Position numbers and translations under genes: made by a program
Notes under the pieces: model-generated
Told to the model about the DNA's origin: nothing
The model's input: the letters and a program-made list of their open reading frames with translations, nothing else
Database searches by the model: none
Shown here: piece by piece, positions 1 to 64,000 of the stretch
How positions within the stretch are numbered: the first letter of the stretch is position 1
How the letters are laid out: every line of letters begins with the position of its first letter
Source of the DNA: Acidobacteriota bacterium
Lineage (GTDB): Bacteria; Acidobacteriota; CAIWXX01
Direction: 5' to 3'
Length of the DNA: 64,000 nucleotides
NCBI GenBank assembly: GCA_040755995.1
Contig: JBFMAF010000020.1
Location: forward strand, 1-64,000

Positions 1-277
1 CGGTGGCGATGATCGTGCTGCGCCCGCGAGGCGCGACCTTCGACGGGCTCGCCTGCAGCACGATGGTGGCCTCGCGATCGGTCGCGGATGGCGGCGTCTT
101 GCTGCAGCCCGCGTAGAGGGGCAGAAGCAGGATTAGAGCAAAGCGATACGCGGGCCACCGGCAGAGCAGCCAGCGAGCTCGCGCAGAGCGGTGAGCACGC
201 CGGCCTCTTCCCCACCGTTCGAACCGCCGAACGGATTCACGATCACCTCCCCGTTTCCCTCTCGTGAGACTTGTCAT
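1..277 (-). CDS. Partial CDS running off the left edge; putative lipoprotein, possibly followed by an Ig-like domain
   Basis: Manual translation of the minus strand from ATG 277 is open to the edge: ...YRFALILLLPLYAGCSKTPPSATDREATIVLQASPSKVAPRGRSTIIAT. Hydrophobic stretch plus lipobox-like LYAG-C. Start uncertain. Confidence 0.5.
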   Translation of the reverse strand, partial: MTSLTRGKRGGDRESVRRFERWGRGRRAHRSARARWLLCRWPAYRFALILLLPLYAGCSKTPPSATDREATIVLQASPSKVAPRGRSTIIAT

Positions 278-614
278 ACATGTCCCCCCATATATAAAGT
301 TTCGCGAGATGCCCATTTCTCGCCCGAGATTTCGAAAAAAGTTGAAAAAAACTGTGTCGGGGGATCGGGGCGCCCGCAAGTGTAAGAGCGCCAACGGCGT
401 CCGTCGGCCTCTGAATCCGTTCGTCCAAGAGTTCTCAGATCTCTCGCCTCCTACCCTATAAGTGCGGTGGCAGCTCCCTTTTCTTGGTATACGCGAAAAA
501 AAACAGCCCTGGCGCTCCCCACAGGCAGTGCCAACGGCGGCGCTTCCGGCCAGGACTCCTCGTGACGGGGCCTCGGCCGGCGCCGATTGGCATACGTCTC
601 CCTCCCACGCATGC

Positions 615-656
615 GCCTACGCCTACGGCTACGGCCACGACGAGGTCCACGACAAC
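615..656. repeat. Degenerate hexamer tandem repeat, 7 units
   Basis: gcctac gcctac ggctac ggccac gacgag gtccac gacaac, in intergenic DNA. Confidence 0.55.
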
Positions 657-914
657 GAACTCATACAGGGCCCGTCAGCCCTGGTAGGAATGATCCCGTC
701 TGCGGGAGGTTCCGAAGTGGAGGTGATGCACCGCGACAGGCTCGGCGCCCGGCCGATCTGGAGGTCGTTTGGTTGAGCTCGTACCCGGACCCGGCACCAC
801 CTTCGCGAACGCGAACGAGTACGGTCGGTTGGCTCGCATCGGAGTGCCTCGCCTCTCCAGTCTGTGCTACCATGCAGCCCCGTTGGTGCGAGATGCAACT
901 GAGAGAGTGGTGAC

Positions 915-2162
915 ATGAATGAGTCAGACCCGAAACAGACCGCAAAGCTAACCCCGTACCTTCTCGTGGTTTTCGTCGGATGCTGGTTGGGAGGCGTCTT
1001 CGACGGCATGGATTCCACCTTGATGTCGGTGGTGCTGCCCGTGGCGGTGGCCGAGCTGATCGGGACGACGGCGCGCGAGGCGGTCAGCCAGGTCGGATCT
1101 TACGTGAGCTGCATGTTCCTCCTGGGGTGGATGACGGGCGGGATACTATTCGGCGTCGTTGGAGACAAGCTCGGCCGCATCCGTTCCATGATCATGTCCA
1201 TCCTGCTCTATGCGCTCTTCACGGGGTTGTCAGGGTTTTCCCAGCACTGGATCCACCTCGCACTCTGCCGGTACCTCACCGGACTGGGCATCGGCGGCGA
1301 GCTCGTCACTATCGCCACATTCTTGTCGGAAGTCTGGCCGGAGCGGACAAGGGCGGTCGCAGTGGGGATGCTGATCACGTCGTACCAGGCCGGAGTTTTC
1401 GTTGCCGGTTCGATCAACTACATCTTCCCATACTGGCGCCATGTGTTCTTCGTGGGGGCGGTGCCCGCCGTCCTGGTGGTTCTGATCCGGTTGACGCTCC
1501 GTGAATCCGAACGCTGGCAAGCGGCCGCGGAACGGCGCGCCGAAGCCTCGCAGGTCCGCGCGCTCTTCACGCAATCCCATCGCCGCGACGTCCTGGTCGG
1601 GTCCATGGCCTTCGCCGGACTGCTGATCGGCTACTGGGCATCGGCAGCCTGGCTGCCCACCTGGATTCAAAGCCTGCTCCCAGGCGGGGCCGTGGGCTCG
1701 CACGAGCGCAGCACCGCGGTCATGTACCAGGGAATCGCGGCGATCGCCGGCTGCGCGAGCGCCGGTTGGATCTGCAACTCGATCGGCCGCCGCGCGGCTC
1801 TCATTCTTTCCTCGACCGGCTGTTTCGTGGCCTCTGCCATTCTCTTCCAGACCAACCACGCCTTCTCTGCGAACATCTACTGGGAGAACGCACTGCTCGG
1901 CTTCTTCATCGGCCTCTGCCAATCGGGCACGTATACCTACCTGACCGAGCTCTTTCCGACGTGGATACGAGCCACCGGCACCGGATTCTGTTTGAACGCC
2001 GGGCGGCTCGCCACCGCTATCTCTGTTTACTTCGTTGGTACGTTGGTGAAACTGCTGGGCGGCTATGCCAATGCCGCCTTCGCCTTCGCCTTCGTCTACC
2101 TCTTGACACTGGTCGCCGCTTCCGTGGGGCGCGAGACACGAGGCAAAGCCCTGCCCGAATAG
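915..2162 (+). CDS. MFS transporter
   Basis: 415 aa, about 12 hydrophobic segments, motif A-like GVVGDKLGRIRS, GLGIGGE, and TELFPTWIRATG. Confidence 0.93.
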   Translation: MNESDPKQTAKLTPYLLVVFVGCWLGGVFDGMDSTLMSVVLPVAVAELIGTTAREAVSQVGSYVSCMFLLGWMTGGILFGVVGDKLGRIRSMIMSILLYALFTGLSGFSQHWIHLALCRYLTGLGIGGELVTIATFLSEVWPERTRAVAVGMLITSYQAGVFVAGSINYIFPYWRHVFFVGAVPAVLVVLIRLTLRESERWQAAAERRAEASQVRALFTQSHRRDVLVGSMAFAGLLIGYWASAAWLPTWIQSLLPGGAVGSHERSTAVMYQGIAAIAGCASAGWICNSIGRRAALILSSTGCFVASAILFQTNHAFSANIYWENALLGFFIGLCQSGTYTYLTELFPTWIRATGTGFCLNAGRLATAISVYFVGTLVKLLGGYANAAFAFAFVYLLTLVAASVGRETRGKALPE

Positions 2163-2242
2163 AGCCCCTTCACGAAGCCGATGTCGAACCCGCCGGATCG
2201 GGGAGACTCCACTGGCCGTGAGGCCTATGCGGTATTCGCGAG

Positions 2243-2248
2243 TATAAT
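2243..2248 (+). promoter_or_regulatory. Putative -10 box (TATAAT) of a leaderless transcript
   Basis: Perfect TATAAT 6 nt before the GTG start at 2255; no SD sequence; -35 not evident. Confidence 0.5.
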
Positions 2249-2254
2249 ACGCTC

Positions 2255-3637
2255 GTGACACGAGTTCTGCTGGTAGAAGACAAGGACAGCCTACGCGAGA
2301 CGCTCCGCGTCACCCTCGAGAAGGAAGGCTACCAGGTCGATGCGGTTTCCGACGGGCGTGTGGCGGCCGAGCTGCTCCACGAGCGCCGCTTCCAGCTTCT
2401 CCTGACTGATCTCCGTCTCCCGGGCGAATCCGGGCTCGACCTTCTGAAGGCGGCGCGGGACAACGACCCGGCCATCGAAGTCATCGTGATGACGGCCTAC
2501 GGATCGATTTCCGAGGCCGTGTCGGCGATGAGACTGGGAGCATTCGATTTCCTGGCGAAGCCCGTCGAGATCGACCACCTGCTTCTACTCATGAAGCGTG
2601 CGCTCGAAAGGAACCGGCTGTATGCCGAGAACCTGCTGCTGCGCGAGGAGTTCGCGAAGACGTTGGGATTTCCGGTCATCGTGGGCGATAGCCAGGCGAT
2701 GCAGGTGGTGTCGCAAGCGATCCAGCGTGTCGCCGGCACAGACTCGACTGTGCTGCTTTTCGGAGAGAGCGGGACGGGCAAGGAGCTGTTTGCGAGAGCG
2801 ATTCATCATCTATCGCCGAGGCGCGAATGCCCCTTCGTCGCGATCAACTGCGCCGCGATCCCGGAGACGCTGCTGGAGAACGAGCTGTTCGGCCATGAGA
2901 AGGGAGCCTTCACCGGAGCCACTTCGAGGAAGGCGGGCAAGTTCGAGCTGGCCGATCATGGCACGATCTTCCTGGACGAGATCGGTGATCTGGGGCTCAC
3001 TCTCCAGGCCAAGCTGCTGCGAGTCATCCAGGAGAGATCCTTCGAGCGAATCGGCGGCCTTGCGGTCATCGAGACGGATGTGAGACTTATCGTGGCCACG
3101 AACCGTGATCTTCAGGATGCTGTGGCGGAGAAGCGCTTTCGTGAAGACCTCTATTATCGAATCAGCACGTTTCCCGTGCAGATACCCCCGCTGCGCGAGC
3201 GACCGGGCGACATACCGCTTCTCGCCAATCACTTCCTCCTACTCCTGGCCCAGACGATCAGGCGCCGTGCTATGCGGTTGGATCCGGCCGCGATAGAGAA
3301 GCTGCAGCACTACGGCTGGCCGGGCAATGTGCGGGAGATCCGCAACTGCATCGAACGCGCGGTCATCCTGTGCGACGGTGACGTGATCAGGCCTGCAGAC
3401 CTGGTGTTCTCCGGAGGGCCGTTGGAAGAAGAGGTGAATTGGGGAGGCGGGCTGGAGGAGATCGAGAAGGATGCGACGCGATGGGCCGCACGCAAGGCGA
3501 TTCGCAACGCCATGGCGGCGGCCCATGGCGACCTGGCCGGAGCCGCAGCCATTCTGAAGCTGAGCGACCGCAAGCTGGAGACCAGGATCAAGGAGCTGGG
3601 AATGGGCGGCTTGCTTCGCGGCCGCCAAGTCCGCTAG
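2255..3637 (+). CDS. Sigma-54-dependent response regulator (NtrC/AtoC family: REC-AAA+-HTH)
   Basis: N-terminal receiver (VLLVED...TDLRLP...AKP), GESGTGKE, ELFGHEKGAFTGA, FLDEIGD, WPGNVRE, C-terminal Fis-like HTH. Confidence 0.95.
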   Translation: MTRVLLVEDKDSLRETLRVTLEKEGYQVDAVSDGRVAAELLHERRFQLLLTDLRLPGESGLDLLKAARDNDPAIEVIVMTAYGSISEAVSAMRLGAFDFLAKPVEIDHLLLLMKRALERNRLYAENLLLREEFAKTLGFPVIVGDSQAMQVVSQAIQRVAGTDSTVLLFGESGTGKELFARAIHHLSPRRECPFVAINCAAIPETLLENELFGHEKGAFTGATSRKAGKFELADHGTIFLDEIGDLGLTLQAKLLRVIQERSFERIGGLAVIETDVRLIVATNRDLQDAVAEKRFREDLYYRISTFPVQIPPLRERPGDIPLLANHFLLLLAQTIRRRAMRLDPAAIEKLQHYGWPGNVREIRNCIERAVILCDGDVIRPADLVFSGGPLEEEVNWGGGLEEIEKDATRWAARKAIRNAMAAAHGDLAGAAAILKLSDRKLETRIKELGMGGLLRGRQVR

Positions 3638-3737
3638 TCTAGGCTGTGCTCAGGGCGTAGCGGGGCCTGGGCCTGTCGCTTTTCGCACGCGTGGTGCCAT
3701 CTCTGGAGCAGATAACGTGAATGTCGGAGGCCCGGTT

Positions 3738-4475
3738 ATGACACGGAAGGAAGCGAGCGCCGAGGCTCGAGACAGCCAGTCGCCTCCCGCGCGATTTCGC
3801 CCTCCCGCCCTCCCGTTGAAGGGTCGAATCCTCGCAGGTGCAGCCGGGTTGCTCGCATCGAGCCTGATCCGGGTGCTGGGGAGGACCTGGCGATGCCAGG
3901 TCATCGGGAGAGAACATTACGAGAGGCTGATCGCGGATCGTACACCCTTCATAATCGCGGTCTGGCACGACAACATCATGGCCCCCATTTTCTGGCACCG
4001 CGGTGAAGGGATAAAGCCGATGGTAAGTCACCATCTGGACGGCGAGATGATAGCGCGGACACTGAGCCGTCTCGGATACCGCCCGATACGCGGCAGCAGC
4101 ACACGAGGAGGGTCGGAGGCGTTCGCCGAGATGGTCGGCGAGCTGAGCAACGGCCACCCATGCTCGGTGATGCCCGACGGGCCGCGCGGGCCGAGGCACG
4201 TCTTCAAGCCGGGCACGATCTTGATCGCCGGCCGGGCGGGCGCGAGCCTCCTGCCGCTGACCTTCGATGCCGCGCCGAAGATCGTGTTCAACAGCTGGGA
4301 TCGATTGAAGCTGCCGGGCCCCTTCGCGCGCGTCTCGCTTCGCTACGGTGTTCCGATCAAGGTGCCGGCGATTCTGGATGGAGAGGAGCTCGATCGGTTT
4401 CGAGAACGAGTCGAGGCCGATCTCAACGCGCTGGACGAGGCTGCGGAGAGTGACATCCGGTCGATTGCACGATGA
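3738..4475 (+). CDS. DUF374 / lysophospholipid acyltransferase-family protein
   Basis: AVWH, MVSHHLDGE, IRGSSTRGG, PDGPRGP, SWDRLKLPGPF motifs; GGAGG precedes ATG 3738. Confidence 0.88.
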   Translation: MTRKEASAEARDSQSPPARFRPPALPLKGRILAGAAGLLASSLIRVLGRTWRCQVIGREHYERLIADRTPFIIAVWHDNIMAPIFWHRGEGIKPMVSHHLDGEMIARTLSRLGYRPIRGSSTRGGSEAFAEMVGELSNGHPCSVMPDGPRGPRHVFKPGTILIAGRAGASLLPLTFDAAPKIVFNSWDRLKLPGPFARVSLRYGVPIKVPAILDGEELDRFRERVEADLNALDEAAESDIRSIAR

Positions 4476-7072
4476 TTGCGCGGCGCACTGTACTCATCCT
4501 CCTCGCCGCCGTTACTCTGCTGCCGTGCGACCCGGGGTTGGCATTCGACCCCAACAAGCCTCCCACGCAGTACATCCGCGACGTCTGGCAGACTGAGAAC
4601 GGCCTGCCTCAGAACTCGATCCTGCACATCGCGCAGACGCCGGACGGATACCTGTGGCTGGCCACATACGAAGGTCTGGTCCGGTTTGATGGGCTTCGAT
4701 TCACGGTCTTCGACAGCGAGAATACGCCGGAGATCACGAAGAACACCGTTTTCGCGATGCACGTCGCTCGCGACGGGTCGCTCTGGTTCGGCACATCCGG
4801 CGGCGGCCTGGTCCGGCACACGGGAGGCAGGTTCACGGCTCTTGGCGTGGCCGAGGGGCTATCCAATGGCATCGTACGCGCTCTGGAGGAGAGCCGCGAC
4901 GGGAGCTTGTGGATTGCCACGTACGGAGGCGGCTTGAACAGGCTCAAGGACGGCAAGGTGTCCGTACTCACATCAAGTGACGGCATCCCGAGCAACTTCC
5001 TTCTGGACGTGCTCGAGGACCGCGACGGAGGCGTATGGGTGGGGACGGCCGGAGCCGGACTGGCTCTGTTCACCGGCGGACGCTGGACGACTTACACCAC
5101 CGCCGAGGGGCTGGCTGGGATGTTCGTCCGGCGGATTCTCGAGGATCGGCTGGGTAACGTGTGGGTAGGCACCACGTCAGGTCTCAGCTGCTTCAGTGAA
5201 GGCAAGCTTGCGACATACACTCGCAAGCACGGGCTGCCGGGCGATGCAATTTTCGCCATATATGAGGATCTGGATGGGAACCTGTGGATCGGGACGGAGG
5301 GGGGCGGGCTGGCACTCTACAACGGTGGCAAATTCATCCCTTTCTCGCAGCGCCTGCCGCTCTCCGACAACGTTGTCACCGCTCTTCGCGAGGACGGCGA
5401 GGGGAGCTTCTGGATCGGGACCGAGAACGCCGGTCTGAACAGATGGAGGGTGGGCAAGTTCACGGCCTACACGAGCGTGGAGGGCGTCTCGGGGAGGACC
5501 ATCCGGGCCGTGTGCGAGAGCGGGGACGGAGGCCTCTGGATGGGATCGAGCGGGGGCGGCGTGACGTCGTTCAAGAACGGGAGTTTCCGTTCTTATACCA
5601 CCGGCAACGGCCTGCCCGATGACTACGTGAGGTCGGTCTGCGTTGACCGGAAGAACGACGTCTGGCTCGGAACACGCAAAGGCCTGTGCCGATTGCGCGG
5701 AGGTAAGGTCACGGTCTACACGACTCGCGACGGCCTCCCCGATGACAACGTCCGCGCCGTCTTCGAAGATCGCGGTGGCGCGCTCTGGCTGGGTACAAGA
5801 CATGGCCTGTGCTGCATGAAAGACGGAAAGCTCACTGTCTATGGCACCCGCGACGGCCTTGCCCATGACGACATTGCCACTATCACCCAGGGGTCGAACG
5901 GGGATCTGTGGTTCGGCACGAACGGCGGTGGAGTCAGCAGGTTGCGCGACGGCCGGTTCACGACGTTCTCTACGCGGGACGGACTCTCGAGCGACGTGGT
6001 CTATTCCATCTACTGTGACGCGGAAGGCAGCGTGTGGATAGGCACATACGGAGGTGGGCTCAGCCGGATTCGTGAAGGCAAGATCGATACGTGGACCAGG
6101 AGGTCCGGCCTCTTCGACAACGTCGCGTTTCAGATACTCGAGGACGCTCGCGGGCAGCTCTGGATGAGCTGCAACCGGGGCATCTACAGCGTGAGCAAGC
6201 GCGCACTCGACGACGTCGCGGCCGGCAGGACATCTTCCGTGCGTTGTGTGTCGTTCGGGAAAGCTGATGGGATGCGCAGCAGCGAATGCAACAGCGGCTG
6301 CCCCGCGGGCTGCAGGACGAGGGATGGCCGGCTCTGGTTTCCGACGTGCAACGGCGTTGTCGCGATCGATCCTGAGCACCTCGAGGAGAAGGAACAGCCG
6401 CCGCCGCTGGTGGTGGAAGATCTGTTGGTGGACGGCCAACACGTTGATCTTGGCGCGGAAAACGTGGTACCGCCCGGCAGCCACTCCCTGGAGATCCGCT
6501 ACACCAGCCCCAGCTTCCTGGCGCCTGAGCGCGTGAAATTCAAGTACCGGCTGGACGGCTTCGACCGAGACTGGGTGGACGTGGGAACACGGCGTGCCGC
6601 CTACTACACCAATCTCCCACCTGCCTCCTACACATTCAGCGTCAAGGCCTGCAACAACGGCGGTGTCTGGAATGAGACGGGCGCTTCCATCGGCTTCACT
6701 CTACTGCCGTTCTTCTACCAGACCGGCTGGTTCATCGCCCTGTGTGCGGCCGGCACCGTGTCGCTCGGCCTCTCTCTCCACCTTCTCCGAGTGCGGAGCC
6801 TGCGCCGGCGGCGCGAGGAACTGGCCCGGCAGGTGGACGATGCCTTGGCCAAGATAAAGGTGCTGAGCGGTCTGCTCCCCATCTGCGCCTGGTGCAAGAA
6901 GGTCCGCGACGATCAGGGGTACTGGAGCCAGATCGAAAGCTATATCAAGAAGCACTCCGAGGCGGAGTTTACGCATGGGATCTGCCCCGAGTGCGCCAGG
7001 AAGCTCTATGAGGGTGCCGGCTACGCTGCGCCGCCCGATACCGATACGACATCTCCGAGTGAGCATGATTGA
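4472..7072 (+). CDS. Membrane sensor: two-component regulator propeller repeats + Y_Y_Y + TM + short Cys/His C-terminal domain (no kinase domain)
   Basis: Signal peptide, many DxxGxLWxGTxGGGL blades, KFKYRLDGFDRDW...AYYTNLPPASYTFSV, TM helix, then LPICAWCKKVR...THGICPEC; ATGA overlap with the upstream gene. Confidence 0.9.
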   Translation: MIARRTVLILLAAVTLLPCDPGLAFDPNKPPTQYIRDVWQTENGLPQNSILHIAQTPDGYLWLATYEGLVRFDGLRFTVFDSENTPEITKNTVFAMHVARDGSLWFGTSGGGLVRHTGGRFTALGVAEGLSNGIVRALEESRDGSLWIATYGGGLNRLKDGKVSVLTSSDGIPSNFLLDVLEDRDGGVWVGTAGAGLALFTGGRWTTYTTAEGLAGMFVRRILEDRLGNVWVGTTSGLSCFSEGKLATYTRKHGLPGDAIFAIYEDLDGNLWIGTEGGGLALYNGGKFIPFSQRLPLSDNVVTALREDGEGSFWIGTENAGLNRWRVGKFTAYTSVEGVSGRTIRAVCESGDGGLWMGSSGGGVTSFKNGSFRSYTTGNGLPDDYVRSVCVDRKNDVWLGTRKGLCRLRGGKVTVYTTRDGLPDDNVRAVFEDRGGALWLGTRHGLCCMKDGKLTVYGTRDGLAHDDIATITQGSNGDLWFGTNGGGVSRLRDGRFTTFSTRDGLSSDVVYSIYCDAEGSVWIGTYGGGLSRIREGKIDTWTRRSGLFDNVAFQILEDARGQLWMSCNRGIYSVSKRALDDVAAGRTSSVRCVSFGKADGMRSSECNSGCPAGCRTRDGRLWFPTCNGVVAIDPEHLEEKEQPPPLVVEDLLVDGQHVDLGAENVVPPGSHSLEIRYTSPSFLAPERVKFKYRLDGFDRDWVDVGTRRAAYYTNLPPASYTFSVKACNNGGVWNETGASIGFTLLPFFYQTGWFIALCAAGTVSLGLSLHLLRVRSLRRRREELARQVDDALAKIKVLSGLLPICAWCKKVRDDQGYWSQIESYIKKHSEAEFTHGICPECARKLYEGAGYAAPPDTDTTSPSEHD

Positions 7073-7105
7073 GGGGGAGTCAGCGGCCGACAGAGAGGTG
7101 GATGG

Positions 7106-8047
7106 ATGGCGAACGTACTGGTGACGGGTGGCGCAGGGTTCATCGGCAGCAACTTGTGCCAGGCGCTGGTGGAGCGTGGAGAGCGCGTGCGCGTGCTGGA
7201 TGATCTCTCGACCGGCAAGCTGTCTAACCTGGCCGCAGTCGAGGGAAGGGTCACCTTCATCAGGGGAAGCGTGAGCGACGCCGAAGCGGTGAAGCTGGGG
7301 GTGGCGGGTGTGGACGTCGTCTTCCATCTAGGGGCGATCCCATCGGTCGCTCGTTCGGTGGCGGACCCCGTATCGACCGACCGCGCGAATATCCTGGGTA
7401 CGCTCCAGGTATTGCTGGCCGCACGCGACGCGGGAGTCCGGCGGGTGGTGTTCGCCTCCTCCTCGTCCGTCTACGGTGAGACCGAGACGCTGCCCAAGAT
7501 CGAGACCATGACGCCGGAGCCGGCCTCGCCGTACGCGCTCTCGAAACTCGCGGGCGAGCACTACTGCGCCATCTTTTCGAAGCTGTATGGCTTGTCCACG
7601 GTCGCCCTGAGGTTCTTCAACATCTTCGGCCCGAGGCAGGATCCTTCCTCCCAGTACTCGGGTGTGATCGCGATCTTCATCAGCAAGATTCTGCAGGGCA
7701 GCCGGGCGACCATCCACGGCGATGGCGAGCAGAGTCGCGATTTCACATACGTCGACAACGCAATCGCAACGATTCTCGCCGCGGCAGAGTCGCAAGAAGG
7801 GAACGGCGACGCGATCAATGTGGGTTGTGGCGAGAGGCACTCGGTCAACGAACTCTACCAGACCATTCGCGAGATCGGCGGGAGTCCAATCGAGCCGATC
7901 TACGGGCCGGCGCGGGCGGGCGACGTACGCCACTCCCAGGCCGATCTCACGCGGGCGCGCATCATGCTCGGCTACGAGCCCGCGGTGACGTTCGAGGAAG
8001 GACTGCGCCGCACCTTCGAGTACTACGAGAGGCAGGGCGCCGGATAG
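7106..8047 (+). CDS. NAD-dependent nucleotide-sugar epimerase/dehydratase (extended SDR, GalE/WbpP-like)
   Basis: VLVTGGAGFIGS, ASSSSVYG, YALSK (YxxxK), RFFNIFGPRQ, GDGEQSRDFTYV. Confidence 0.93.
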   Translation: MANVLVTGGAGFIGSNLCQALVERGERVRVLDDLSTGKLSNLAAVEGRVTFIRGSVSDAEAVKLGVAGVDVVFHLGAIPSVARSVADPVSTDRANILGTLQVLLAARDAGVRRVVFASSSSVYGETETLPKIETMTPEPASPYALSKLAGEHYCAIFSKLYGLSTVALRFFNIFGPRQDPSSQYSGVIAIFISKILQGSRATIHGDGEQSRDFTYVDNAIATILAAAESQEGNGDAINVGCGERHSVNELYQTIREIGGSPIEPIYGPARAGDVRHSQADLTRARIMLGYEPAVTFEEGLRRTFEYYERQGAG

Positions 8048-8073
8048 TTTGACGCGTATGGCCCCTCGAATAA

Positions 8074-8197
8074 ATGCGGAATGCGGAGTGCGGAATAGGG
8101 CAGACCAGCGCACCGTGGCCAATACCAGCAACGCGGAGCCGCTGACAAAGGTGCGTGGCGGCGGGCTGTCGTTGTGGCAGCTTCCGCATTCCGAATT
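8074..8197. repeat. Heptamer ATGCGGA tandem (3 units) with inverted TTCCGCA-type units about 85 nt downstream
   Basis: atgcgga atgcgga gtgcgga at 8074-8094; ttccgca ttccgaa at 8182-8195. Confidence 0.55.
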
Positions 8198-8227
8198 CGC
8201 CGGCGCGGTCCTCCCTAGAGTCTGCCC

Positions 8228-10078
8228 GTGAGAATCGCTGAATCAAAGCACGAGCTGATCCTGGCGGCGCTGCTGGTCCTGGTCATCTGTCAGTTCATTC
8301 GCTCCGGTGTTCTCGTAAACGGCGACGGCCGCTTCTACTACTACCCGTACGTACACTCTATCGTGTTCGATCATGACCTGGACCTGTCGGACGAGTACAA
8401 AGAGGTGGGACTGAACCACTGGTACTACGAGACCAACACCTGCACGGGGGTGGCGCCAAGCGTGAGCCCGGCCGGATCTCCTCTGTTGATTCTCCCGTTC
8501 TACGCGTTCGCTCACCTCGGCGTGCGGATCGCCGTGTGGATGGGCGCCGGCGTCAGGACCGACGGCTACTCGTTTCCCTACCAGCTGGCCTATTGCCTCG
8601 GGTCGGTCCTCTACCTCTCAGCCGGCCTGGCACTGCTCTACTGCTTCCTGCGGAGGTTCTTCCCGAAGACGGAGGCGCTGTTTCTGACGATCCTTGCCTT
8701 CTTGAGTACGCCTCTTCTTTACTACGTCTATCATGAACCATCGGCAAGCGCGGGAACAGGCCTGTTCGTGGGAACGGCGTACTTCTTGTTCCTCTCCAAG
8801 GCGTGGCCGCACCTCGAGAGAGGGTCGGTGACGAGGTGGGCTCTCGCTGGGATCATCGCGGGCGTTGGAATGATGGTTCGCTGGGAACAAGTATTCTACC
8901 TGCTGGTCGCCATGGCGCTGCTCGCGCACCTGCTTCTGAGCTCGAGAATCGAGATGCGGCGGAGCCTCGTCGCGGGCGCGGCCTTTTCCGGCGGTTTCGC
9001 CGCGGGCTTCGCGCCACAGATGATCATCTGGACGGTGATGTGGGGAAGCCCGCTCACCCTTCCCCAGGGCGCCGAGATGCACTGGAGCAGGCCGTTCATC
9101 GAAGAGACCCTTTTTTCGTCGCGCAACGGCCTGTTCTCGTTCACACCTATCGCATTGGTTTCAGTGGTCGGGCTGCTCGCAGCGCTTCGGCGATATCGCC
9201 GGCTGGCGGCCCTGGCCCTGGCCTGCCTCGCCAGCGTCGTCTACATGAACAGCGCCTACGCGGAGTGGTGGGGAGCGTACGGATTCGGCATGCGCAGAGT
9301 TGTCGCCTTGACGGCTCCACTGATGGCCGGGTGTGGGGTCGCGCTGCAGGTCGTCGAACGTCAGGTAGCACGCAGACCCAAAATCGCGGTGTGGGCGGCC
9401 GTCGCGCTGCTTGCAGGACTGAACTGCCTTTTCTTCCTGCAAGTCAAACAGGGAAAGCTCGATCTCTTCGCAAACCGCTCCTTCCGCACCCTTATCTCCG
9501 ACCAGCTCGACATGCTGCTCACGAGGGTGGGCTATCCGTTCTCTTGGCCTGCGAACTGGGTATTCGCGGCCCGGTACGACGTCTCCCCGGACAGGTACGA
9601 CACGGTGGTGGGCAACTACCTGTTCTCGTGGGATGTCCACGAGCAGGCGCGCGCCATTCGGTTTGGGCAGCGGGATGATGTCTACCTCGGCTACGGGTTC
9701 TCGCAGCCGGAATCACTGCCCACCGGAGAGTCGTGGCGATGGTCGCAATGGCCGAGATCGGAGATTCTGGTGTCGCTTTTCCGGCCGTACGCCCTGGATC
9801 TGACGCTCAGGGCGATGCCGTTCTGGCCCGAGGGGCTCCCGGCGCAGACAGTCAAGGTGATCGTGAACGGTCATGCGGCCGAGACCTGGGTGATGTCGCA
9901 CCAGCTTCGGGACTACCGAGTGTCATTGCGCCCCGAGTGGCTTAGGTGCGGGGTCAATGCGATCGTCTTCGAATACAGCCACACGCATTCGCCCGCAGCC
10001 GCGGGAATCAGCGGGGACCCGAGGGATCTGGCCGTGCAGTTCCGCCTGCTGACCTTCCGCCTGAGAGACCGGCCGTAG
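8228..10078 (+). CDS. Polytopic membrane protein, probable GT-C-type glycosyltransferase with a C-terminal extracytoplasmic beta domain
   Basis: DGRFYYYPYVHSIVFDHDLDLSDEY loop after TM1, many TMs, WWGAYGFGMR motif, soluble C-terminus; downstream of the epimerase. Confidence 0.7.
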   Translation: MRIAESKHELILAALLVLVICQFIRSGVLVNGDGRFYYYPYVHSIVFDHDLDLSDEYKEVGLNHWYYETNTCTGVAPSVSPAGSPLLILPFYAFAHLGVRIAVWMGAGVRTDGYSFPYQLAYCLGSVLYLSAGLALLYCFLRRFFPKTEALFLTILAFLSTPLLYYVYHEPSASAGTGLFVGTAYFLFLSKAWPHLERGSVTRWALAGIIAGVGMMVRWEQVFYLLVAMALLAHLLLSSRIEMRRSLVAGAAFSGGFAAGFAPQMIIWTVMWGSPLTLPQGAEMHWSRPFIEETLFSSRNGLFSFTPIALVSVVGLLAALRRYRRLAALALACLASVVYMNSAYAEWWGAYGFGMRRVVALTAPLMAGCGVALQVVERQVARRPKIAVWAAVALLAGLNCLFFLQVKQGKLDLFANRSFRTLISDQLDMLLTRVGYPFSWPANWVFAARYDVSPDRYDTVVGNYLFSWDVHEQARAIRFGQRDDVYLGYGFSQPESLPTGESWRWSQWPRSEILVSLFRPYALDLTLRAMPFWPEGLPAQTVKVIVNGHAAETWVMSHQLRDYRVSLRPEWLRCGVNAIVFEYSHTHSPAAAGISGDPRDLAVQFRLLTFRLRDRP

Positions 10079-10174
10079 CGCCCGGTCTCGCCGCCGGTGA
10101 AGCCGCGCGAGCCGGCGGCACAACCACCGATCCGGCCCGCTTCAAAGGCATCGCAGGTCCACGGAGTAATCGCG

Positions 10175-10930
10175 TCAGAATCGGTAGCCGACGTGCAGCA
10201 GGCCCGAGGTGCGGTTGCCCAGCCCACCCTCGATGTCCACACGCCAGTGTTCGCCCAGGCCGAGATTCACGCCTGCGATGAAGTTCCAGGGTTGGGCTTC
10301 GTGTAGTGTCACCGAGAACGGCACGGTGCCAAGAACCGGGACCGTGTACGTGCCCTTGTGTTTTTCCTCAGCCTTCTGATACATGGCTCCCGCATAGACT
10401 GCGCCCCTGCTGAACGTGACGCCGGCCCTTGGGGTGACAATCCACGCGGTCACCGAAGAGTCGGTCAGATCGAGGTCCGTGCCGGTGTATTGCGTGGTCA
10501 AAGTGCCGAAGAAGCGCCCGTGACCGGCTGCGAGAGTGAATCCGCCACCGTAGACGATACCGTCATACTCTACAGTAATGTCGCCGAGCGGAATGCCGAG
10601 GTTAAGCTCCGAGACCTTCACGTCGGTCTTGCCGTCCACACGGCCGACAAGTGCCATGACATCCAGGAAAGGCAGAAGCCAGTAGTCGAAGGTCGCGTGG
10701 ATAGACGTGGTGTCATTGGTCACGCTGAGACCCTTCGCCACATTCGGGTCCATACCGGGGATTCCCAACGACAGGCTGTCGATCACGTAGTCCTGGTTCT
10801 GTGCATAGAGCGAAATGCCGATTCCGAAAGGCCTGGGCCCTTTCTGCTCGGATTCGGCCTGACCCCAGGCTCCGGCGACACCGATGAGAAGACTCAACGC
10901 CAGGATGCAGACCGCGCACGTCTTGACCAT
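10175..10930 (-). CDS. Small outer-membrane beta-barrel protein
   Basis: Signal peptide, alternating amphipathic strands, C-terminal LHVGYRF beta-signal. Confidence 0.8.
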   Translation of the reverse strand: MVKTCAVCILALSLLIGVAGAWGQAESEQKGPRPFGIGISLYAQNQDYVIDSLSLGIPGMDPNVAKGLSVTNDTTSIHATFDYWLLPFLDVMALVGRVDGKTDVKVSELNLGIPLGDITVEYDGIVYGGGFTLAAGHGRFFGTLTTQYTGTDLDLTDSSVTAWIVTPRAGVTFSRGAVYAGAMYQKAEEKHKGTYTVPVLGTVPFSVTLHEAQPWNFIAGVNLGLGEHWRVDIEGGLGNRTSGLLHVGYRF

Positions 10931-11009
10931 TGTAGCCCCTTTCTAGTTGGAGGATTCGGTTGAGAGCGAACCGGCTTCGGAAATCCGTTCGCACGACGAG
11001 TACGGATAC

Positions 11010-11064
11010 AGCGCGTCATGCACTACGTCCACTCGTCTTATCTGTTGTGGACGCATGACGCGCT
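11010..11064. other. Long stem-loop upstream of the outer-membrane protein gene
   Basis: AGCGCGTCATGC (11010-11021) pairs with GCATGACGCGCT (11053-11064); inner GTCCAC/GTGGAC stem; 5-nt bulge, 14-nt loop. Confidence 0.55.
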
Positions 11065-11261
11065 TCATAGATGAGATATCGACGCATGCCTTCATTGTTG
11101 AGACCCGGAGAGAAACCGGCAGGCGAGCGCGCCTGCGGCCCTTCCAGCATGCGGCTCTGCCCACGACGCCAGAAAGCCTAATCGGGAGGCGGCCAGCGTG
11201 TCAAACACGCAAAGGCGTTGGCGGCGCCTCATGGCGTCCGTGTGGGGTCGATCCTCGCACG

Positions 11262-12299
11262 CTACGACAGCTGCAGTCGAGCGGATACGGTCATCCCCGG
11301 GCGGAGCTCCTCATTCTCGTTCTTCACGCGGACCTTCACCCGATAGATTCGTTTGGCCTGCTCGGTGCGTGTCGGAAAGGTGATGAATTCGATCGTGCCC
11401 GTGTACTTCCTCCCCTTGAGCGACTCACAGACCACCTCGACGGCCTGTCCCACCTTGATACGATCCACGAGAGACTCGTCGACGTAGGCCCTGAACCAGA
11501 TGTCGTCGAGGTCCGCGACGGTGACGACCTTGGTGCCGACATTGACGACCTCGCCGACGCCGGCGTCGCGGCTGATCACGCGCCCCGTGATCGGGGAGAC
11601 CAGCTTGCCGTAGCCGGACTGAGTCTGCGCAAGAAGGTGCGATTGCCGGGCCTGCTCCAGATGAGCCTCGGCCTCCCGTACGCGCGCCTCCGCCACCTTG
11701 ATCTCCTCCGGCCGCGGGCCCTCCTTGAGCAGCGCCAGCGCCTCTGCCGCCTTTTTCTGCTCCGCCTCCGCGAGGCGATAGGCGGTTTCGGCCGAATCCA
11801 GCACCTTCTTCGGTTGCGATCCCGCGTTGTAGAGCTCCCGCGTGCGGTTCAGCTCGACGGCGGCGTTGTCGAGCCGGCTCTGCGCCGCCGCAAGCCCCTG
11901 CCGCGCCTGTTCGATTTCCTGAGCGCGCGCGCCGCGCGCCACCTGCGCAAGCTGAGCACGCGCCGACTCCACCGCAGCCTCGGCGCTCAAAACCTCCGTG
12001 CGGGCGCTCTGCTCCCGCTGCGTCAGCTCCGTGGCGTCCAACGTGGCGAGGGTCTCGCCCTTCTGTATCTGCTGCCCTTCGTCGACCAGCACCGCGGCGA
12101 TCCGGCCCATCGTCTGGAAGCCGAGCTCCGTCGTCATACACTCGATCGGGCCGGTCAGCAGGACCTCATTCCTCCCGACACCGCCGGGCCGGCACGAGAC
12201 AGCGGCAAGAATACAGGCGGCCAATCCGGCCGCAAGTACATATGCATTCGGCAGACCTGAGAATTCCATAGTCGAAATCCGATGTCGTTTCCTGCTCAT
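11262..12299 (-). CDS. HlyD-family periplasmic adaptor (YbhG-like)
   Basis: Lipoyl half-motifs GRIAAVLVDEGQQIQKGETLATLD and LVSPITGRV, long coiled coil with GPRPEEI, LRPGM; purine-rich SD before ATG 12299. Confidence 0.9.
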   Translation of the reverse strand: MSRKRHRISTMEFSGLPNAYVLAAGLAACILAAVSCRPGGVGRNEVLLTGPIECMTTELGFQTMGRIAAVLVDEGQQIQKGETLATLDATELTQREQSARTEVLSAEAAVESARAQLAQVARGARAQEIEQARQGLAAAQSRLDNAAVELNRTRELYNAGSQPKKVLDSAETAYRLAEAEQKKAAEALALLKEGPRPEEIKVAEARVREAEAHLEQARQSHLLAQTQSGYGKLVSPITGRVISRDAGVGEVVNVGTKVVTVADLDDIWFRAYVDESLVDRIKVGQAVEVVCESLKGRKYTGTIEFITFPTRTEQAKRIYRVKVRVKNENEELRPGMTVSARLQLS

Positions 12300-12360
12300 A
12301 CCCTCTTCCTTTGCCACAGTCCCGACTGAGAATGCATGCGATGAGAAGTTCCCGGTGCGA

Positions 12361-13686
12361 TCAGGGCTGTTCTCCGATAGCTTTCTTATACAACGCCCAC
12401 CCCACCAGGTAGTCATGGACTGCCGTGACGTAGTGGATGCGAGCCTCTTCTAGTGCGATCTGGGTGTCCATCAACTCGAGGTTTGTGACGACTCCGTTGG
12501 CGTAGCTGATGTTAGCGATCGCGATGGCCTCCTGTGCCTGCGCGACATTGTGCTTCTGCGACTCGATGACCTCCGCGGCCCGCTGCAACTCCAGCCCAGC
12601 CTGGATCACCTCTACCTCGATGTCGCGCCAGGCCTGGTCTTCCTGGATGCGCGCCTGCGCGGCCTTGAGCTTCTCCTGGTGTGCCTGGTGGAAGCTGGGG
12701 ATGTTCAGCACCGGCACGGTCACCAGCAGGCCAAAGGTCCAGTTGCTGTGGCGATCGGTGAACAGCGTGTTGAGGGCGTCGGATCGGAGCTCCTCGGAGA
12801 AGAACGCTCCAACTGTCGGCTTGTATCCGGCGCGGGCCACCCTCTCGGATTGCTCTCGGATCTCTCTTGTCAACCGCGCGATGCGCAGCTCGGGCCTGTT
12901 CTCGGCGGCGGCGCGCACTGCCGTGCTCAGATCGGGCCTCTCCGGCTGGCACTCGATCTCGCCGGAAACAGCCAGCGCGTCGGTCTGCGCAACACCGAGC
13001 GTGTTCTTGAGCTGTGCCATCGCCAGGTCCACGTCGTTCCTTGCCCGAATCTCCTCGGGCGTGAGGTTGGCGAGCTGGACCTGGGCACGAAGCAGGTCGA
13101 ACCGCGACACGTCGCCCGCTTCCAGCCGCTTCTCCACGTCCGCCAGGTGGCGTCTGTTCTGCTCGATCAGCTCCTGCTTGATCTTGTGCACATGCTGTGC
13201 GAGCAGCACCGCGTAGTACTGTCGGGTGATAGTAACGCCGAGATCGAGACGGAGCAGCCGGTCACGCTCGTTCTGCAGCTCCTGCTCTCGATGAGCCAGC
13301 CTCAGGCTGGTCATGTTGCGCCCGCCGGCGTAAATAGACTGGTCGATCTGGAAGCGGGCATAAATCTCACCGGTGTAGCCGAACCAGAACCCGGGGTCCT
13401 TCTCCAAGCCCTGCAGCAGCCGCGGATCGATCGTGAACACTGCATCCCTGCTGTAGAGCCCTGTCATGAACGACGCCGTGGGGTAGAACAGCGCCCTGTT
13501 GCGCTTGATGCCTTCCTGTGCCTCGTCGATGCGCCTGGCGGACTCCGTCAGCCTCGGGTTCCTGGACATCCCCAGCTTGAGCGCGTCGTCCAGACTGGCG
13601 ACCGTGTAGTCTCCTGCCGATACGATGGCGGCCGAACACAGCAGAAGCAGAGCAAGCGTGGAGAGTACAGAGAGATAGTCACGCAT
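12361..13686 (-). CDS. TolC-family outer-membrane efflux protein
   Basis: Signal peptide from MRDYLS; SLDDALKLGMSRNP, GDVSRFDLLRAQVQL, YANGVVTNLELMD repeats. Confidence 0.92.
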   Translation of the reverse strand: MRDYLSVLSTLALLLLCSAAIVSAGDYTVASLDDALKLGMSRNPRLTESARRIDEAQEGIKRNRALFYPTASFMTGLYSRDAVFTIDPRLLQGLEKDPGFWFGYTGEIYARFQIDQSIYAGGRNMTSLRLAHREQELQNERDRLLRLDLGVTITRQYYAVLLAQHVHKIKQELIEQNRRHLADVEKRLEAGDVSRFDLLRAQVQLANLTPEEIRARNDVDLAMAQLKNTLGVAQTDALAVSGEIECQPERPDLSTAVRAAAENRPELRIARLTREIREQSERVARAGYKPTVGAFFSEELRSDALNTLFTDRHSNWTFGLLVTVPVLNIPSFHQAHQEKLKAAQARIQEDQAWRDIEVEVIQAGLELQRAAEVIESQKHNVAQAQEAIAIANISYANGVVTNLELMDTQIALEEARIHYVTAVHDYLVGWALYKKAIGEQP

Positions 13687-13820
13687 CAGGCTTTTCCTCG
13701 GGATTGGTGGAGACGGAATGCGCCAGCCGTCTTCGCCCGCAGGCGCAGAGTCACCGTCCAGGAGATTGCAACGGGGTCCGGTGGAAGCGGCGAGCATCAT
13801 CAGCGTCTAAACGGGAATCG

Positions 13821-13850
13821 AGGGTAACAGAGAACACCTAAGACTGTCAA
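13821..13850 (-). promoter_or_regulatory. Putative sigma-70 promoter for the TolC-HlyD genes
   Basis: Minus strand TTGACA-N18-TACCCT with a TG extended -10. Confidence 0.5.
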
Positions 13851-13988
13851 ACGCGCCTCCTGCCGCTGCCGCTGCGATGCGCTCGGGATCGACTGTTCCC
13901 CACCCTCGGCTCAGGTCTGCTTGCCCCACACCCGAATACCGTTTGCCTGGCTGCGGAGCACAGCTCCTCATCGAAACTCGGGGAGAGC

Positions 13989-14029
13989 TTGATTCCTAGT
14001 CTACTTTACATTAGACTACTCATGAGTAG
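13989..14029 (+). promoter_or_regulatory. Putative promoter overlapped by palindromic operator-like sites
   Basis: TTGATT-N17-TAGACT; TAGTCTA-N8-TAGACTA (13997-14018); perfect palindrome CTACTCATGAGTAG (14016-14029). Confidence 0.6.
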
Positions 14030-14036
14030 ACCAGCA

Positions 14037-15434
14037 ATGCAATTCATCGATCGAGAGAAGGAGCTTGCGGCTCTGGAAAAAGCATGGCAGGGGGACGAAG
14101 CGCAACTCCTGGTGATCTACGGCAAGCGGCGGGTCGGCAAGACGGAACTCATCAAGCAATTCATCAGGGACAAGCCCCATGTGTACTTCCTCAGCCAGCG
14201 CGTCAATGATATCGACAACCGCCGCTGGCTGGCTGAGCTGGCGGCCGAGCACTTCAAAGACGATTTCCTGCGGACAACGGGCTTCGCCGACTGGCGCGCC
14301 TTCTTCCAATATGGCCGGGACCGGATCAGGACGAGGACCGTCCTGGCTATCGACGAATTCCCCTACCTGGCAGAATCAGAGAAGGGGTTGCCATCGATCT
14401 TCCAGGCCGGATGGGACGAGTATCTCCGGAAAACGCCCGTTTTCCTGATCCTTTGCGGTTCGAGCATAGCCATGATGGAGAGCGATGTCCTGGCCGAAAA
14501 ATCCCCGCTATTCGGAAGGAGGACGGGGCAGATCCAGTTGAAACCATTCCGCTTCGCCGAGGCCCGAAGATTCTTTCCGCGGGCATCCTTCGACAGGTGT
14601 CTCGAGCTTTATGCCTTGGCGGGAGGCAATCCCAGCTACTTGAAGAGGCTGGATCCGGATCGCTCGGTCCTCGACAATATCATCGCACAGGTCCTCCCGC
14701 CCGAGGCATTCCTTGCCCGCGAAGTTGAGTTCCTGCTCAGGGAAGAGCTCCGGGAACCGCGCAATTACTTCGCCATCCTGAAAGCGATCGCCTTCGGCAA
14801 GAGCAAGATCGGCGAAATCGTCAATGACACCGGCCTCGACAAAGGGATCCTACACCGGTATCTCTTCACGCTCGACGACCTGCAGGTCATCTACAAGGAG
14901 GTACCTGTCACTGAGCGCCTGCCGCTCAAATCCCGTAAGGGCCTCTATCGTATCCAGGATCAATTCATCAAGTTCTGGTTCCGCCACATCCTACCAAATC
15001 GGACATCGATTGAAGAAGGCCGCGTCGAGAGGCTTGTTCCGCGCCTTGAATCGGACTTTCCAGCTCTCGTCGCGGAAAACTACGAAAGACTCGCCGCTGA
15101 CATCGTCCGAGCGCACGAGGACCTCTTCTTTCCGATGGACGCCGTTGGCCGATGGTGGAACAGGGAAGAGGAGATCGACGTGGCAGCGACTAACGAGGAA
15201 CGCCGGGAAATCCTCCTCGGCGAGGCCAAGTGGAGCCTTCGTCCCGTCGGGACAGACGTTTTTCGGGATCTGAAGCGGAAAGCTCCCCTCGTCGATTGGC
15301 ACGACGGCGAGAGGACGGAACGATTCTGCCTATTCTCAAGAAGCGGCTTTACGAAAGATATGCGTGAGCTCGCTCGCAGGGAGAGGGTCGTGTTGTTCCA
15401 CAAAGATCAGAAAGTGGATCTGCATCTAACCTGA
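14037..15434 (+). CDS. AAA ATPase (archaeal-type ATPase + wHTH + DUF234 PD-(D/E)xK-like domain)
   Basis: FIDREKEL, Walker A YGKRRVGKT, Walker B IDEFPY, LCGSS, SPLFGRRTG, C-terminal EIDV...GEAKWS; alternative start 14022. Confidence 0.9.
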   Translation: MQFIDREKELAALEKAWQGDEAQLLVIYGKRRVGKTELIKQFIRDKPHVYFLSQRVNDIDNRRWLAELAAEHFKDDFLRTTGFADWRAFFQYGRDRIRTRTVLAIDEFPYLAESEKGLPSIFQAGWDEYLRKTPVFLILCGSSIAMMESDVLAEKSPLFGRRTGQIQLKPFRFAEARRFFPRASFDRCLELYALAGGNPSYLKRLDPDRSVLDNIIAQVLPPEAFLAREVEFLLREELREPRNYFAILKAIAFGKSKIGEIVNDTGLDKGILHRYLFTLDDLQVIYKEVPVTERLPLKSRKGLYRIQDQFIKFWFRHILPNRTSIEEGRVERLVPRLESDFPALVAENYERLAADIVRAHEDLFFPMDAVGRWWNREEEIDVAATNEERREILLGEAKWSLRPVGTDVFRDLKRKAPLVDWHDGERTERFCLFSRSGFTKDMRELARRERVVLFHKDQKVDLHLT

Positions 15435-15804
15435 TGGTGGCCTGCTGGGTCACTCTGCAAGCCGCTGGATACGGGCGCGCCGTTGCCGGGAATGAATGAC
15501 AGAGGAGATCAAGACGCGGACTACGGGTCGAAAGCACTGGTCCCCCCGTTCCAGCCCCGGCCTCGGAAGGGGCGTCGCGGCATTGCCTCCCAGTCTCCAC
15601 CCAGTCGGTGTCTACCATTGGTTCACCACGCCCAGCCCGGGTCTTCCGGATGATCGCGAGGCAACTCCCCGGGACGCCCCCTATCTCATCCTACCGCCCT
15701 ACCGCGCGGCGCTGTTGATGCGGCGCGAGTGTGTCGGCTAGGATGTGAACGTGTAGGCGGTCTTTTCATCGTTCACCGAGCCAACGGTGTCGGGGGGATT
15801 TCGC

Positions 15805-18800
15805 ATGAGTGCTGAATATCTGATGGGACTCGACTTGGGCAGCAGCGGGGTACGATGCCTCATCGTGCGGCCGGACGGATCAGTGATTGGTTCCGGCGCG
15901 CGAGGTTGGAGGCCGGCGCCTGCGCGTGAGGTAGGACCCCTCTGTTTCACGATGGACCTCGACGAGATACGTCGCATCCTGGGCCAGGTGGTCCGGGAAG
16001 CGATGGGGAGATCGGCGATCCAGGCCACGGATATCGCAGGCCTCGCCTGCGCGGCCATGCGCTTCTCGTTCATCTTGATCGACTGCGATGGAAAGGAGCT
16101 GGTGGCGATCCCCAACCTGGATGTCCGTGCGTCGGCGGAATACCTGGAGATCGCCCGCGAGCATGGACAGATGTTCCACGGACGAACGGGCCACTGGCCG
16201 CTGCCGATCTTCGCTGCCGTCCGGCTGCTTCATCTATCTCGGTCCGCCCCGGAGCTTCTGAGCAAGGCAACTGCATTCCTCACGCTGGGTGACTGGGTCG
16301 GCCTGAGGCTCACCGGTCGAATCGCCACGGACCCCACTCATGCCGCAGAGACGATGACGTTTGATATCGAGCGGCGAGAGTGGGCCTGGGACCTCGTGGA
16401 TATGCTCGCGCTGCCCCGAGCGATCTTTCCTGACGTCTTGGGTGCCGGCGCGATCCTGGGATCGCTCACCGCCGAAGCTGCTGAGTGGCTTGGTCTCAGA
16501 CAAGGCACCCCCGTCGCTGTGGGATGCGCCGACACCCAATCGGCGCTGCTTGGCGCGGGAGCGATCGAGCCAGGCGATCTCGCAGTAGTGGCGGGGAGCA
16601 GCACACCCGTTCAGCTGGTCCTCGACGCACCGTTCATCGATCGAGAGGCCCGCGCCTGGACCGGCTGTCATGCCGCTCCAGACAAGGTCGTTCTGGAAAG
16701 CACCGCCGGCACGATGGGAGACGCACTCGACGCGGCCGCCCGCGTTCTCTATCCAGACTCCCGGAATCCAGTCTCGCGGCTGCTGGCTGAGGCCAGCCTG
16801 GCGATAGCAGGCAGCGGCGGTGTCATTTCTTCTTTCGGCACCAGCGTCATGTGCGCCTCCAGGATGACGCTGCCCGCGGGCAACATCTCACTCAGCCACT
16901 TCGCACTCGCAGGGGGCGGTCAAGACCGCGGCTGCATTCCACGGGCGATTCTCGAAGGCATGGCTTTCGCGGTCCGCGCGAACGCCGATCAGCTGCGACG
17001 GATAAGAACGTTCGATTCGGAGCGCGTGCGTCTCGCCGGCGGCCTGGCTCGCAACGCCCTCTGGAACCAGCTTGTCTCCGACGTGCTCGGGCAATCACTG
17101 GCAGTTTCGACGCAATGTGATTCGAGCGCGCTCGGTGCCTGCATTTGCGCGGGGGTTGCCGGTCAGGTGTTCGACTCGGTGCGGTCGGGCGTACAGGCAC
17201 TCGCACGCACCTGCGATGTCCAGCCCCATGCTGAACGGGTGCGGCTCTACCGGGACCGCTATGACGAGTGGCTGCGAATGCGGGACGCGCAGACCGAGCC
17301 GGATCAGATATTCGCCGACTCAGTGCTTCGGCGGATGTCCGTGGCGCCGCGATCTGTGCCGGCCAGAACGGCGAAGAAGCCGCACCTTCGGATTCTGGTG
17401 ACTGCTGAGCTGGATCAGGGAGCTCTCTCGGAGCTACGAGCTCTGGGAGAAGTGACGTATTCGAGCTATCGGGAGGAACTGCGAGTCTTGACCGGCGATG
17501 CGCTTGTCGAGGCGCTGAAGGGATTCCAGGTGCTTGTCACCGAGGCGGACATCGTCGACGCCGCGGCTCTCGAGCAGCTACCCGATCTCAGGGTCGTCGC
17601 CGTGTGCCGTAACGACGTGGTCAACGTGGATCTCAGTGCATGCACACGGTCGGGTATTGTTGTCTTCAACACACCGGGCCGGAACGCCGCCGCCGTGGCC
17701 GATCTCACGGTGCTGTTCTTGCTCATGCTGGCACGCAGGATGCCGCGAGCGGCGGCGTTCCTGAAGGAACACGGCGGCGAGGCCGGTGACCACGGGCGCA
17801 TGGGGATGGCGCACCTGGAGCTTCAAGGCCGCGAGCCCGGTCGCACGGTCGTCGGGCTGGTCGGGTTCGGATGGGTCGGCCGAGCGGTAGCGCGACGGCT
17901 CACGGGCTTTGACACCCGCGTGCTCGTCCACGATCCGTATGTCGACCCGGCGGAGATCTTCATGGCGGATGCCGCACCGGCCGATCTGGATACGTTGCTG
18001 TCGGAGAGCGACTTCGTCAGCTTGCATGCGCCCCTGACGGCCGAGACGACAGGGATGCTCGACGGAGCGAGGCTGGCGCGGATGAAACGCGGAGCCTCGC
18101 TCATCAACACGGCGCGTGCCGGTTTGGTCGACACCGCGGCCTTGATCGATGCGCTGCGCAGCGGACACCTCGCAGGCGCCGCTGTTGATGTGTTCGAGGA
18201 GGAACCGCCTGCATCCGATCACCCGTTACTCGCAATACCGAACGTCATCGCCACGCCGCACATCGGCGGCAACACCGTGGAGGTGGCGAGTCACCAGGGG
18301 CGAATCGTCGCGGATGCGCTCCGGGCGATAGTGGCCGGAGAGAAGCCGCGGTGCGTGCTCAACCCGGAAACCCTCGGCGACCTTCGTTGGGATGCTGCGC
18401 GTACAGGGCGACCTGCGGAAGACCTTGGGGCAGACAGCCGCGGGCCGGCACTCGATGTCACCGACCTGCAACGGGCGGGGCGCCCGTCGGATCCCAGCTC
18501 CAAGGTTTCGGCAACCGAGCTAGCGAAGGGGCAGCCCGTGGCGGGGCCGCCACCGATCGAGAGTGTGAAGCCCGTTGTCGGGCAGATGGAGCGGATCATC
18601 AGATCGTTCGTCAATCGCATCGGCGCGGACGCGCGCCTCAGGGCATTCGCCGCCAGGAATACGGTGATCAGCCACTACGTGCTAAGCGACCTGGGCACGG
18701 AGTTTCACTTCGGCTTCGAGCACGGTGCGGTGATCGGCGGACTCGGCCCACCGGGCAGACCGGCGGACGTCCGTCTCAGGGCGACGGCTGAGATTCTGGA

Positions 18801-19653
18801 CGGCGTCCTCTCCGGAAAGCTCAGCGGAGCCCGGATGGCAGTCACGGGTAAGCTCGCCTTCAGCGGCAACATCCGTCTGGCGATGAGCATGCAGCGGATC
18901 AGCAGTGAGGTCATGGAGGCATACAACCTCGCGCGCGATGAGGCCGGAGGAATAGAGTTCGGGCCGGAAGCCGCCCCAGCGCGCGAGGCTCCCGCCGTCG
19001 TTCGTCGTGAACCGGCCGGCGCAGATGACCCGAGAGCGGCGATCGTCGAGGTCGTTCGCGAGCTGTTCGATGCCGGTATGATCACGCCGACAGGCGGAAA
19101 CGTCAGCACCCGAGCGCCTGACGGCGGCGAGCTGTGGATCACGCCGAGCCAGCTGTACAAGGGGAGGCTTGGCCCGGAGCTGATGGTGCGGATCGACTTG
19201 GATGGCGTCCCGGTGGATCCGGATGCGTGGGCTCCGTCGAGCGAGTGGATGCTCCACTGCGACATCTACAAGGCGCGGCCTGACGTCCATTCCGTCATAC
19301 ACGCACATGCTCCCTACGCAACGATGCTCGTTCTCGCCGACCTCCCGTTCTCTCCCGTGACGTGCGAGGCGGCGTTGTTCGGCGACCTGCCGCGCGTGCC
19401 GTTCGTTTTTCCGGGCACTCCGGAGCTCGCAAGATCGGTGGTGGCGGCGCTGGGCAAGGGACGAGCCGTGTTGCTCCAGAATCACGGGGTCGTGGTGGCG
19501 TCGAGCAGTCTGAGGCAGGCGGCCAACGAGGTCGAGATGATCGAACGCGCCTCGCAGCTGATCGTCGGCTGCGCGATGGCCGGCAAGAAGCCGGTGAGGA
19601 TGCCGAAGGAACACCTGGAGATGATGCGTGAAATCGGCGGGCTGATGGGATGA
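15805..19653 (+). CDS. Multidomain enzyme: FGGY sugar kinase + D-2-hydroxyacid dehydrogenase + SCP2 domain + class II aldolase
   Basis: GLDLGSSGVR / GCADTQ / AGGLARN (FGGY); GLVGFGWVG, INTARAG, DVFEEEP, TPHIGG (dehydrogenase); ADVRLRATAEILDGVLSG...TGKLAFSGN (SCP2); GGNVS, PSSE, HAH, LLQNHG (aldolase). Confidence 0.9.
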   Translation: MSAEYLMGLDLGSSGVRCLIVRPDGSVIGSGARGWRPAPAREVGPLCFTMDLDEIRRILGQVVREAMGRSAIQATDIAGLACAAMRFSFILIDCDGKELVAIPNLDVRASAEYLEIAREHGQMFHGRTGHWPLPIFAAVRLLHLSRSAPELLSKATAFLTLGDWVGLRLTGRIATDPTHAAETMTFDIERREWAWDLVDMLALPRAIFPDVLGAGAILGSLTAEAAEWLGLRQGTPVAVGCADTQSALLGAGAIEPGDLAVVAGSSTPVQLVLDAPFIDREARAWTGCHAAPDKVVLESTAGTMGDALDAAARVLYPDSRNPVSRLLAEASLAIAGSGGVISSFGTSVMCASRMTLPAGNISLSHFALAGGGQDRGCIPRAILEGMAFAVRANADQLRRIRTFDSERVRLAGGLARNALWNQLVSDVLGQSLAVSTQCDSSALGACICAGVAGQVFDSVRSGVQALARTCDVQPHAERVRLYRDRYDEWLRMRDAQTEPDQIFADSVLRRMSVAPRSVPARTAKKPHLRILVTAELDQGALSELRALGEVTYSSYREELRVLTGDALVEALKGFQVLVTEADIVDAAALEQLPDLRVVAVCRNDVVNVDLSACTRSGIVVFNTPGRNAAAVADLTVLFLLMLARRMPRAAAFLKEHGGEAGDHGRMGMAHLELQGREPGRTVVGLVGFGWVGRAVARRLTGFDTRVLVHDPYVDPAEIFMADAAPADLDTLLSESDFVSLHAPLTAETTGMLDGARLARMKRGASLINTARAGLVDTAALIDALRSGHLAGAAVDVFEEEPPASDHPLLAIPNVIATPHIGGNTVEVASHQGRIVADALRAIVAGEKPRCVLNPETLGDLRWDAARTGRPAEDLGADSRGPALDVTDLQRAGRPSDPSSKVSATELAKGQPVAGPPPIESVKPVVGQMERIIRSFVNRIGADARLRAFAARNTVISHYVLSDLGTEFHFGFEHGAVIGGLGPPGRPADVRLRATAEILDGVLSGKLSGARMAVTGKLAFSGNIRLAMSMQRISSEVMEAYNLARDEAGGIEFGPEAAPAREAPAVVRREPAGADDPRAAIVEVVRELFDAGMITPTGGNVSTRAPDGGELWITPSQLYKGRLGPELMVRIDLDGVPVDPDAWAPSSEWMLHCDIYKARPDVHSVIHAHAPYATMLVLADLPFSPVTCEAALFGDLPRVPFVFPGTPELARSVVAALGKGRAVLLQNHGVVVASSSLRQAANEVEMIERASQLIVGCAMAGKKPVRMPKEHLEMMREIGGLMG

Positions 19654-19800
19654 GCTGCTGTGCGATGCTCGCATTATGGTGCGGGCGTGCGCCGCACGCC
19701 TCTGCTCGTTTCGATTGGTCTGAGATGATTTGTGCGGCAGGCGAGCATCGTGCTAGTCTTGGCGCGTCTTCGAAGAAAGTGACCCCCAAGGAGACACCGG

Positions 19801-22458
19801 ATGGTTCTTTGTTCCAACTGCAAGTCTCAGAATGCGCCTGGAAGCAATGTCTGCGCGAAATGTGGTGCCGCTCTTCCTGAAGAGATAACGTCAGCCACCG
19901 CGGGGACGCCGATTCTGGTGGTACGCTGGCCAGGCGGGAAAACCGAGGAGCACGCCCTGGTCAAGGCATCCACGCGGGTGGGGCGTGGACTGAACAACGA
20001 GATCGTGCTCGACTTCCCCACCGTCTCCGGCAACCACCTCGAGCTGCAGCGCAGCGCCGGGCAGCTCCTCGTGGTCGACCTCGGCAGCACCAACGGCACG
20101 CAGCTCAACGGCTACCTCATCACCCCAAAGGTTCCTTACACGCTGCTGACAGGCGACGTGCTCCGCGTCGGCGACTTCACCGGAAACTCGGTGAGCATGG
20201 GACTGAAGCCCCCGGTCGAAGAAGCAGGGTGGGTGCGTGAGGTCGGCAGCCAGGACCTGTCGGACTTCCCGCGCGTCATCATCGGCCGCGATCCGGATAC
20301 CCAGCTCCATCTGGAGCATGCCACCGTATCGAGGAGGCACGCGGAGATCGTGCGGCAAGACAGTGGCCACGCCATCCTCGACCTCGGCAGCGCCAACGGT
20401 ACGTTCGTCAACGGCCGGCGCGTGAGCGGCTCGCGAATGCTCGCCGTAGGCGACGTGATCCAGATCGGGCCCTTCCGCTTCACTTACGACGGACGGCTCG
20501 AGCGACTCACCACGGTCGTCAGCCGCGGTCACCGGCTGGACGCCGTGGGAGTCGGCGTGCAGGTCGCGGACGGAAGAATGATCCTCAGGGACGTTTCGCT
20601 GTCCATCGCGGGCGGCGAGTTCGTGGCGCTGGTTGGGGGCAGCGGAGCCGGCAAGTCGACCCTGCTGAAGGCGATGAACGGCTACAATCCCGCCAGCCAC
20701 GGCCGCATGCTGATCGACGGCAAGAACCTCTACGAGAACCTCGACGCCTACCGCAACCTGATGGGATTCGTCCCGCAGGACGATATTATCCACAAGGAGC
20801 TCCCCGTCCGCCGCGCGCTCTGGCACGCCGCCAGATTGAGACTGCCTGACGCCAGCGGAGACGAGATCCGCAAGCGAGTCGACGAGGTCCTCGCCACACT
20901 TGAACTGACGGAACACGCCGACAAGCCCGTCCGAGTCCTGAGCGGCGGGCAGAGGAAGCGCGTGAGCATCGCCGTGGAACTGCTCGCGCAGCCCGTTCTG
21001 CTGTTCCTCGACGAGCCCACATCCGGGCTCGATCCCGGCCTCGAGAAGAAGATGATGTACGACCTGAACCGGCTCGCGGACCAGGGACGCACAGTGGTGC
21101 TCGTGACCCACGCCACGGGCAACATCGAGCAGTGCCACCACGTGGCATTCCTGGCCGAGGGCCGGCTGGCCTACTACGGGCCTCCACGCGACGCGATCTC
21201 GTTCTTCCTGGCACGCGATTTCTCGGACATCTACCTGAAGCTGTCCAAGGAGAACGAGCCCGAGAGAGCCCGGCTGCTGCCTCCCGGCGGTCCCACGGAC
21301 TCGCCTGATGGCAGGCTGCACGCGCCGGGGCAAGCCGGAGCCACGCCCAGAGGGCCGTCATTGTCTCCGGCCGAGGTCTGGGCCGATCACTACCAGCACT
21401 CCGACCTCTACAAGGAGTACGTCGGCATCAGCCAGTCGCACATCGCCGCCGCGGCGCAGGCACCGGCGGAGCCCGCGCCCAAGCCGGTCGGGCGTGCCCG
21501 TGACTCCGTCCTCCGCCAGATCTGGGTGCTCGCGCGGCGCCAGTTCGACCTGATCCGGCATGACTGGCGCACCCTCTTCGTCCTATTGGCCATGATGCCG
21601 ATCATCGCAGGCATGTTCGCGGCCGTGAGCGGGCCGAGCGACCTCGTGGGCACTCAGCTGAACGCCTCCGAGATTGACGAGGAGCTCAAGGCCGATGTCA
21701 AGGGCGCAGCGGTCGGGGAGACGGCGGAGTTCGTGCCTGCGCCGACCGCCATCAAGCTCATCACGATGCTCTGCCTCGCACTCACGCAGGCAGGCACATT
21801 CGGTGCCGCGTACGAGATAGTGAAGGAGCGCGCGATATTCAAGCGCGAGCGCGCGGTGAATCTGCGTGTGCTGTCGTACCTGTCGTCGAAGGTGATGGTG
21901 CTGGGAGCTTTCGCAGTGCTGCAGGTCGCATGCGCACTGGTCATACTCGGGCTTCGTGTCGATTTCAGCTTCAGCCCGATCCTCGACGCATTGCCCAACG
22001 CGAGCTTCGAGCTCTTCGTAACGCTGCTCCTGGCGGTGCTCGCGAGCATCGCCTTCGGCCTGTTCATCTCGGCGGTGGTGCCCACGGCCGACATCGTCCT
22101 GTACGTGATCCTGATCCAGCTCTTCGTCCAGATCATCCTGGCCGGCACGCTGTTCCCACTGCCTGACAACCCGGCCTCCAGGCTGATGATCTCGCGGTGG
22201 AGCATCGATGCGGTCGGCGCGACGGTGGGCATACGCGAGCTCAACGACCAGAGCCGCGTATGCAGAGTGATCGAGGTTCCGGAGACGAAGGAGACGATCA
22301 CAAACTGCAGCGCCGCTGCCATCAGCGAGAAGGACCTGTCTCTGCCGTACACGCACACGCGCGAGCACCTGCTGACGTGCTGGGGAGCGCTCCTGGCTCA
22401 GGCGCTCGCCTGGGGTCTTCTCACGATGATCGTACAGGCTCGCAAGAAGATCGATTGA
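19801..22458 (+). CDS. Zinc-ribbon + FHA + FHA + ABC ATPase + ABC-2 permease (Rv1747-like)
   Basis: CSNC...CAKC; VGR...VSGNH...DLGSTNGT; IGR...VSRRHA...DLGSANGT; GGSGAGKS, LSGGQ, LDEPTSGLD; C-terminal TMs. Confidence 0.93.
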   Translation: MVLCSNCKSQNAPGSNVCAKCGAALPEEITSATAGTPILVVRWPGGKTEEHALVKASTRVGRGLNNEIVLDFPTVSGNHLELQRSAGQLLVVDLGSTNGTQLNGYLITPKVPYTLLTGDVLRVGDFTGNSVSMGLKPPVEEAGWVREVGSQDLSDFPRVIIGRDPDTQLHLEHATVSRRHAEIVRQDSGHAILDLGSANGTFVNGRRVSGSRMLAVGDVIQIGPFRFTYDGRLERLTTVVSRGHRLDAVGVGVQVADGRMILRDVSLSIAGGEFVALVGGSGAGKSTLLKAMNGYNPASHGRMLIDGKNLYENLDAYRNLMGFVPQDDIIHKELPVRRALWHAARLRLPDASGDEIRKRVDEVLATLELTEHADKPVRVLSGGQRKRVSIAVELLAQPVLLFLDEPTSGLDPGLEKKMMYDLNRLADQGRTVVLVTHATGNIEQCHHVAFLAEGRLAYYGPPRDAISFFLARDFSDIYLKLSKENEPERARLLPPGGPTDSPDGRLHAPGQAGATPRGPSLSPAEVWADHYQHSDLYKEYVGISQSHIAAAAQAPAEPAPKPVGRARDSVLRQIWVLARRQFDLIRHDWRTLFVLLAMMPIIAGMFAAVSGPSDLVGTQLNASEIDEELKADVKGAAVGETAEFVPAPTAIKLITMLCLALTQAGTFGAAYEIVKERAIFKRERAVNLRVLSYLSSKVMVLGAFAVLQVACALVILGLRVDFSFSPILDALPNASFELFVTLLLAVLASIAFGLFISAVVPTADIVLYVILIQLFVQIILAGTLFPLPDNPASRLMISRWSIDAVGATVGIRELNDQSRVCRVIEVPETKETITNCSAAAISEKDLSLPYTHTREHLLTCWGALLAQALAWGLLTMIVQARKKID

Positions 22459-22549
22459 TATTGGCGGCGGTACGGCGCCGCCCCACGGTGGTCGCGATGG
22501 GAGCGGCGAGCGTCGTGTAATACGGCAGCGGTCGCGGCCGCCTCTCACA

Positions 22550-22569
22550 GGGCGACGCGTGCGTCGCCC
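22550..22569. terminator. GC-rich hairpin between convergent genes (possible terminator)
   Basis: GGGCGACG-cgtg-CGTCGCCC; no clear U-tract. Confidence 0.35.
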
Positions 22570-23397
22570 CTATGAACGCGTCGACAGGTTCAGGTCCAGC
22601 ATGTTGGTCTTCGGCTGGTACTCGGTGACGATCGTTCTCTTCACGGCCGCCACCTTCTCGACCACGGCCCGGATCCGATTCACGCTATTCTCGATCGACA
22701 CCAGCCGTTTTCTCAGGGTCTCCTGGTCTGCGGGCAGGTTGAGCCCCATGAGTTGGAGGTCGAGGACAATGGCGGTGAGAGGATTGTTGATCTCGTGGTT
22801 GATGGACGCTGCCATGGCGCCCAGCGCCGCCAGCTTTTCGGCTTCGATCAGCTGCCTCTGCGCGCGGATGACCTCTTCATGCGACCGGAGTATCTCCTCG
22901 GATGCCCGTGTCTGGTCTATCGCCACCGCTGTGCATCGGGCGATGAGCTCGAGGCCGGCCACGTCACCGGCCGTGATCGGCCTGCGCGACCCCGCGTCGT
23001 CCGCCGTCAGTGATCCGACGGTGACATCACGCACCACGATCGGTACCTTCACGAATGGGCCGTCGTACACGGTCTTCAACTTGGACCCGGCGTACGCGGG
23101 ATCTGCGGCGGGATCGATCACAACTGTGCGCTTCGCGTCGATCACATCCGTAATCCAGGGATTTATCGTGCCGTCGATCTCCCACGCCTGAGTCCGAAAG
23201 CCATCGTCCTCGCTCCCCAGCGAGTACTTCGCCTCTTCGAGCTTCCTCTCGCGATCGACGAGGCAGATCGCGATTCGAGGAAACCCTGTGAGCTCCTGCG
23301 CGGCCACCAGGATTCTACGGAACAGATCGTCCGGCTTCAGGCCGGCGGTCAACGCTGCCAGGATCGTGGATAGCGCGTCGGTATCGTCGCTCACCAT
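22570..23397 (-). CDS. GAF + HisKA phospho-acceptor protein lacking an HATPase domain
   Basis: GAF-like region (VPIVVRDVTVGSL), coiled coil, H-box ASINHEINNPL, stop about 60 aa later; no N/G1/F/G2 boxes. Confidence 0.85.
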   Translation of the reverse strand: MVSDDTDALSTILAALTAGLKPDDLFRRILVAAQELTGFPRIAICLVDRERKLEEAKYSLGSEDDGFRTQAWEIDGTINPWITDVIDAKRTVVIDPAADPAYAGSKLKTVYDGPFVKVPIVVRDVTVGSLTADDAGSRRPITAGDVAGLELIARCTAVAIDQTRASEEILRSHEEVIRAQRQLIEAEKLAALGAMAASINHEINNPLTAIVLDLQLMGLNLPADQETLRKRLVSIENSVNRIRAVVEKVAAVKRTIVTEYQPKTNMLDLNLSTRS

Positions 23398-23447
23398 CGC
23401 CCCCTATGTTGACTGCCCCTACGACTGATTGCCCCGGTGCTTCACTC

Positions 23448-23476
23448 AATCTGGCACACCATCGAGCCGGTGTCAA
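23448..23476 (-). promoter_or_regulatory. Putative sigma-70 promoter for the GAF-HisKA gene
   Basis: Minus strand TTGACA-N17-CAGATT with a TG extended -10. Confidence 0.55.
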
Positions 23477-23659
23477 ATAGGGCCGTCGGTCTTGTGACCG
23501 GTCGTCCCGTCCGGGTGGCGACCTGCTGGATGGAATCGGGTGACGCCGGACCCTCAACGCCCGCGTTGTGTTATGATGCCGCATGCGCCTGAGGCATGGT
23601 TACTGCTAGGAGCCACGCCACACGGGCGGGAATCATGATCAACTGAAGCGGAGGTACTC

Positions 23660-25309
23660 ATGGTCGACATCATACGAGCCCCTAGAGGCACCAAGCTGAC
23701 ATGCCGCGGCTGGCAGCAGGAGGCCGCCATGCGCATGCTCATGAACAACCTGGACCCGGAAGTTGGTGAGAAGCCGGAAGAGCTGATCGTATACGGCGGC
23801 AAGGGCAAGGCCGCTCGCAACTGGGACTGCTATCACAAGATCATCGAAAGCCTGAAGCGTCTCAAGGACAACGAGACGCTGCTGATTCAATCGGGCAAGC
23901 CCGTGGGCGTGTTTCGGACACACCGGGATGCACCGCGCGTGCTCATCTCCAATGCTATGCTCGTGCCGGCCTGGGCTACGTGGGATGAGTTCCGGCGCCT
24001 GGAGGCGCTGGGACTGACGATGTTCGGCCAGATGACCGCGGGTAGCTGGATCTACATCGGCACGCAGGGCATTCTGCAGGGCACTTACGAAACCCTGGCA
24101 GCCGTCGCCCGCAAGAACTTCGGCGGTTCGCTCAAGGGGAAGCTGACGCTCACAGCGGGGCTCGGGGGCATGGGCGGAGCCCAGCCGCTGGCCGTGACGA
24201 TGAACGAAGGAGTGGCGATCTGCGTCGAAGTCGACCGCCAGCGTATCGAGAAACGCCTCAAGACGGGCTACTGCGACATCATGTGCGAGAATCTGGACGA
24301 CGCGTTGGAGAAGGCGTGGGCGGCGAAGAGCAAGGGCGACGCGCTGTCGATCGGCCTGCACGCCAATGCCGCCGACGTGGTGCCCGAGTTCGTCCGGCGG
24401 AACATCGTCCCCGACGTTCTGACCGACCAGACATCCGCTCACGATGCGCTCAACGGCTATGTCCCCAACGGCATGCTCTTCGACGACGCGATGCGGCTGC
24501 GCGCGGAGAACCCGGCGGAGTACGTGAGACGCTCGATGATCGCAATGGCCGAGCACTGCCGTGCGATGCTCGAACTGAAGCACCGCGGCGCCGTCACCTT
24601 CGATTACGGAAACAACCTCCGGGGGCAGGCGCGAGAGGGCGGCGTCAAGGACGCCTTCGAGATCCCCGGATTCGTCCCCGAGTACATCAGGCCGCTGTTC
24701 TGCGAGGGGAAGGGGCCGTTCCGGTGGGCCGCGCTATCGGGCAACCCGCGGGATATCTATGTAACCGACAACGCAGTGCTGAAGGAGTTCCCCGAGGACG
24801 AGGCGCTTGCGCGCTGGATAAAGCTTGCCCGCGAGCGTATCAAGTTCCAGGGGCTGCCGGCCCGCATCTGCTGGCTCGGATACGGCGAACGGGCGCGCTT
24901 CGGATGCATCATCAACGACCTGGTGCGCAAAGGCAAGATCTCCGCGCCGATCGTGATCGGTCGCGACCACCTCGACGCCGGCTCGGTTGCATCCCCCAAT
25001 CGCGAGACAGAAGCGATGCGAGACGGGTCCGATGCGATCGCGGACTGGCCGATACTAAACGCGTTGCTGAATGCCGTCGCGGGTGCGACGTGGGTATCGG
25101 TGCATCACGGCGGCGGTGTGGGCATAGGCCAGTCGATTCACGCGGGAATGGTCGTGGTGGCCGACGGGACGAAGAGGGCCGCCAAGAGACTCCAGCGCGT
25201 CCTCACGACCGACCCGGGCACCGGGGTCGCGCGGCACGTGGATGCCGGCTACACCGAGGCGATCGAAGCCGCCAAGGCGCGAGGCGTCAAGATTCCGTTT
25301 CTAGAGTAG
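23660..25309 (+). CDS. hutU: Urocanate hydratase
   Basis: [63 protein letters not shown]. Confidence 0.98.
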
Positions 25310-26335
25310 CGACGGGCCTCCCTCGGCCCGTTCGGTGCGAAGCGCCCACTCTCTGCTCTGCTGGCGGGGCTTGGTCGCCGCTATGAGCTGTGATCTCTCG
25401 TCGAGATTCTTCAGCTGGATATCGACGAGGCCGAGCTGGTGGAGCCAATCCGAGACCTCGGGGAAGCTGTACGTGCGGCCGGCCCGCGTGTTCACGAGCA
25501 TGTTCACGGCGAAGATCGCGGCGTGCGGCGGTCGCGTGTGTGTCGGGTCGATGAGGAAATCGCGAATCGCGAGCTGCCCGCCGGGCTCGATTGCGTCCCT
25601 CGCGCGGGCGAGCAGCCGGAGGTTCTCGACCTCATCGAAGCTGTGGATGATCGACGAGACGAGGACGAGGTCGTAGCCCGAACCCAGGTCGTCCTCGAAG
25701 AAGTCGCCCTCCTTCAGAGTGACGCGCTCTGAGAGCCCGGCTTCGTCGACGGCCACGCGCGCCACGTCGAGCGCATGCGGGAGATCGAGCACAACGGCAG
25801 TCAACCCCGGCTGCCTTCTGGCCATCGCTATTGAGAATGTCCCAGGGCCGCCGCCAAGGTCGAGGACGCGCCGAGCCCGGCTCAGGTCCAGCGTCGCGGC
25901 CAGCTTCTCGGCAATACCCTTGGATCCATGCTCCATGGCCTGTATGAACGCCCTTTGCTCAGCGTCGCTCCACGACGCCTCCTGCGCCCTGCCTCCCCGA
26001 ACCACCTCGGTCAGCCGGTCCCAGCTCTTCCAGAGATTGGCCATGTGGCGGAGCGCCCCTCCGCGGTACTGAGCGCTTCGCGAGGACAGATACTCCAGGC
26101 TCTCCGGAGTGTTGCGGTATTCGCCGCCGTCCTTGAGAAGGATGCCGAGCGAAACCAGCGCATCGGCGAGTCTTTCCATGCCTCTTGCGTCCGCCTTCAG
26201 CGCATTGCCGAGAGCGCGGGCGTTCATTCGCACGTCGCCGAGCACTCCGAACAGATCCAGCTCAACTGCCGTCAACACGATCCGTGACGCCATGAACCCG
26301 CGGGCAAGGGCCTCGATTTCAGGTATGGTAGGCAT
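25301..26335 (-). CDS. SAM-dependent O-methyltransferase with N-terminal dimerisation domain
   Basis: [33 protein letters not shown]. Confidence 0.9.
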
Positions 26336-26431
26336 TGTGCGTTACTCCTCTGCGGCCGAGTCAATCCATCGGTGGTGGCTTTCGTGCCAACGACCTCAAT
26401 GGTATCATGACGCGGGCTAGCAGGAGACGAT

Positions 26432-27595
26432 ATGAACTACTTTCTTACGGAACAGCAGCAACTCATCAGGGACATGTGCCACCGGATCGGGGTGGAGAAG
26501 ATCAAGCCGGTCCGATCCAAGTACGACGAAACCGGCGCTTTCCCATGGGACATCGTGAGAATCCTCGCGGAAAGCGATGTGTTCGGGGTCTATCTCCCCG
26601 AGGAATACGACGGGCTCGGCGGCGGGATCATGGAGATGGCCATCGCGACCGAGGAGCTCTCACGCTACTGCGGCGGCATCGCCCTGGCCTTCTCTGCCAC
26701 TGGACTCGGGTCCTACCCGATCCTGTTGTTCGGGAATGAGGAGCAGAAACGGAAGTACCTCCCGCCCATCGCGAAAGGGGAGAAGCTGGCCGCGTTCGCG
26801 CTGACCGAGGCTGACGCCGGGAGCGACGCCGGCGGCATCAAGTGCTCCGCCCGGCGCGACGGCGACGACTACGTGCTCAACGGCACCAAGCAATGGATCA
26901 CGAATGGCGGGGAGGCCGAGGTGTACACCGTCGTCGCCATGACGGACAAGACCAAGGGCGGCCGTGGAGCCAGCGCGTTCATTCTGGAGAAGGGGACGCC
27001 GGGGTTCACCTTCGGGAAGAAGGAGAACAAGATGGGGATTCGCGCGTCGGCGACGCGCGAGCTCGTGTTCGAGGACTGCAGGGTGCACCGCGACCAGATA
27101 CTGGGCCGCGAGGGGATGGGTTTCATGGTGGCCATGAAGACCTTCGACAGGACCCGCCCGGGTGTCGCCGCGCAGGCAGTGGGCATCGCACAGGGCGCCC
27201 TGGACGAGGCCGTGGCGTATGCGCGCGTTCGACACCAGTTCGGCAAGCCGATTGCCGCCTTCCAGGGGATTCAGTTCATGCTGGCCGACATGGCGATGAA
27301 GATCGAAGCCGCGCGTGCGATGGTCTACGCCACGGCGCGCATGATCGATGCGGGCGAAGCCGACATCTCGAAAGAGAGTGCGATGTGCAAGGCGTTTGCG
27401 TCCGACGTGGCAATGGAAGTGACCACCAATGCCGTGCAGGTATTCGGCGGGTATGGATACATGAAAGAGTATCCCGTAGAGAAGATGATGCGGGATGCCA
27501 AGATCACGCAGATCTACGAGGGCACGAATCAGATACAGCGCCTGGTGATCGCCGGTGAGCTGGTGCGAGAGGCCGCCCGTCGAAAGACGACGTAG
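26432..27595 (+). CDS. Acyl-CoA dehydrogenase (short-chain/butyryl-CoA type)
   Basis: FALTEADAGSDA, NGTKQWITNG, KMGIRAS, RHQFGKPI, QVFGGYGY, KITQIYEGTNQIQR. Confidence 0.96.
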   Translation: MNYFLTEQQQLIRDMCHRIGVEKIKPVRSKYDETGAFPWDIVRILAESDVFGVYLPEEYDGLGGGIMEMAIATEELSRYCGGIALAFSATGLGSYPILLFGNEEQKRKYLPPIAKGEKLAAFALTEADAGSDAGGIKCSARRDGDDYVLNGTKQWITNGGEAEVYTVVAMTDKTKGGRGASAFILEKGTPGFTFGKKENKMGIRASATRELVFEDCRVHRDQILGREGMGFMVAMKTFDRTRPGVAAQAVGIAQGALDEAVAYARVRHQFGKPIAAFQGIQFMLADMAMKIEAARAMVYATARMIDAGEADISKESAMCKAFASDVAMEVTTNAVQVFGGYGYMKEYPVEKMMRDAKITQIYEGTNQIQRLVIAGELVREAARRKTT

Positions 27596-27626
27596 CGCCG
27601 GCGCCGGAGGCGGGGGTGAGCCGAGG

Positions 27627-28580
27627 ATGAGAACGCGGAAGCTCGGTGCAACCGACCTCGAGCTGACCGTAGTCGGTTTCGGGACCTGGGCGCTCGGGGG
27701 AGGCGGCTGGGCTTTCGGCTGGGGGCCGCAGGACGACCGTGTGTCGACCGAGGCGATACATGCCGCGCTCGAAGGCGGCATCAACTGGATCGACACTGCG
27801 CCCGTGTACGGTCTCGGACACGCGGAGGAGGTCGTTGGAACAGCGTTGAAGAACCGGCGCCCGAGGCCGATCATTGCCACCAAGTGCGGGCTCGTGTGGG
27901 ATGACAGGCGCAAGATCCGAGGATGCCTCCGAGCGACGAGCGTTCGGGCGGAGGCCGAGGCCAGCTTGAGGCGGCTGCGTGTCGATGTCATCGACCTCTA
28001 CCAGATCCACTGGCCGAATCCGGATGGCGAGATCGAAGAAGGGTGGGCGGCCATCGCCGATCTGATCAGGGAGGGCAAGATACGGTATGCCGGCGTCTCG
28101 AACTTCAGCGTGGATCAGGTGAGACGCGCGCAACGGATCATGCCGATCGCGTCGCTCCAACCGCCGTACAGCCTGCTGCAGCGGGATATCGAGAGAGAGG
28201 TCCTTGGATTCTGTGCGGAGTACAATATCGGCGTCGTCGCATATAGCCCTATTCAGAAGGGGCTGCTTTCCGGGACGTTCACAAGGGAGCGGGCGATGAG
28301 CCTCCCGCAGGACGACCACCGCCGCAAGGACCCGATGTTTCTCGATCCGCAGCTCAGCGCGAACCTCGCACTTGTGGAGCGATTGAGGGAGGTGGCAGAA
28401 AGGCGCGGCGTCACGGTTGCGCAGCTGGCGATCGCATGGGTTCTGCGCAGGCCGGAGGTCACGGCGGCGATTGTCGGCGGCCGGTCGCCCGCGCAGGTCG
28501 CCGCGACGCTGCGGTCTGCGGATCTGCTGCTGGCGCGGGAAGATGTCGAGACGATCGACGCGCTGCTCGCAGGTCGGTAG
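27627..28580 (+). CDS. Aldo/keto reductase
   Basis: GFGTW, WIDTAPVYG, ATKCG, IDLYQIHWP, GVSNF, YSPIQKG; GAGG SD before ATG 27627. Confidence 0.94.
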   Translation: MRTRKLGATDLELTVVGFGTWALGGGGWAFGWGPQDDRVSTEAIHAALEGGINWIDTAPVYGLGHAEEVVGTALKNRRPRPIIATKCGLVWDDRRKIRGCLRATSVRAEAEASLRRLRVDVIDLYQIHWPNPDGEIEEGWAAIADLIREGKIRYAGVSNFSVDQVRRAQRIMPIASLQPPYSLLQRDIEREVLGFCAEYNIGVVAYSPIQKGLLSGTFTRERAMSLPQDDHRRKDPMFLDPQLSANLALVERLREVAERRGVTVAQLAIAWVLRRPEVTAAIVGGRSPAQVAATLRSADLLLAREDVETIDALLAGR

Positions 28581-28623
28581 GCGAACCTGGCACCGGCGGG
28601 ACTTCGACGGACCCCGCTGGATT

Positions 28624-29316
28624 TCAGTCGCCAGGCTTGAAACGCTTGGAGTGCTCCAGCTCCATGGCAACCAGGCGGCCGATCATGACGACCGGGAATA
28701 GCTGGCCCACGAGCGCCTCGATCATCGAGAGGGAGCGGGCGATCGGGTGGAGCGGGGTTATGTCGCCATAGCCGGTGGTCGTCAGAGTCACGATGCTGAA
28801 GTACATCAACCTCGGCACAGAGGGGCCGCGGCCTGTCGCCCCGAAGTTGAATGCCGCCGGAAGCACGATGTCGAGCAGGACGTAGGCGCTGGTCCAGACG
28901 AAGCCGATGAGCAAGTACACGACGATCGCGCCTTGGACGCGGTGAATGGTGATGCGCCCCTCGCGAAAGACCTGCGTAACGACCACCGCAGCCAGGATCG
29001 ACAGGGCCAGCATGGAGAGCACCGCGTCGGCTATCTGGAGAGGTTGGGCACCGATGACATGGTGCATCCAGCGCGTGAGGAGGGTTGTCACAGCGATCAG
29101 GGCAACCACCCACACGATCATGCGCCGCCTGGCCACCGCCCAGACGCCAGAGATCAGTACCAGCGTGAATGAGACGTCGAGCACCCATCGGCGGCTCTCC
29201 ACCTCGGCCGCGGGGTAGGCGACGAAAACGCCCAGGGTCAGGAAGAGCAACAGAAACGAGAGGCTGCTATCGCTCTCCCAGAAACGCACGACCCACGGTT
29301 TCTTCCTGTGTGTCAT
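28624..29316 (-). CDS. Potassium channel family protein (Ion_trans_2)
   Basis: Several TMs; selectivity-filter motif YFSIVTLTTTGYGDITP. Confidence 0.9.
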   Translation of the reverse strand: MTHRKKPWVVRFWESDSSLSFLLLFLTLGVFVAYPAAEVESRRWVLDVSFTLVLISGVWAVARRRMIVWVVALIAVTTLLTRWMHHVIGAQPLQIADAVLSMLALSILAAVVVTQVFREGRITIHRVQGAIVVYLLIGFVWTSAYVLLDIVLPAAFNFGATGRGPSVPRLMYFSIVTLTTTGYGDITPLHPIARSLSMIEALVGQLFPVVMIGRLVAMELEHSKRFKPGD

Positions 29317-29375
29317 GTGACGCCTCCTGCCTGGATGTGACCGAGGCCCTCTCGTCGCACGGATGGGATACTGGT

Positions 29376-29455
29376 CCCCGCGTCCCCACGTCTCCGCGTC
29401 TCCATTCCTCCGTTTCCCCGTTTCTCCCCTTCTCCGTGCCGCCGCGTCTCCGCGT
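29376..29455. repeat. Octamer tandem repeat, 10 units (consensus C(C/T)CCGCGT)
   Basis: ccccgcgt ccccacgt ctccgcgt ctccattc ctccgttt ccccgttt ctcccctt ctccgtgc cgccgcgt ctccgcgt. Confidence 0.8.
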
Positions 29456-29515
29456 CGGCTGCGATGCCCATTTTCAGCATCCTCCCCCCTCGCGCTCGCA
29501 CATCGCAGCGGCCCT

Positions 29516-30796
29516 TCATATCATCTCTCTGGGCTGGCCCGTGCTCGCCACGACACTGCTCCAGAGCGACCCGTCCGGGTCGATCTTCTTTCGTGCCGAG
29601 ACGGCCAGGCTGATCGGCACGTGTGTGAACTCGCTCCCCCAGAAGCTCACGACCAGATCTGTCCTGCCGCTCATTCCGGCGTGCACCGCATTGTGTCCCA
29701 GCATCTGGCAGTAGGCGGAGTCGTCCGCACTGGCAGGGAGACTCCGGATGGTATAACTCGGATCGATGTATTTCAGATTGATCTCCATCCCAATCCGACT
29801 GAAGTAGGACTTCATCTGGTCGCGGAGAAACACGCCGATGTCGCCGTATCGCAGGTTGCCCGACGCGTCCTTCTCGCCGGTAGCCTGCAGCAGGTCCTGG
29901 CCGGCTCCTTCGGCGACCACCACCACTCCATGCCCCCTCTTCTCCAGCCGGGCCCTCAGCGCGCTGAAGAATCCGTCAAGAGTGAACGGCACCTCGGGGA
30001 TCAGGCAGAAGTTCACTTCCGTGCCGGCCAGCACCGCGTACGCCGCGATGAAGCCTGACTCGCGCCCCATCAGCTTCACGAGCCCGATCCCGTTGCGGGC
30101 ACCCTCGGCCTCCGTGTGTGCCAGATACGTCACTCTCCGCGCCTCCGATCCGGCCGTCTCGAACCCGAATGACTTCTGGACGAAGGAGATGTCGTTGTCG
30201 ATCGTCTTGGGAATGCCCACCACGGCGATCTTGAGATGCCGCCGCTCGATCTCCTCGACAATCGCCTGAGCGCCTCGTAGCGTACCGTCCCCGCCGACGG
30301 TGAAGAGCATTCCCACGTTCATGCGCTCCAGAGTATCCACCATCTCTGCGACGTCCTGTGGCCCCCTGGAGGAACCGAGGATCGTTCCACCGGTCTCGTG
30401 GATCCGCCGGACGGATTGCGGCGTGAGCTCAAGCGGCGTGTGCCCGCACTTCGGCGCCAGCCCTTCGTAGCCGAACCGAAACCCGAAAACGGTCCTTACA
30501 CCGTAATGATGGTGAAGGCTCAGTACGATGGCCCTGATCACGTCGTTCAACCCTGGACAGAGCCCGCCACAAGTGACGATTCCGCATTTCAGCTTCGAGG
30601 GATCGAAGTAGATCCTCTCGCGCGGCCCGGCGACCTCCATCGCCGGCGGCTCTTTGCTGTCGGCTTCGCACTTCCGGATCTCCCGGATGTCGTCGTGATA
30701 TAGCACGCGCCGCGCATCGTCCACGAAACGCACACCCTTCATCGGCGAAGGAATGTGACACTCGCCCAATCTAAGTATTTCGAAGTTCAGATCCAC
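29516..30796 (-). CDS. pfkA: ATP-dependent 6-phosphofructokinase (PfkA family, long N-terminus type)
   Basis: VTCGGLCPGLN, GGTILGSSRG, GGDG (Gly at the phosphoryl-donor position, consistent with ATP), PKTIDND, MGRESG, YIDPSYTIRS. Confidence 0.92.
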   Translation of the reverse strand: MDLNFEILRLGECHIPSPMKGVRFVDDARRVLYHDDIREIRKCEADSKEPPAMEVAGPRERIYFDPSKLKCGIVTCGGLCPGLNDVIRAIVLSLHHHYGVRTVFGFRFGYEGLAPKCGHTPLELTPQSVRRIHETGGTILGSSRGPQDVAEMVDTLERMNVGMLFTVGGDGTLRGAQAIVEEIERRHLKIAVVGIPKTIDNDISFVQKSFGFETAGSEARRVTYLAHTEAEGARNGIGLVKLMGRESGFIAAYAVLAGTEVNFCLIPEVPFTLDGFFSALRARLEKRGHGVVVVAEGAGQDLLQATGEKDASGNLRYGDIGVFLRDQMKSYFSRIGMEINLKYIDPSYTIRSLPASADDSAYCQMLGHNAVHAGMSGRTDLVVSFWGSEFTHVPISLAVSARKKIDPDGSLWSSVVASTGQPREMI

Positions 30797-30974
30797 CGCC
30801 CCCCCTTCTCCTTGGGTGCCCTTCCGCCCCGCTCAACTGCCACACGCCCACCTCCAGTGGCACCGGATGCCGCACGGGGCGCCGCTATTATACAGCGCGA
30901 CATAGGTCGCACTGTATACACAACCATTTCGGTCAAACCTCCAGGCCGGTGGTGTCAGGGACCTGGGTACTCCC

Positions 30975-31003
30975 TTGACCCACCGGGCCACTCGGCCTAG
31001 ACT
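30975..31003 (+). promoter_or_regulatory. Sigma-70 promoter of a probably leaderless transcript
   Basis: TTGACC-N17-TAGACT, then 6 nt to ATG 31010; no SD. Confidence 0.65.
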
Positions 31004-31009
31004 GCCCGC

Positions 31010-33976
31010 ATGAATCCAAGAGAACTGAAACCACACGAAGCCTCTTTGAAGCTGTCGATCGCCGCGGGCATCATCGCACTTCTCGTTCCCTGGGGCGGAT
31101 GCGCAGAGCCCACTTCCTTCTCCATCGAGCAGGTGCTCGCAGCTCCATTTCCATCCGATCTCGTCGTCGCTCCCGGGGCGCAACGGGTGGCGTGGGTGTT
31201 CAACGCGAGAGGCATACGCAATATCTGGGTCGCCGACGGGCCTGATTTCACCGGCTCGGCGAGACCGATCACAAGGTTCAGAGAGGACGACGGGCAGGCC
31301 ATCACCAGCCTCCGCCTCACACCCGACGGACGCACAGCCGTGTTTGTGAGAGGCAGCGAAGCCAACGCGGCAGGGGAGATCGCGAATCCGCGCAGTCTGG
31401 CCGCTGAGATCAAGCAACAGGTGTTCGCGGTCGAGGTGGGCGGCCGGGGCGAGCCGCGGATGCTCGGCGAGATGGGTGTGCTCGAAGAAGGCGGCGAGGA
31501 CTTGCAAATCTCACCAGACGGCCAGCACGTCGTCTGGTCTGCGAACAAACAGCTCTGGGTCGCAGCCGTAGACTCCAGGGAGTCCACGACGGCGATTGCC
31601 GGCATCCGCGGATCGAACAGCCAACCCAGGTGGTCGCCGGACTCGCAGCGAATCGCGTTCGTCAGCGATCGCGACGATCATTCACTGGTCGCGGTGATCG
31701 AGCTCGGAGGCAAGAGTGTACTCTACCTCTCGCCCAGCGCGGACCGTGACGCTCTTCCGCGCTGGTCGCCGGACGGCAGATTGATCGCGTTCGTCCGGCT
31801 GCCGGGCAAGCAGCGCAGAATGCCGATCATCCCGGAACCGCCCACCCCCTGGTCGATCTGGGTGGCCGACCCGACCAACGGCGCAGGGCGCGAGGTGTGG
31901 CGAAGCGGGGAAGAGCCGGACGACTCGTTCCCGTTTCTTACGGCGGATCGTTCGTTCTGTTTCGCGGCCGGGGCCAGGCTCGTATTCGCATCCGAGCAGG
32001 ATGGGCGCAACCATCTGTATTCGGTCCCGGTCGATGGGGGCCAAGCCCGGCTCCTCACGCCGGGCGATTTCGACGTCGAACACGTGACCCTGAGCGCCGA
32101 CCGGACCTCGGTGCTATACACGTCGAATCAAGGAGACGTGGACCGCCGGCACGTCTGGCGAGTGCCCACGGGCGCGGGCGCGCCGAAGGCGCTCACATCC
32201 GGTGAAGGTGTCGAGTGGTCGCCCGTCGAGACGGCAGGCGGCGATGCTGTTCTGTGTCTAGCCTCGTCGGCAACGAAGCCCGCGACGCCTTGCCTCGTCA
32301 CACCCGGCCCCGTGCGCGCCATCGCGGATAGGGCCCTTCCGAGCGACTTCCCATCGGAGAAACTTGTCACACCGCAGCAGGTCATCCTCAAGAGCCAGGA
32401 CGGAGTGACGGTGCACGGCCAGCTGTTCGTTCCTCGCCAGCACGCCACGGCGCCGATGCCCGCGGTCATCTTCATTCACGGAGGTCCCGTTCGTCAAATG
32501 GTCCTCGGGTTCCACTACCTGGACTACTATCATCACGCGTATGCGATGAATCAGTACCTCGCGAATCGCGGATACGTAGTGCTGTCCGTGAACTTCCGAA
32601 CCGGCATCATGTACGGCCGCGCGTTCCGCGAGGCGGAGGCGGCCGGTTGGAGAGGCTCCTCGGAATACACGGATATCGTTGCGGCGGCCCGGTACCTGGC
32701 CGCCCGCGCAGATGTGGACCCCAGGCGCATCGGCCTGTGGGGCGGTTCCTACGGCGGGCTGCTGACGGCCCTGGCGCTCGCGCGCAACTCGGACCTCTTC
32801 GCCGCAGGCGTCGATCTGCATGGAGTTCACGACTGGTCGGCATTTCTTTCATGGCTGTCTGATGCGGCCGAGCGGCCGCCTGATCTTGACGAGGCGATGA
32901 GGCTCGCCTTCACATCCTCTCCTGTGGCGGCCATCGATACGTGGCGTTCCCCCGTGCTGCTGATCCACGGCGACGATGACCGGAACGTGCCATTCAGCGA
33001 GACAACCGACCTTGTGCAGCGCCTGAGGGCGCAGCACGTACCGTTCGAAGAACTCGTGCTCCCGGATGAGGTCCATGATTTCCTCACCTGGGAGAGTTGG
33101 GTACGTGTGTACCGGGCGACGGCCGATTTCCTCGACCGGAGGCTCATGGGGGTTAATTCAGGAGGTGTGCGAGTGAGCGAGCGGATGACTCGTTCGGCCG
33201 ATGGGGTCCAAATAGCCTACAGCGCTGCGGGCAGCGGCCCCCTCGCGCTCGTCTTCATTCACGGCGGATTTGCGGACCGGTCTTTCTGGTCCAATCAACT
33301 CACGTCGCTGGCCGGTCGCTACCGCGTCCTAGCTGTGGACCTGGCCGGGCACGGCGCATCGGGTGGCGACAGGAAGCAGTGGACGCTTCAATCTCTCGGG
33401 GAGGACGTGCGTGCGGTCGTTGAGGCCGAGAGGCTCGATCGAGTCGTCGTGATCGGGAACTCGATGGGAGGCCCGGTGGCGCTCGAGGCTGCGCGCCTGA
33501 TGCCCGGCCGTGCGATTGCTGTGATCGGCGTCGACACCTTCCACCTTCTGGCGTATCGTCCTGACCCGAAGGAGTGGGAGGCACGGATGGAGGCATTCAG
33601 GAAGGACCGGCGCGGAACCTGCGAAGAGATGGTCAAGCAGCTATTCCACCGGGATGCAGATCCCGCGCTCGTGGAGAACGTCCGGGCCCGAATGTGCCAG
33701 CAATCCACAGAGGGTGCAGTGCTGGCGCTGTCTGGGCTCGAAGACTACGACGGCGAGGCCGCCGCGCGGGCGGTGAAGGTACCCATCGGCTGCGTGAACG
33801 GCGACCTGTATCCGACCAATGTCGAGGCGAATCGCGCGACAGCTCCGGGATTTCAGGCCGTCATAATGCCCCACATGGGACACTACCCGATGCTGGAGCG
33901 TCCGGTGGAATTCGACCGAAACCTGGATGAGTTGATCACGCGACTCCTTGGAGAACCGGGTCCGAAGAGACCGTGA
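31010..33976 (+). CDS. Secreted S9 prolyl oligopeptidase-family peptidase fused in frame to a second alpha/beta hydrolase
   Basis: Signal peptide, PD40-type propeller (WSPD repeats), IHGGP, GGSYGG, HGDDDRNV, DEVH; then IHGG, DLAGHGAS, GNSMGG, GHYPMLERP. Confidence 0.88.
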   Translation: MNPRELKPHEASLKLSIAAGIIALLVPWGGCAEPTSFSIEQVLAAPFPSDLVVAPGAQRVAWVFNARGIRNIWVADGPDFTGSARPITRFREDDGQAITSLRLTPDGRTAVFVRGSEANAAGEIANPRSLAAEIKQQVFAVEVGGRGEPRMLGEMGVLEEGGEDLQISPDGQHVVWSANKQLWVAAVDSRESTTAIAGIRGSNSQPRWSPDSQRIAFVSDRDDHSLVAVIELGGKSVLYLSPSADRDALPRWSPDGRLIAFVRLPGKQRRMPIIPEPPTPWSIWVADPTNGAGREVWRSGEEPDDSFPFLTADRSFCFAAGARLVFASEQDGRNHLYSVPVDGGQARLLTPGDFDVEHVTLSADRTSVLYTSNQGDVDRRHVWRVPTGAGAPKALTSGEGVEWSPVETAGGDAVLCLASSATKPATPCLVTPGPVRAIADRALPSDFPSEKLVTPQQVILKSQDGVTVHGQLFVPRQHATAPMPAVIFIHGGPVRQMVLGFHYLDYYHHAYAMNQYLANRGYVVLSVNFRTGIMYGRAFREAEAAGWRGSSEYTDIVAAARYLAARADVDPRRIGLWGGSYGGLLTALALARNSDLFAAGVDLHGVHDWSAFLSWLSDAAERPPDLDEAMRLAFTSSPVAAIDTWRSPVLLIHGDDDRNVPFSETTDLVQRLRAQHVPFEELVLPDEVHDFLTWESWVRVYRATADFLDRRLMGVNSGGVRVSERMTRSADGVQIAYSAAGSGPLALVFIHGGFADRSFWSNQLTSLAGRYRVLAVDLAGHGASGGDRKQWTLQSLGEDVRAVVEAERLDRVVVIGNSMGGPVALEAARLMPGRAIAVIGVDTFHLLAYRPDPKEWEARMEAFRKDRRGTCEEMVKQLFHRDADPALVENVRARMCQQSTEGAVLALSGLEDYDGEAAARAVKVPIGCVNGDLYPTNVEANRATAPGFQAVIMPHMGHYPMLERPVEFDRNLDELITRLLGEPGPKRP
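33173..33976 (+). CDS. Possible independently initiated alpha/beta hydrolase (internal in-frame start)
   Basis: GGAGGT at 33161-33166, 6 nt before in-frame GTG 33173, at the domain boundary. Confidence 0.5.
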   Translation: MSERMTRSADGVQIAYSAAGSGPLALVFIHGGFADRSFWSNQLTSLAGRYRVLAVDLAGHGASGGDRKQWTLQSLGEDVRAVVEAERLDRVVVIGNSMGGPVALEAARLMPGRAIAVIGVDTFHLLAYRPDPKEWEARMEAFRKDRRGTCEEMVKQLFHRDADPALVENVRARMCQQSTEGAVLALSGLEDYDGEAAARAVKVPIGCVNGDLYPTNVEANRATAPGFQAVIMPHMGHYPMLERPVEFDRNLDELITRLLGEPGPKRP

Positions 33977-34091
33977 CGTAGCAGCCTCGCCTCACCTTCT
34001 ACTGTGCCGTGGTCGAGGCCGAGCCGGTACCTCCCGCACCTGCCCCCGGAAGGCGTAGGCGGTCGACACCGCTTCGCCGCGGCAGTCAATC

Positions 34092-34121
34092 TTGAAACTC
34101 ATTGTCACAATGCGATACACT
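34092..34121 (+). promoter_or_regulatory. Putative promoter with a palindrome in its spacer
   Basis: TTGAAA-N18-TACACT; CATTGT-C-ACAATG at 34100-34112. Confidence 0.55.
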
Positions 34122-34207
34122 CTTCAATGAATGGGAACCGAACGAAGTGCCGGGCAGCGGGGAAAAGGACGGAGAGAGACGGCTCTCCGGAAGTCAAGGA
34201 GAGACAG

Positions 34208-34561
34208 ATGGCAAGTGCAGAGTTCAAGAGCTTCGCGTCCCCGGACGAGGTTCGCACGTTTGAAAAAGGGCGTTTGGAGCTTATCAACATCGGAGGCGGG
34301 ATCGTGGGCAAGCTGACGCTCGAACCCGGCTGGCGATGGTCGACACACGTCAAGCCGATTGCCAAGACAGACTCGTGCCTGGCCCCCCACTTCCAGTACC
34401 AGATGAGCGGGAAGCTGCACGTGGTGATGGACGACGGCCGGCAGTTCGATCTTCGGGCCGGCGACGTTTCCGCGCTGCCTCAGGGGCATGACGCCTGGGT
34501 CGTAGGCGAGGCGCCGGTGGTGCTCGTGGACTGGGCCGGGGCGACCAACTACGCCAAGTAG
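34208..34561 (+). CDS. Cupin domain protein
   Basis: PDEVRTFEKG, EPGWRWSTHVKP, CLAPH, LPQGHDAWVVG; AAGGAG SD. Confidence 0.9.
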   Translation: MASAEFKSFASPDEVRTFEKGRLELINIGGGIVGKLTLEPGWRWSTHVKPIAKTDSCLAPHFQYQMSGKLHVVMDDGRQFDLRAGDVSALPQGHDAWVVGEAPVVLVDWAGATNYAK

Positions 34562-34771
34562 CGCCCGGCTGGCAATTGTCGACGGAGCGCGGCGCGCTGC
34601 GGAGGCCGTCGCTGTGCGCCGCGCATCCTCGGTTCGTCGGCGCGACCCGTCCCCTACGAAGTCAAGACCGGGTCTCGCCTGTTCTTTCCGCCTGAATCAG
34701 CGCCTGTGGGGCGAGCCACCAGGGAACTCGCGCGCTCCAGTCTGCGTATGTCAGATTGGAGGGTTTTTCCG

Positions 34772-35056
34772 ATGATCGAACTATTGGGGTTGGCTGTGCT
34801 CGGTGTCGTATTTGTCGCCTTTGCACTCGTGGTCGGCCTCGTCGTGGGGATAGTCAAGCTGGCCTTCAAGCTGCTTCTGATACCGCTCGGGCTCGCCGCT
34901 CTCGCGCTGAAGCTGCTGATCCTGGTCCCCCTCGCGTTGATCCTCGTATTCGCGATCGGGCCGATACTGCTGGGAATCGGACTCGCCGTTCTGCTGCCGG
35001 TGCTGGTGGTGGCCGGGCTCGTCTGGGGTGCGGCTCGCCTGGCAGCTACCGTTTGA
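34772..35056 (+). CDS. Small hydrophobic membrane protein
   Basis: 94 aa, almost entirely hydrophobic; GGAGG SD before ATG 34772. Confidence 0.75.
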   Translation: MIELLGLAVLGVVFVAFALVVGLVVGIVKLAFKLLLIPLGLAALALKLLILVPLALILVFAIGPILLGIGLAVLLPVLVVAGLVWGAARLAATV

Positions 35057-35078
35057 GATACTTTCGTCGCCTGCGGCC

Positions 35079-36683
<1,605 letters not shown>

Positions 36684-36814
36684 CGATGTTCCTCCTTGAC
36701 TTGCGCCTCAGGCCACCTGGGCCTACGACTTGCACAGCGCCGGCGCGACGCCGCTCCGCGCATTATAGATAAGACTTCCGCCAGCATGCATTGCCTTCGG
36801 GATTTCAATCCCGA

Positions 36815-36844
36815 ACTGTAACCGCCCCCCCCGCGCCGTGTCAA
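36815..36844 (-). promoter_or_regulatory. Putative sigma-70 promoter for pckA
   Basis: Minus strand TTGACA-N18-TACAGT. Confidence 0.6.
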
Positions 36845-37026
36845 GCTCGCGGCGAGTCCAGCGATATACAAGAGCGGCGAGTGGACGCCGCAGGACCACG
36901 ACAGCATGCTCGATCTCCTGGGCTGGGCCCTCGGCCGGGGCATCCGGCTCGGATCATCCGATCACAAAGGCGGAACGCAGTCCGGGCCAGACGCGGCGAT
37001 TCGGAGTTGGTGAAGATCGGGGGCGG

Positions 37027-37500
37027 TCATCGATCCGTCTGGGTCCCAGATCTGGTCTCTTGATGTTCACCCTGACGCATGGGTTCTCTGACTGGTTGGG
37101 TCTGCGATGGCGACGGCGAGAAGAGGGGGCGCGGTACGCTGGGTCCGGACCGGAATGCGCGAGTTGGACTCGGTGTTGGCGGAGTCTGGTCCTGAGGCCG
37201 CTCGTGCGTTGCCAGCTCGCGGATGTAATTCCGGTGGCTGTCACGCCAGATGATGATCATCGGTGTCGCGATGCCGACACCCAGCGCCGTCGCATGCACG
37301 AGGAGCAGCCACAGCGCACCACGGCGTCGAAACACCGCATACATGATCCAGGAACTGACGAAATAGCCCGCGTAGAAGCTCCAAGCCAGAAACGTGGCCA
37401 GTCCTCTGAACATTCCACCCGTCGAACGGTCCGAGAGAGTGATGAGAACGGCGACCACGGCCATGACACTCAACGCGCTCAAGTGCAGAAGAGTCTTCAT
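37027..37500 (-). CDS. Hypothetical membrane protein (3 TM + Pro-rich tail)
   Basis: Three hydrophobic segments; ATG 37500 overlaps the upstream stop (ATGA). Confidence 0.65.
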   Translation of the reverse strand: MKTLLHLSALSVMAVVAVLITLSDRSTGGMFRGLATFLAWSFYAGYFVSSWIMYAVFRRRGALWLLLVHATALGVGIATPMIIIWRDSHRNYIRELATHERPQDQTPPTPSPTRAFRSGPSVPRPLFSPSPSQTQPVREPMRQGEHQETRSGTQTDR

Positions 37501-38441
37501 GAGCAGCTCCAACCATAGCGGCGTTTTGGTTCAGCTCCGGGCCCTCTCCATCGGGCCTGGGAACGATCATTGCCGATCGGAGGTCGGACGGCCACAAATA
37601 CTGAGTCCAGGCGCAAGAGCCAGGTTTCGATCGACCTCCAGACCTCCTCGCTCGCGGGAACGTCGTTGTGATGCGCGCCCGGGACAAGTATCAGCTCCTT
37701 CGGCCCGGCGAGCGCGGCATAGATGCGCTGCGAATGGCTCGGCGCCGTCTCCGAGTCGCGCTCGCCGTGCAGCAGCAGGACCGGCACCCGCACAAGGCTC
37801 GCCGCGCGCAGCGGTGAAACCTCCTCTGGAGAAAACCGGCCGCGCCGCCCTGCAATCGAAAGAGCCTCTTCGATCTCTCTCCTGGTGGCAAACCACGGCG
37901 CACGTTCGCTGACGATCGAGGGCAGATCGGCGAATGGGGCAATTGCCACCACACCGGCAACTCGGCGGTCCGAAGCGGCTGCCTGCAGGGCGACGGCGGC
38001 GCCGAGAGAGGTGCCGAAGAGGACCGCGCGCTGCGCACCTAGCGCGTCCAGCGCTCTCGCGAGGTCTTGCTTCTCATAGAAGCCGTAGGTGCAGGCGTCG
38101 CCGGTCGAATCGCCATGTGCCCGGCTGTCATAGGCGAACACGTCACACCCGCGAGGCACGAGGCGATGGGCGAAGCCCATGGCCGATTGTCGATTGTCGG
38201 CGATTCCGTGGAGGTAGACGAGTAGGGCTCTCCTGACGACCGGCGTGCGGAACAGCCAGCCCTTCAGAGTCACGCTTCGATTGCTGAAGGTGATCGGTTC
38301 GAAGGGGATGTCCGGCGTGGCTGTCACTGGGCGCCGTCGTGGATGCAGAATCGCGTTGGCGCCCCACTCCGGCGGAAGGCAGCTCGCCGCGGTGATGGCC
38401 AGGAGACTCGCCGCGACAGCCGGTGCAATCGGTCGTTTCAC
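37497..38441 (-). CDS. Alpha/beta hydrolase, possibly a lipoprotein
   Basis: Signal ending AAS-C, YLHGIADNR, DSRAHGDS, GTSLG nucleophile elbow, LLHGERD, GAHHND. Confidence 0.9.
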   Translation of the reverse strand: MKRPIAPAVAASLLAITAASCLPPEWGANAILHPRRRPVTATPDIPFEPITFSNRSVTLKGWLFRTPVVRRALLVYLHGIADNRQSAMGFAHRLVPRGCDVFAYDSRAHGDSTGDACTYGFYEKQDLARALDALGAQRAVLFGTSLGAAVALQAAASDRRVAGVVAIAPFADLPSIVSERAPWFATRREIEEALSIAGRRGRFSPEEVSPLRAASLVRVPVLLLHGERDSETAPSHSQRIYAALAGPKELILVPGAHHNDVPASEEVWRSIETWLLRLDSVFVAVRPPIGNDRSQARWRGPGAEPKRRYGWSCS

Positions 38442-38685
38442 ATCCTTCCATACGCCACCGAACCCGGTTCTGTTCCGGATCGCGCGGAGGCCGATCGTTC
38501 GAGATCGGCCGCCCGTTGCAGTCGGCTCGCCTGTCCTTCAGCCGCCTGAGTTCACGGCCTCTTCGGCCTCGCGGCCGGAGCTTCCTTGGCGCCCATTTGC
38601 GCCACCAGAGCGACGAGCTCCTGGAGTGGCCTTCGCGGACGCGATTCTCGGCTCCCGGTCGGGCGATCATGTCCCGATATTATCA

Positions 38686-38718
38686 TTGAAAATCCGCAGA
38701 TCAACTGCGGATTTCCAA
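38686..38718. promoter_or_regulatory. 14-bp inverted repeat (1 mismatch) between divergent genes
   Basis: TTGAAAATCCGCAG-atcaa-CTGCGGATTTCCAA. Confidence 0.5.
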
Positions 38719-38849
38719 GGAACGCCATTGGATAGCCCCCCATTCCGGACCACTGCGCGGAAAAAATGGACAGGATTCGCCTTGATTCCCATGCACCGAC
38801 TGGTCCATCATTTGCCATCAGGAAGAGAACGCGCCACGGGGAGGTTATC

Positions 38850-39423
38850 GTGAGGAAAACGGCTGCTGTCATCATGCTCTGGTTACTTTGCGCGGGCGGG
38901 AGTGTCGCGAGTGGAACGGAGATCTCCCCGGCGCCGGAGCCCGCGCTCGTTATCATCGACATCCAGAACTTCTACTTCGAGAGCGGTCTGCTGCCGCTGG
39001 CGGGCAGCGTCGAGGCGAGTCTGAAGGCGAAGACCGTGCTGGAGAAGTTTCGGGCCAAGGGTTTGCCCGTCATCCACATCCGGCACGAATCGAAGAAGGC
39101 AGTCGAGGAAGGCAGGACGAATGATCCGCAGCATGCCATACATCCCAACGAGGCTCCGATCGCCGGAGAGAAGGTCATCACGAAGCACTACGCCAACAGC
39201 TTCCGCGAAACTGAGCTAATCGAGTACCTGAGGGAGAAGCAGATCCACAGGCTCGTGCTGTGCGGGATGCAGACCCACATGTGCCTCGAAGCGACGGCGC
39301 GCGCTGAAGTTCGGGGAAGTTGAGGTACCGGCGTTCATGGTGCATGCTACGGCACTCGCGACTCTCGACGGCACCTATGCCCGGATCGTCAGCGCCGATC
39401 AAGTGATCGTGGAAATGAAGTGA
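38850..39423 (+). pseudogene. Secreted isochorismatase-family cysteine hydrolase broken by a frame-shifting internal deletion
   Basis: ALVIIDIQNFYF, ITKHYANSF, CGMQTHMCLEATARA then stop at 39323; the C-terminus ALKFGEVEVPAFMVHATALATLDGTYARIVSADQ lies in another frame (39301-39423). Confidence 0.85.
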
Positions 39424-39465
39424 GACAGTCGAAAGCTCGGGGGACGGCGTGGCTGCGGACGGTGA

Positions 39466-39502
39466 AGCCGACGCGGGGATGCGGGGACGCGGAGTCACGG
39501 AG
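39466..39502. repeat. Octamer tandem repeat (4 units), reverse complement of the 29.4-kb family
   Basis: agccg acgcgggg atgcgggg acgcggag tcacggag. Confidence 0.6.
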
Positions 39503-39567
39503 AGCAGATCGAATGGCGGCTCTCGCGCCGCCTGGCGATACGCAGCCTCGGTAGGCGAGCACCTCCC

Positions 39568-40689
39568 ATGCGCAAGGCCGTGTTCGTCCCCTACCAGCCG
39601 AAGGCCGTGCTCAGCAAGCACAAGCGCGCGGATCACTGGTTCTGGACGCGGTACAGCGCGCACCCGTACACGGGCTGCCAGCATGGTTGCGCGTTCTGCT
39701 ACTCCCGCGAGCAGAAGTACTCCCCCTACGATGATCCGGACGACTTCGCCTATGTGATCAAGGTCAAGGAGAACGCGCCGGCGCTGCTCCACCGGGCGCT
39801 CTCGCGCGTCCAGGTCGACGTCGTCTGCACGGCTGACTACCAGCCGGCCGAGCGCAAGTTCGGGCTCTCGCGAAAGATGTTGGAGGTCTGCCACGACCTC
39901 TGCTTCCCGGTGTTCGTGCTGGAGCGCTCGCCGCTGGTTCTGCGCGATCTCGACCTGCTCCAGGCGATAAACGACCGCGCGTCCGCAGTGGTGGTCTTCA
40001 GCGTGATCTCGACGCCTGACTCGCGCAACTACGACCGGGTGCGCCAGATGGAGCGACTCGCGCCGGCCGCCACGAAGCGCTTTGCCGCGATGGAGAAGAT
40101 CGCCGGCGCAGGTATCATGACGGGCGCCTGCTTCATGCCTATCCTTCCCGGCCTCTGTGACGACGAAGCCAACCTGGAGTCCGTCGTGCGATGGACGGCC
40201 GACCACGGGGGCAGGTTTGTCCTGGCAGGTGGGCTCACGCTGTCTGATCAGCAGCGCCTCTACTTCTTCCGGGTCCTCGGCCAACGCTTCCCGGACCTTC
40301 TGCCGACCTACCATTCTCTCTATCCGCCCGGAAGCTACGGACCAGCGGGCGATGACTGGCGCAGGACTGCCCGGACGGTGCGCGAGCTATGCACCGCGCA
40401 TGGCATTCGCGATCGCATGTCACGGCCTGTCGTCGCGTGCGACAAGCTGGCATTGAACAAGCGCGTGGTCGAGAAGCTCGCCGAACGCATCTACGCGATG
40501 GAGCTCGACGGCGAGCCGAGCCATCGCATCTGGGCCTATCGAAAGGCTGCGTGGGCTGTCGATGATCTGCATCAGGACATCGCACTGGTGTATCGAGAGA
40601 TGGGAGTGCGAGGGCTGCAGAGCATACCAAACGTCGGCACCTCGCTCGCAGGCGAGATCGAACGGCTGATCGTGCATGGTGTTGCCTGA
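39568..40689 (+). CDS. SPL-like/Rv2578c-type radical SAM protein with C-terminal Pol X 8-kDa/HhH domain
   Basis: PYTGCQHGCAFCY, ADYQPAER, LVLRDLDLL, MPILPGL; tail RIWAYRKAA...LQSIPNVGTSLA. Confidence 0.88.
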   Translation: MRKAVFVPYQPKAVLSKHKRADHWFWTRYSAHPYTGCQHGCAFCYSREQKYSPYDDPDDFAYVIKVKENAPALLHRALSRVQVDVVCTADYQPAERKFGLSRKMLEVCHDLCFPVFVLERSPLVLRDLDLLQAINDRASAVVVFSVISTPDSRNYDRVRQMERLAPAATKRFAAMEKIAGAGIMTGACFMPILPGLCDDEANLESVVRWTADHGGRFVLAGGLTLSDQQRLYFFRVLGQRFPDLLPTYHSLYPPGSYGPAGDDWRRTARTVRELCTAHGIRDRMSRPVVACDKLALNKRVVEKLAERIYAMELDGEPSHRIWAYRKAAWAVDDLHQDIALVYREMGVRGLQSIPNVGTSLAGEIERLIVHGVA

Positions 40690-40768
40690 AGCAAGCCGGA
40701 GTGCGTTTGGCGAGACTAAACACAATTCTGGTTGTGTCGGGTACGGGTGCTCGTTGAACTGAGCTGCA

Positions 40769-41107
40769 TCACGCCGAGGAACTCCGGCAGCATTTCCTCT
40801 TCCGCAAGAATGTCAGCCGCTGGTCTCGGGTGGCCTGTACCATTGTCCTGTGCGGGATCAAGGTGACGACGGAGCGTGATTGGTCGAAGGTTGGTGAGAT
40901 GGTGGCGGAGGCACGGAGGGATGATGCGGCGCCCTCGGGTGCTGTGAATGTCACGAATTCCGGAATCTCTTCGATTTGCCAATTGTCAGGAATCTCGATC
41001 GTGTAGTGTCCCTCTGAGAAATAGGACCGAACCCAGTGTTGGCCGGGTATGAATCGTATTGCAGAGAAGTCGACGGACTGTCTATTCATGATCCGAACGT
41101 CAAACAT
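40769..41107 (-). CDS. Hypothetical ORF or degraded gene remnant
   Basis: Lower-GC stretch; the N-terminal half (YTIEIPDNWQIEE...VTFTAP) looks protein-like, the C-terminal half does not. Confidence 0.25.
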   Translation of the reverse strand: MFDVRIMNRQSVDFSAIRFIPGQHWVRSYFSEGHYTIEIPDNWQIEEIPEFVTFTAPEGAASSLRASATISPTFDQSRSVVTLIPHRTMVQATRDQRLTFLRKRKCCRSSSA

Positions 41108-41164
41108 CTCAGCTTCTTGCGCTCATCCCGGGAGAATCCACCAGTGAGCATCCTGGGGCCCCGC

Positions 41165-42313
41165 TCAGGTCTGGTGGCCTGGCAAGACCGCCATCAGCCC
41201 TGCGAGATTCACCAGCCGGACCTCTGCCCCCTGGACGCGCCTGAGCCCGGGCCCTCGATGCTCCGGCAGGACGACATAGAGGGAGCTTCCCGGGTACCTG
41301 TGATGAAAGGCCAGTATGCCTGAGTAATCCAGGTCAGATGGCGCCCACTTGCACTCGATAGCCAGCGGCGCCCTGCCACGCGGAGCAATCACGAAGTCGA
41401 CTTCATGGCCACGCTTGTCCCGCCAATAGTGTACGGCCCTGTTCTGCTCCTGCGAGATGATCTCGTTCAGCACGAAATGCTCCCACAGGAATCCCAGGTC
41501 CTCTCGCCGCAGGTCGTGTATCCCGCGATAGTAGCAGACGAAGCCCGTGTCAAAAGCGTAGACTCGCGGCGCAGAGACGATCTCGGCGGTCGGGGAGGAT
41601 GCGTAGGGTCGTAACACGTGGACAACGAAAGTGGCCTCGAGCACCGCGAGATAGTTGCTGATCGTCGTCCTGCTCACCTCGCACTCGCGGCCGAATCGAG
41701 TCGCCTCGAATATGCCGCCGCTCCGGGCCATCAGGAGCTCGGTAAACTTCTGGAACGAGTGCCTGCGCTCCAGCCGAAACAACTCCTGGATATCCTTTGC
41801 CCAGTAGCCGTCCATCCACTCCTGAAAATCGCGCTCAGGGAGTCTTTCAGAAAGGAAGAAAGGTGGCAGACCTCCGCGAAGAAGCCGGTGCGGCAGGTCT
41901 GTGCGCCCGAAGTCCGACAGGTCGGCGGCGGTCATCGGGGTCAGCAGGATCTCTGCCTTCCTTCCCGCCAGCGTGTCTCGGAACTTGGAGGAAGCGCCGA
42001 GCGTCGACGACCCGGCAGCGAGGATGCGCGTTCCCGGAAGGTGATCGGCCGCAATCTTCAAGAGCTCGGAAGGATTCGCTAGGCGGTGTATCTCGTCCAA
42101 CACCAGTTGGCGTCCTTCGAACTGGCGCAGAAAGGACTCCGGGTCCTCCATCGCCTGCCGTACTCGAGGCAACTCGCAGTCAAAGTACTCGGCTCCCGGC
42201 AAGCTCCGAGAGAGGTACGTCTTTCCCACCCGACGGACACCCGACAGCCACACCACGGATCGCCGGGACCACGCACGCCCGATGCGTGAGAGCCAGGCTT
42301 TCCTTTGTACCAT
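41165..42313 (-). CDS. AAA ATPase with DUF4143 (wHTH + PD-(D/E)xK-like) domain
   Basis: Walker A GVRRVGKT, LDEIH, AGSS, LAGR, GGLP, PRVYAFDTG, HYWRDKRGHEVDF...IECKW. Confidence 0.92.
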   Translation of the reverse strand: MVQRKAWLSRIGRAWSRRSVVWLSGVRRVGKTYLSRSLPGAEYFDCELPRVRQAMEDPESFLRQFEGRQLVLDEIHRLANPSELLKIAADHLPGTRILAAGSSTLGASSKFRDTLAGRKAEILLTPMTAADLSDFGRTDLPHRLLRGGLPPFFLSERLPERDFQEWMDGYWAKDIQELFRLERRHSFQKFTELLMARSGGIFEATRFGRECEVSRTTISNYLAVLEATFVVHVLRPYASSPTAEIVSAPRVYAFDTGFVCYYRGIHDLRREDLGFLWEHFVLNEIISQEQNRAVHYWRDKRGHEVDFVIAPRGRAPLAIECKWAPSDLDYSGILAFHHRYPGSSLYVVLPEHRGPGLRRVQGAEVRLVNLAGLMAVLPGHQT

Positions 42314-42338
42314 CGCAACCCATCCTTGCACACGGAGT

Positions 42339-42399
42339 TACCAAATGCAAGCAGAATTGCATTTGGTGTCACTAAACGCAATTCTACTTGCATTTGGTA
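42339..42399. promoter_or_regulatory. 61-bp compound palindrome (two tandem 11-6-11 operator-like units)
   Basis: ACCAAATGCAA-N6-TTGCATTTGGT (42340-42367) and ACTAAACGCAA-N6-TTGCATTTGGT (42371-42398); the whole block is near self-complementary. Confidence 0.8.
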
Positions 42400-42452
42400 C
42401 AAAAGCTTCAATCCAAGGAGATAGAGGGCGGCGGCGGAAAGAGGCGGTGTAG

Positions 42453-42458
42453 TAGAAT
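42453..42458 (+). promoter_or_regulatory. Putative -10 box (TAGAAT) of a leaderless transcript
   Basis: TAGAAT 6 nt before ATG 42465; no adjacent SD. Confidence 0.5.
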
Positions 42459-42464
42459 CGCAGC

Positions 42465-43196
42465 ATGTCAGCTTGGCTCATCGGAACCAGCGGATTCTCC
42501 TACCCGTCCTGGCGCGGCGTCTTCTATCCGCACGATCTTCCGAGCAAGGATTGGCTGGCGTTCTACCAGCGCGAGTTTTCGGCCGTTGAGCTCAATGTGA
42601 CGTTCTACCGGACGCCTCGGGAGAGCACCGTCAGCAGATGGGCCGATGCCACGGGACCCGACTTCCGGTTCGTTCTGAAGATGCCGAAGCTGATCACCCA
42701 CATCAAGCGGCTGAGCGACTGCTCATCCGAGCTCTCCCGATTCTGGGATCGCGCCGCCATGCTCGAGAAGAAGCTGGCGGCAGTCCTTGCGCAACTGCCG
42801 CCCAGTCTGAAGTTCGAGCGGGATCGGTTCAGAGGTTTCCTGGCATTGGTGCCGCGCGGATTTGCTCCCATCGGATGGGAGGCGCGTCACAAGAGCTTCA
42901 TCGAGGATCACACGATAGCGTGGTTCAGCGAGAATAGACAGAGCCTCGTCGTGGCCGACTCAGGAGGACGCTATCCGACGGTCCGTGCATTCAGCTCGGA
43001 ACCTGCATACCTGCGCTTTCACGGACCGAAGGAGCTCTACAGCTCCCGCTACACCGCAGAGCAGCTAGGCGAGTACGTCTCGTGGGTGAAGCATGACGTG
43101 CCCCCTGATGCCCCGGTTCTTGCCTTCTTCAACAACGACGCGGGAGGCCACGCGATCGTGAACGCACGACAGCTCCGCGACCTCGCGCAGACGTAG
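42465..43196 (+). CDS. DUF72 (YecE-family) protein
   Basis: IGTSGFSYPSWRGVFYP, VELNVTFYRTP, ITHIKRL, QLPPS, YLRFHG, FFNND. Confidence 0.93.
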   Translation: MSAWLIGTSGFSYPSWRGVFYPHDLPSKDWLAFYQREFSAVELNVTFYRTPRESTVSRWADATGPDFRFVLKMPKLITHIKRLSDCSSELSRFWDRAAMLEKKLAAVLAQLPPSLKFERDRFRGFLALVPRGFAPIGWEARHKSFIEDHTIAWFSENRQSLVVADSGGRYPTVRAFSSEPAYLRFHGPKELYSSRYTAEQLGEYVSWVKHDVPPDAPVLAFFNNDAGGHAIVNARQLRDLAQT

Positions 43197-43217
43197 CCGA
43201 CGCTTGAGTCCAGGTCC

Positions 43218-44186
43218 TCAGAGGAACGGCCGCGACAGCTCGCCCAGAGGCGCCATCTCGTCCGCCGTGAGGCGGAAATCGGCGGCGCCGCACATCTCCT
43301 CCGCGTGGCGCGGGCGAGTCGCACCCGGAATCACTACCACGGTCTCGCCGTGGAAGTGAAGAAGCCAGTTGAGCGCGACCTGCGATGGCGTGACCCCGTT
43401 CGCGGTGGCGATCTTGCGGATCTCCTCGACCAGCGGGCGCGTCCGCGCGAGCCCGCAGCTGCGAAACAACGACATCATCCGGCGCGGCCCTGGCCGGCTC
43501 TTGATCAGGCTCGGATCCACGTGGAACTTGCCGGAGAGTATGCCCTGCCCGAGTGGTGAGTAGGCTATGACGGTGATCCCGAGCTCCTTCGCCGCGGCGA
43601 CGATCCCGTTGGACTCGACGCGCCGGTCGATCAGGCTGTACTTGACCTGGTTGGATGCCAGGGGTAGGCCGCGCTTCGCCAGGGCCGCGTGCGCGCGGCG
43701 CATGCGTGAGGCCGAGAAGTTGCTCACGCCGACGGCACGGATCTTCCGCGCCTCGACCAGGTCCGCCATGGCATCCATCTCAGCTTCGACCGTCGAGAAC
43801 GAGTACGGTTGGTGGACCTGGTGGAGGTCGATGGAGAAGCCGGCGAGGCAACGCAGTCTCTCGTCGATCGTCGTCCTGATGCTGCCGGCCGTGCGCGGCA
43901 TCGGCCACCACTTGGTGGCCACGCGCACGTCACCGTCCATCTTGCCGGCGGCCTTGAGCGCGCGCGCCAGCGCCTGCTCTGATCGCCCGCGTCCGTAAAT
44001 CTCAGCCGTGTCGAACCAGTTGATGCCGCGGTCGAGCGTGATTCGCACGATCTCGTCGACCGTCCCCTGCGGCAGGGCTTCCCAGTAGCCACCGACCAGG
44101 CCGTAGCCGCCCGAGAATTGCCAGCAGCCGAGTCCGATCGGCGTGATCTCGATACCGGTTCTCCCGAGGCGTCGCAGTTGCAGCAT
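43218..44186 (-). CDS. Aldo/keto reductase
   Basis: GLGCWQF, WFDTAEIYG, ATKWWP, IDLHQVH, VGVSNF, YSPLGQG. Confidence 0.94.
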   Translation of the reverse strand: MLQLRRLGRTGIEITPIGLGCWQFSGGYGLVGGYWEALPQGTVDEIVRITLDRGINWFDTAEIYGRGRSEQALARALKAAGKMDGDVRVATKWWPMPRTAGSIRTTIDERLRCLAGFSIDLHQVHQPYSFSTVEAEMDAMADLVEARKIRAVGVSNFSASRMRRAHAALAKRGLPLASNQVKYSLIDRRVESNGIVAAAKELGITVIAYSPLGQGILSGKFHVDPSLIKSRPGPRRMMSLFRSCGLARTRPLVEEIRKIATANGVTPSQVALNWLLHFHGETVVVIPGATRPRHAEEMCGAADFRLTADEMAPLGELSRPFL

Positions 44187-44211
44187 GGGCTTCTCCCTTC
44201 GCGTCATCTCC

Positions 44212-44241
44212 ACAGTATCCCCCGCCGTGAGGTGGGGTCAA
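44212..44241 (-). promoter_or_regulatory. Putative sigma-70 promoter
   Basis: Minus strand TTGACC-N18-TACTGT. Confidence 0.45.
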
Positions 44242-44442
44242 GAGGCGTCACAGAATGACGGACACGACGCCTTCAGGCGCAGGACGGGTTCTCGGCTCGT
44301 TGCCGTACCTTCGCTCGTGGGCGTAGGCACGTCATGAGGTCATATAGACCAGTGCGGCCAGTGGGACGCGCTCTCTGGTACAATTGCGCACCTGGAGCGC
44401 GGGCATCGGGCCAAGAGCTGCAACTGTGGGATGAGGTTAAGG

Positions 44443-44889
44443 ATGGAAAAGAATCGCATCGATCGAGCCCTTGCGTTGTTCGCAGCCGGTTATAACTGCG
44501 CACAAGCCATCTTCACTGCCTACGCTGCGGGCGAGGAGATCCCGGAGAGGCTGGCCCTGTCGCTCCCCTCTGCCTTCGGCGGCGGCATCGCGCGGATGGG
44601 AGAGACGTGTGGAGCGGTGAGCGGCTCTTTCATGGTTATCGGCCGGCATGCGGGTAGGCTCGAAAAGGATCCGCTGATGATCAAGGAGTGCGCGTACGCG
44701 ATGGTGGAGGAGTTCGTCGACGCGTTCGCAGCGAGGCATGGCAGCATCAGGTGTCGCGACCTGTTGGGATACGACCTGAGCAACCCGGCGGACTACGCGC
44801 GGGTAAAGGCAGAAGACGTCATAGGGCAACGATGTCCGGCCTTCGTGCGATCCGCCGCCGAGGTGTTGGAGTCAGTGCTGGGGCTATAG
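44443..44889 (+). CDS. C_GCAxxG_C_C family putative redox protein
   Basis: YNCAQA, FGGGI, GETCGAVSG, SIRCRDLLG, RCPAFV. Confidence 0.92.
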   Translation: MEKNRIDRALALFAAGYNCAQAIFTAYAAGEEIPERLALSLPSAFGGGIARMGETCGAVSGSFMVIGRHAGRLEKDPLMIKECAYAMVEEFVDAFAARHGSIRCRDLLGYDLSNPADYARVKAEDVIGQRCPAFVRSAAEVLESVLGL

Positions 44890-44926
44890 CCAGCCGGGCC
44901 TTAACCATCCACGCCTCCGGGCTTCC

Positions 44927-44956
44927 TTGACAGCCGAAGGGGGCAGACACTAGACT
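44927..44956 (+). promoter_or_regulatory. Putative sigma-70 promoter
   Basis: TTGACA-N18-TAGACT. Confidence 0.6.
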
Positions 44957-45086
44957 GATAGGCCATGGCTACGAACGTACGGCGCGGTGATCATGGCCTG
45001 AGGCGTCTACCCGACGGCAAGCGGCTATCATTTCAGTCCGTCTCTTGTGCGGCTCGAAGTCCAATTTCTCCTGTCGGGGGTAGACC

Positions 45087-46100
45087 TTGAGATCAATACC
45101 TTTTGCCAAGGCCGTCCGGATGATCGCGCGGGGCACGTGGAGCTATTGCACGAGCCGCCCACTGGTCGTCTCTTTCGAGCTCACGCACTCGTGTACCGCT
45201 GACTGCCTCCATTGCGACAAGGGGGGGATCAAGCCGAATCCGCCCGGACTGATGCAGGCGGATGACTACCGGCGGCTCAGCCGCAAACTGAAGCCGATGG
45301 CGGTGCAGCTCTCTGGCGGTGAGCCGTTGCTTCGCAAAGACATCGAGGAGATCGTGAAGGCTGTCAAGGAACCGTACGACATGCCTTATCTGATCCTGGT
45401 CACCAATGCGCGACTGCTGACAGAGGAGAAGTATCTCAAGCTGCGTGCGCTAGGCATCGACCAGTTCTCGGTCTCGCTGGATTTCCCAGACGAGAGGCAT
45501 GACGAATTCCGTCAGTCTCCCGGCCTGTACGCCCACCTGTCAACTCTTATCCCGGCATTGGCACGGCGCGGCAACGACGACGTCGTTCTGAACACGGCTA
45601 TCACGCGCGGGAACCTCGGGGTCCTGCGGGCCAACTACGAGAGGGCGAAGGAGTGGGGCGTCTCGATCTCGTACAGCGCCTACACGCCGCTGCGCACGGG
45701 CAAGATGGAACACTACATCGACACGCCGGAGGACCTGGAACTTCTCCGACGAACACTGAACGACCTTGTCGACTTGAAGGGCCGGAACGGCCGGATCACC
45801 AACTCGGTGTGGACACTCACGGGCACCTACGATTTCTTCGCACAGGGCAGCATCCCAGGATGCACGGCAGGGCGTCGGTTCCTGGTCGTGAATCCGGATG
45901 GAACGCTCCGGCCGTGCTCCATGTACGAGCTGTCATACGACTCGCAGAAGCAGATCCTGAAGGAGTTCGTCCCGTCGAACACCTGCGGTAAATGCTACGT
46001 GTCGATCCGCGCCTATCTCGACGCGAATTACGGGACTCTGCTGATGGACAACGTCCGCCAGCGAGTCGTCCCGCGCAACGGCAACTCGAAGAGCTGCTAG
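45087..46100 (+). CDS. Radical SAM protein with SPASM/twitch-like C-terminal Cys
   Basis: CTADCLHC, SGGEPLL, VSLDF...HDEFR, CTAG...PDGTLRPC...CGKC; start TTG 45087 or ATG 45120. Confidence 0.88.
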   Translation: MRSIPFAKAVRMIARGTWSYCTSRPLVVSFELTHSCTADCLHCDKGGIKPNPPGLMQADDYRRLSRKLKPMAVQLSGGEPLLRKDIEEIVKAVKEPYDMPYLILVTNARLLTEEKYLKLRALGIDQFSVSLDFPDERHDEFRQSPGLYAHLSTLIPALARRGNDDVVLNTAITRGNLGVLRANYERAKEWGVSISYSAYTPLRTGKMEHYIDTPEDLELLRRTLNDLVDLKGRNGRITNSVWTLTGTYDFFAQGSIPGCTAGRRFLVVNPDGTLRPCSMYELSYDSQKQILKEFVPSNTCGKCYVSIRAYLDANYGTLLMDNVRQRVVPRNGNSKSC

Positions 46101-46137
46101 CTCTCTGATCCGGCTCTCTTCTGCGGATCAGACTATC

Positions 46138-47754
46138 CTATCGGCCGGCGCGCAACTTGCTGTGCCGGACGCCGTAGCAGAAGTAGATCAAGAGGCCGAT
46201 GGCGAGCCAGAGGAAGAAGCGGATCCACGTGATCAACGGCAGCCCGAGCATCAGGTAGATGCAGAAGGCTATCCCGAGCACAGGCACGTAGGGCGACCAG
46301 GGCGTCCTGAACGGACGCGGGCGATTGGGCTCGGTGTGGCGGAGAACGAGGATCCCTGCGCATACCAGAACGAATGCGAAGAGGGTGCCGATGTTGGTGA
46401 GTTCCACCGCCTCGTTGATATCGACAAAGCCGGCGAAGAACGCGACGAAAACCCCGGTCAGAATCGTGGTGACGTGCGGGGTCCTGAACCGCGGGTGCAC
46501 CCTGGCGAAACTGGGTGGCAGCAGTCCGTCGCGGGACATGGAGAAGAAGATGCGCGGTTGGCCGAGCTGAAAGACGAGGAGCACGGCGGTCATCGATGCG
46601 ACCGCGCCGAACGAGATGATCCCGGCGGCCCAATCCAGATGGATGATCCTCATCGCGAGCGCCAGGGGTTCCGCCACACCGAGGCGGTCGTACTTCACGA
46701 TTCCCGTCAACACCACGGCTACGCCGATGTAGAGGATTGTGCAGATGATCAGAGACGCGATCATCCCGATCGGCATGTCGCGTTGCGGGTTTCGAGCCTC
46801 CTCGGCCGTGGTCGAGACGGCATCGAAGCCGATGTATGCAAAGAACACGAGTGCTGCGCCGGTCCAGACTCCGGTCCAGCCGTTGGGAGCGAACGGCGAC
46901 CAGTGCTCGGGCTTCACGTAGAACGCGCCCACTGCGATGAACCCGATCACCACGACCAGCTTCAGCGCCACCATGAGGCTGTTGACCCGGGCGCTCTCCT
47001 TGATGCCGATCACGAGGAGCACCGTCAGGAGCGCCACGATGGCGATTGCGGGCAGGTTGAAAGCCAGGTGGAATCCAAAGAGGTGCGGCGCACGCAGCAG
47101 TTCGCCCGCCTGCTGAAGGCCGTCGACGGTCGAAGTCAGCTGCGCGGCGTCAAGGCCGAATCGCCCGGGGTCCGCCTGGACCGCCGAGACCAAGCGAGGA
47201 ATATCGCCTGCTGTGACCGAGGCCGGTGCCAGCTCCAGAACCTTCGAACCCCATACGGCAGCAAGCTCCTTCAGCCGATGCGCCGTCCGTATGTCCACGC
47301 ACATCCAGAGCGGTATGTGGATGTGGAGGCCGGCGAGTAGCTGGCGGAAGTAGCCGGCCCAGCTCACCGCGACCGCCACGTTCCCTACTGCGTACTCCAG
47401 GATCAAGTCCCATCCGATCACCCACGCGATCAGCTCGCCGAGGGTGGCGTAGGAATATGTGTACGCGCTGCCTGCGATAGGGATCATCGAAGCGAACTCG
47501 GCGTAGCATAGCGCGCAGAAACCGCAGACCAGAGCAGTGAAGACATAGGAGATCACAAGCGCGGGGCCCGCGCCAAGATGGCTCGCGCCGCCTGCGGCGG
47601 CGGTGCCGGTGGTTGCGAAAATGCCCGCTCCGATGATGGCGCCGATCCCGAGCGCGGTGATATCGACCGCCCCCAGGCTGCGCTTGAGCTTCGTCTTCTC
47701 CTCGCTGGCCGATGCCTCGAGTTCCTCGATGGGTTTCGTACGGAATAGATGCAC
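46138..47754 (-). CDS. APC-family (CAT-like) amino acid permease
   Basis: GIGAIIGAGIF, YAEFASMIPIAGSAYTY, FFAYIGFDAVSTTAEE, RIFFSMSRDGLLP. Confidence 0.95.
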   Translation of the reverse strand: MHLFRTKPIEELEASASEEKTKLKRSLGAVDITALGIGAIIGAGIFATTGTAAAGGASHLGAGPALVISYVFTALVCGFCALCYAEFASMIPIAGSAYTYSYATLGELIAWVIGWDLILEYAVGNVAVAVSWAGYFRQLLAGLHIHIPLWMCVDIRTAHRLKELAAVWGSKVLELAPASVTAGDIPRLVSAVQADPGRFGLDAAQLTSTVDGLQQAGELLRAPHLFGFHLAFNLPAIAIVALLTVLLVIGIKESARVNSLMVALKLVVVIGFIAVGAFYVKPEHWSPFAPNGWTGVWTGAALVFFAYIGFDAVSTTAEEARNPQRDMPIGMIASLIICTILYIGVAVVLTGIVKYDRLGVAEPLALAMRIIHLDWAAGIISFGAVASMTAVLLVFQLGQPRIFFSMSRDGLLPPSFARVHPRFRTPHVTTILTGVFVAFFAGFVDINEAVELTNIGTLFAFVLVCAGILVLRHTEPNRPRPFRTPWSPYVPVLGIAFCIYLMLGLPLITWIRFFLWLAIGLLIYFCYGVRHSKLRAGR

Positions 47755-47925
47755 GGTACCCCCTTCTGAACGACCCGTGCATCATCTATTCGGCGGCCCC
47801 AGGCTGTCAAGAAGAAAGGGGCAAGGGGAAGGGGGGAGTGTGAATGGCGAGGGCCATTCGACACAGGTGTGATGCATTGGAAGCTGTTCGCCGGTATAAT
47901 TGCTAGCGACGAAACGGAGGGTCTG

Positions 47926-48555
47926 ATGCAAAAGAGCTACTTCGCGCTCGGGTGCGGGTTCGTGGTCATCGTCGGCCTGCTGATCGGCCTCATCATTGCC
48001 GGCAGCGTGTGGAGTGCCCGCGGGAACCTGGTTGAGAAGCAACAGGCGGTGAAGTCGGCCTGGGGCCAGGTCGAGAATGTGTATCAGCGCCGAATGGACC
48101 TCATCCCGAACCTGGTCGAGGTCGTGAAGCGATATGCTGCACACGAGAGCACAGTGTTCACGCAGGTGGCGGAGGCTCGGGCGGGCGCTGGGAGGATCCA
48201 GATCAGCCCCGAGGCGTTGGGCAATCCGGAGCTGCTCGCGCAGTATCAGAAGGCGCAGGGCGAGCTCTCTTCGGCACTGACTCGCCTGCTTGCCGTCTCG
48301 GAGAGCTACCCGGAGCTGAAGGCGAACGAGAACTTCCGCGACCTCCAGGTGCAGCTCGAAGGGACCGAGAACCGAATCGCCGTCGAACGCATGCGGTACA
48401 ACGAAGTCGTGCAGGCCTACAACACTTACCGAAACAAGAGCATGTTCGCGATGCTGGCGGGTGCCATCTTCGGCTACGACCGCGAGAAGGCCTACTTCAA
48501 GGCCGACGAAGGTGCGCAGAAGGCCCCTGACGTTGGCAAGATTTTCGACGACTAG
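47926..48555 (+). CDS. lemA: LemA family protein
   Basis: N-terminal TM, WGQVENVYQRRMDLIPNLV, YPELKANENF, LEGTENRIAVER; GGAGG SD. Confidence 0.95.
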   Translation: MQKSYFALGCGFVVIVGLLIGLIIAGSVWSARGNLVEKQQAVKSAWGQVENVYQRRMDLIPNLVEVVKRYAAHESTVFTQVAEARAGAGRIQISPEALGNPELLAQYQKAQGELSSALTRLLAVSESYPELKANENFRDLQVQLEGTENRIAVERMRYNEVVQAYNTYRNKSMFAMLAGAIFGYDREKAYFKADEGAQKAPDVGKIFDD

Positions 48556-48599
48556 ACGGTGCCCAGCACGGTATCGGAGGTCCGGACTGAAGTGAGACC

Positions 48600-49487
48600 G
48601 TGGCGATGAGACTCGGCGCTCTTGCAGGCCTGGCGACGATCATCATCACCGCCGTGCCTGCCCAGGCTCTCGACGTCCCACCACTCACGGGCCGTGTCGT
48701 CGACCTCGCCGGGGCCATGCCTGACGACCGGAAAGCTGCGCTTTCGCAGCGACTGGCGAACTTCGAAGCGACGGACTCGACTCAAGTCGTCGTGCTGACG
48801 ATTCCGAGCCTGGAGGGTGAGCCGATCGAGTCGTACTCGATGCGCGTGGCCGAGGCCTGGAAGATCGGGCACCAGGGGAGCGACAACGGAGTGATCCTGC
48901 TGCTGGCGATGCAGGAGCGCGAGATACGGATCGAAGTCGGGTACGGACTCGAGGGACGCCTGCCGGACATCACTGCCGGCAAGATCATCCGCAACGACAT
49001 CGTGCCGCGATTCAAGGAAGGCGACTACGCCGGCGGAATCGAGCAGGGGGTCGACGGGATCGTCGCCTCGGTCAAGGGCGAGTACAAGGGAACGGGCCAG
49101 CCCACAGGCAGCCTCAGCAATGAATCGCCCGGTGCCGGCCTGTTCATCTTCGCCGCGTTTACTCTCATCTTCGCCGCCGTCGGCGCGGCATTCAAGCGCA
49201 TCCTCGGAGGCGGCATCGCCGCAGTCGCATGGCTCATCGGTGGGTTCATCTTCCTCGGAGCGGCCAGCTGGCTGTTGATCCTGCTGCTATGCCCCGTCCT
49301 GTTCGGCGCCGGGATGCTCTCGCCCGAAATACTCCGAGCCGCGGCCAGCGGCAGTCGCGTTTCCTCGGGCCGATCGTACCGGAGCAGCGGAGGATTCTCG
49401 AGCGGGGGCGGCTTCTCGAGCGGCGGAGGAGGGTTCTCGGGCGGAGGAGGCAGGTTCGGAGGCGGAGGAGCATCCGGGAAGTGGTGA
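48600..49487 (+). CDS. TPM domain protein (YgcG-like) with Gly-rich tail
   Basis: GRVVDLA, DNGVILLLA, RIEVGYGLEG, TMs, FSGGGGRFGGGGASGKW. Confidence 0.93.
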   Translation: MAMRLGALAGLATIIITAVPAQALDVPPLTGRVVDLAGAMPDDRKAALSQRLANFEATDSTQVVVLTIPSLEGEPIESYSMRVAEAWKIGHQGSDNGVILLLAMQEREIRIEVGYGLEGRLPDITAGKIIRNDIVPRFKEGDYAGGIEQGVDGIVASVKGEYKGTGQPTGSLSNESPGAGLFIFAAFTLIFAAVGAAFKRILGGGIAAVAWLIGGFIFLGAASWLLILLLCPVLFGAGMLSPEILRAAASGSRVSSGRSYRSSGGFSSGGGFSSGGGGFSGGGGRFGGGGASGKW

Positions 49488-49488
49488 C

Positions 49489-50121
49489 ATGAAGGTGTCA
49501 AGGCTGTTCAGCGAAGACGAGACCAAGCGCGTCAATGACGCGATCGCGTCTGCAGAGGAGAAGACATCCGGCGAGATAATCCCCGTGGTGGTCCCACAGA
49601 GCAGTGACTACCGCGAGGTCGCTTACCTCGGCGGGCTCGCCGGCGCGCTGGTAACGTATTTCGTGGCCATCTACCTTACTCGCGTGGACTCGCCGTCGCG
49701 CGTGCTGCTCACACTGGCCGCCGGCTACATCGCGGGCCTCCTCGCATCGAGAATCCCGGCGATCAAGCGCCTGCTGATCGGACGCCAATTCAGCGAGGAC
49801 GAGGTCTGGCGCCGCGCCGCGCTCGAGTTCCACCTCAACCGCGCCCACCGGACCTCCGCGCACACCGGCATCATCATCCTCCTCAGCCTCCTGGAAAGGA
49901 CCGTCGTCGTCTACGGAGACCAACCGATTGCTGAGAAGGTGAGGCAGGAGGAGTGGGACGGGGCCAGAGACGCAATCGTAGACGGAATCCGCGGCGGGCA
50001 GGCAGCCGAAGGACTTGCCGCCGGCATCGCGAGATGCGGCGAAATTCTCGCAATGCATTTCCCGATCCAGCGGGGCGACCAGAACGAGCTCCCGAATCGA
50101 CTGGTGCTTCGCGACTCATAG
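49489..50121 (+). CDS. TPM domain membrane protein (third gene of the LemA operon)
   Basis: IASAEEKTSGEI, TGIIILLSLLER, HFP...NELPN. Confidence 0.9.
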   Translation: MKVSRLFSEDETKRVNDAIASAEEKTSGEIIPVVVPQSSDYREVAYLGGLAGALVTYFVAIYLTRVDSPSRVLLTLAAGYIAGLLASRIPAIKRLLIGRQFSEDEVWRRAALEFHLNRAHRTSAHTGIIILLSLLERTVVVYGDQPIAEKVRQEEWDGARDAIVDGIRGGQAAEGLAAGIARCGEILAMHFPIQRGDQNELPNRLVLRDS

Positions 50122-50221
50122 AGGGCGAGGGCACCGCCGATCCCGGCCGTCGGTTCTGTTCCGAGAGCCGCACGGCGTACGACGCGCTGCCTGCGCGATG
50201 AGCGCGGGCACGGAGTCGCTA

Positions 50222-51425
50222 CTATTGGCCGGCGGACAAGGCCGACGAGACCTTTCTCGCGACCAGCTCGAAGCCTTTCCCGCGCGCCTGCTTCTCAAGC
50301 TGCTCCAGACGGCTCCGTCCAGCCGCGTTCTTCCCCGATGACAGCTCGATCATGCCCAGCACAAGCTCCAGATCGAACTTCTCGCTGGCGGTCCCGCGCT
50401 TCCTCACCACGGGTGTGAGCCGTGCTGTCAATCGGGTCGCCTCGCCCAGCCTGCCGGTACGGGCCAGGAGGCGCGACGCGTTGATGAAGGCCCCGAGGCT
50501 CAGCGAACCCTGATCGATTCGCGCCGCCAGGCCGGCGATACGGTCAAGGGCGCTGGCCAGTTCGTCGGTCTTGTGCTGTGCCAGAAGCGCTTCTGCAAGC
50601 ACCGACAGTCCCGAAGCCTCGAGGTCCGAGTTCCCTGCCCTTTCCGCATCGCCCGCGACCACTCGACCGACCTTCTCGGCCTCCGCGAAGCGGCCTTCAT
50701 CATTGTCGATGGTCGCGAGCTTGATCTGACAGTCGGCGGCACTGCCGGTATCGCCCATGGTGGTGAGGGCCGCCAGTGCCTCCTGGAAGTACCTCCGCGC
50801 CTCGCCGGTCTTGCCCTGGTGGAGCATGACAGTACCCAACCCGATGGATGTCCCCGCCCAGAACTCGCGATCCCCGCTCTCCTGCGTCAGAGCGCGTGCC
50901 TCGGTGTACACCCGTGATGCGGCCTCCAGGTCTCCCCGATTCAACGGATGCGAGCTGGGTGATGATCGGAAGTGCATCACTCTCGGTCACGCAGCCCTGC
51001 CGGCGGAGACGTGCACGGAGGGTTTCGCCGCGGAGCATCTCCATGCTCAGGAACGGAATGTCGATCGGCTGTCCGGTTCGAGGGTGCGTTGTCCGTTGAT
51101 GGCCGACGTCGAAAATACGGCAGATGTTCGGATGCGTCACGCGCCTGGCAAGCTGGACCTCGCGCTTGAATCGTTCCACGGCGCCAGGATCGCTTGCGAG
51201 ATCGGGGTGTATGAGCTTGATCGCGACCTGCTCGTGCAGTTCAGAGTCTTCCGCTTCGTAGACCTGGCCCATCCCGCCTTCGGCCAGGAAACGGGTGATC
51301 CTGTAGCGGTCGGCCAGGAGCGTGCCCACTTGCAGGAACGGCGGATTGCCGCCGATGGGCTCTGATCCCCCAGTGCGGGCGCGCTCGTCCGGGTAGGTGT
51401 TGCTGGGCGGCATCCCTTCACTCAC
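50222..51425 (-). pseudogene. Ser/Thr protein kinase-TPR gene with a large frame-shifting internal deletion
   Basis: Kinase N-lobe (LAEGGMGQVY, VAIK, FKREV, HPNICRIFD, LSMEML) ends near 50945 without HRD/DFG; a TPR-like helical C-terminus continues in another frame to the stop at 50222. Confidence 0.85.
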
Positions 51426-51437
51426 AAGATGACCCGG

Positions 51438-53081
51438 CTACGGGCGAATCACCATCCAGGTGAACGGCGGGACATAGGCCTGGAGGAAAACCAGCAGGCC
51501 GACGAGGGCGGCCAGCGCAAGGCTGTGTAGAAAGACGAACTTGAGGATGTCTCCTTCGTGGCCATACCACTTCGTGGCCGTGCTGGCCACGACGATACTC
51601 TGCGCGTCGATCATCTTGCCCATGACGCCGCCGGAGCTGTTAGCTGCGGCCATGAGAGTAGGGGAGAGCCCGAGTTGTGTGGCCGATATCTTCTGCAGGC
51701 CGCCGAAGAGCACGTTGGACGAGGTGTCTGACCCGGTGAGTGCCACGCCGAGCCAGCCCAGCAGGGTGCCGAAGAACGGATAGAGCACGCCGGTCCGCGA
51801 GAAGGCCAGACCGAGCGTGGCGTCCAGTCCGGTGTATCGTGACACGTAGCCCAGGGCCAGCATGCACGCGACGGTCAGGAGCGAGTATCGCACGCGCTTG
51901 ATGGTAGCCCAGTATGTGCGCGCGATCTCGATGGGGCGGTATCCGATGAGGAACGCCGAGATGAGCGCTGCGACGAGCAGCCCTGTGCCTGTCGCGGACA
52001 GCCAGTTGAGTGTGTAGACGGCGTCCTCCGGTGTGGAGTGCGTCACAACCGGGGGCGTGCGCAGAACCATCTGGTCGAGGCCAGGCACGCGAAGCCTGAC
52101 CGCCGAGACGTGATCAAGGAATGCCTTGACAATCGGCAGGCCCCAGATGAACACGACGACGCTGAGGATGATCCATGGGAGCCACGCCTTGAGCACTGCG
52201 CGCCTCGAATGAACCGGAGTACGAGGAGCTGACCTGTCGGCCGGCTTTCCATCCACTCCCCAGATCTCCTTCGGTCGCCACATCCGCAAGAATCCGACGA
52301 GTGCACCCATCGAGATCAACGAGGCGATCACGTCCACCAGCCAGGGGCCGTGAAGGTTCGATACGAGAAGCTGCGGAATGGCGAACGCAGCCCCGGCCAC
52401 GAGAACGGCGGGCCAGATCCCGCTGAGCCCCTTGACCCCCGCGTATGCCCAGATGAGCCAGAACGGAACCAGCAGTGAGAAGAAGGGCAGCTGCCGTCCG
52501 ACCATGGCGCTCAGCTCAGAGATCGGCAAGCCTGTGATTCCTGCCAATGCGATGATGGGCGTCCCGAGCGCTCCGAAAGCCACCGGAGCCGTGTTGGCCA
52601 GAAGCGAAAACCCTGAGGCGGCCAGCGGTGGGAAGCCGAGTCCGATGAGATTCGCCGCGGTGACGGCGACCGGCGTTCCGAAGCCCGCCGCCCCCTCGAA
52701 GAAAGCCCCGAAGCAGAACGCAACCAGCAGCAGCTGCAGCCGGCTGTCGCAAGTGACACGGGTCAGGCTGTCACGGAGAACACCGAAGAGGCCTCTCTGA
52801 TCCGTGAGATTGTACAGGAACACAACGTTGAGAATGATCCAGCCGATTGGCAGCAGCCCGTAGCCCGCCCCCATCAACGCTGCCCGCGCGGCCATCCCGA
52901 CCGGCATGCCGAATCCAAGCGTGGCGACGAGCAGCGCAGCCACGAGCCCCGAAATCGAAGCCCAGTGTGCTCGCACACGCAGCAGCGCAAGCGATCCGAG
53001 GAGGACCAGAATCGGAACGCCAGCCACGACCGTCGAAAGCGGCCACGATTGAAACGGATCGTAGTTCTGGGTCCATGCCAT
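51438..53081 (-). CDS. lctP: L-lactate/glycolate permease (LctP family)
   Basis: [58 protein letters not shown]. Confidence 0.95.
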
Positions 53082-53317
53082 TGCTTGCCTCACGATATGG
53101 AAGACGCCTGCGTCTCCGTGAGATCAGGCCGGTTCACCGACGTGGAGCTGGTTGCTCATTTGACCTTTCCATTATACGCATCCGTGCGCCGTTCCGTCCA
53201 TGCGCCAGTGCGTTCGAGGCGGCGTGAGCACGTTTCGCGCACTCTTGATGCACGTGTCTATCAACACAAGTACGCCGCCGTTGGATCACGGCCGTGACCT
53301 TGACCTGGCGGTCCAGC

Positions 53318-53346
53318 TTGACACGGAGGCTGACGATAGGTACATG
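53318..53346 (+). promoter_or_regulatory. Putative sigma-70 promoter for the porin gene
   Basis: TTGACA-N17-TACATG. Confidence 0.4.
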
Positions 53347-53442
53347 ATGCATTCGAGGTTCAGATGCTCTCGCGGCTGGCCGCAGGTTGCCTTGCAGTGC
53401 CCGTGAATCCAGTTCGACTCGCCCGCGCCAGGGAGGGAATCA

Positions 53443-54639
53443 ATGTGTACAGGGCTCGTTACCGTTCCGCTGTTACTATCGCTGGCTGCACGATGCACCC
53501 CAGCGCAGGACATCGCACAACAAGCCGGACAGGTGTCGGCTCAGCCGGCGCCAGCACCTTCGCCGCAGACGTCGCAGGCTGCGCCGGTCAAGCCTTCGAT
53601 CGATCTGTACGGATTCATCGAGGCAGACCTCACGCACGACTCGAACAGCTCCGTTGTCGGCGGCAATGCGTCCGGTACCATCGAGAACAGCACCTTCGAT
53701 CTGTCCCTGCGAGCCACGCGCCTCGGATTCAAGTTCACAGGGCCGTCTGTGGTGCGGGCCTCGATAGGAGGCGCAGTGGAAGTCGACTTCAACACCGCCG
53801 GCAGCGGTCCGTCCTCGCCGTTCATCCGCATGCGGAAAGCATATTTCACGATGGATTGGGAGTCGAGCCGCACGGGCCTGCTCATCGGCCAGACGTGGGA
53901 TGTCATCGCTCCGCTCCAGCCTGACACAATCAGCTTCCCCACCGAGGTTTACACCGGAGACATCGGCTACCGCCGCCCGCAGATCAGGCTGTCGAAAGGC
54001 TTCGATATCGGGGGCGAGAAGTTCCTCACGCTGCAAACGGCCTTGGCGAAGACGGCGGGGGAGCTTGTAGAGCTGCCGCCGGCGACGGATACCCTGGCCA
54101 TGCCTGTCGTACAGGCGCGCGCTGCAGTCGATTTCCCGCTCGATGCGACACATACCGGCACCATTGGGCTCTTCGGCCATTGGGGCACCAAGGAGTTCCG
54201 GCTGGCTGGGCCTGAAGACAGGGTCCGGTTGTACTCGTGGAGCGCCGGTCTGGATTTCTTGCTGCCGGTATCGTCGATGGCCACTCTCCAGGGAGAAGCC
54301 TGGTACGGCGCCGCATTCGACCTCTACCAGCTGGGCCATCTGCTCAGCGTAGATCTGCGGACCGGTTGGCACGCCGCGGGCGGGTGGGGACAACTTACGA
54401 TCTTCCCGAGGCCTCGCCTGCGCATCAACTGCGGCCTCGGCTTCGATGATCCCCGGGACATCGAGGTTTCGCCCAGCCAACGAGACCTGGCGCTCACCGG
54501 ATTCGGCAATTTCTACTACGACCTCAACAAGCACATAGAAATGGGCATGGAAGTGTCGCTGTGGGGTGCCGAATTGCCCGGCGACGACAATCTCACCAAC
54601 AAGACGCGAATCCAGGCGACGTTCATGTACTATTTTTAG
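53443..54639 (+). CDS. Outer-membrane porin, DcaP-like
   Basis: Signal peptide, LYGFIEAD, RATRLGF, VEVDF, IRMRKAY, LLIGQTW, RRPQIR, C-terminal ATFMYYF. Confidence 0.8.
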   Translation: MCTGLVTVPLLLSLAARCTPAQDIAQQAGQVSAQPAPAPSPQTSQAAPVKPSIDLYGFIEADLTHDSNSSVVGGNASGTIENSTFDLSLRATRLGFKFTGPSVVRASIGGAVEVDFNTAGSGPSSPFIRMRKAYFTMDWESSRTGLLIGQTWDVIAPLQPDTISFPTEVYTGDIGYRRPQIRLSKGFDIGGEKFLTLQTALAKTAGELVELPPATDTLAMPVVQARAAVDFPLDATHTGTIGLFGHWGTKEFRLAGPEDRVRLYSWSAGLDFLLPVSSMATLQGEAWYGAAFDLYQLGHLLSVDLRTGWHAAGGWGQLTIFPRPRLRINCGLGFDDPRDIEVSPSQRDLALTGFGNFYYDLNKHIEMGMEVSLWGAELPGDDNLTNKTRIQATFMYYF

Positions 54640-54694
54640 CGAGGCCGCGTTTCAGACCTGCGAGGCATATCACGGTCGCGGTCGTGCGGTCGCA

Positions 54695-54778
54695 AGACGG
54701 GAGACGGGAGACGCAAGACGGGAGACGGGAGACGGGAGATGGGAGAAGGAAGACGGAAAACGGGAGAAGGAAGACGGG
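54695..54778. repeat. Heptamer tandem repeat AGACGGG, 12 units
   Basis: agacggg agacggg agacgca agacggg agacggg agacggg agatggg agaagga agacgga aaacggg agaagga agacggg, between convergent genes. Confidence 0.85.
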
Positions 54779-54828
54779 CGAGCGCCGGGGCTGGCCGGCG
54801 CTCGACGGCATGGCAAAGGCAGGGGAGG

Positions 54829-56406
54829 TCAGTTCTTGTAGTTGTTGACTTCGTAGCTGCTGATTTCCCGCATCGTTTCTGATGGGTGGCGGGGGTTCTC
54901 TCCGTCGAAGTGCGTGTACTTGTAGTAGCCGCCCTCGTAGTATTCGCCGGTCTCCGTGTCGCGAGTCCCCCAGGGATCGGTAGCGTACACCTTGCCTCCC
55001 TCCATCTCGGAGACCCAGAACGACTGCCCGCGGCGATAGTCGTCCCACTTCGAGTCCATGAAGTCCTTGCGGGCCTGGCGCGCTTCCCATGCGGCCTGGT
55101 TGTCGTACCGGGCCTGGTTCAGCTCCTGCATCTTCTGCATCGTCTGCTGCTGGAGCCGACGGAGATTCGCCAATCCCTGCTGGATGTAATTCCTCGCGTA
55201 CTGGTCGCTGATCCCGTAGGAGCTCCCGATCTTCTCGAGCAAAGGCACATACCGTGGGAACTCGGCCTCCGGCGCCCAGAAGCCCGAGATGATGCTGAAC
55301 CACTGGCCCATGATCGACGGCGTCGCATTGATCATCTTGAATGCTCCGACGCAGCGTGCGCCTTGCGGGGACACATACCTGACCACCATGTCCTCGGCCT
55401 GGCACTGCCGTCCGACGTACGCCGGAAACGCGCGGATCGTATCGTTGTCCGGCTGGCTCTCCACAACCTGAACGTCGCGGTTCCCGTATCGCGAGAACAC
55501 CTGGCGGATGAAATCCGACGGTGCGCAGTATGGCGACACGAATACGCCGGCCGGCATCGCCACTCCGTAATTGCTCGGAAGCACCTCGACACTCGTGAAT
55601 ACGAATCCTGCACTGCCGTCGTGCGCCGCGGCGATCGTCCTGCCGCCGGTCGAGTGGAAGCTCCAATCGGCCGGGATGGCGATCGTGGCTGAGCCGTCTT
55701 GGGCACGGCGCTGAACCAGCGGCGTGTCTATGGGGCGTAGAGACGGGACAGCCGCTGCGTTGCCCGCATTCACAGGGCCGCTTGGGAATCTGAGGTTGGT
55801 CAGAATGTTGAGCAACATGTCACGCTGCTGCGCAAGCTCGGCCGTGGGCGCGCAGTATCCTATGATCGACACGTACTGCGGCTCAGCGGAGAAGTAGTAT
55901 TTCCCGCTCACAGCAACCCCATTGCGGGTGTACGAGACCGATGCCACGGACTTCGCGCGGTCCGGCGACGCGTACAGCTCAGACAGTTCCAGATCCCGGC
56001 ATCTCGATCTCACGGTCTGCGAGAACATGGCGATCAGGCGCACGGAATCCGTCGTGCTCTGCGCATTCGGGGCGTAAAAGAACTCAACCAGCGACGTCCC
56101 TGCCGGGCTCGCGGCCACCACGTACAGCGAGTTGCGATCTCCTTCCTGCTGCACGATCCAGCCCGCGGGCTTGTAGAGACTGTACAGGCCGTCCGGCGAG
56201 GCGTACTCATGCAGCCCATGAGGGTCGCGGCTGGTCGCACTGCAGCCGCCCAGCGCGAACAAGAATGAGGCGCATACCGCCAGGACATCGGGTGAGCGGG
56301 CGATCCCCTTTGCCCCCGCTTGGTGGGACGCTGAGGCACGTTGAGATGCCTCGTCTGTTGCTCTGAACATCGTCATGCGTGGCCTACCTTTCATCAATGC
56401 TCCCAC
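54829..56406 (-). CDS. Hypothetical lipoprotein (start uncertain)
   Basis: Long ORF; lipobox-like FLFALGG-C; two SPDG/QDG...P-x-x-W-initiated domains; Gln-rich helix; Tyr/Gly-rich C-terminus. Confidence 0.75.
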   Translation of the reverse strand: MGALMKGRPRMTMFRATDEASQRASASHQAGAKGIARSPDVLAVCASFLFALGGCSATSRDPHGLHEYASPDGLYSLYKPAGWIVQQEGDRNSLYVVAASPAGTSLVEFFYAPNAQSTTDSVRLIAMFSQTVRSRCRDLELSELYASPDRAKSVASVSYTRNGVAVSGKYYFSAEPQYVSIIGYCAPTAELAQQRDMLLNILTNLRFPSGPVNAGNAAAVPSLRPIDTPLVQRRAQDGSATIAIPADWSFHSTGGRTIAAAHDGSAGFVFTSVEVLPSNYGVAMPAGVFVSPYCAPSDFIRQVFSRYGNRDVQVVESQPDNDTIRAFPAYVGRQCQAEDMVVRYVSPQGARCVGAFKMINATPSIMGQWFSIISGFWAPEAEFPRYVPLLEKIGSSYGISDQYARNYIQQGLANLRRLQQQTMQKMQELNQARYDNQAAWEARQARKDFMDSKWDDYRRGQSFWVSEMEGGKVYATDPWGTRDTETGEYYEGGYYKYTHFDGENPRHPSETMREISSYEVNNYKN

Positions 56407-56781
56407 TGGTCAACGCGAGGGCCCGGGAAGGAAACGATCATTCGCCGGGCGAGATGTGACCGGCGTCACGCGGCTGATTGTGTCCGAGAGCCCCGATTCT
56501 GCCGCAGCCGGCGTCCTTGTTCGCTTGCGCGAGAAGGATGGGGAATGAACGGGTACGGGCACGACTCGGTAGCCGCGGCCAGGCCCTCGCCGGATTCGTC
56601 AAGCACCCGTAGATTCCGGCTGGCGAGTCGGGCGTATTTCTGCTAGATTAGAGTTCGCGCTCGTGCAACCGAGATGGGAGCGGGACTGTCTGAAGGTGAA
56701 AGTTATCAGATTGACGCCGGATGAAGCCACTGCATCCGAGGGACAAGCGCCTCTCCATACTCGCGCGCACCGAATGAAAGT

Positions 56782-57570
56782 ATGAGCAAGCAGAGGCCGA
56801 ACAACATCAAACAGGTGGAGATCTCCGGGGCCGAGGAAGAGCCGGCTGAACGTGCGGCCGGTCTGGATACCGCCCCCACGGCCGAAGAGGACGCGGCGGC
56901 TGCGACGGAGAAGGACACGCCGGCAGGCGACGACCCGAACGCGACGGCTCCCGCCGGCGGTGCACCGGACAGTGATGAAGCCGAGGCGGAGGACGTTGAG
57001 GGACAAGAGATGTCCTCTCCTCCTGCTGCTCCGAGTCAGCCGGAAGATGATTCCGCTGAATACTGGGAAGAGGATGAGGAAACGATCCCAGAGGAGCCCC
57101 CGGCTCATATTCGTCTTCTGGTCTGGCTCGGCACCGGCCTCCTGCTCATAGCCGTCGTTGCCGGCGCGTTTTGGGTCTACCACCGGCTGGCCGCGAGAGA
57201 GGGTCCCCCGGCTGCATACGGGCATTCTGAAGGACAAGGTGCCTCTGCGAGCACCCCCACCCACTTCCAGCCACTGCTCGGGAGATGGGTCCGCTCGGAC
57301 GGCGGGCATGTGCTGGAGATCCGAAGTATCGGCCCCGATGGACAGATGGACGCCAGCTACTACGATCCGGACAGCATCTACTTGTCGAAGGCAGAAGCAT
57401 ACAGAGAGGGGTCAGACCTCAAGGTTTTCGTCGAGCTGCGCGATATGGACTACCCCGGTTGCACGTACACACTGACGTACAATCGTCAAGGAGACCGACT
57501 CGATGGCGTTTACTTCCAGGCGATGATCCACGGGTATATCGACGCGCGCTTCGACCGAGAACGCAAGTAG
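56782..57570 (+). CDS. Bitopic membrane protein: acidic disordered N-terminus, TM, small beta domain
   Basis: E/D/P/A-rich first ~110 aa, TM LLVWLGTGLLLIAVVAGAFWVY, then LLGRWVRSDGGHVLEI...YPGCTYTLTY. Confidence 0.75.
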   Translation: MSKQRPNNIKQVEISGAEEEPAERAAGLDTAPTAEEDAAAATEKDTPAGDDPNATAPAGGAPDSDEAEAEDVEGQEMSSPPAAPSQPEDDSAEYWEEDEETIPEEPPAHIRLLVWLGTGLLLIAVVAGAFWVYHRLAAREGPPAAYGHSEGQGASASTPTHFQPLLGRWVRSDGGHVLEIRSIGPDGQMDASYYDPDSIYLSKAEAYREGSDLKVFVELRDMDYPGCTYTLTYNRQGDRLDGVYFQAMIHGYIDARFDRERK

Positions 57571-57658
57571 AGGACGCTCCGTCTCCCACTCTCCACTCTT
57601 TGCGCGAGGCGCGGCCAGAGCCGCTTGGCGTGCTTTATCGATCAGAGGCCGCGCCTGG

Positions 57659-60600
57659 CTAAAACATCTGCCACAGTCCGAAGACGAAGCGGTAGCGGTT
57701 GTCCTCGGGCTGGGGATTCACAGTCAGGGCGTAATCGAGCCTGAAGACCGAGTACGGCGTTCCGAACCTGAGGCCGATCCCGTAGCAGCTCCTCAGATCC
57801 AGGGGCCGGAAGTTCCGAACGAATTGGAACACGTTGCCTGCGTCGTGGAAGACGACTCCACGGATAGAGAAGCTCTCCGAGATCTGCCGGATCGGGAAGC
57901 GGACCTCCTGGTTGTAGACCACGAACGCGCGCCCGCCGGCGGCCCTTTTCGGGTTGAACGGCGATCGTGGTCCCAGGAGTTCTTCATCGAAGCTGCGCAC
58001 AGTAGAGCTCCCGCCCAGGTAGAACGCGTCGGATTCGAGCAGCAGCTCGCCGTAGGTGTCCATCACACCGGCACGGTTGTTGATTGCGAACGTAATGCCG
58101 CGGAACGGCGTGTAGTACAGTGCAAGCTGTGCGCTGGACTTGAGCAGCCGCAGATCGGAGCCGAGGGCAGTCGGGTGGTATTCGACGGTGATGCTGCCGA
58201 AGAGCCCTCGCTTTGCATCCAGCGGATCATCTCGAAGCTCGGCGATGAAGCTCGTCCCGATCCGCGCCCGGTTCACATCGAACTGCAGCGGCTCGCCGCC
58301 GGGGAACAACGGTGGCACCGTCAGACGCGTCTTCTTGTAGTTGTAGAAGTACTGCAGCCTGTATCGTTGGCGGACCTTGTGCTCCACCTGAAAGCTTGCG
58401 CCGTACAGGTTCTGCAACGAGATATCGTCGTCGATCCGCGTCCGGTAAAGCAGCGCGGTCGTGGTCGCTTTCCTGCGGAAGAAGTAGGGGAGGGTGAGCA
58501 TCAATCGGTAGTCGCGCTCCTTGCGGCTCTGTCGTGTAAAGACACCGGCATCAATGCCTCTACCAAAGAGGTTCACGTTGTGCAGCTCGAACTCGGCATC
58601 CACACCCCCGGGGTTCTGGGTGTTCTCGGTGCCGGCTATCTTTCCTTCGGTGCTGTAGCGCATGGTGGAGGCGAACTGGTAGACGTCATGTTCGATCAGC
58701 GAGACGCGGACGTCGACCAGGCCTCGTTCCTTGTCGGTGGCCTCGGGGTAGATGCGAACACTCCGGAAGACGAACAAGTCGTATAGTCTCCGTTGCGACT
58801 CGATCAGCTTCTTGTAATCGAACACGTCGCCCGCCTGGAACGTGAGCTGGCGAATTACCAGGCCGGAGTTGGTGGTTCGGATGCCGTCGATGACGATTCG
58901 CCGGATCCGGAGCCTGCCCTTCTCGGAGTTGAGAGGCGCCTCTCCAAGGGTGATCGGTGGCCGCGCGGCCCTGGGTGTTCTCAGGTTGAATCCGAGCCCG
59001 TACGTCACGCTGCCCACGTACGACGCGTCGTCGAGCCGGCTCGCCGCGAAACTGACGTTCCGGTTCAGCTGGTATTCCAGCTTCCAGTAGTATCTCTCCG
59101 TGTTCGATAGCTCCGGCGAATACTGGAAGAAGAATCCATGGCCAAGATCCTTGCCGATCACCACACGAGCCACCGGCTGGTTGGTCACGGTGGAGATCTC
59201 GTTGGCCCGAATATCGAACTGATCGATCCCCAGTTGGCGGCCAATCGCCGGGAGGATGATGTTGCCGACCCCTCCCCCCAGGAAACGGGCCATCTGGTTC
59301 TTGAAGTCGTCCTTCGTGTATGCCGCACCCTCTCCGATTAGTTGCCCCGTCAGCAGCAGAGAGACGATCTGGGTTTCGGAGAGCGGGGATATGCTTGTGT
59401 CCCTCAGGACCGGATTCAAGTCCGACAGCTGCCCGCCCAGGTCTACCGCTATGGTGTGCTCGGTCTGCGGACCCTCGCGGGCTCTGCCTCTCGCCTCAGG
59501 AACTCGCACCGAGACCGTAGCTTTCACGTCGAACCGCGGGTCGAAGACAGCGTCGCCGAGGAACGAGAGGCTGCTGCCTTCCAGCACCTGATAGCTCCTC
59601 CCCTGGAAGAAAAATGTCCCCTTCGGCATCGTCCTCACCTGGCCGAGTGGCAATGGGTTCTCTACAGTGCCCTGGATCGCCAGGTCCCCTTGCAGGCGCA
59701 AGTCCGCCATGTTGTTCCGAATGCGGATGTCTCCGACAGGGGAGAGCCGGACGTCCAGCTTGAGATCCTTGAATGGAGGCGCAGCCTGTTCGGTGGGCTT
59801 CTTCTTGAGCCCCGCGAGTATCTGCTTCTGGAGACCGATGTTCTTGCGATACTCGCCGTTCCTCAGCCAGACATCGCCCTCGAGAATATAGCCCTCTTCG
59901 GGGGCGCGGTGCACGCGCAGCAGTCCTTCCAGCGTGCCGCGCAGCCCGTCCGGAAAGAACACGCCGCAGTTGTCGAATGCGACATCCATGGACAGGTCCG
60001 AGAGCTGCGTTCCCTGAAGGCGTGCGCGGCCCGAGAGCTCGGATGTGCCGCCGTTCAGCGCTCCCGTGAAATCTCCCTTGAGCTGCCCCGCCGTCACGTT
60101 GAGACCGCCCGCAACCGAGGAGATTTCCAAACGCCCGCCGAGAAACGTAGCCGACCCGGCTTCGATCGTCAGCCCACCGCTGGTCTGAAGCGGCTTCGGC
60201 GGCTCTGCCAATGGATCGGCGTCGATCGTGAGCTCCAGCCTGCTCTTCCCGCCGAACCGCGCGTTCGGCACGAAGTCCTGCAGTATGCGATTCTCGGCCG
60301 AAGCCCGGAGCGACGCGTGAAGGCCGTCCCCCTGCCGGCCGAGCGACATCCTAAAATCCCCCGAGAGTTCCAGGCCGTCCCCGGACAGGTGAGCTCCATC
60401 GATGGTCAATAGGTCGCCGTGCTTCGAGAGCTTCCACGGTCCGGCCGGACTCGTCAGCGTCCTGTTCCGCGTCTTCAACCGGGCATCGGCAATCTCACCG
60501 TCGAGGGTGATGGCCGAGAGCGACTGCAGGTTGCCGGTCATCGCGAGATCGATGTCGGTCGTGAAGGAGGCCGAGTCACGCACCTTCTGGGGGATGAGAT

Positions 60601-63265
60601 CACCCGCCTCGGCGCTGCCCACGGATCGCATCTCGATCTTCAAATCCACGCCTGAGCCCGTGTCCTGGAGACCCAACGGAAGCGCCTCCAGCGGGACGAC
60701 GCCCGATACTCCGAAGGTCCCGCTCCGCAGTCTCCCTCCGACTCCCTCCAGAGTGATGAGAGTGCCGTCGAGTCGCAGCGTGCCGCTGGTGTCGAGAACC
60801 GGAAACGGCAGCCTGGGATGCTCGATCGACGCGTCGTTCAGGGCGAAGGACCCGGTCGCGGTCAGGGCGGATATCGCGCCGCTCAACACGGCCTCCCCGC
60901 TTACCGTGCCGCCGAGCTTGAGCCCCGGCGACAGGATTTCGAGCGGTTGCAGGCTGGCAACCCCGTCGACGCGCAAGTCGGCTTCGCCGCCGGCGGATAG
61001 CGGCAGTGTCCCGCAAAGATCCAGCTCCTGCCCGGGACCAATCATCCTGAACTGCTCGAATTCGACCGCCTCCGGCGTCACCTCCACCGACACCAACCCA
61101 TCGCTGCGGAGATCCACGCCGGCCGTCTTGTACCCCAGACTGTCGAGTCCGATTCGCACGTTGGAGGATCGGGGGTTCTCCAGACTTACGTTACCATCGA
61201 CTTGCCCGGACGCTAATACCTGAGTCGTGGGGTGCTTCTGGTAGAGAGTGAGGATCTGCGAGACGGGGAGGCTCGTGAAGCTGCCCGTGAGGTGAAGCGG
61301 ATACGGGCTCGCAAACGTCAGGCGAGCGGTGCCGGCGAGATCGTGGTCGCGGGCTCGATAGTCCGCCGAGAACTCGCGCGAGTCCAGCAGGAAGCCCCCC
61401 CGGAACGACTGCGATGTCGTCTGCGATGTCGCAAGCCTGTCGATAAGGAAATCGCCGGAAAACGATGGATCGTCGAGAACTCCTTCGCCGCGCGCGGTGA
61501 GCCCCAGCGTGCCCGCCTCGGCTACGGGAGAGATGCTGTGCAGATCCAGAGACTCGCAGACCACGGAGGCGGTGAGCCGCCCGCCGTCAATCTCGGCGCG
61601 GCCCGAGACCGTGCCGCCGTAAGCGCGGCCGCGAACGTCGGAGACGTCGACGCGACCGCCGTCAACCGAGAGGGTCCCGCCGAGCTCGGAGACCGACATG
61701 CCCTTGAAGCCGATCCGCGGCGCACGAAACGTGCCGATAAGCCGCCGCCAGCTCCCCTCGCACCGCCCGGTGAAGACCAGCGATCCCGCCAGGTCGCGCA
61801 GGGACTCGGGCAGGCCCGGGGTCCACTTGCGGAGCTCGCCCATGAACCCTCTCACGTTTACTACTCTTGTAGTAACCTTCAGGTCCGTGGCACCGGATGC
61901 GACGACTCCCTCCACCTGCAGCGATGTCCCGCCGCCGACATCGAGCTCGGAGGGCATGAACGTGAGACTGCCGTTCTCGTATGCAGCCTCGAATTGCCCG
62001 CCCAACGACACGTCTCGCGGCCCGGCCTTCAACGGCTCCAGATCTATCTTCCCCTGGGCGGAGCCGGCTCGGAGCCCCGAGCGGCCCCATGACGCGTCGA
62101 GCCTTCCTCCGGCCGCCGTGGCCAGTCCGACTGGGAGATGTGACTGGATAGGCGGAAGAAGGCGTGGGTCGATTTCGCTGAAAGTGACTGAGGCACGATT
62201 GCGGCCCGGGCTGAGAGAGACGTCTCCGGCCGCCCGCCCACCTCCGAGCCGGGCCGTGACCTTCGCCGTGGTCCTGCCCTTGGTCGAGGCAGTCGCTTCG
62301 ATGCGACAGTCTCGCAAGTCGACCGCCGCAACCCGCAATGCGTCTGACGAAGCGCTAAGGGCGACCGCCCCGGCTGGGACGTCCAGCTCCGCCCGGAACG
62401 ACGCCGCGCCGTTGATGCCCCCGTGCTCCTTCAACGACACCTCCGGAAGCCACCGCTCCAGAGCCTCCAGATGCACCTCCCCATCCGCCTCGAACTTCGG
62501 TGCCTGCGGATCGATCCTCTGATCGGTCAGCCTCACGACAAGCCCATCGGTGTCGAACTCGAAGCGGTTGACCAAGAGCGGATCGGCGAGAACGGCGCTC
62601 AGTCGCGCGGCCCCCTGGATCTCGTGCCCACGAAACGCACTGCGGCACGACGGCGATGAAAGGGTCAATGTATACGGCGATCCCGAGCGCAGGTCGGCGG
62701 TAATGCGATGCATCTCCACAGACATGCCGGTCTTCTGGTCGGAGTAGTGCACCGTTCCGTCCACCACGGAAACGGACCGAAGCCTGACCACCTGCTTGCC
62801 GGTGTGGCCGGCCCGCTGAGGGCCGAGATCGGGAATCCGAAAGTTGCCATCCGAGTCGCGCACGATCGTGAAGACCGGCGTGTCGAGACTGGCATCGATC
62901 ACCGGTCCCCACCCCGAGATGTTCAGGTCCGCCGAGGCGGTCCGCGCGCGCAGCAACTCCATCCCCTTGTACGACAACCGCAGATCCTGCATCACCACCC
63001 GGAACTCCCACGGGTCGAAATCGGTCGAACCGACCTCCAGCACCAGCCCCATCGACTTCAACAGGCGCGGCAAGACGATATGGGGAATTACGATCAGCCA
63101 CGCGAACAAGGCTATCGCGCCGGCCGTTCCAGCAACGGCCGCCGCATACACCACTACCTTGCCGGCACGGCCAAGGATGTGCCGCCTTTTCACTTGAGAG
63201 AGTATATCCGATGAGAGGCCGAGGACGTGAGGATCCGGCCTTCTACGGCGGCCCGGCCTGGGCAC
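57659..63265 (-). CDS. TamB (AsmA-like) fused to POTRA + Omp85/TamA beta-barrel
   Basis: N-terminal TM, >1,300 aa of Gly-rich beta repeats, TamB-like C-terminal block (IRIRNNMADL...GTVENP...FDPRFDV...LSETQIVSLLLTG), POTRA (IVIDGIRTT...SQRRLYDLFVFRSV), barrel with YLGGSSTVRSF and terminal FGLWQMF. Confidence 0.9.
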   Translation of the reverse strand: MPRPGRRRRPDPHVLGLSSDILSQVKRRHILGRAGKVVVYAAAVAGTAGAIALFAWLIVIPHIVLPRLLKSMGLVLEVGSTDFDPWEFRVVMQDLRLSYKGMELLRARTASADLNISGWGPVIDASLDTPVFTIVRDSDGNFRIPDLGPQRAGHTGKQVVRLRSVSVVDGTVHYSDQKTGMSVEMHRITADLRSGSPYTLTLSSPSCRSAFRGHEIQGAARLSAVLADPLLVNRFEFDTDGLVVRLTDQRIDPQAPKFEADGEVHLEALERWLPEVSLKEHGGINGAASFRAELDVPAGAVALSASSDALRVAAVDLRDCRIEATASTKGRTTAKVTARLGGGRAAGDVSLSPGRNRASVTFSEIDPRLLPPIQSHLPVGLATAAGGRLDASWGRSGLRAGSAQGKIDLEPLKAGPRDVSLGGQFEAAYENGSLTFMPSELDVGGGTSLQVEGVVASGATDLKVTTRVVNVRGFMGELRKWTPGLPESLRDLAGSLVFTGRCEGSWRRLIGTFRAPRIGFKGMSVSELGGTLSVDGGRVDVSDVRGRAYGGTVSGRAEIDGGRLTASVVCESLDLHSISPVAEAGTLGLTARGEGVLDDPSFSGDFLIDRLATSQTTSQSFRGGFLLDSREFSADYRARDHDLAGTARLTFASPYPLHLTGSFTSLPVSQILTLYQKHPTTQVLASGQVDGNVSLENPRSSNVRIGLDSLGYKTAGVDLRSDGLVSVEVTPEAVEFEQFRMIGPGQELDLCGTLPLSAGGEADLRVDGVASLQPLEILSPGLKLGGTVSGEAVLSGAISALTATGSFALNDASIEHPRLPFPVLDTSGTLRLDGTLITLEGVGGRLRSGTFGVSGVVPLEALPLGLQDTGSGVDLKIEMRSVGSAEAGDLIPQKVRDSASFTTDIDLAMTGNLQSLSAITLDGEIADARLKTRNRTLTSPAGPWKLSKHGDLLTIDGAHLSGDGLELSGDFRMSLGRQGDGLHASLRASAENRILQDFVPNARFGGKSRLELTIDADPLAEPPKPLQTSGGLTIEAGSATFLGGRLEISSVAGGLNVTAGQLKGDFTGALNGGTSELSGRARLQGTQLSDLSMDVAFDNCGVFFPDGLRGTLEGLLRVHRAPEEGYILEGDVWLRNGEYRKNIGLQKQILAGLKKKPTEQAAPPFKDLKLDVRLSPVGDIRIRNNMADLRLQGDLAIQGTVENPLPLGQVRTMPKGTFFFQGRSYQVLEGSSLSFLGDAVFDPRFDVKATVSVRVPEARGRAREGPQTEHTIAVDLGGQLSDLNPVLRDTSISPLSETQIVSLLLTGQLIGEGAAYTKDDFKNQMARFLGGGVGNIILPAIGRQLGIDQFDIRANEISTVTNQPVARVVIGKDLGHGFFFQYSPELSNTERYYWKLEYQLNRNVSFAASRLDDASYVGSVTYGLGFNLRTPRAARPPITLGEAPLNSEKGRLRIRRIVIDGIRTTNSGLVIRQLTFQAGDVFDYKKLIESQRRLYDLFVFRSVRIYPEATDKERGLVDVRVSLIEHDVYQFASTMRYSTEGKIAGTENTQNPGGVDAEFELHNVNLFGRGIDAGVFTRQSRKERDYRLMLTLPYFFRRKATTTALLYRTRIDDDISLQNLYGASFQVEHKVRQRYRLQYFYNYKKTRLTVPPLFPGGEPLQFDVNRARIGTSFIAELRDDPLDAKRGLFGSITVEYHPTALGSDLRLLKSSAQLALYYTPFRGITFAINNRAGVMDTYGELLLESDAFYLGGSSTVRSFDEELLGPRSPFNPKRAAGGRAFVVYNQEVRFPIRQISESFSIRGVVFHDAGNVFQFVRNFRPLDLRSCYGIGLRFGTPYSVFRLDYALTVNPQPEDNRYRFVFGLWQMF

Positions 63266-63371
63266 TCGCGGAAATCAACTGATTGAGTTCGCGCGGCGAA
63301 CCGAGGTCCTTCCGGCACCAGGCTTTCGGCGCGGTGCCCGCGCGGGCTCGCGTGTTGGATGGCGAAACCTG

Positions 63372-64000
63372 CTACGGCACCGACACGGTCTTCGCCCAAT
63401 AGAAATACGAGGCAGTCGTGAACTGCTCGTTGGTCTCATTCTCCAGGCTGATGATCTGGGCTACGGACCCGAGATACGGAGCAATCCAGTTGTAGAGGAT
63501 GTATGACTTTGGCGAGCTCCCACCCCATGTGGCCTTAGTCTGCAGCATCACAGTATCGTTGAAGGTGCCGGCGCCTACCGTCACAACACCCTGGCCGACA
63601 TACCTCAACTGCATCGTTAGCGGGACGGTCTCGTTTGGGTAGATGATGTTGGTCCTCTGGGTGACCATCACGTTCACCTTGGCAGGAAAGAAGATACGCC
63701 TGATGGGGATCGACAACGTGTAGGTATCCTCGGCACTCGTGGGAGATGAGTTCCCGTACCACACGATTCCGTTGTTCGCCTTGCGGAAGAAACGGTACAC
63801 CGTCGGCTCCCCGCCTCCTGATTCCTTCAGCGCAAATGCGGCGAGAGGATAGTTCGCGTAGTTATAAGCCGTCGTCTTGTCGACGATCTCGCTCACGATC
63901 GTCCGGTCTTTGGGTCCAGTAGTGAAGTTCCACGGACCGGTGAACGAGATCGTCACCGGAACGTCTGCGCTGTTCGCCGCCCACACGTACTTGATGCCGA
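63372..64000 (-). CDS. Partial CDS (5' end outside window); beta-rich, probably secreted protein
   Basis: Frame open to the window edge; Thr/Tyr/Asn-rich; VTVGAGTF...WIAPYLGSV resembles the VTVPAGTF...WYAPGVG motif; lower GC. Confidence 0.7.
   Translation of the reverse strand, partial: GIKYVWAANSADVPVTISFTGPWNFTTGPKDRTIVSEIVDKTTAYNYANYPLAAFALKESGGGEPTVYRFFRKANNGIVWYGNSSPTSAEDTYTLSIPIRRIFFPAKVNVMVTQRTNIIYPNETVPLTMQLRYVGQGVVTVGAGTFNDTVMLQTKATWGGSSPKSYILYNWIAPYLGSVAQIISLENETNEQFTTASYFYWAKTVSVP

Follow-up and report, generated by a model that had tools for sequence, protein, structure and literature searches.

The locus raises the question of which compound would have to be phosphorylated, oxidized and cleaved by a single polypeptide that also contains a lipid-carrier domain. 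The gene lies within a stretch of 64,000 nucleotides of an Acidobacteriota bacterium, which was analysed as a whole and is referred to as the window.

Four modules within one open reading frame

The initial annotation had described a single uninterrupted ORF of about 1,280 aa with four modules. This was confirmed as a 1,282-aa ORF with six Pfam families, all matched above the curated cut-offs, in the order FGGY kinase, 2-hydroxyacid dehydrogenase, SCP2 and FucA/DrdA-type aldolase (Table 1). An alternative in-frame GTG is present at position 15787, but the starts of homologues coincide with the position of the ATG. All of the previously named motifs were found (GFGWVG at residues 687–692, R771, E800, H819, PSSE with E1147, H1166/H1168 and H1227). 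An alignment of 120 proteins showed no variation (120 of 120) at G687, G689, G692, R771, E800, H819, E1147 or the three His. The host genome carries one copy of the fusion. Since all 120 homologues listed have the same Pfam set, an assembly artefact or a chance fusion was ruled out. No description of the architecture, which had been thought uncharacterized, was found in the literature searched, though tables or paywalled geochemistry papers may mention it. A look-up in the ESM Atlas returned generic cluster names only, and promoter and terminator scans of the locus were uninformative.

Table 1. Position of the fusion gene, its modules and the downstream transporter gene in the window
Feature	Position	Strand	Extent and evidence
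Four-module fusion gene	15805..19653	+	1,282 aa; one uninterrupted ORF, ATG 15805, stop 19653
FGGY kinase module	15805..17295	+	aa 1-497; Pfam, named-family profiles, alignment
D-2-hydroxyacid dehydrogenase-family module	17392..18363	+	aa 530-853; Pfam, alignment
SCP2 lipid-carrier domain	18577..18918	+	aa about 925-1038; Pfam and fold match
Class II aldolase, FucA/DrdA type	19030..19650	+	aa 1076-1282; Pfam, alignment, fold match
FHA-domain ABC transporter	19801..22458	+	148 bp downstream of fusion; Pfam

Modules and their closest named families

The first module is an FGGY carbohydrate kinase: FGGY_N (aa 5–250, 127 bits) and FGGY_C (aa 378–452, 44 bits) both exceed their cut-offs, and the residues of these kinases are retained (D10, R86, N104-x-D106-x-R108, D243, G412-G413), with the catalytic Asp and the ATP-binding motifs present. 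A comparison with LsrK, XylB and FucK, proposed earlier, placed it nearer to LsrK, XylB and GlpK than to FucK. LsrK, the autoinducer-2 kinase (PDB 5YA0), is its closest named family and best structure match, and both have the MR and NxDxRA motifs. Unlike LsrK, the kinase is fused to three further modules, and no lsr operon was seen: lsrACDB, lsrF and lsrG are absent around the window gene, and none was present among the scanned neighbour representatives of relatives. Identity with LsrK was rejected (NF008187, score of 232.9 versus a cut-off of 528). Kinase and dehydrogenase together presumably resemble YoaC/YoaD of B. subtilis. The available part of PMC2885750 offers the function of that pair as a guess only.

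The second module has the Pfam domains of D-2-hydroxyacid dehydrogenases (2-Hacid_dh, aa 530–853, 68 bits; 2-Hacid_dh_C, aa 638–821, 185 bits), the GxGxxG motif and the R771/E800/H819 triad, and D710 suggests NAD as its cofactor. Characterized members of this family act mainly on 2-hydroxy or 2-keto acids. Identity with SerA (phosphoglycerate dehydrogenase) was rejected (TIGR01327, 224.9 bits versus a cut-off of 454). In place of the carboxylate-binding loop it has C601-R602-x-x, and T579-E580-x-D582 is invariant. The canonical Gly of the loop (Gly73 in PMC6303947) corresponds to D604 in an ungapped alignment to SerA, the register being taken from sequence alignment only, and in the 120 proteins Gly does not rank in the top four residues of this column. 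The module has invariant Arg, Glu and Asp instead of this Gly, which we count in favour of the hopanoid substrate proposed below. With the pockets of kinase and dehydrogenase judged from sequence, we infer that the latter would oxidize a polyol phosphate.

The C-terminal module (Aldolase_II, aa 1079–1252, 153 bits) aligns to FucA and DrdA at T1096-G-G-N1099, S1145-S-E1147, H1166, H1168 and H1227, and possesses the catalytic Glu, the three metal His and the phosphate-site residues of the class II FucA/DrdA type. In the structure model, which covered residues 919–1282 (pLDDT 91), FucA and DrdA were its closest structures (Z 28.3 for fuculose-1-phosphate aldolase; rmsd 1.6 Å to 6BTD). Identity with FucA, OtnC decarboxylase or an AraD-type epimerase was rejected (scores of 99, 108 and 105 versus cut-offs of 264, 250 and 251, respectively). 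The L-fucose and L-rhamnose routes (FucK-FucA, RhaB-RhaD) likewise combine an FGGY kinase with a metal class II aldolase using Glu and three His. In contrast to them, the fusion has an additional dehydrogenase and SCP2, its kinase scores 116 against the FucK cut-off of 471, and the HYMIA wall of FucA is replaced by T-x-E-A-A.

The SCP2-like nature proposed for the third module was borne out by the Pfam match (PF02036, aa 955–1032, 33.5 bits versus a cut-off of 21.3) and by the fold: the modelled part resembles human SCP2 (Z 12.8, rmsd 2.1 Å, 110 residues), and the SCP2 structures nearest to it carry sterols and fatty acids. SCP2 is conserved to the same degree as the kinase (mean pairwise identity of 52%), and the dehydrogenase is the best-conserved module (68%).

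Fused and split forms

All six Pfam families were present in 120 of 120 matches listed (of 187), with identities of 43–52%. The exact order kinase-dehydrogenase-SCP2-aldolase was observed in 63 of 84 gene calls (the window plus 80 GTDB loci of relatives, in which genes were called with a codon-usage script); the remaining 21 comprised contig-end cuts, splits, doubled SCP2, shorter forms, or one domain matched in two pieces. Carriers were found in Anaerolineae, Myxococcota and other deltaproteobacteria, Thermoleophilia and some mycobacteria, and 26 of the 201 genomes of the class sample contained fused or split orthologues. In a tree of 127 sequences, in which several deep nodes are weak and from which loci without a near-complete kinase or dehydrogenase (including that of Paracoccus, L171) were dropped, the window protein occupies a long branch in a clade that includes loci with HpnA and HpnO-like genes.

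Because the same four parts also occur as separate genes, in another order, the fusion itself is dispensable. SCP2 is a separate gene in at least eight split loci, is doubled in five fusions, and has a START-like lipid domain alongside in two or three loci; its retention by split operons as a gene of its own indicates that it belongs to the pathway. For the stand-alone SCP2 and stand-alone aldolase of one split operon (L174), complex prediction gave a score of 0.00 (mark 0.32), which was not counted as evidence.

These forms bear on whether a soluble sugar or polyol, or the AI-2 signal DPD, might be broken down, in which case SCP2 would tether the protein to the membrane or regulate it. Such a substrate would suit the likeness of the kinase to LsrK, a DeoR/LsrR-type regulator (below the cut-off) upstream of 5 of the 80 loci, and the SCP2-less sister sets, one of which (L183) has a sugar ABC transporter and another, in Paracoccus, follows a sulfatase. 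It is rather improbable given the low LsrK score, the lsr transporter, LsrF and LsrG unseen among the scanned neighbours, and the persistence of SCP2 in split loci. The initial annotation had offered both a membrane tether and a lipid substrate as roles for SCP2; the tether fits the neighbourhoods less well.

Gene neighbourhoods of relatives

With thresholds for neighbour classes that we set ourselves, lipid-degradation genes (P450, CoA-ligase or thiolase) flank 20 of the 80 loci, and three unrelated aldehyde-handling families (AFOR, ALDH and LuxC) flank 17. Many loci are short; no hopanoid gene was seen nearby in 70 of the 80 and no marker of any class in 41. The locus of Bellilinea caldifistulae (L037), a carrier in culture, has neither HpnA nor HpnO. 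HpnA was present in the examined flanks of 10 loci, in nine cases above the TIGR03466 cut-off of 367.65 (scores below it were 359.8 in L063, just under, and 126 in the Mycobacterium locus L013, far under), and the closest relatives of the operon HpnAs (62–67%) reside in biosynthetic clusters. An aminotransferase alongside nine loci is 49–54% identical, over its full length, to that of the Streptomyces hpnC-D-E-shc-hpnH-dxs cluster, and the neighbour aminotransferases group with this gene, away from paralogues; we call them HpnO-like from the cluster position of the Streptomyces gene, whose annotation says no more than aminotransferase. The HpnA and HpnO-like pair adjoins split and fused forms alike, in several clades and two phyla, and one fusion (L056) lies inside a cluster of shc, hpnG-like, hpnB ... 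hpnA, hpnH and hpnM-like genes. According to the available part of PMC12583986, HpnA is without an established function, no enzyme is known for the step from ribosylhopane to bacteriohopanetetrol, and HpnO is not easily told apart from other aminotransferases.

In the class sample, where the genomes are related to one another and for the most part incompletely assembled, so that Fisher values overstate the co-occurrence, the HpnO-like gene occurred in 7 of 201 genomes, all of them carriers (6/25 versus 0/175 with the seed excluded), and none of the seven showed an hpnH. HpnA exceeded the cut-off in 17 of the 201: eight carriers, one of which has hpnH, and nine non-carriers, seven of which have shc or hpnH beside it. 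In most carriers with HpnA/HpnO, neither shc nor hpnH was detected. As hpnH is present in 22 of the 80 carrier genomes, a producer role (recycling or synthesis) is possible as well.

The initial annotation had spoken of a whole pathway in one protein; this found no support, since relatives need HpnO-like, HpnA, M28 hydrolase and AFOR/ALDH/LuxC partner genes. Its guess at a lipid-linked polyol that is phosphorylated, oxidized and cleaved fared better: the retention of SCP2 in split operons and the recurrence of lipid-degradation and hopanoid genes support it as a type of substrate, but hopanoids, the best-supported class, had not been named.

Proposed cleavage of the hopanoid side chain

We lean towards the view that the fusion trims the side chain of a bacteriohopanepolyol. 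From the domains, catalytic residues, folds, distribution and neighbourhoods observed, we infer a substrate, reaction order and direction in which (i) bacteriohopanetetrol would receive a phosphate from the kinase at its terminal hydroxyl (C35), (ii) the dehydrogenase would oxidize C34 to give a ketose, and (iii) the aldolase would cut between C32 and C33, so that dihydroxyacetone phosphate (DHAP) is released and the hopanoid is left as a C32 aldehyde (hopanal). The likely role of SCP2 would be to hold the rings. Since the hopanoid tail derives from 5-deoxyribose, the intermediate would be 5-hopanyl-5-deoxy-D-ribulose 1-phosphate, a lipid analogue of the DrdA substrate. In relatives, amino-hopanoids would reach the tetrol through the M28 hydrolase, the HpnO-like aminotransferase (reversed) and HpnA, which would serve as a reductase; AFOR, ALDH or LuxC would consume the aldehyde and thereby pull the unfavourable cleavage forward.

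A close known parallel in chemistry is 5-deoxyribose salvage, the DHAP shunt (DrdK-DrdI-DrdA; PDB 6BTD), with the same phosphorylation, a 5-substituted ribulose 1-phosphate and a class II aldolase yielding DHAP and an aldehyde; DrdA, matching the fusion aldolase in fold and active site, has 5-deoxyribulose 1-phosphate as the substrate it cleaves, and with equilibria of about 1e-4 reactions of this kind have to be pulled (available part of PMC6079011). In contrast to the shunt, the places of kinase and isomerase are taken by an FGGY kinase and a dehydrogenase, SCP2 is added, everything resides in one polypeptide, and the substrate would be hydrophobic. No isomerase domain was found in the fusion protein (Pfam) or in the scanned neighbours of relatives; with a dehydrogenase instead, the entry substrate would therefore be a polyol, not an aldose. 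Hopanoid side-chain biosynthesis (HpnH, HpnG, HpnO, HpnA; available part of PMC12583986) is linked to the relatives by the shared operons and the shc cluster described above, but the direction of the fusion would be degradative.

The same chemistry could act on another hydrophobic polyol, such as a phytosphingosine-type base, an alkane-tetraol or a ribityl-aromatic compound; for phytosphingosine, an amidase, C2 transamination, the kinase and the aldolase would give DHAP and a fatty aldehyde. This would accommodate the M28 hydrolase and aminotransferase genes preceding the fusion in relatives' operons, the GH1, GH2, GH38, GDPD and sulfatase genes near their loci, the sterol and fatty-acid carriers nearest to SCP2, and a host in which no hopanoid-linked genes were seen. 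A parallel is the fin cluster, itself a candidate pathway, proposed for anaerobic breakdown of riboflavin (available part of bioRxiv 10.64898/2026.02.13.705874), in which a kinase, alcohol dehydrogenase, aldolase and ALDH likewise serve a ribityl-bearing ring compound, but from other families (RibF, class I aldolase) and without SCP2. We consider another polyol unlikely, as it leaves unexplained the HpnA and HpnO-like partners, closest to hopanoid-cluster genes, and the copy inside the shc cluster; a sphingoid route, moreover, requires no dehydrogenase, though this module is the best conserved, and no ceramidase family turned up among the neighbour representatives scanned (a subset of genes). 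Should the lipid differ, the fusion, with its atypical dehydrogenase, would still be a system for cleaving a lipid-polyol that has yet to be assigned.

Were the fusion to run towards synthesis, LuxE/LuxC or AFOR would supply a lipid aldehyde, SCP2 would hold it, and the aldolase would join DHAP to it; a polyol or amino-polyol head group would then be completed by the dehydrogenase together with HpnA and the aminotransferase. Condensation is the favoured side of the aldol equilibrium (available part of PMC6079011), a LuxE/LuxC pair adjoins four loci, LuxE was matched in 6 of 50 carriers versus 0 of 30 non-carriers, the host has the pair (55–63% identity, on a different contig), an FHA-ABC transporter gene follows the fusion, and the L056 copy lies in a biosynthetic cluster. 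Synthesis is nevertheless distinctly improbable: the kinase would be superfluous and a phosphatase required, 44 of the 50 carriers had no LuxE-like match, and the GntR/TetR regulators, hydrolases, ALDH and beta-oxidation genes near relatives fit catabolism.

Returning to hopanoid cleavage, we give an even chance to the wider proposal that the family catalyses the committed step of a pathway devoted to breaking down bacteriohopanepolyols, by which non-producing anaerobes and soil bacteria would harvest DHAP from the hopanoids of other cells, leaving C32 hopanals and acids, with HpnA as the missing ribosylhopane reductase. Operon logic predicts the latter, i.e. that HpnA makes bacteriohopanetetrol, and the ribosylhopane-to-tetrol question would thereby become testable. 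C32 hopanoids are common in sediments; if the cleavage reading holds, it would provide a first enzymatic route to them from C35 polyols, a marker gene for carriers and one soluble protein suited to assay. Hopanoids are major bacterial membrane lipids, and what remains after their breakdown serves widely as molecular fossils (available part of PMC12583986). No genes for their degradation were found in the literature searched, though paywalled geochemistry papers or tables may mention some.

Host genome and window

In the host genome, which is 99.8% complete, no match to shc, hpnG or hpnE and no neighbour-type P450 was found, and there is no close hpnH, HpnA or HpnO (best identities of 26–39%; hpnH-like 26–29%). 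A role in hopanoid synthesis in the host was rejected because shc and hpnH are lacking; instead, the host would take free tetrol from its surroundings and gain DHAP and NADH.

A horizontally acquired copy, decaying or repurposed in this host while the family functions elsewhere, would fit the missing partner genes, the lack of a full-length fusion match in 40 relatives of the host (two of the same family included), a GC3 of 0.76 versus 0.83–0.85 in four nearby genes, and 20 deviations across 264 conserved columns, the second-highest count among the 120 proteins, whose median is 4. However, the reading frame runs uninterrupted for 3.8 kb, no catalytic residue has been lost, and two other window genes have a similar GC3 (0.76–0.79), which makes decay or repurposing very improbable.

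The other window neighbours of the fusion are unrelated housekeeping genes. The FHA-ABC transporter, partially matched in just 2 of the 40 relatives of the host, has relatives (35–38% identity) near the fusion system in eight other loci and is a possible partner of the fusion. Ser/Thr kinase and FHA-ABC genes recur as neighbours.

Architecture and distribution of the fusion protein

The initial annotation described a single uninterrupted reading frame with four modules. The frame is real: it runs from an ATG at position 15805 to a stop codon ending at 19653, and encodes 1,282 aa without internal stops. The proposed module order was borne out by Pfam analysis, which identified FGGY_N/C, two 2-hydroxyacid dehydrogenase (DH) domains, SCP2 and Aldolase_II, each above cut-off. 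The C-terminal 364 residues were modelled (pLDDT 91, pTM 0.81), and structure comparison matched this part with SCP2 proteins (Z 12.8) as well as FucA/DrdA aldolases (Z 28; rmsd 1.6 A vs DrdA). All named equivalogs scored below cut-off (LsrK 233/528, SerA 225/454, FucA 99/264).

All six Pfam families are present in each of the 120 homologues listed of 187 matches (43–52% identity, the query itself apart). An alignment of 120 proteins shows conservation of the catalytic residues, which the window copy also has. The best 80 of 496 confirmed GTDB stretches, which were kept for analysis, include sequences from (i) Anaerolineae and other Chloroflexota, (ii) Myxococcota and other deltaproteobacteria, (iii) Thermoleophilia, (iv) Mycobacterium persicum and M. 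innocens, and (v) Bellilinea caldifistulae. The fusion is a real, uncharacterised and widespread enzyme system; no description of the architecture was found in the literature searched. It works like the DHAP (dihydroxyacetone phosphate) shunt and the fucose route, yet belongs to neither, because an isomerase is absent and the cut-offs are missed, respectively.

Split, doubled and SCP2-less forms

Stand-alone dehydrogenases exist at about 50% identity, and split operons at their loci retain SCP2 as a separate gene. SCP2-less sets (L182–L184, L186, L187 and Paracoccus) and kinase-DH fusions of about 890 aa also occur. The split, doubled and SCP2-less forms indicate that the catalytic core is a general polyol-cleavage cassette, whose SCP2 version is probably adapted to lipids. 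In the Paracoccus set, a candidate sulfated-polyol pathway, the kinase, DH and aldolase follow the same order as in the fusion. One of the tandem genes at L177/L178 scans as a fusion of a DHDPS-family protein with formaldehyde-activating enzyme.

Loci and features related to the fusion
Locus or genome	Position	Feature	Context
L056	7794-9729	partial second kinase-module copy and unassigned ORF	before the fusion, within hopanoid cluster
L013 (Mycobacterium persicum), L014 (M. innocens)		fusion, then atypical aldehyde dehydrogenase and epimerase-fold gene	wax-ester synthase opposite
L024	3208-19386	fusion	between ispA-dxs-ispH and BNR/MMPL/DUF1302 lipid-uptake-like set
L174 (same sequence as L099)		GntR-SCP2-DH-kinase-aldolase-AFOR-aminotransferase-M28-small ORF-HpnA	split operon
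L176, L180		START-like-DH-SCP2-kinase-aldolase	split operons
L012, L031, L045, L048, L072		two SCP2 domains in tandem within the fusion	n=5
L177; L178	2462-5680; 1897-5308	tandem genes	converging on split SCP2-DH-kinase-aldolase-AFOR operon
L171 (Paracoccus seriniphilus plasmid)	2871-8578	ABC transporter, arylsulfatase, FGGY kinase, 2-hydroxyacid dehydrogenase, class II aldolase	without SCP2
Host (G000), contig C49	17487-20364	LuxE-like and LuxC-like pair	55-63% identity to pair adjoining fusion in four Actinomycetota (Thermoleophilia) loci
Window	19801-22458	FHA-ABC transporter	sole full-length one found in host genome
Window	13989-15434	archaeal-type AAA ATPase with DUF234	directly upstream of fusion; low GC (57%)

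Association with hopanoid genes

Neighbours were counted at 80 loci, using thresholds set by us and flanks of at most 10 kb, many of them shorter. HpnA was found near the fusion at 10 loci (9 neighbour HpnAs above the curated cut-off), an HpnO-like aminotransferase at 9, AFOR at 9, M28 at 8, and ALDH and LuxC at 4 each; P450, CoA ligase or SCP2-type thiolase occurred at 20. Of the 80 loci, 39 had one or more markers of hopanoids, aldehydes or lipid degradation, and 41 had none. The top plasmid-collection matches of the neighbour aminotransferase were Streptomyces genes (50% identity); the gene inspected among these is part of an hpnC-hpnD-hpnE-shc-hpnH-ispG-dxs cluster, and the neighbour aminotransferases group with it in the tree. 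At L056 the fusion is flanked by shc/hpnG-like/hpnB and hpnA/hpnH/hpnM-like genes, and the partial kinase copy together with the unassigned ORF suggests local rearrangement; hopanoid genes were not found in the fetched flanks of its close relatives L054, L059 and L108.

The class to which G045 belongs (Anaerolineae) was sampled with 201 genomes, three orthologue candidates being scored in each; fused or split orthologues were detected in 26 (carriers). All seven genomes with an HpnO-like gene were carriers. HpnA above cut-off was present in 17 genomes, i.e. 8 carriers, one of which has hpnH, and 9 non-carriers, in 7 of which shc or hpnH adjoins HpnA. Fuller rescoring of 13 non-carriers, including all 9 with HpnA, again revealed no orthologue. 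Fisher values (seed excluded) were 2e-6 and 1e-3, related genomes not being independent. Within the Chloroflexota class that was sampled, shc, hpnH and hpnA occur together in several genomes (L207–L214), which are probable hopanoid producers.

The operon HpnAs group beside those of biosynthetic clusters, at a weakly supported node (0.66–0.82). Among carriers more broadly, hpnH exceeded the cut-off in 22/80 genomes, mostly Myxococcota and other deltaproteobacteria, and shc in 14 of the 51 tested; in the nine genomes with an HpnO-like gene beside the fusion, hpnH was not found in eight and gave a split match in one. Neither shc nor hpnH was found in the Mycobacterium genomes of L013 and L014. 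We somewhat favour the reading that the fusion family trims the hopanoid tail. No description of genes for hopanoid degradation was found in the literature searched. Action on another lipid polyol seems rather unlikely.

Proposed reaction sequence

According to PMC12583986, HpnH joins diploptene to a 5'-deoxyadenosyl unit, whose adenine is then split off by HpnG; the resulting ribosylhopane is aminated by HpnO or converted by an unknown enzyme to bacteriohopanetetrol. By this route the tetrol is a 5-hopanyl-5-deoxyribitol, with C35 bearing the sole primary hydroxyl. Kinase family is tied to the order of phosphorylation and oxidation. The kinase module ranks closest to LsrK, XylB and GlpK, with FucK a distant match, and this ranking speaks for a kinase that would act first, ahead of the oxidation step. 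We consider a soluble sugar or AI-2 an improbable substrate.

The DH retains its triad, and its altered carboxylate loop (replaced by C-R-x-x) and invariant T-E-x-D fit a non-acid substrate; it would oxidise C34, yielding a substituted ribulose 1-phosphate, which the DrdA-type aldolase would cut into DHAP and an aldehyde. The equilibrium of such cleavage is unfavourable, about 1e-4 (PMC6079011), which would account for the lipid carrier next to the aldolase as well as for the three unrelated kinds of enzyme among the neighbours that handle aldehydes. The synthetic direction, consistent with a LuxE match in 6/50 carriers vs 0/30 non-carriers, is marginally less probable still than a soluble substrate.

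The window copy and its host

The window copy nests with Thermoleophilia copies having HpnA and the HpnO-like gene (support 0.96–0.99), and the sister group is an Anaerolineae clade that likewise has both. It lies on a long branch and deviates at 20/264 conserved columns; with its frame and catalytic residues intact, a decaying copy is very improbable. The fusion is single-copy in the host, and no full-length match was found in 40 relatives (two of the same family; the tally takes in G025), which suggests acquisition by transfer.

In the host genome shc, hpnG, hpnE, the neighbour-type P450 and M28 were not found, and HpnA, HpnO and hpnH have only distant matches; the hopanoid reading for the window copy is thus borrowed from relatives. 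The host has several AFOR paralogues, and its LuxE/LuxC pair has a distant (26%) match in just one of four relatives tested. The fusion is preceded by the AAA ATPase gene, which appears unrelated and is possibly mobile, and followed by the FHA-ABC transporter, a GAF/HisKA protein and urocanase. In other lineages, relatives of this transporter and Ser/Thr kinases recur next to both the fusion and the forms that lack SCP2. Elsewhere in the window, one 988-aa ORF (31010–33976) fuses an S9 peptidase with a second alpha/beta hydrolase, and a two-component propeller/Y_Y_Y sensor (4472–7072), in which no kinase domain was detected, ends in a short Cys-containing tail.
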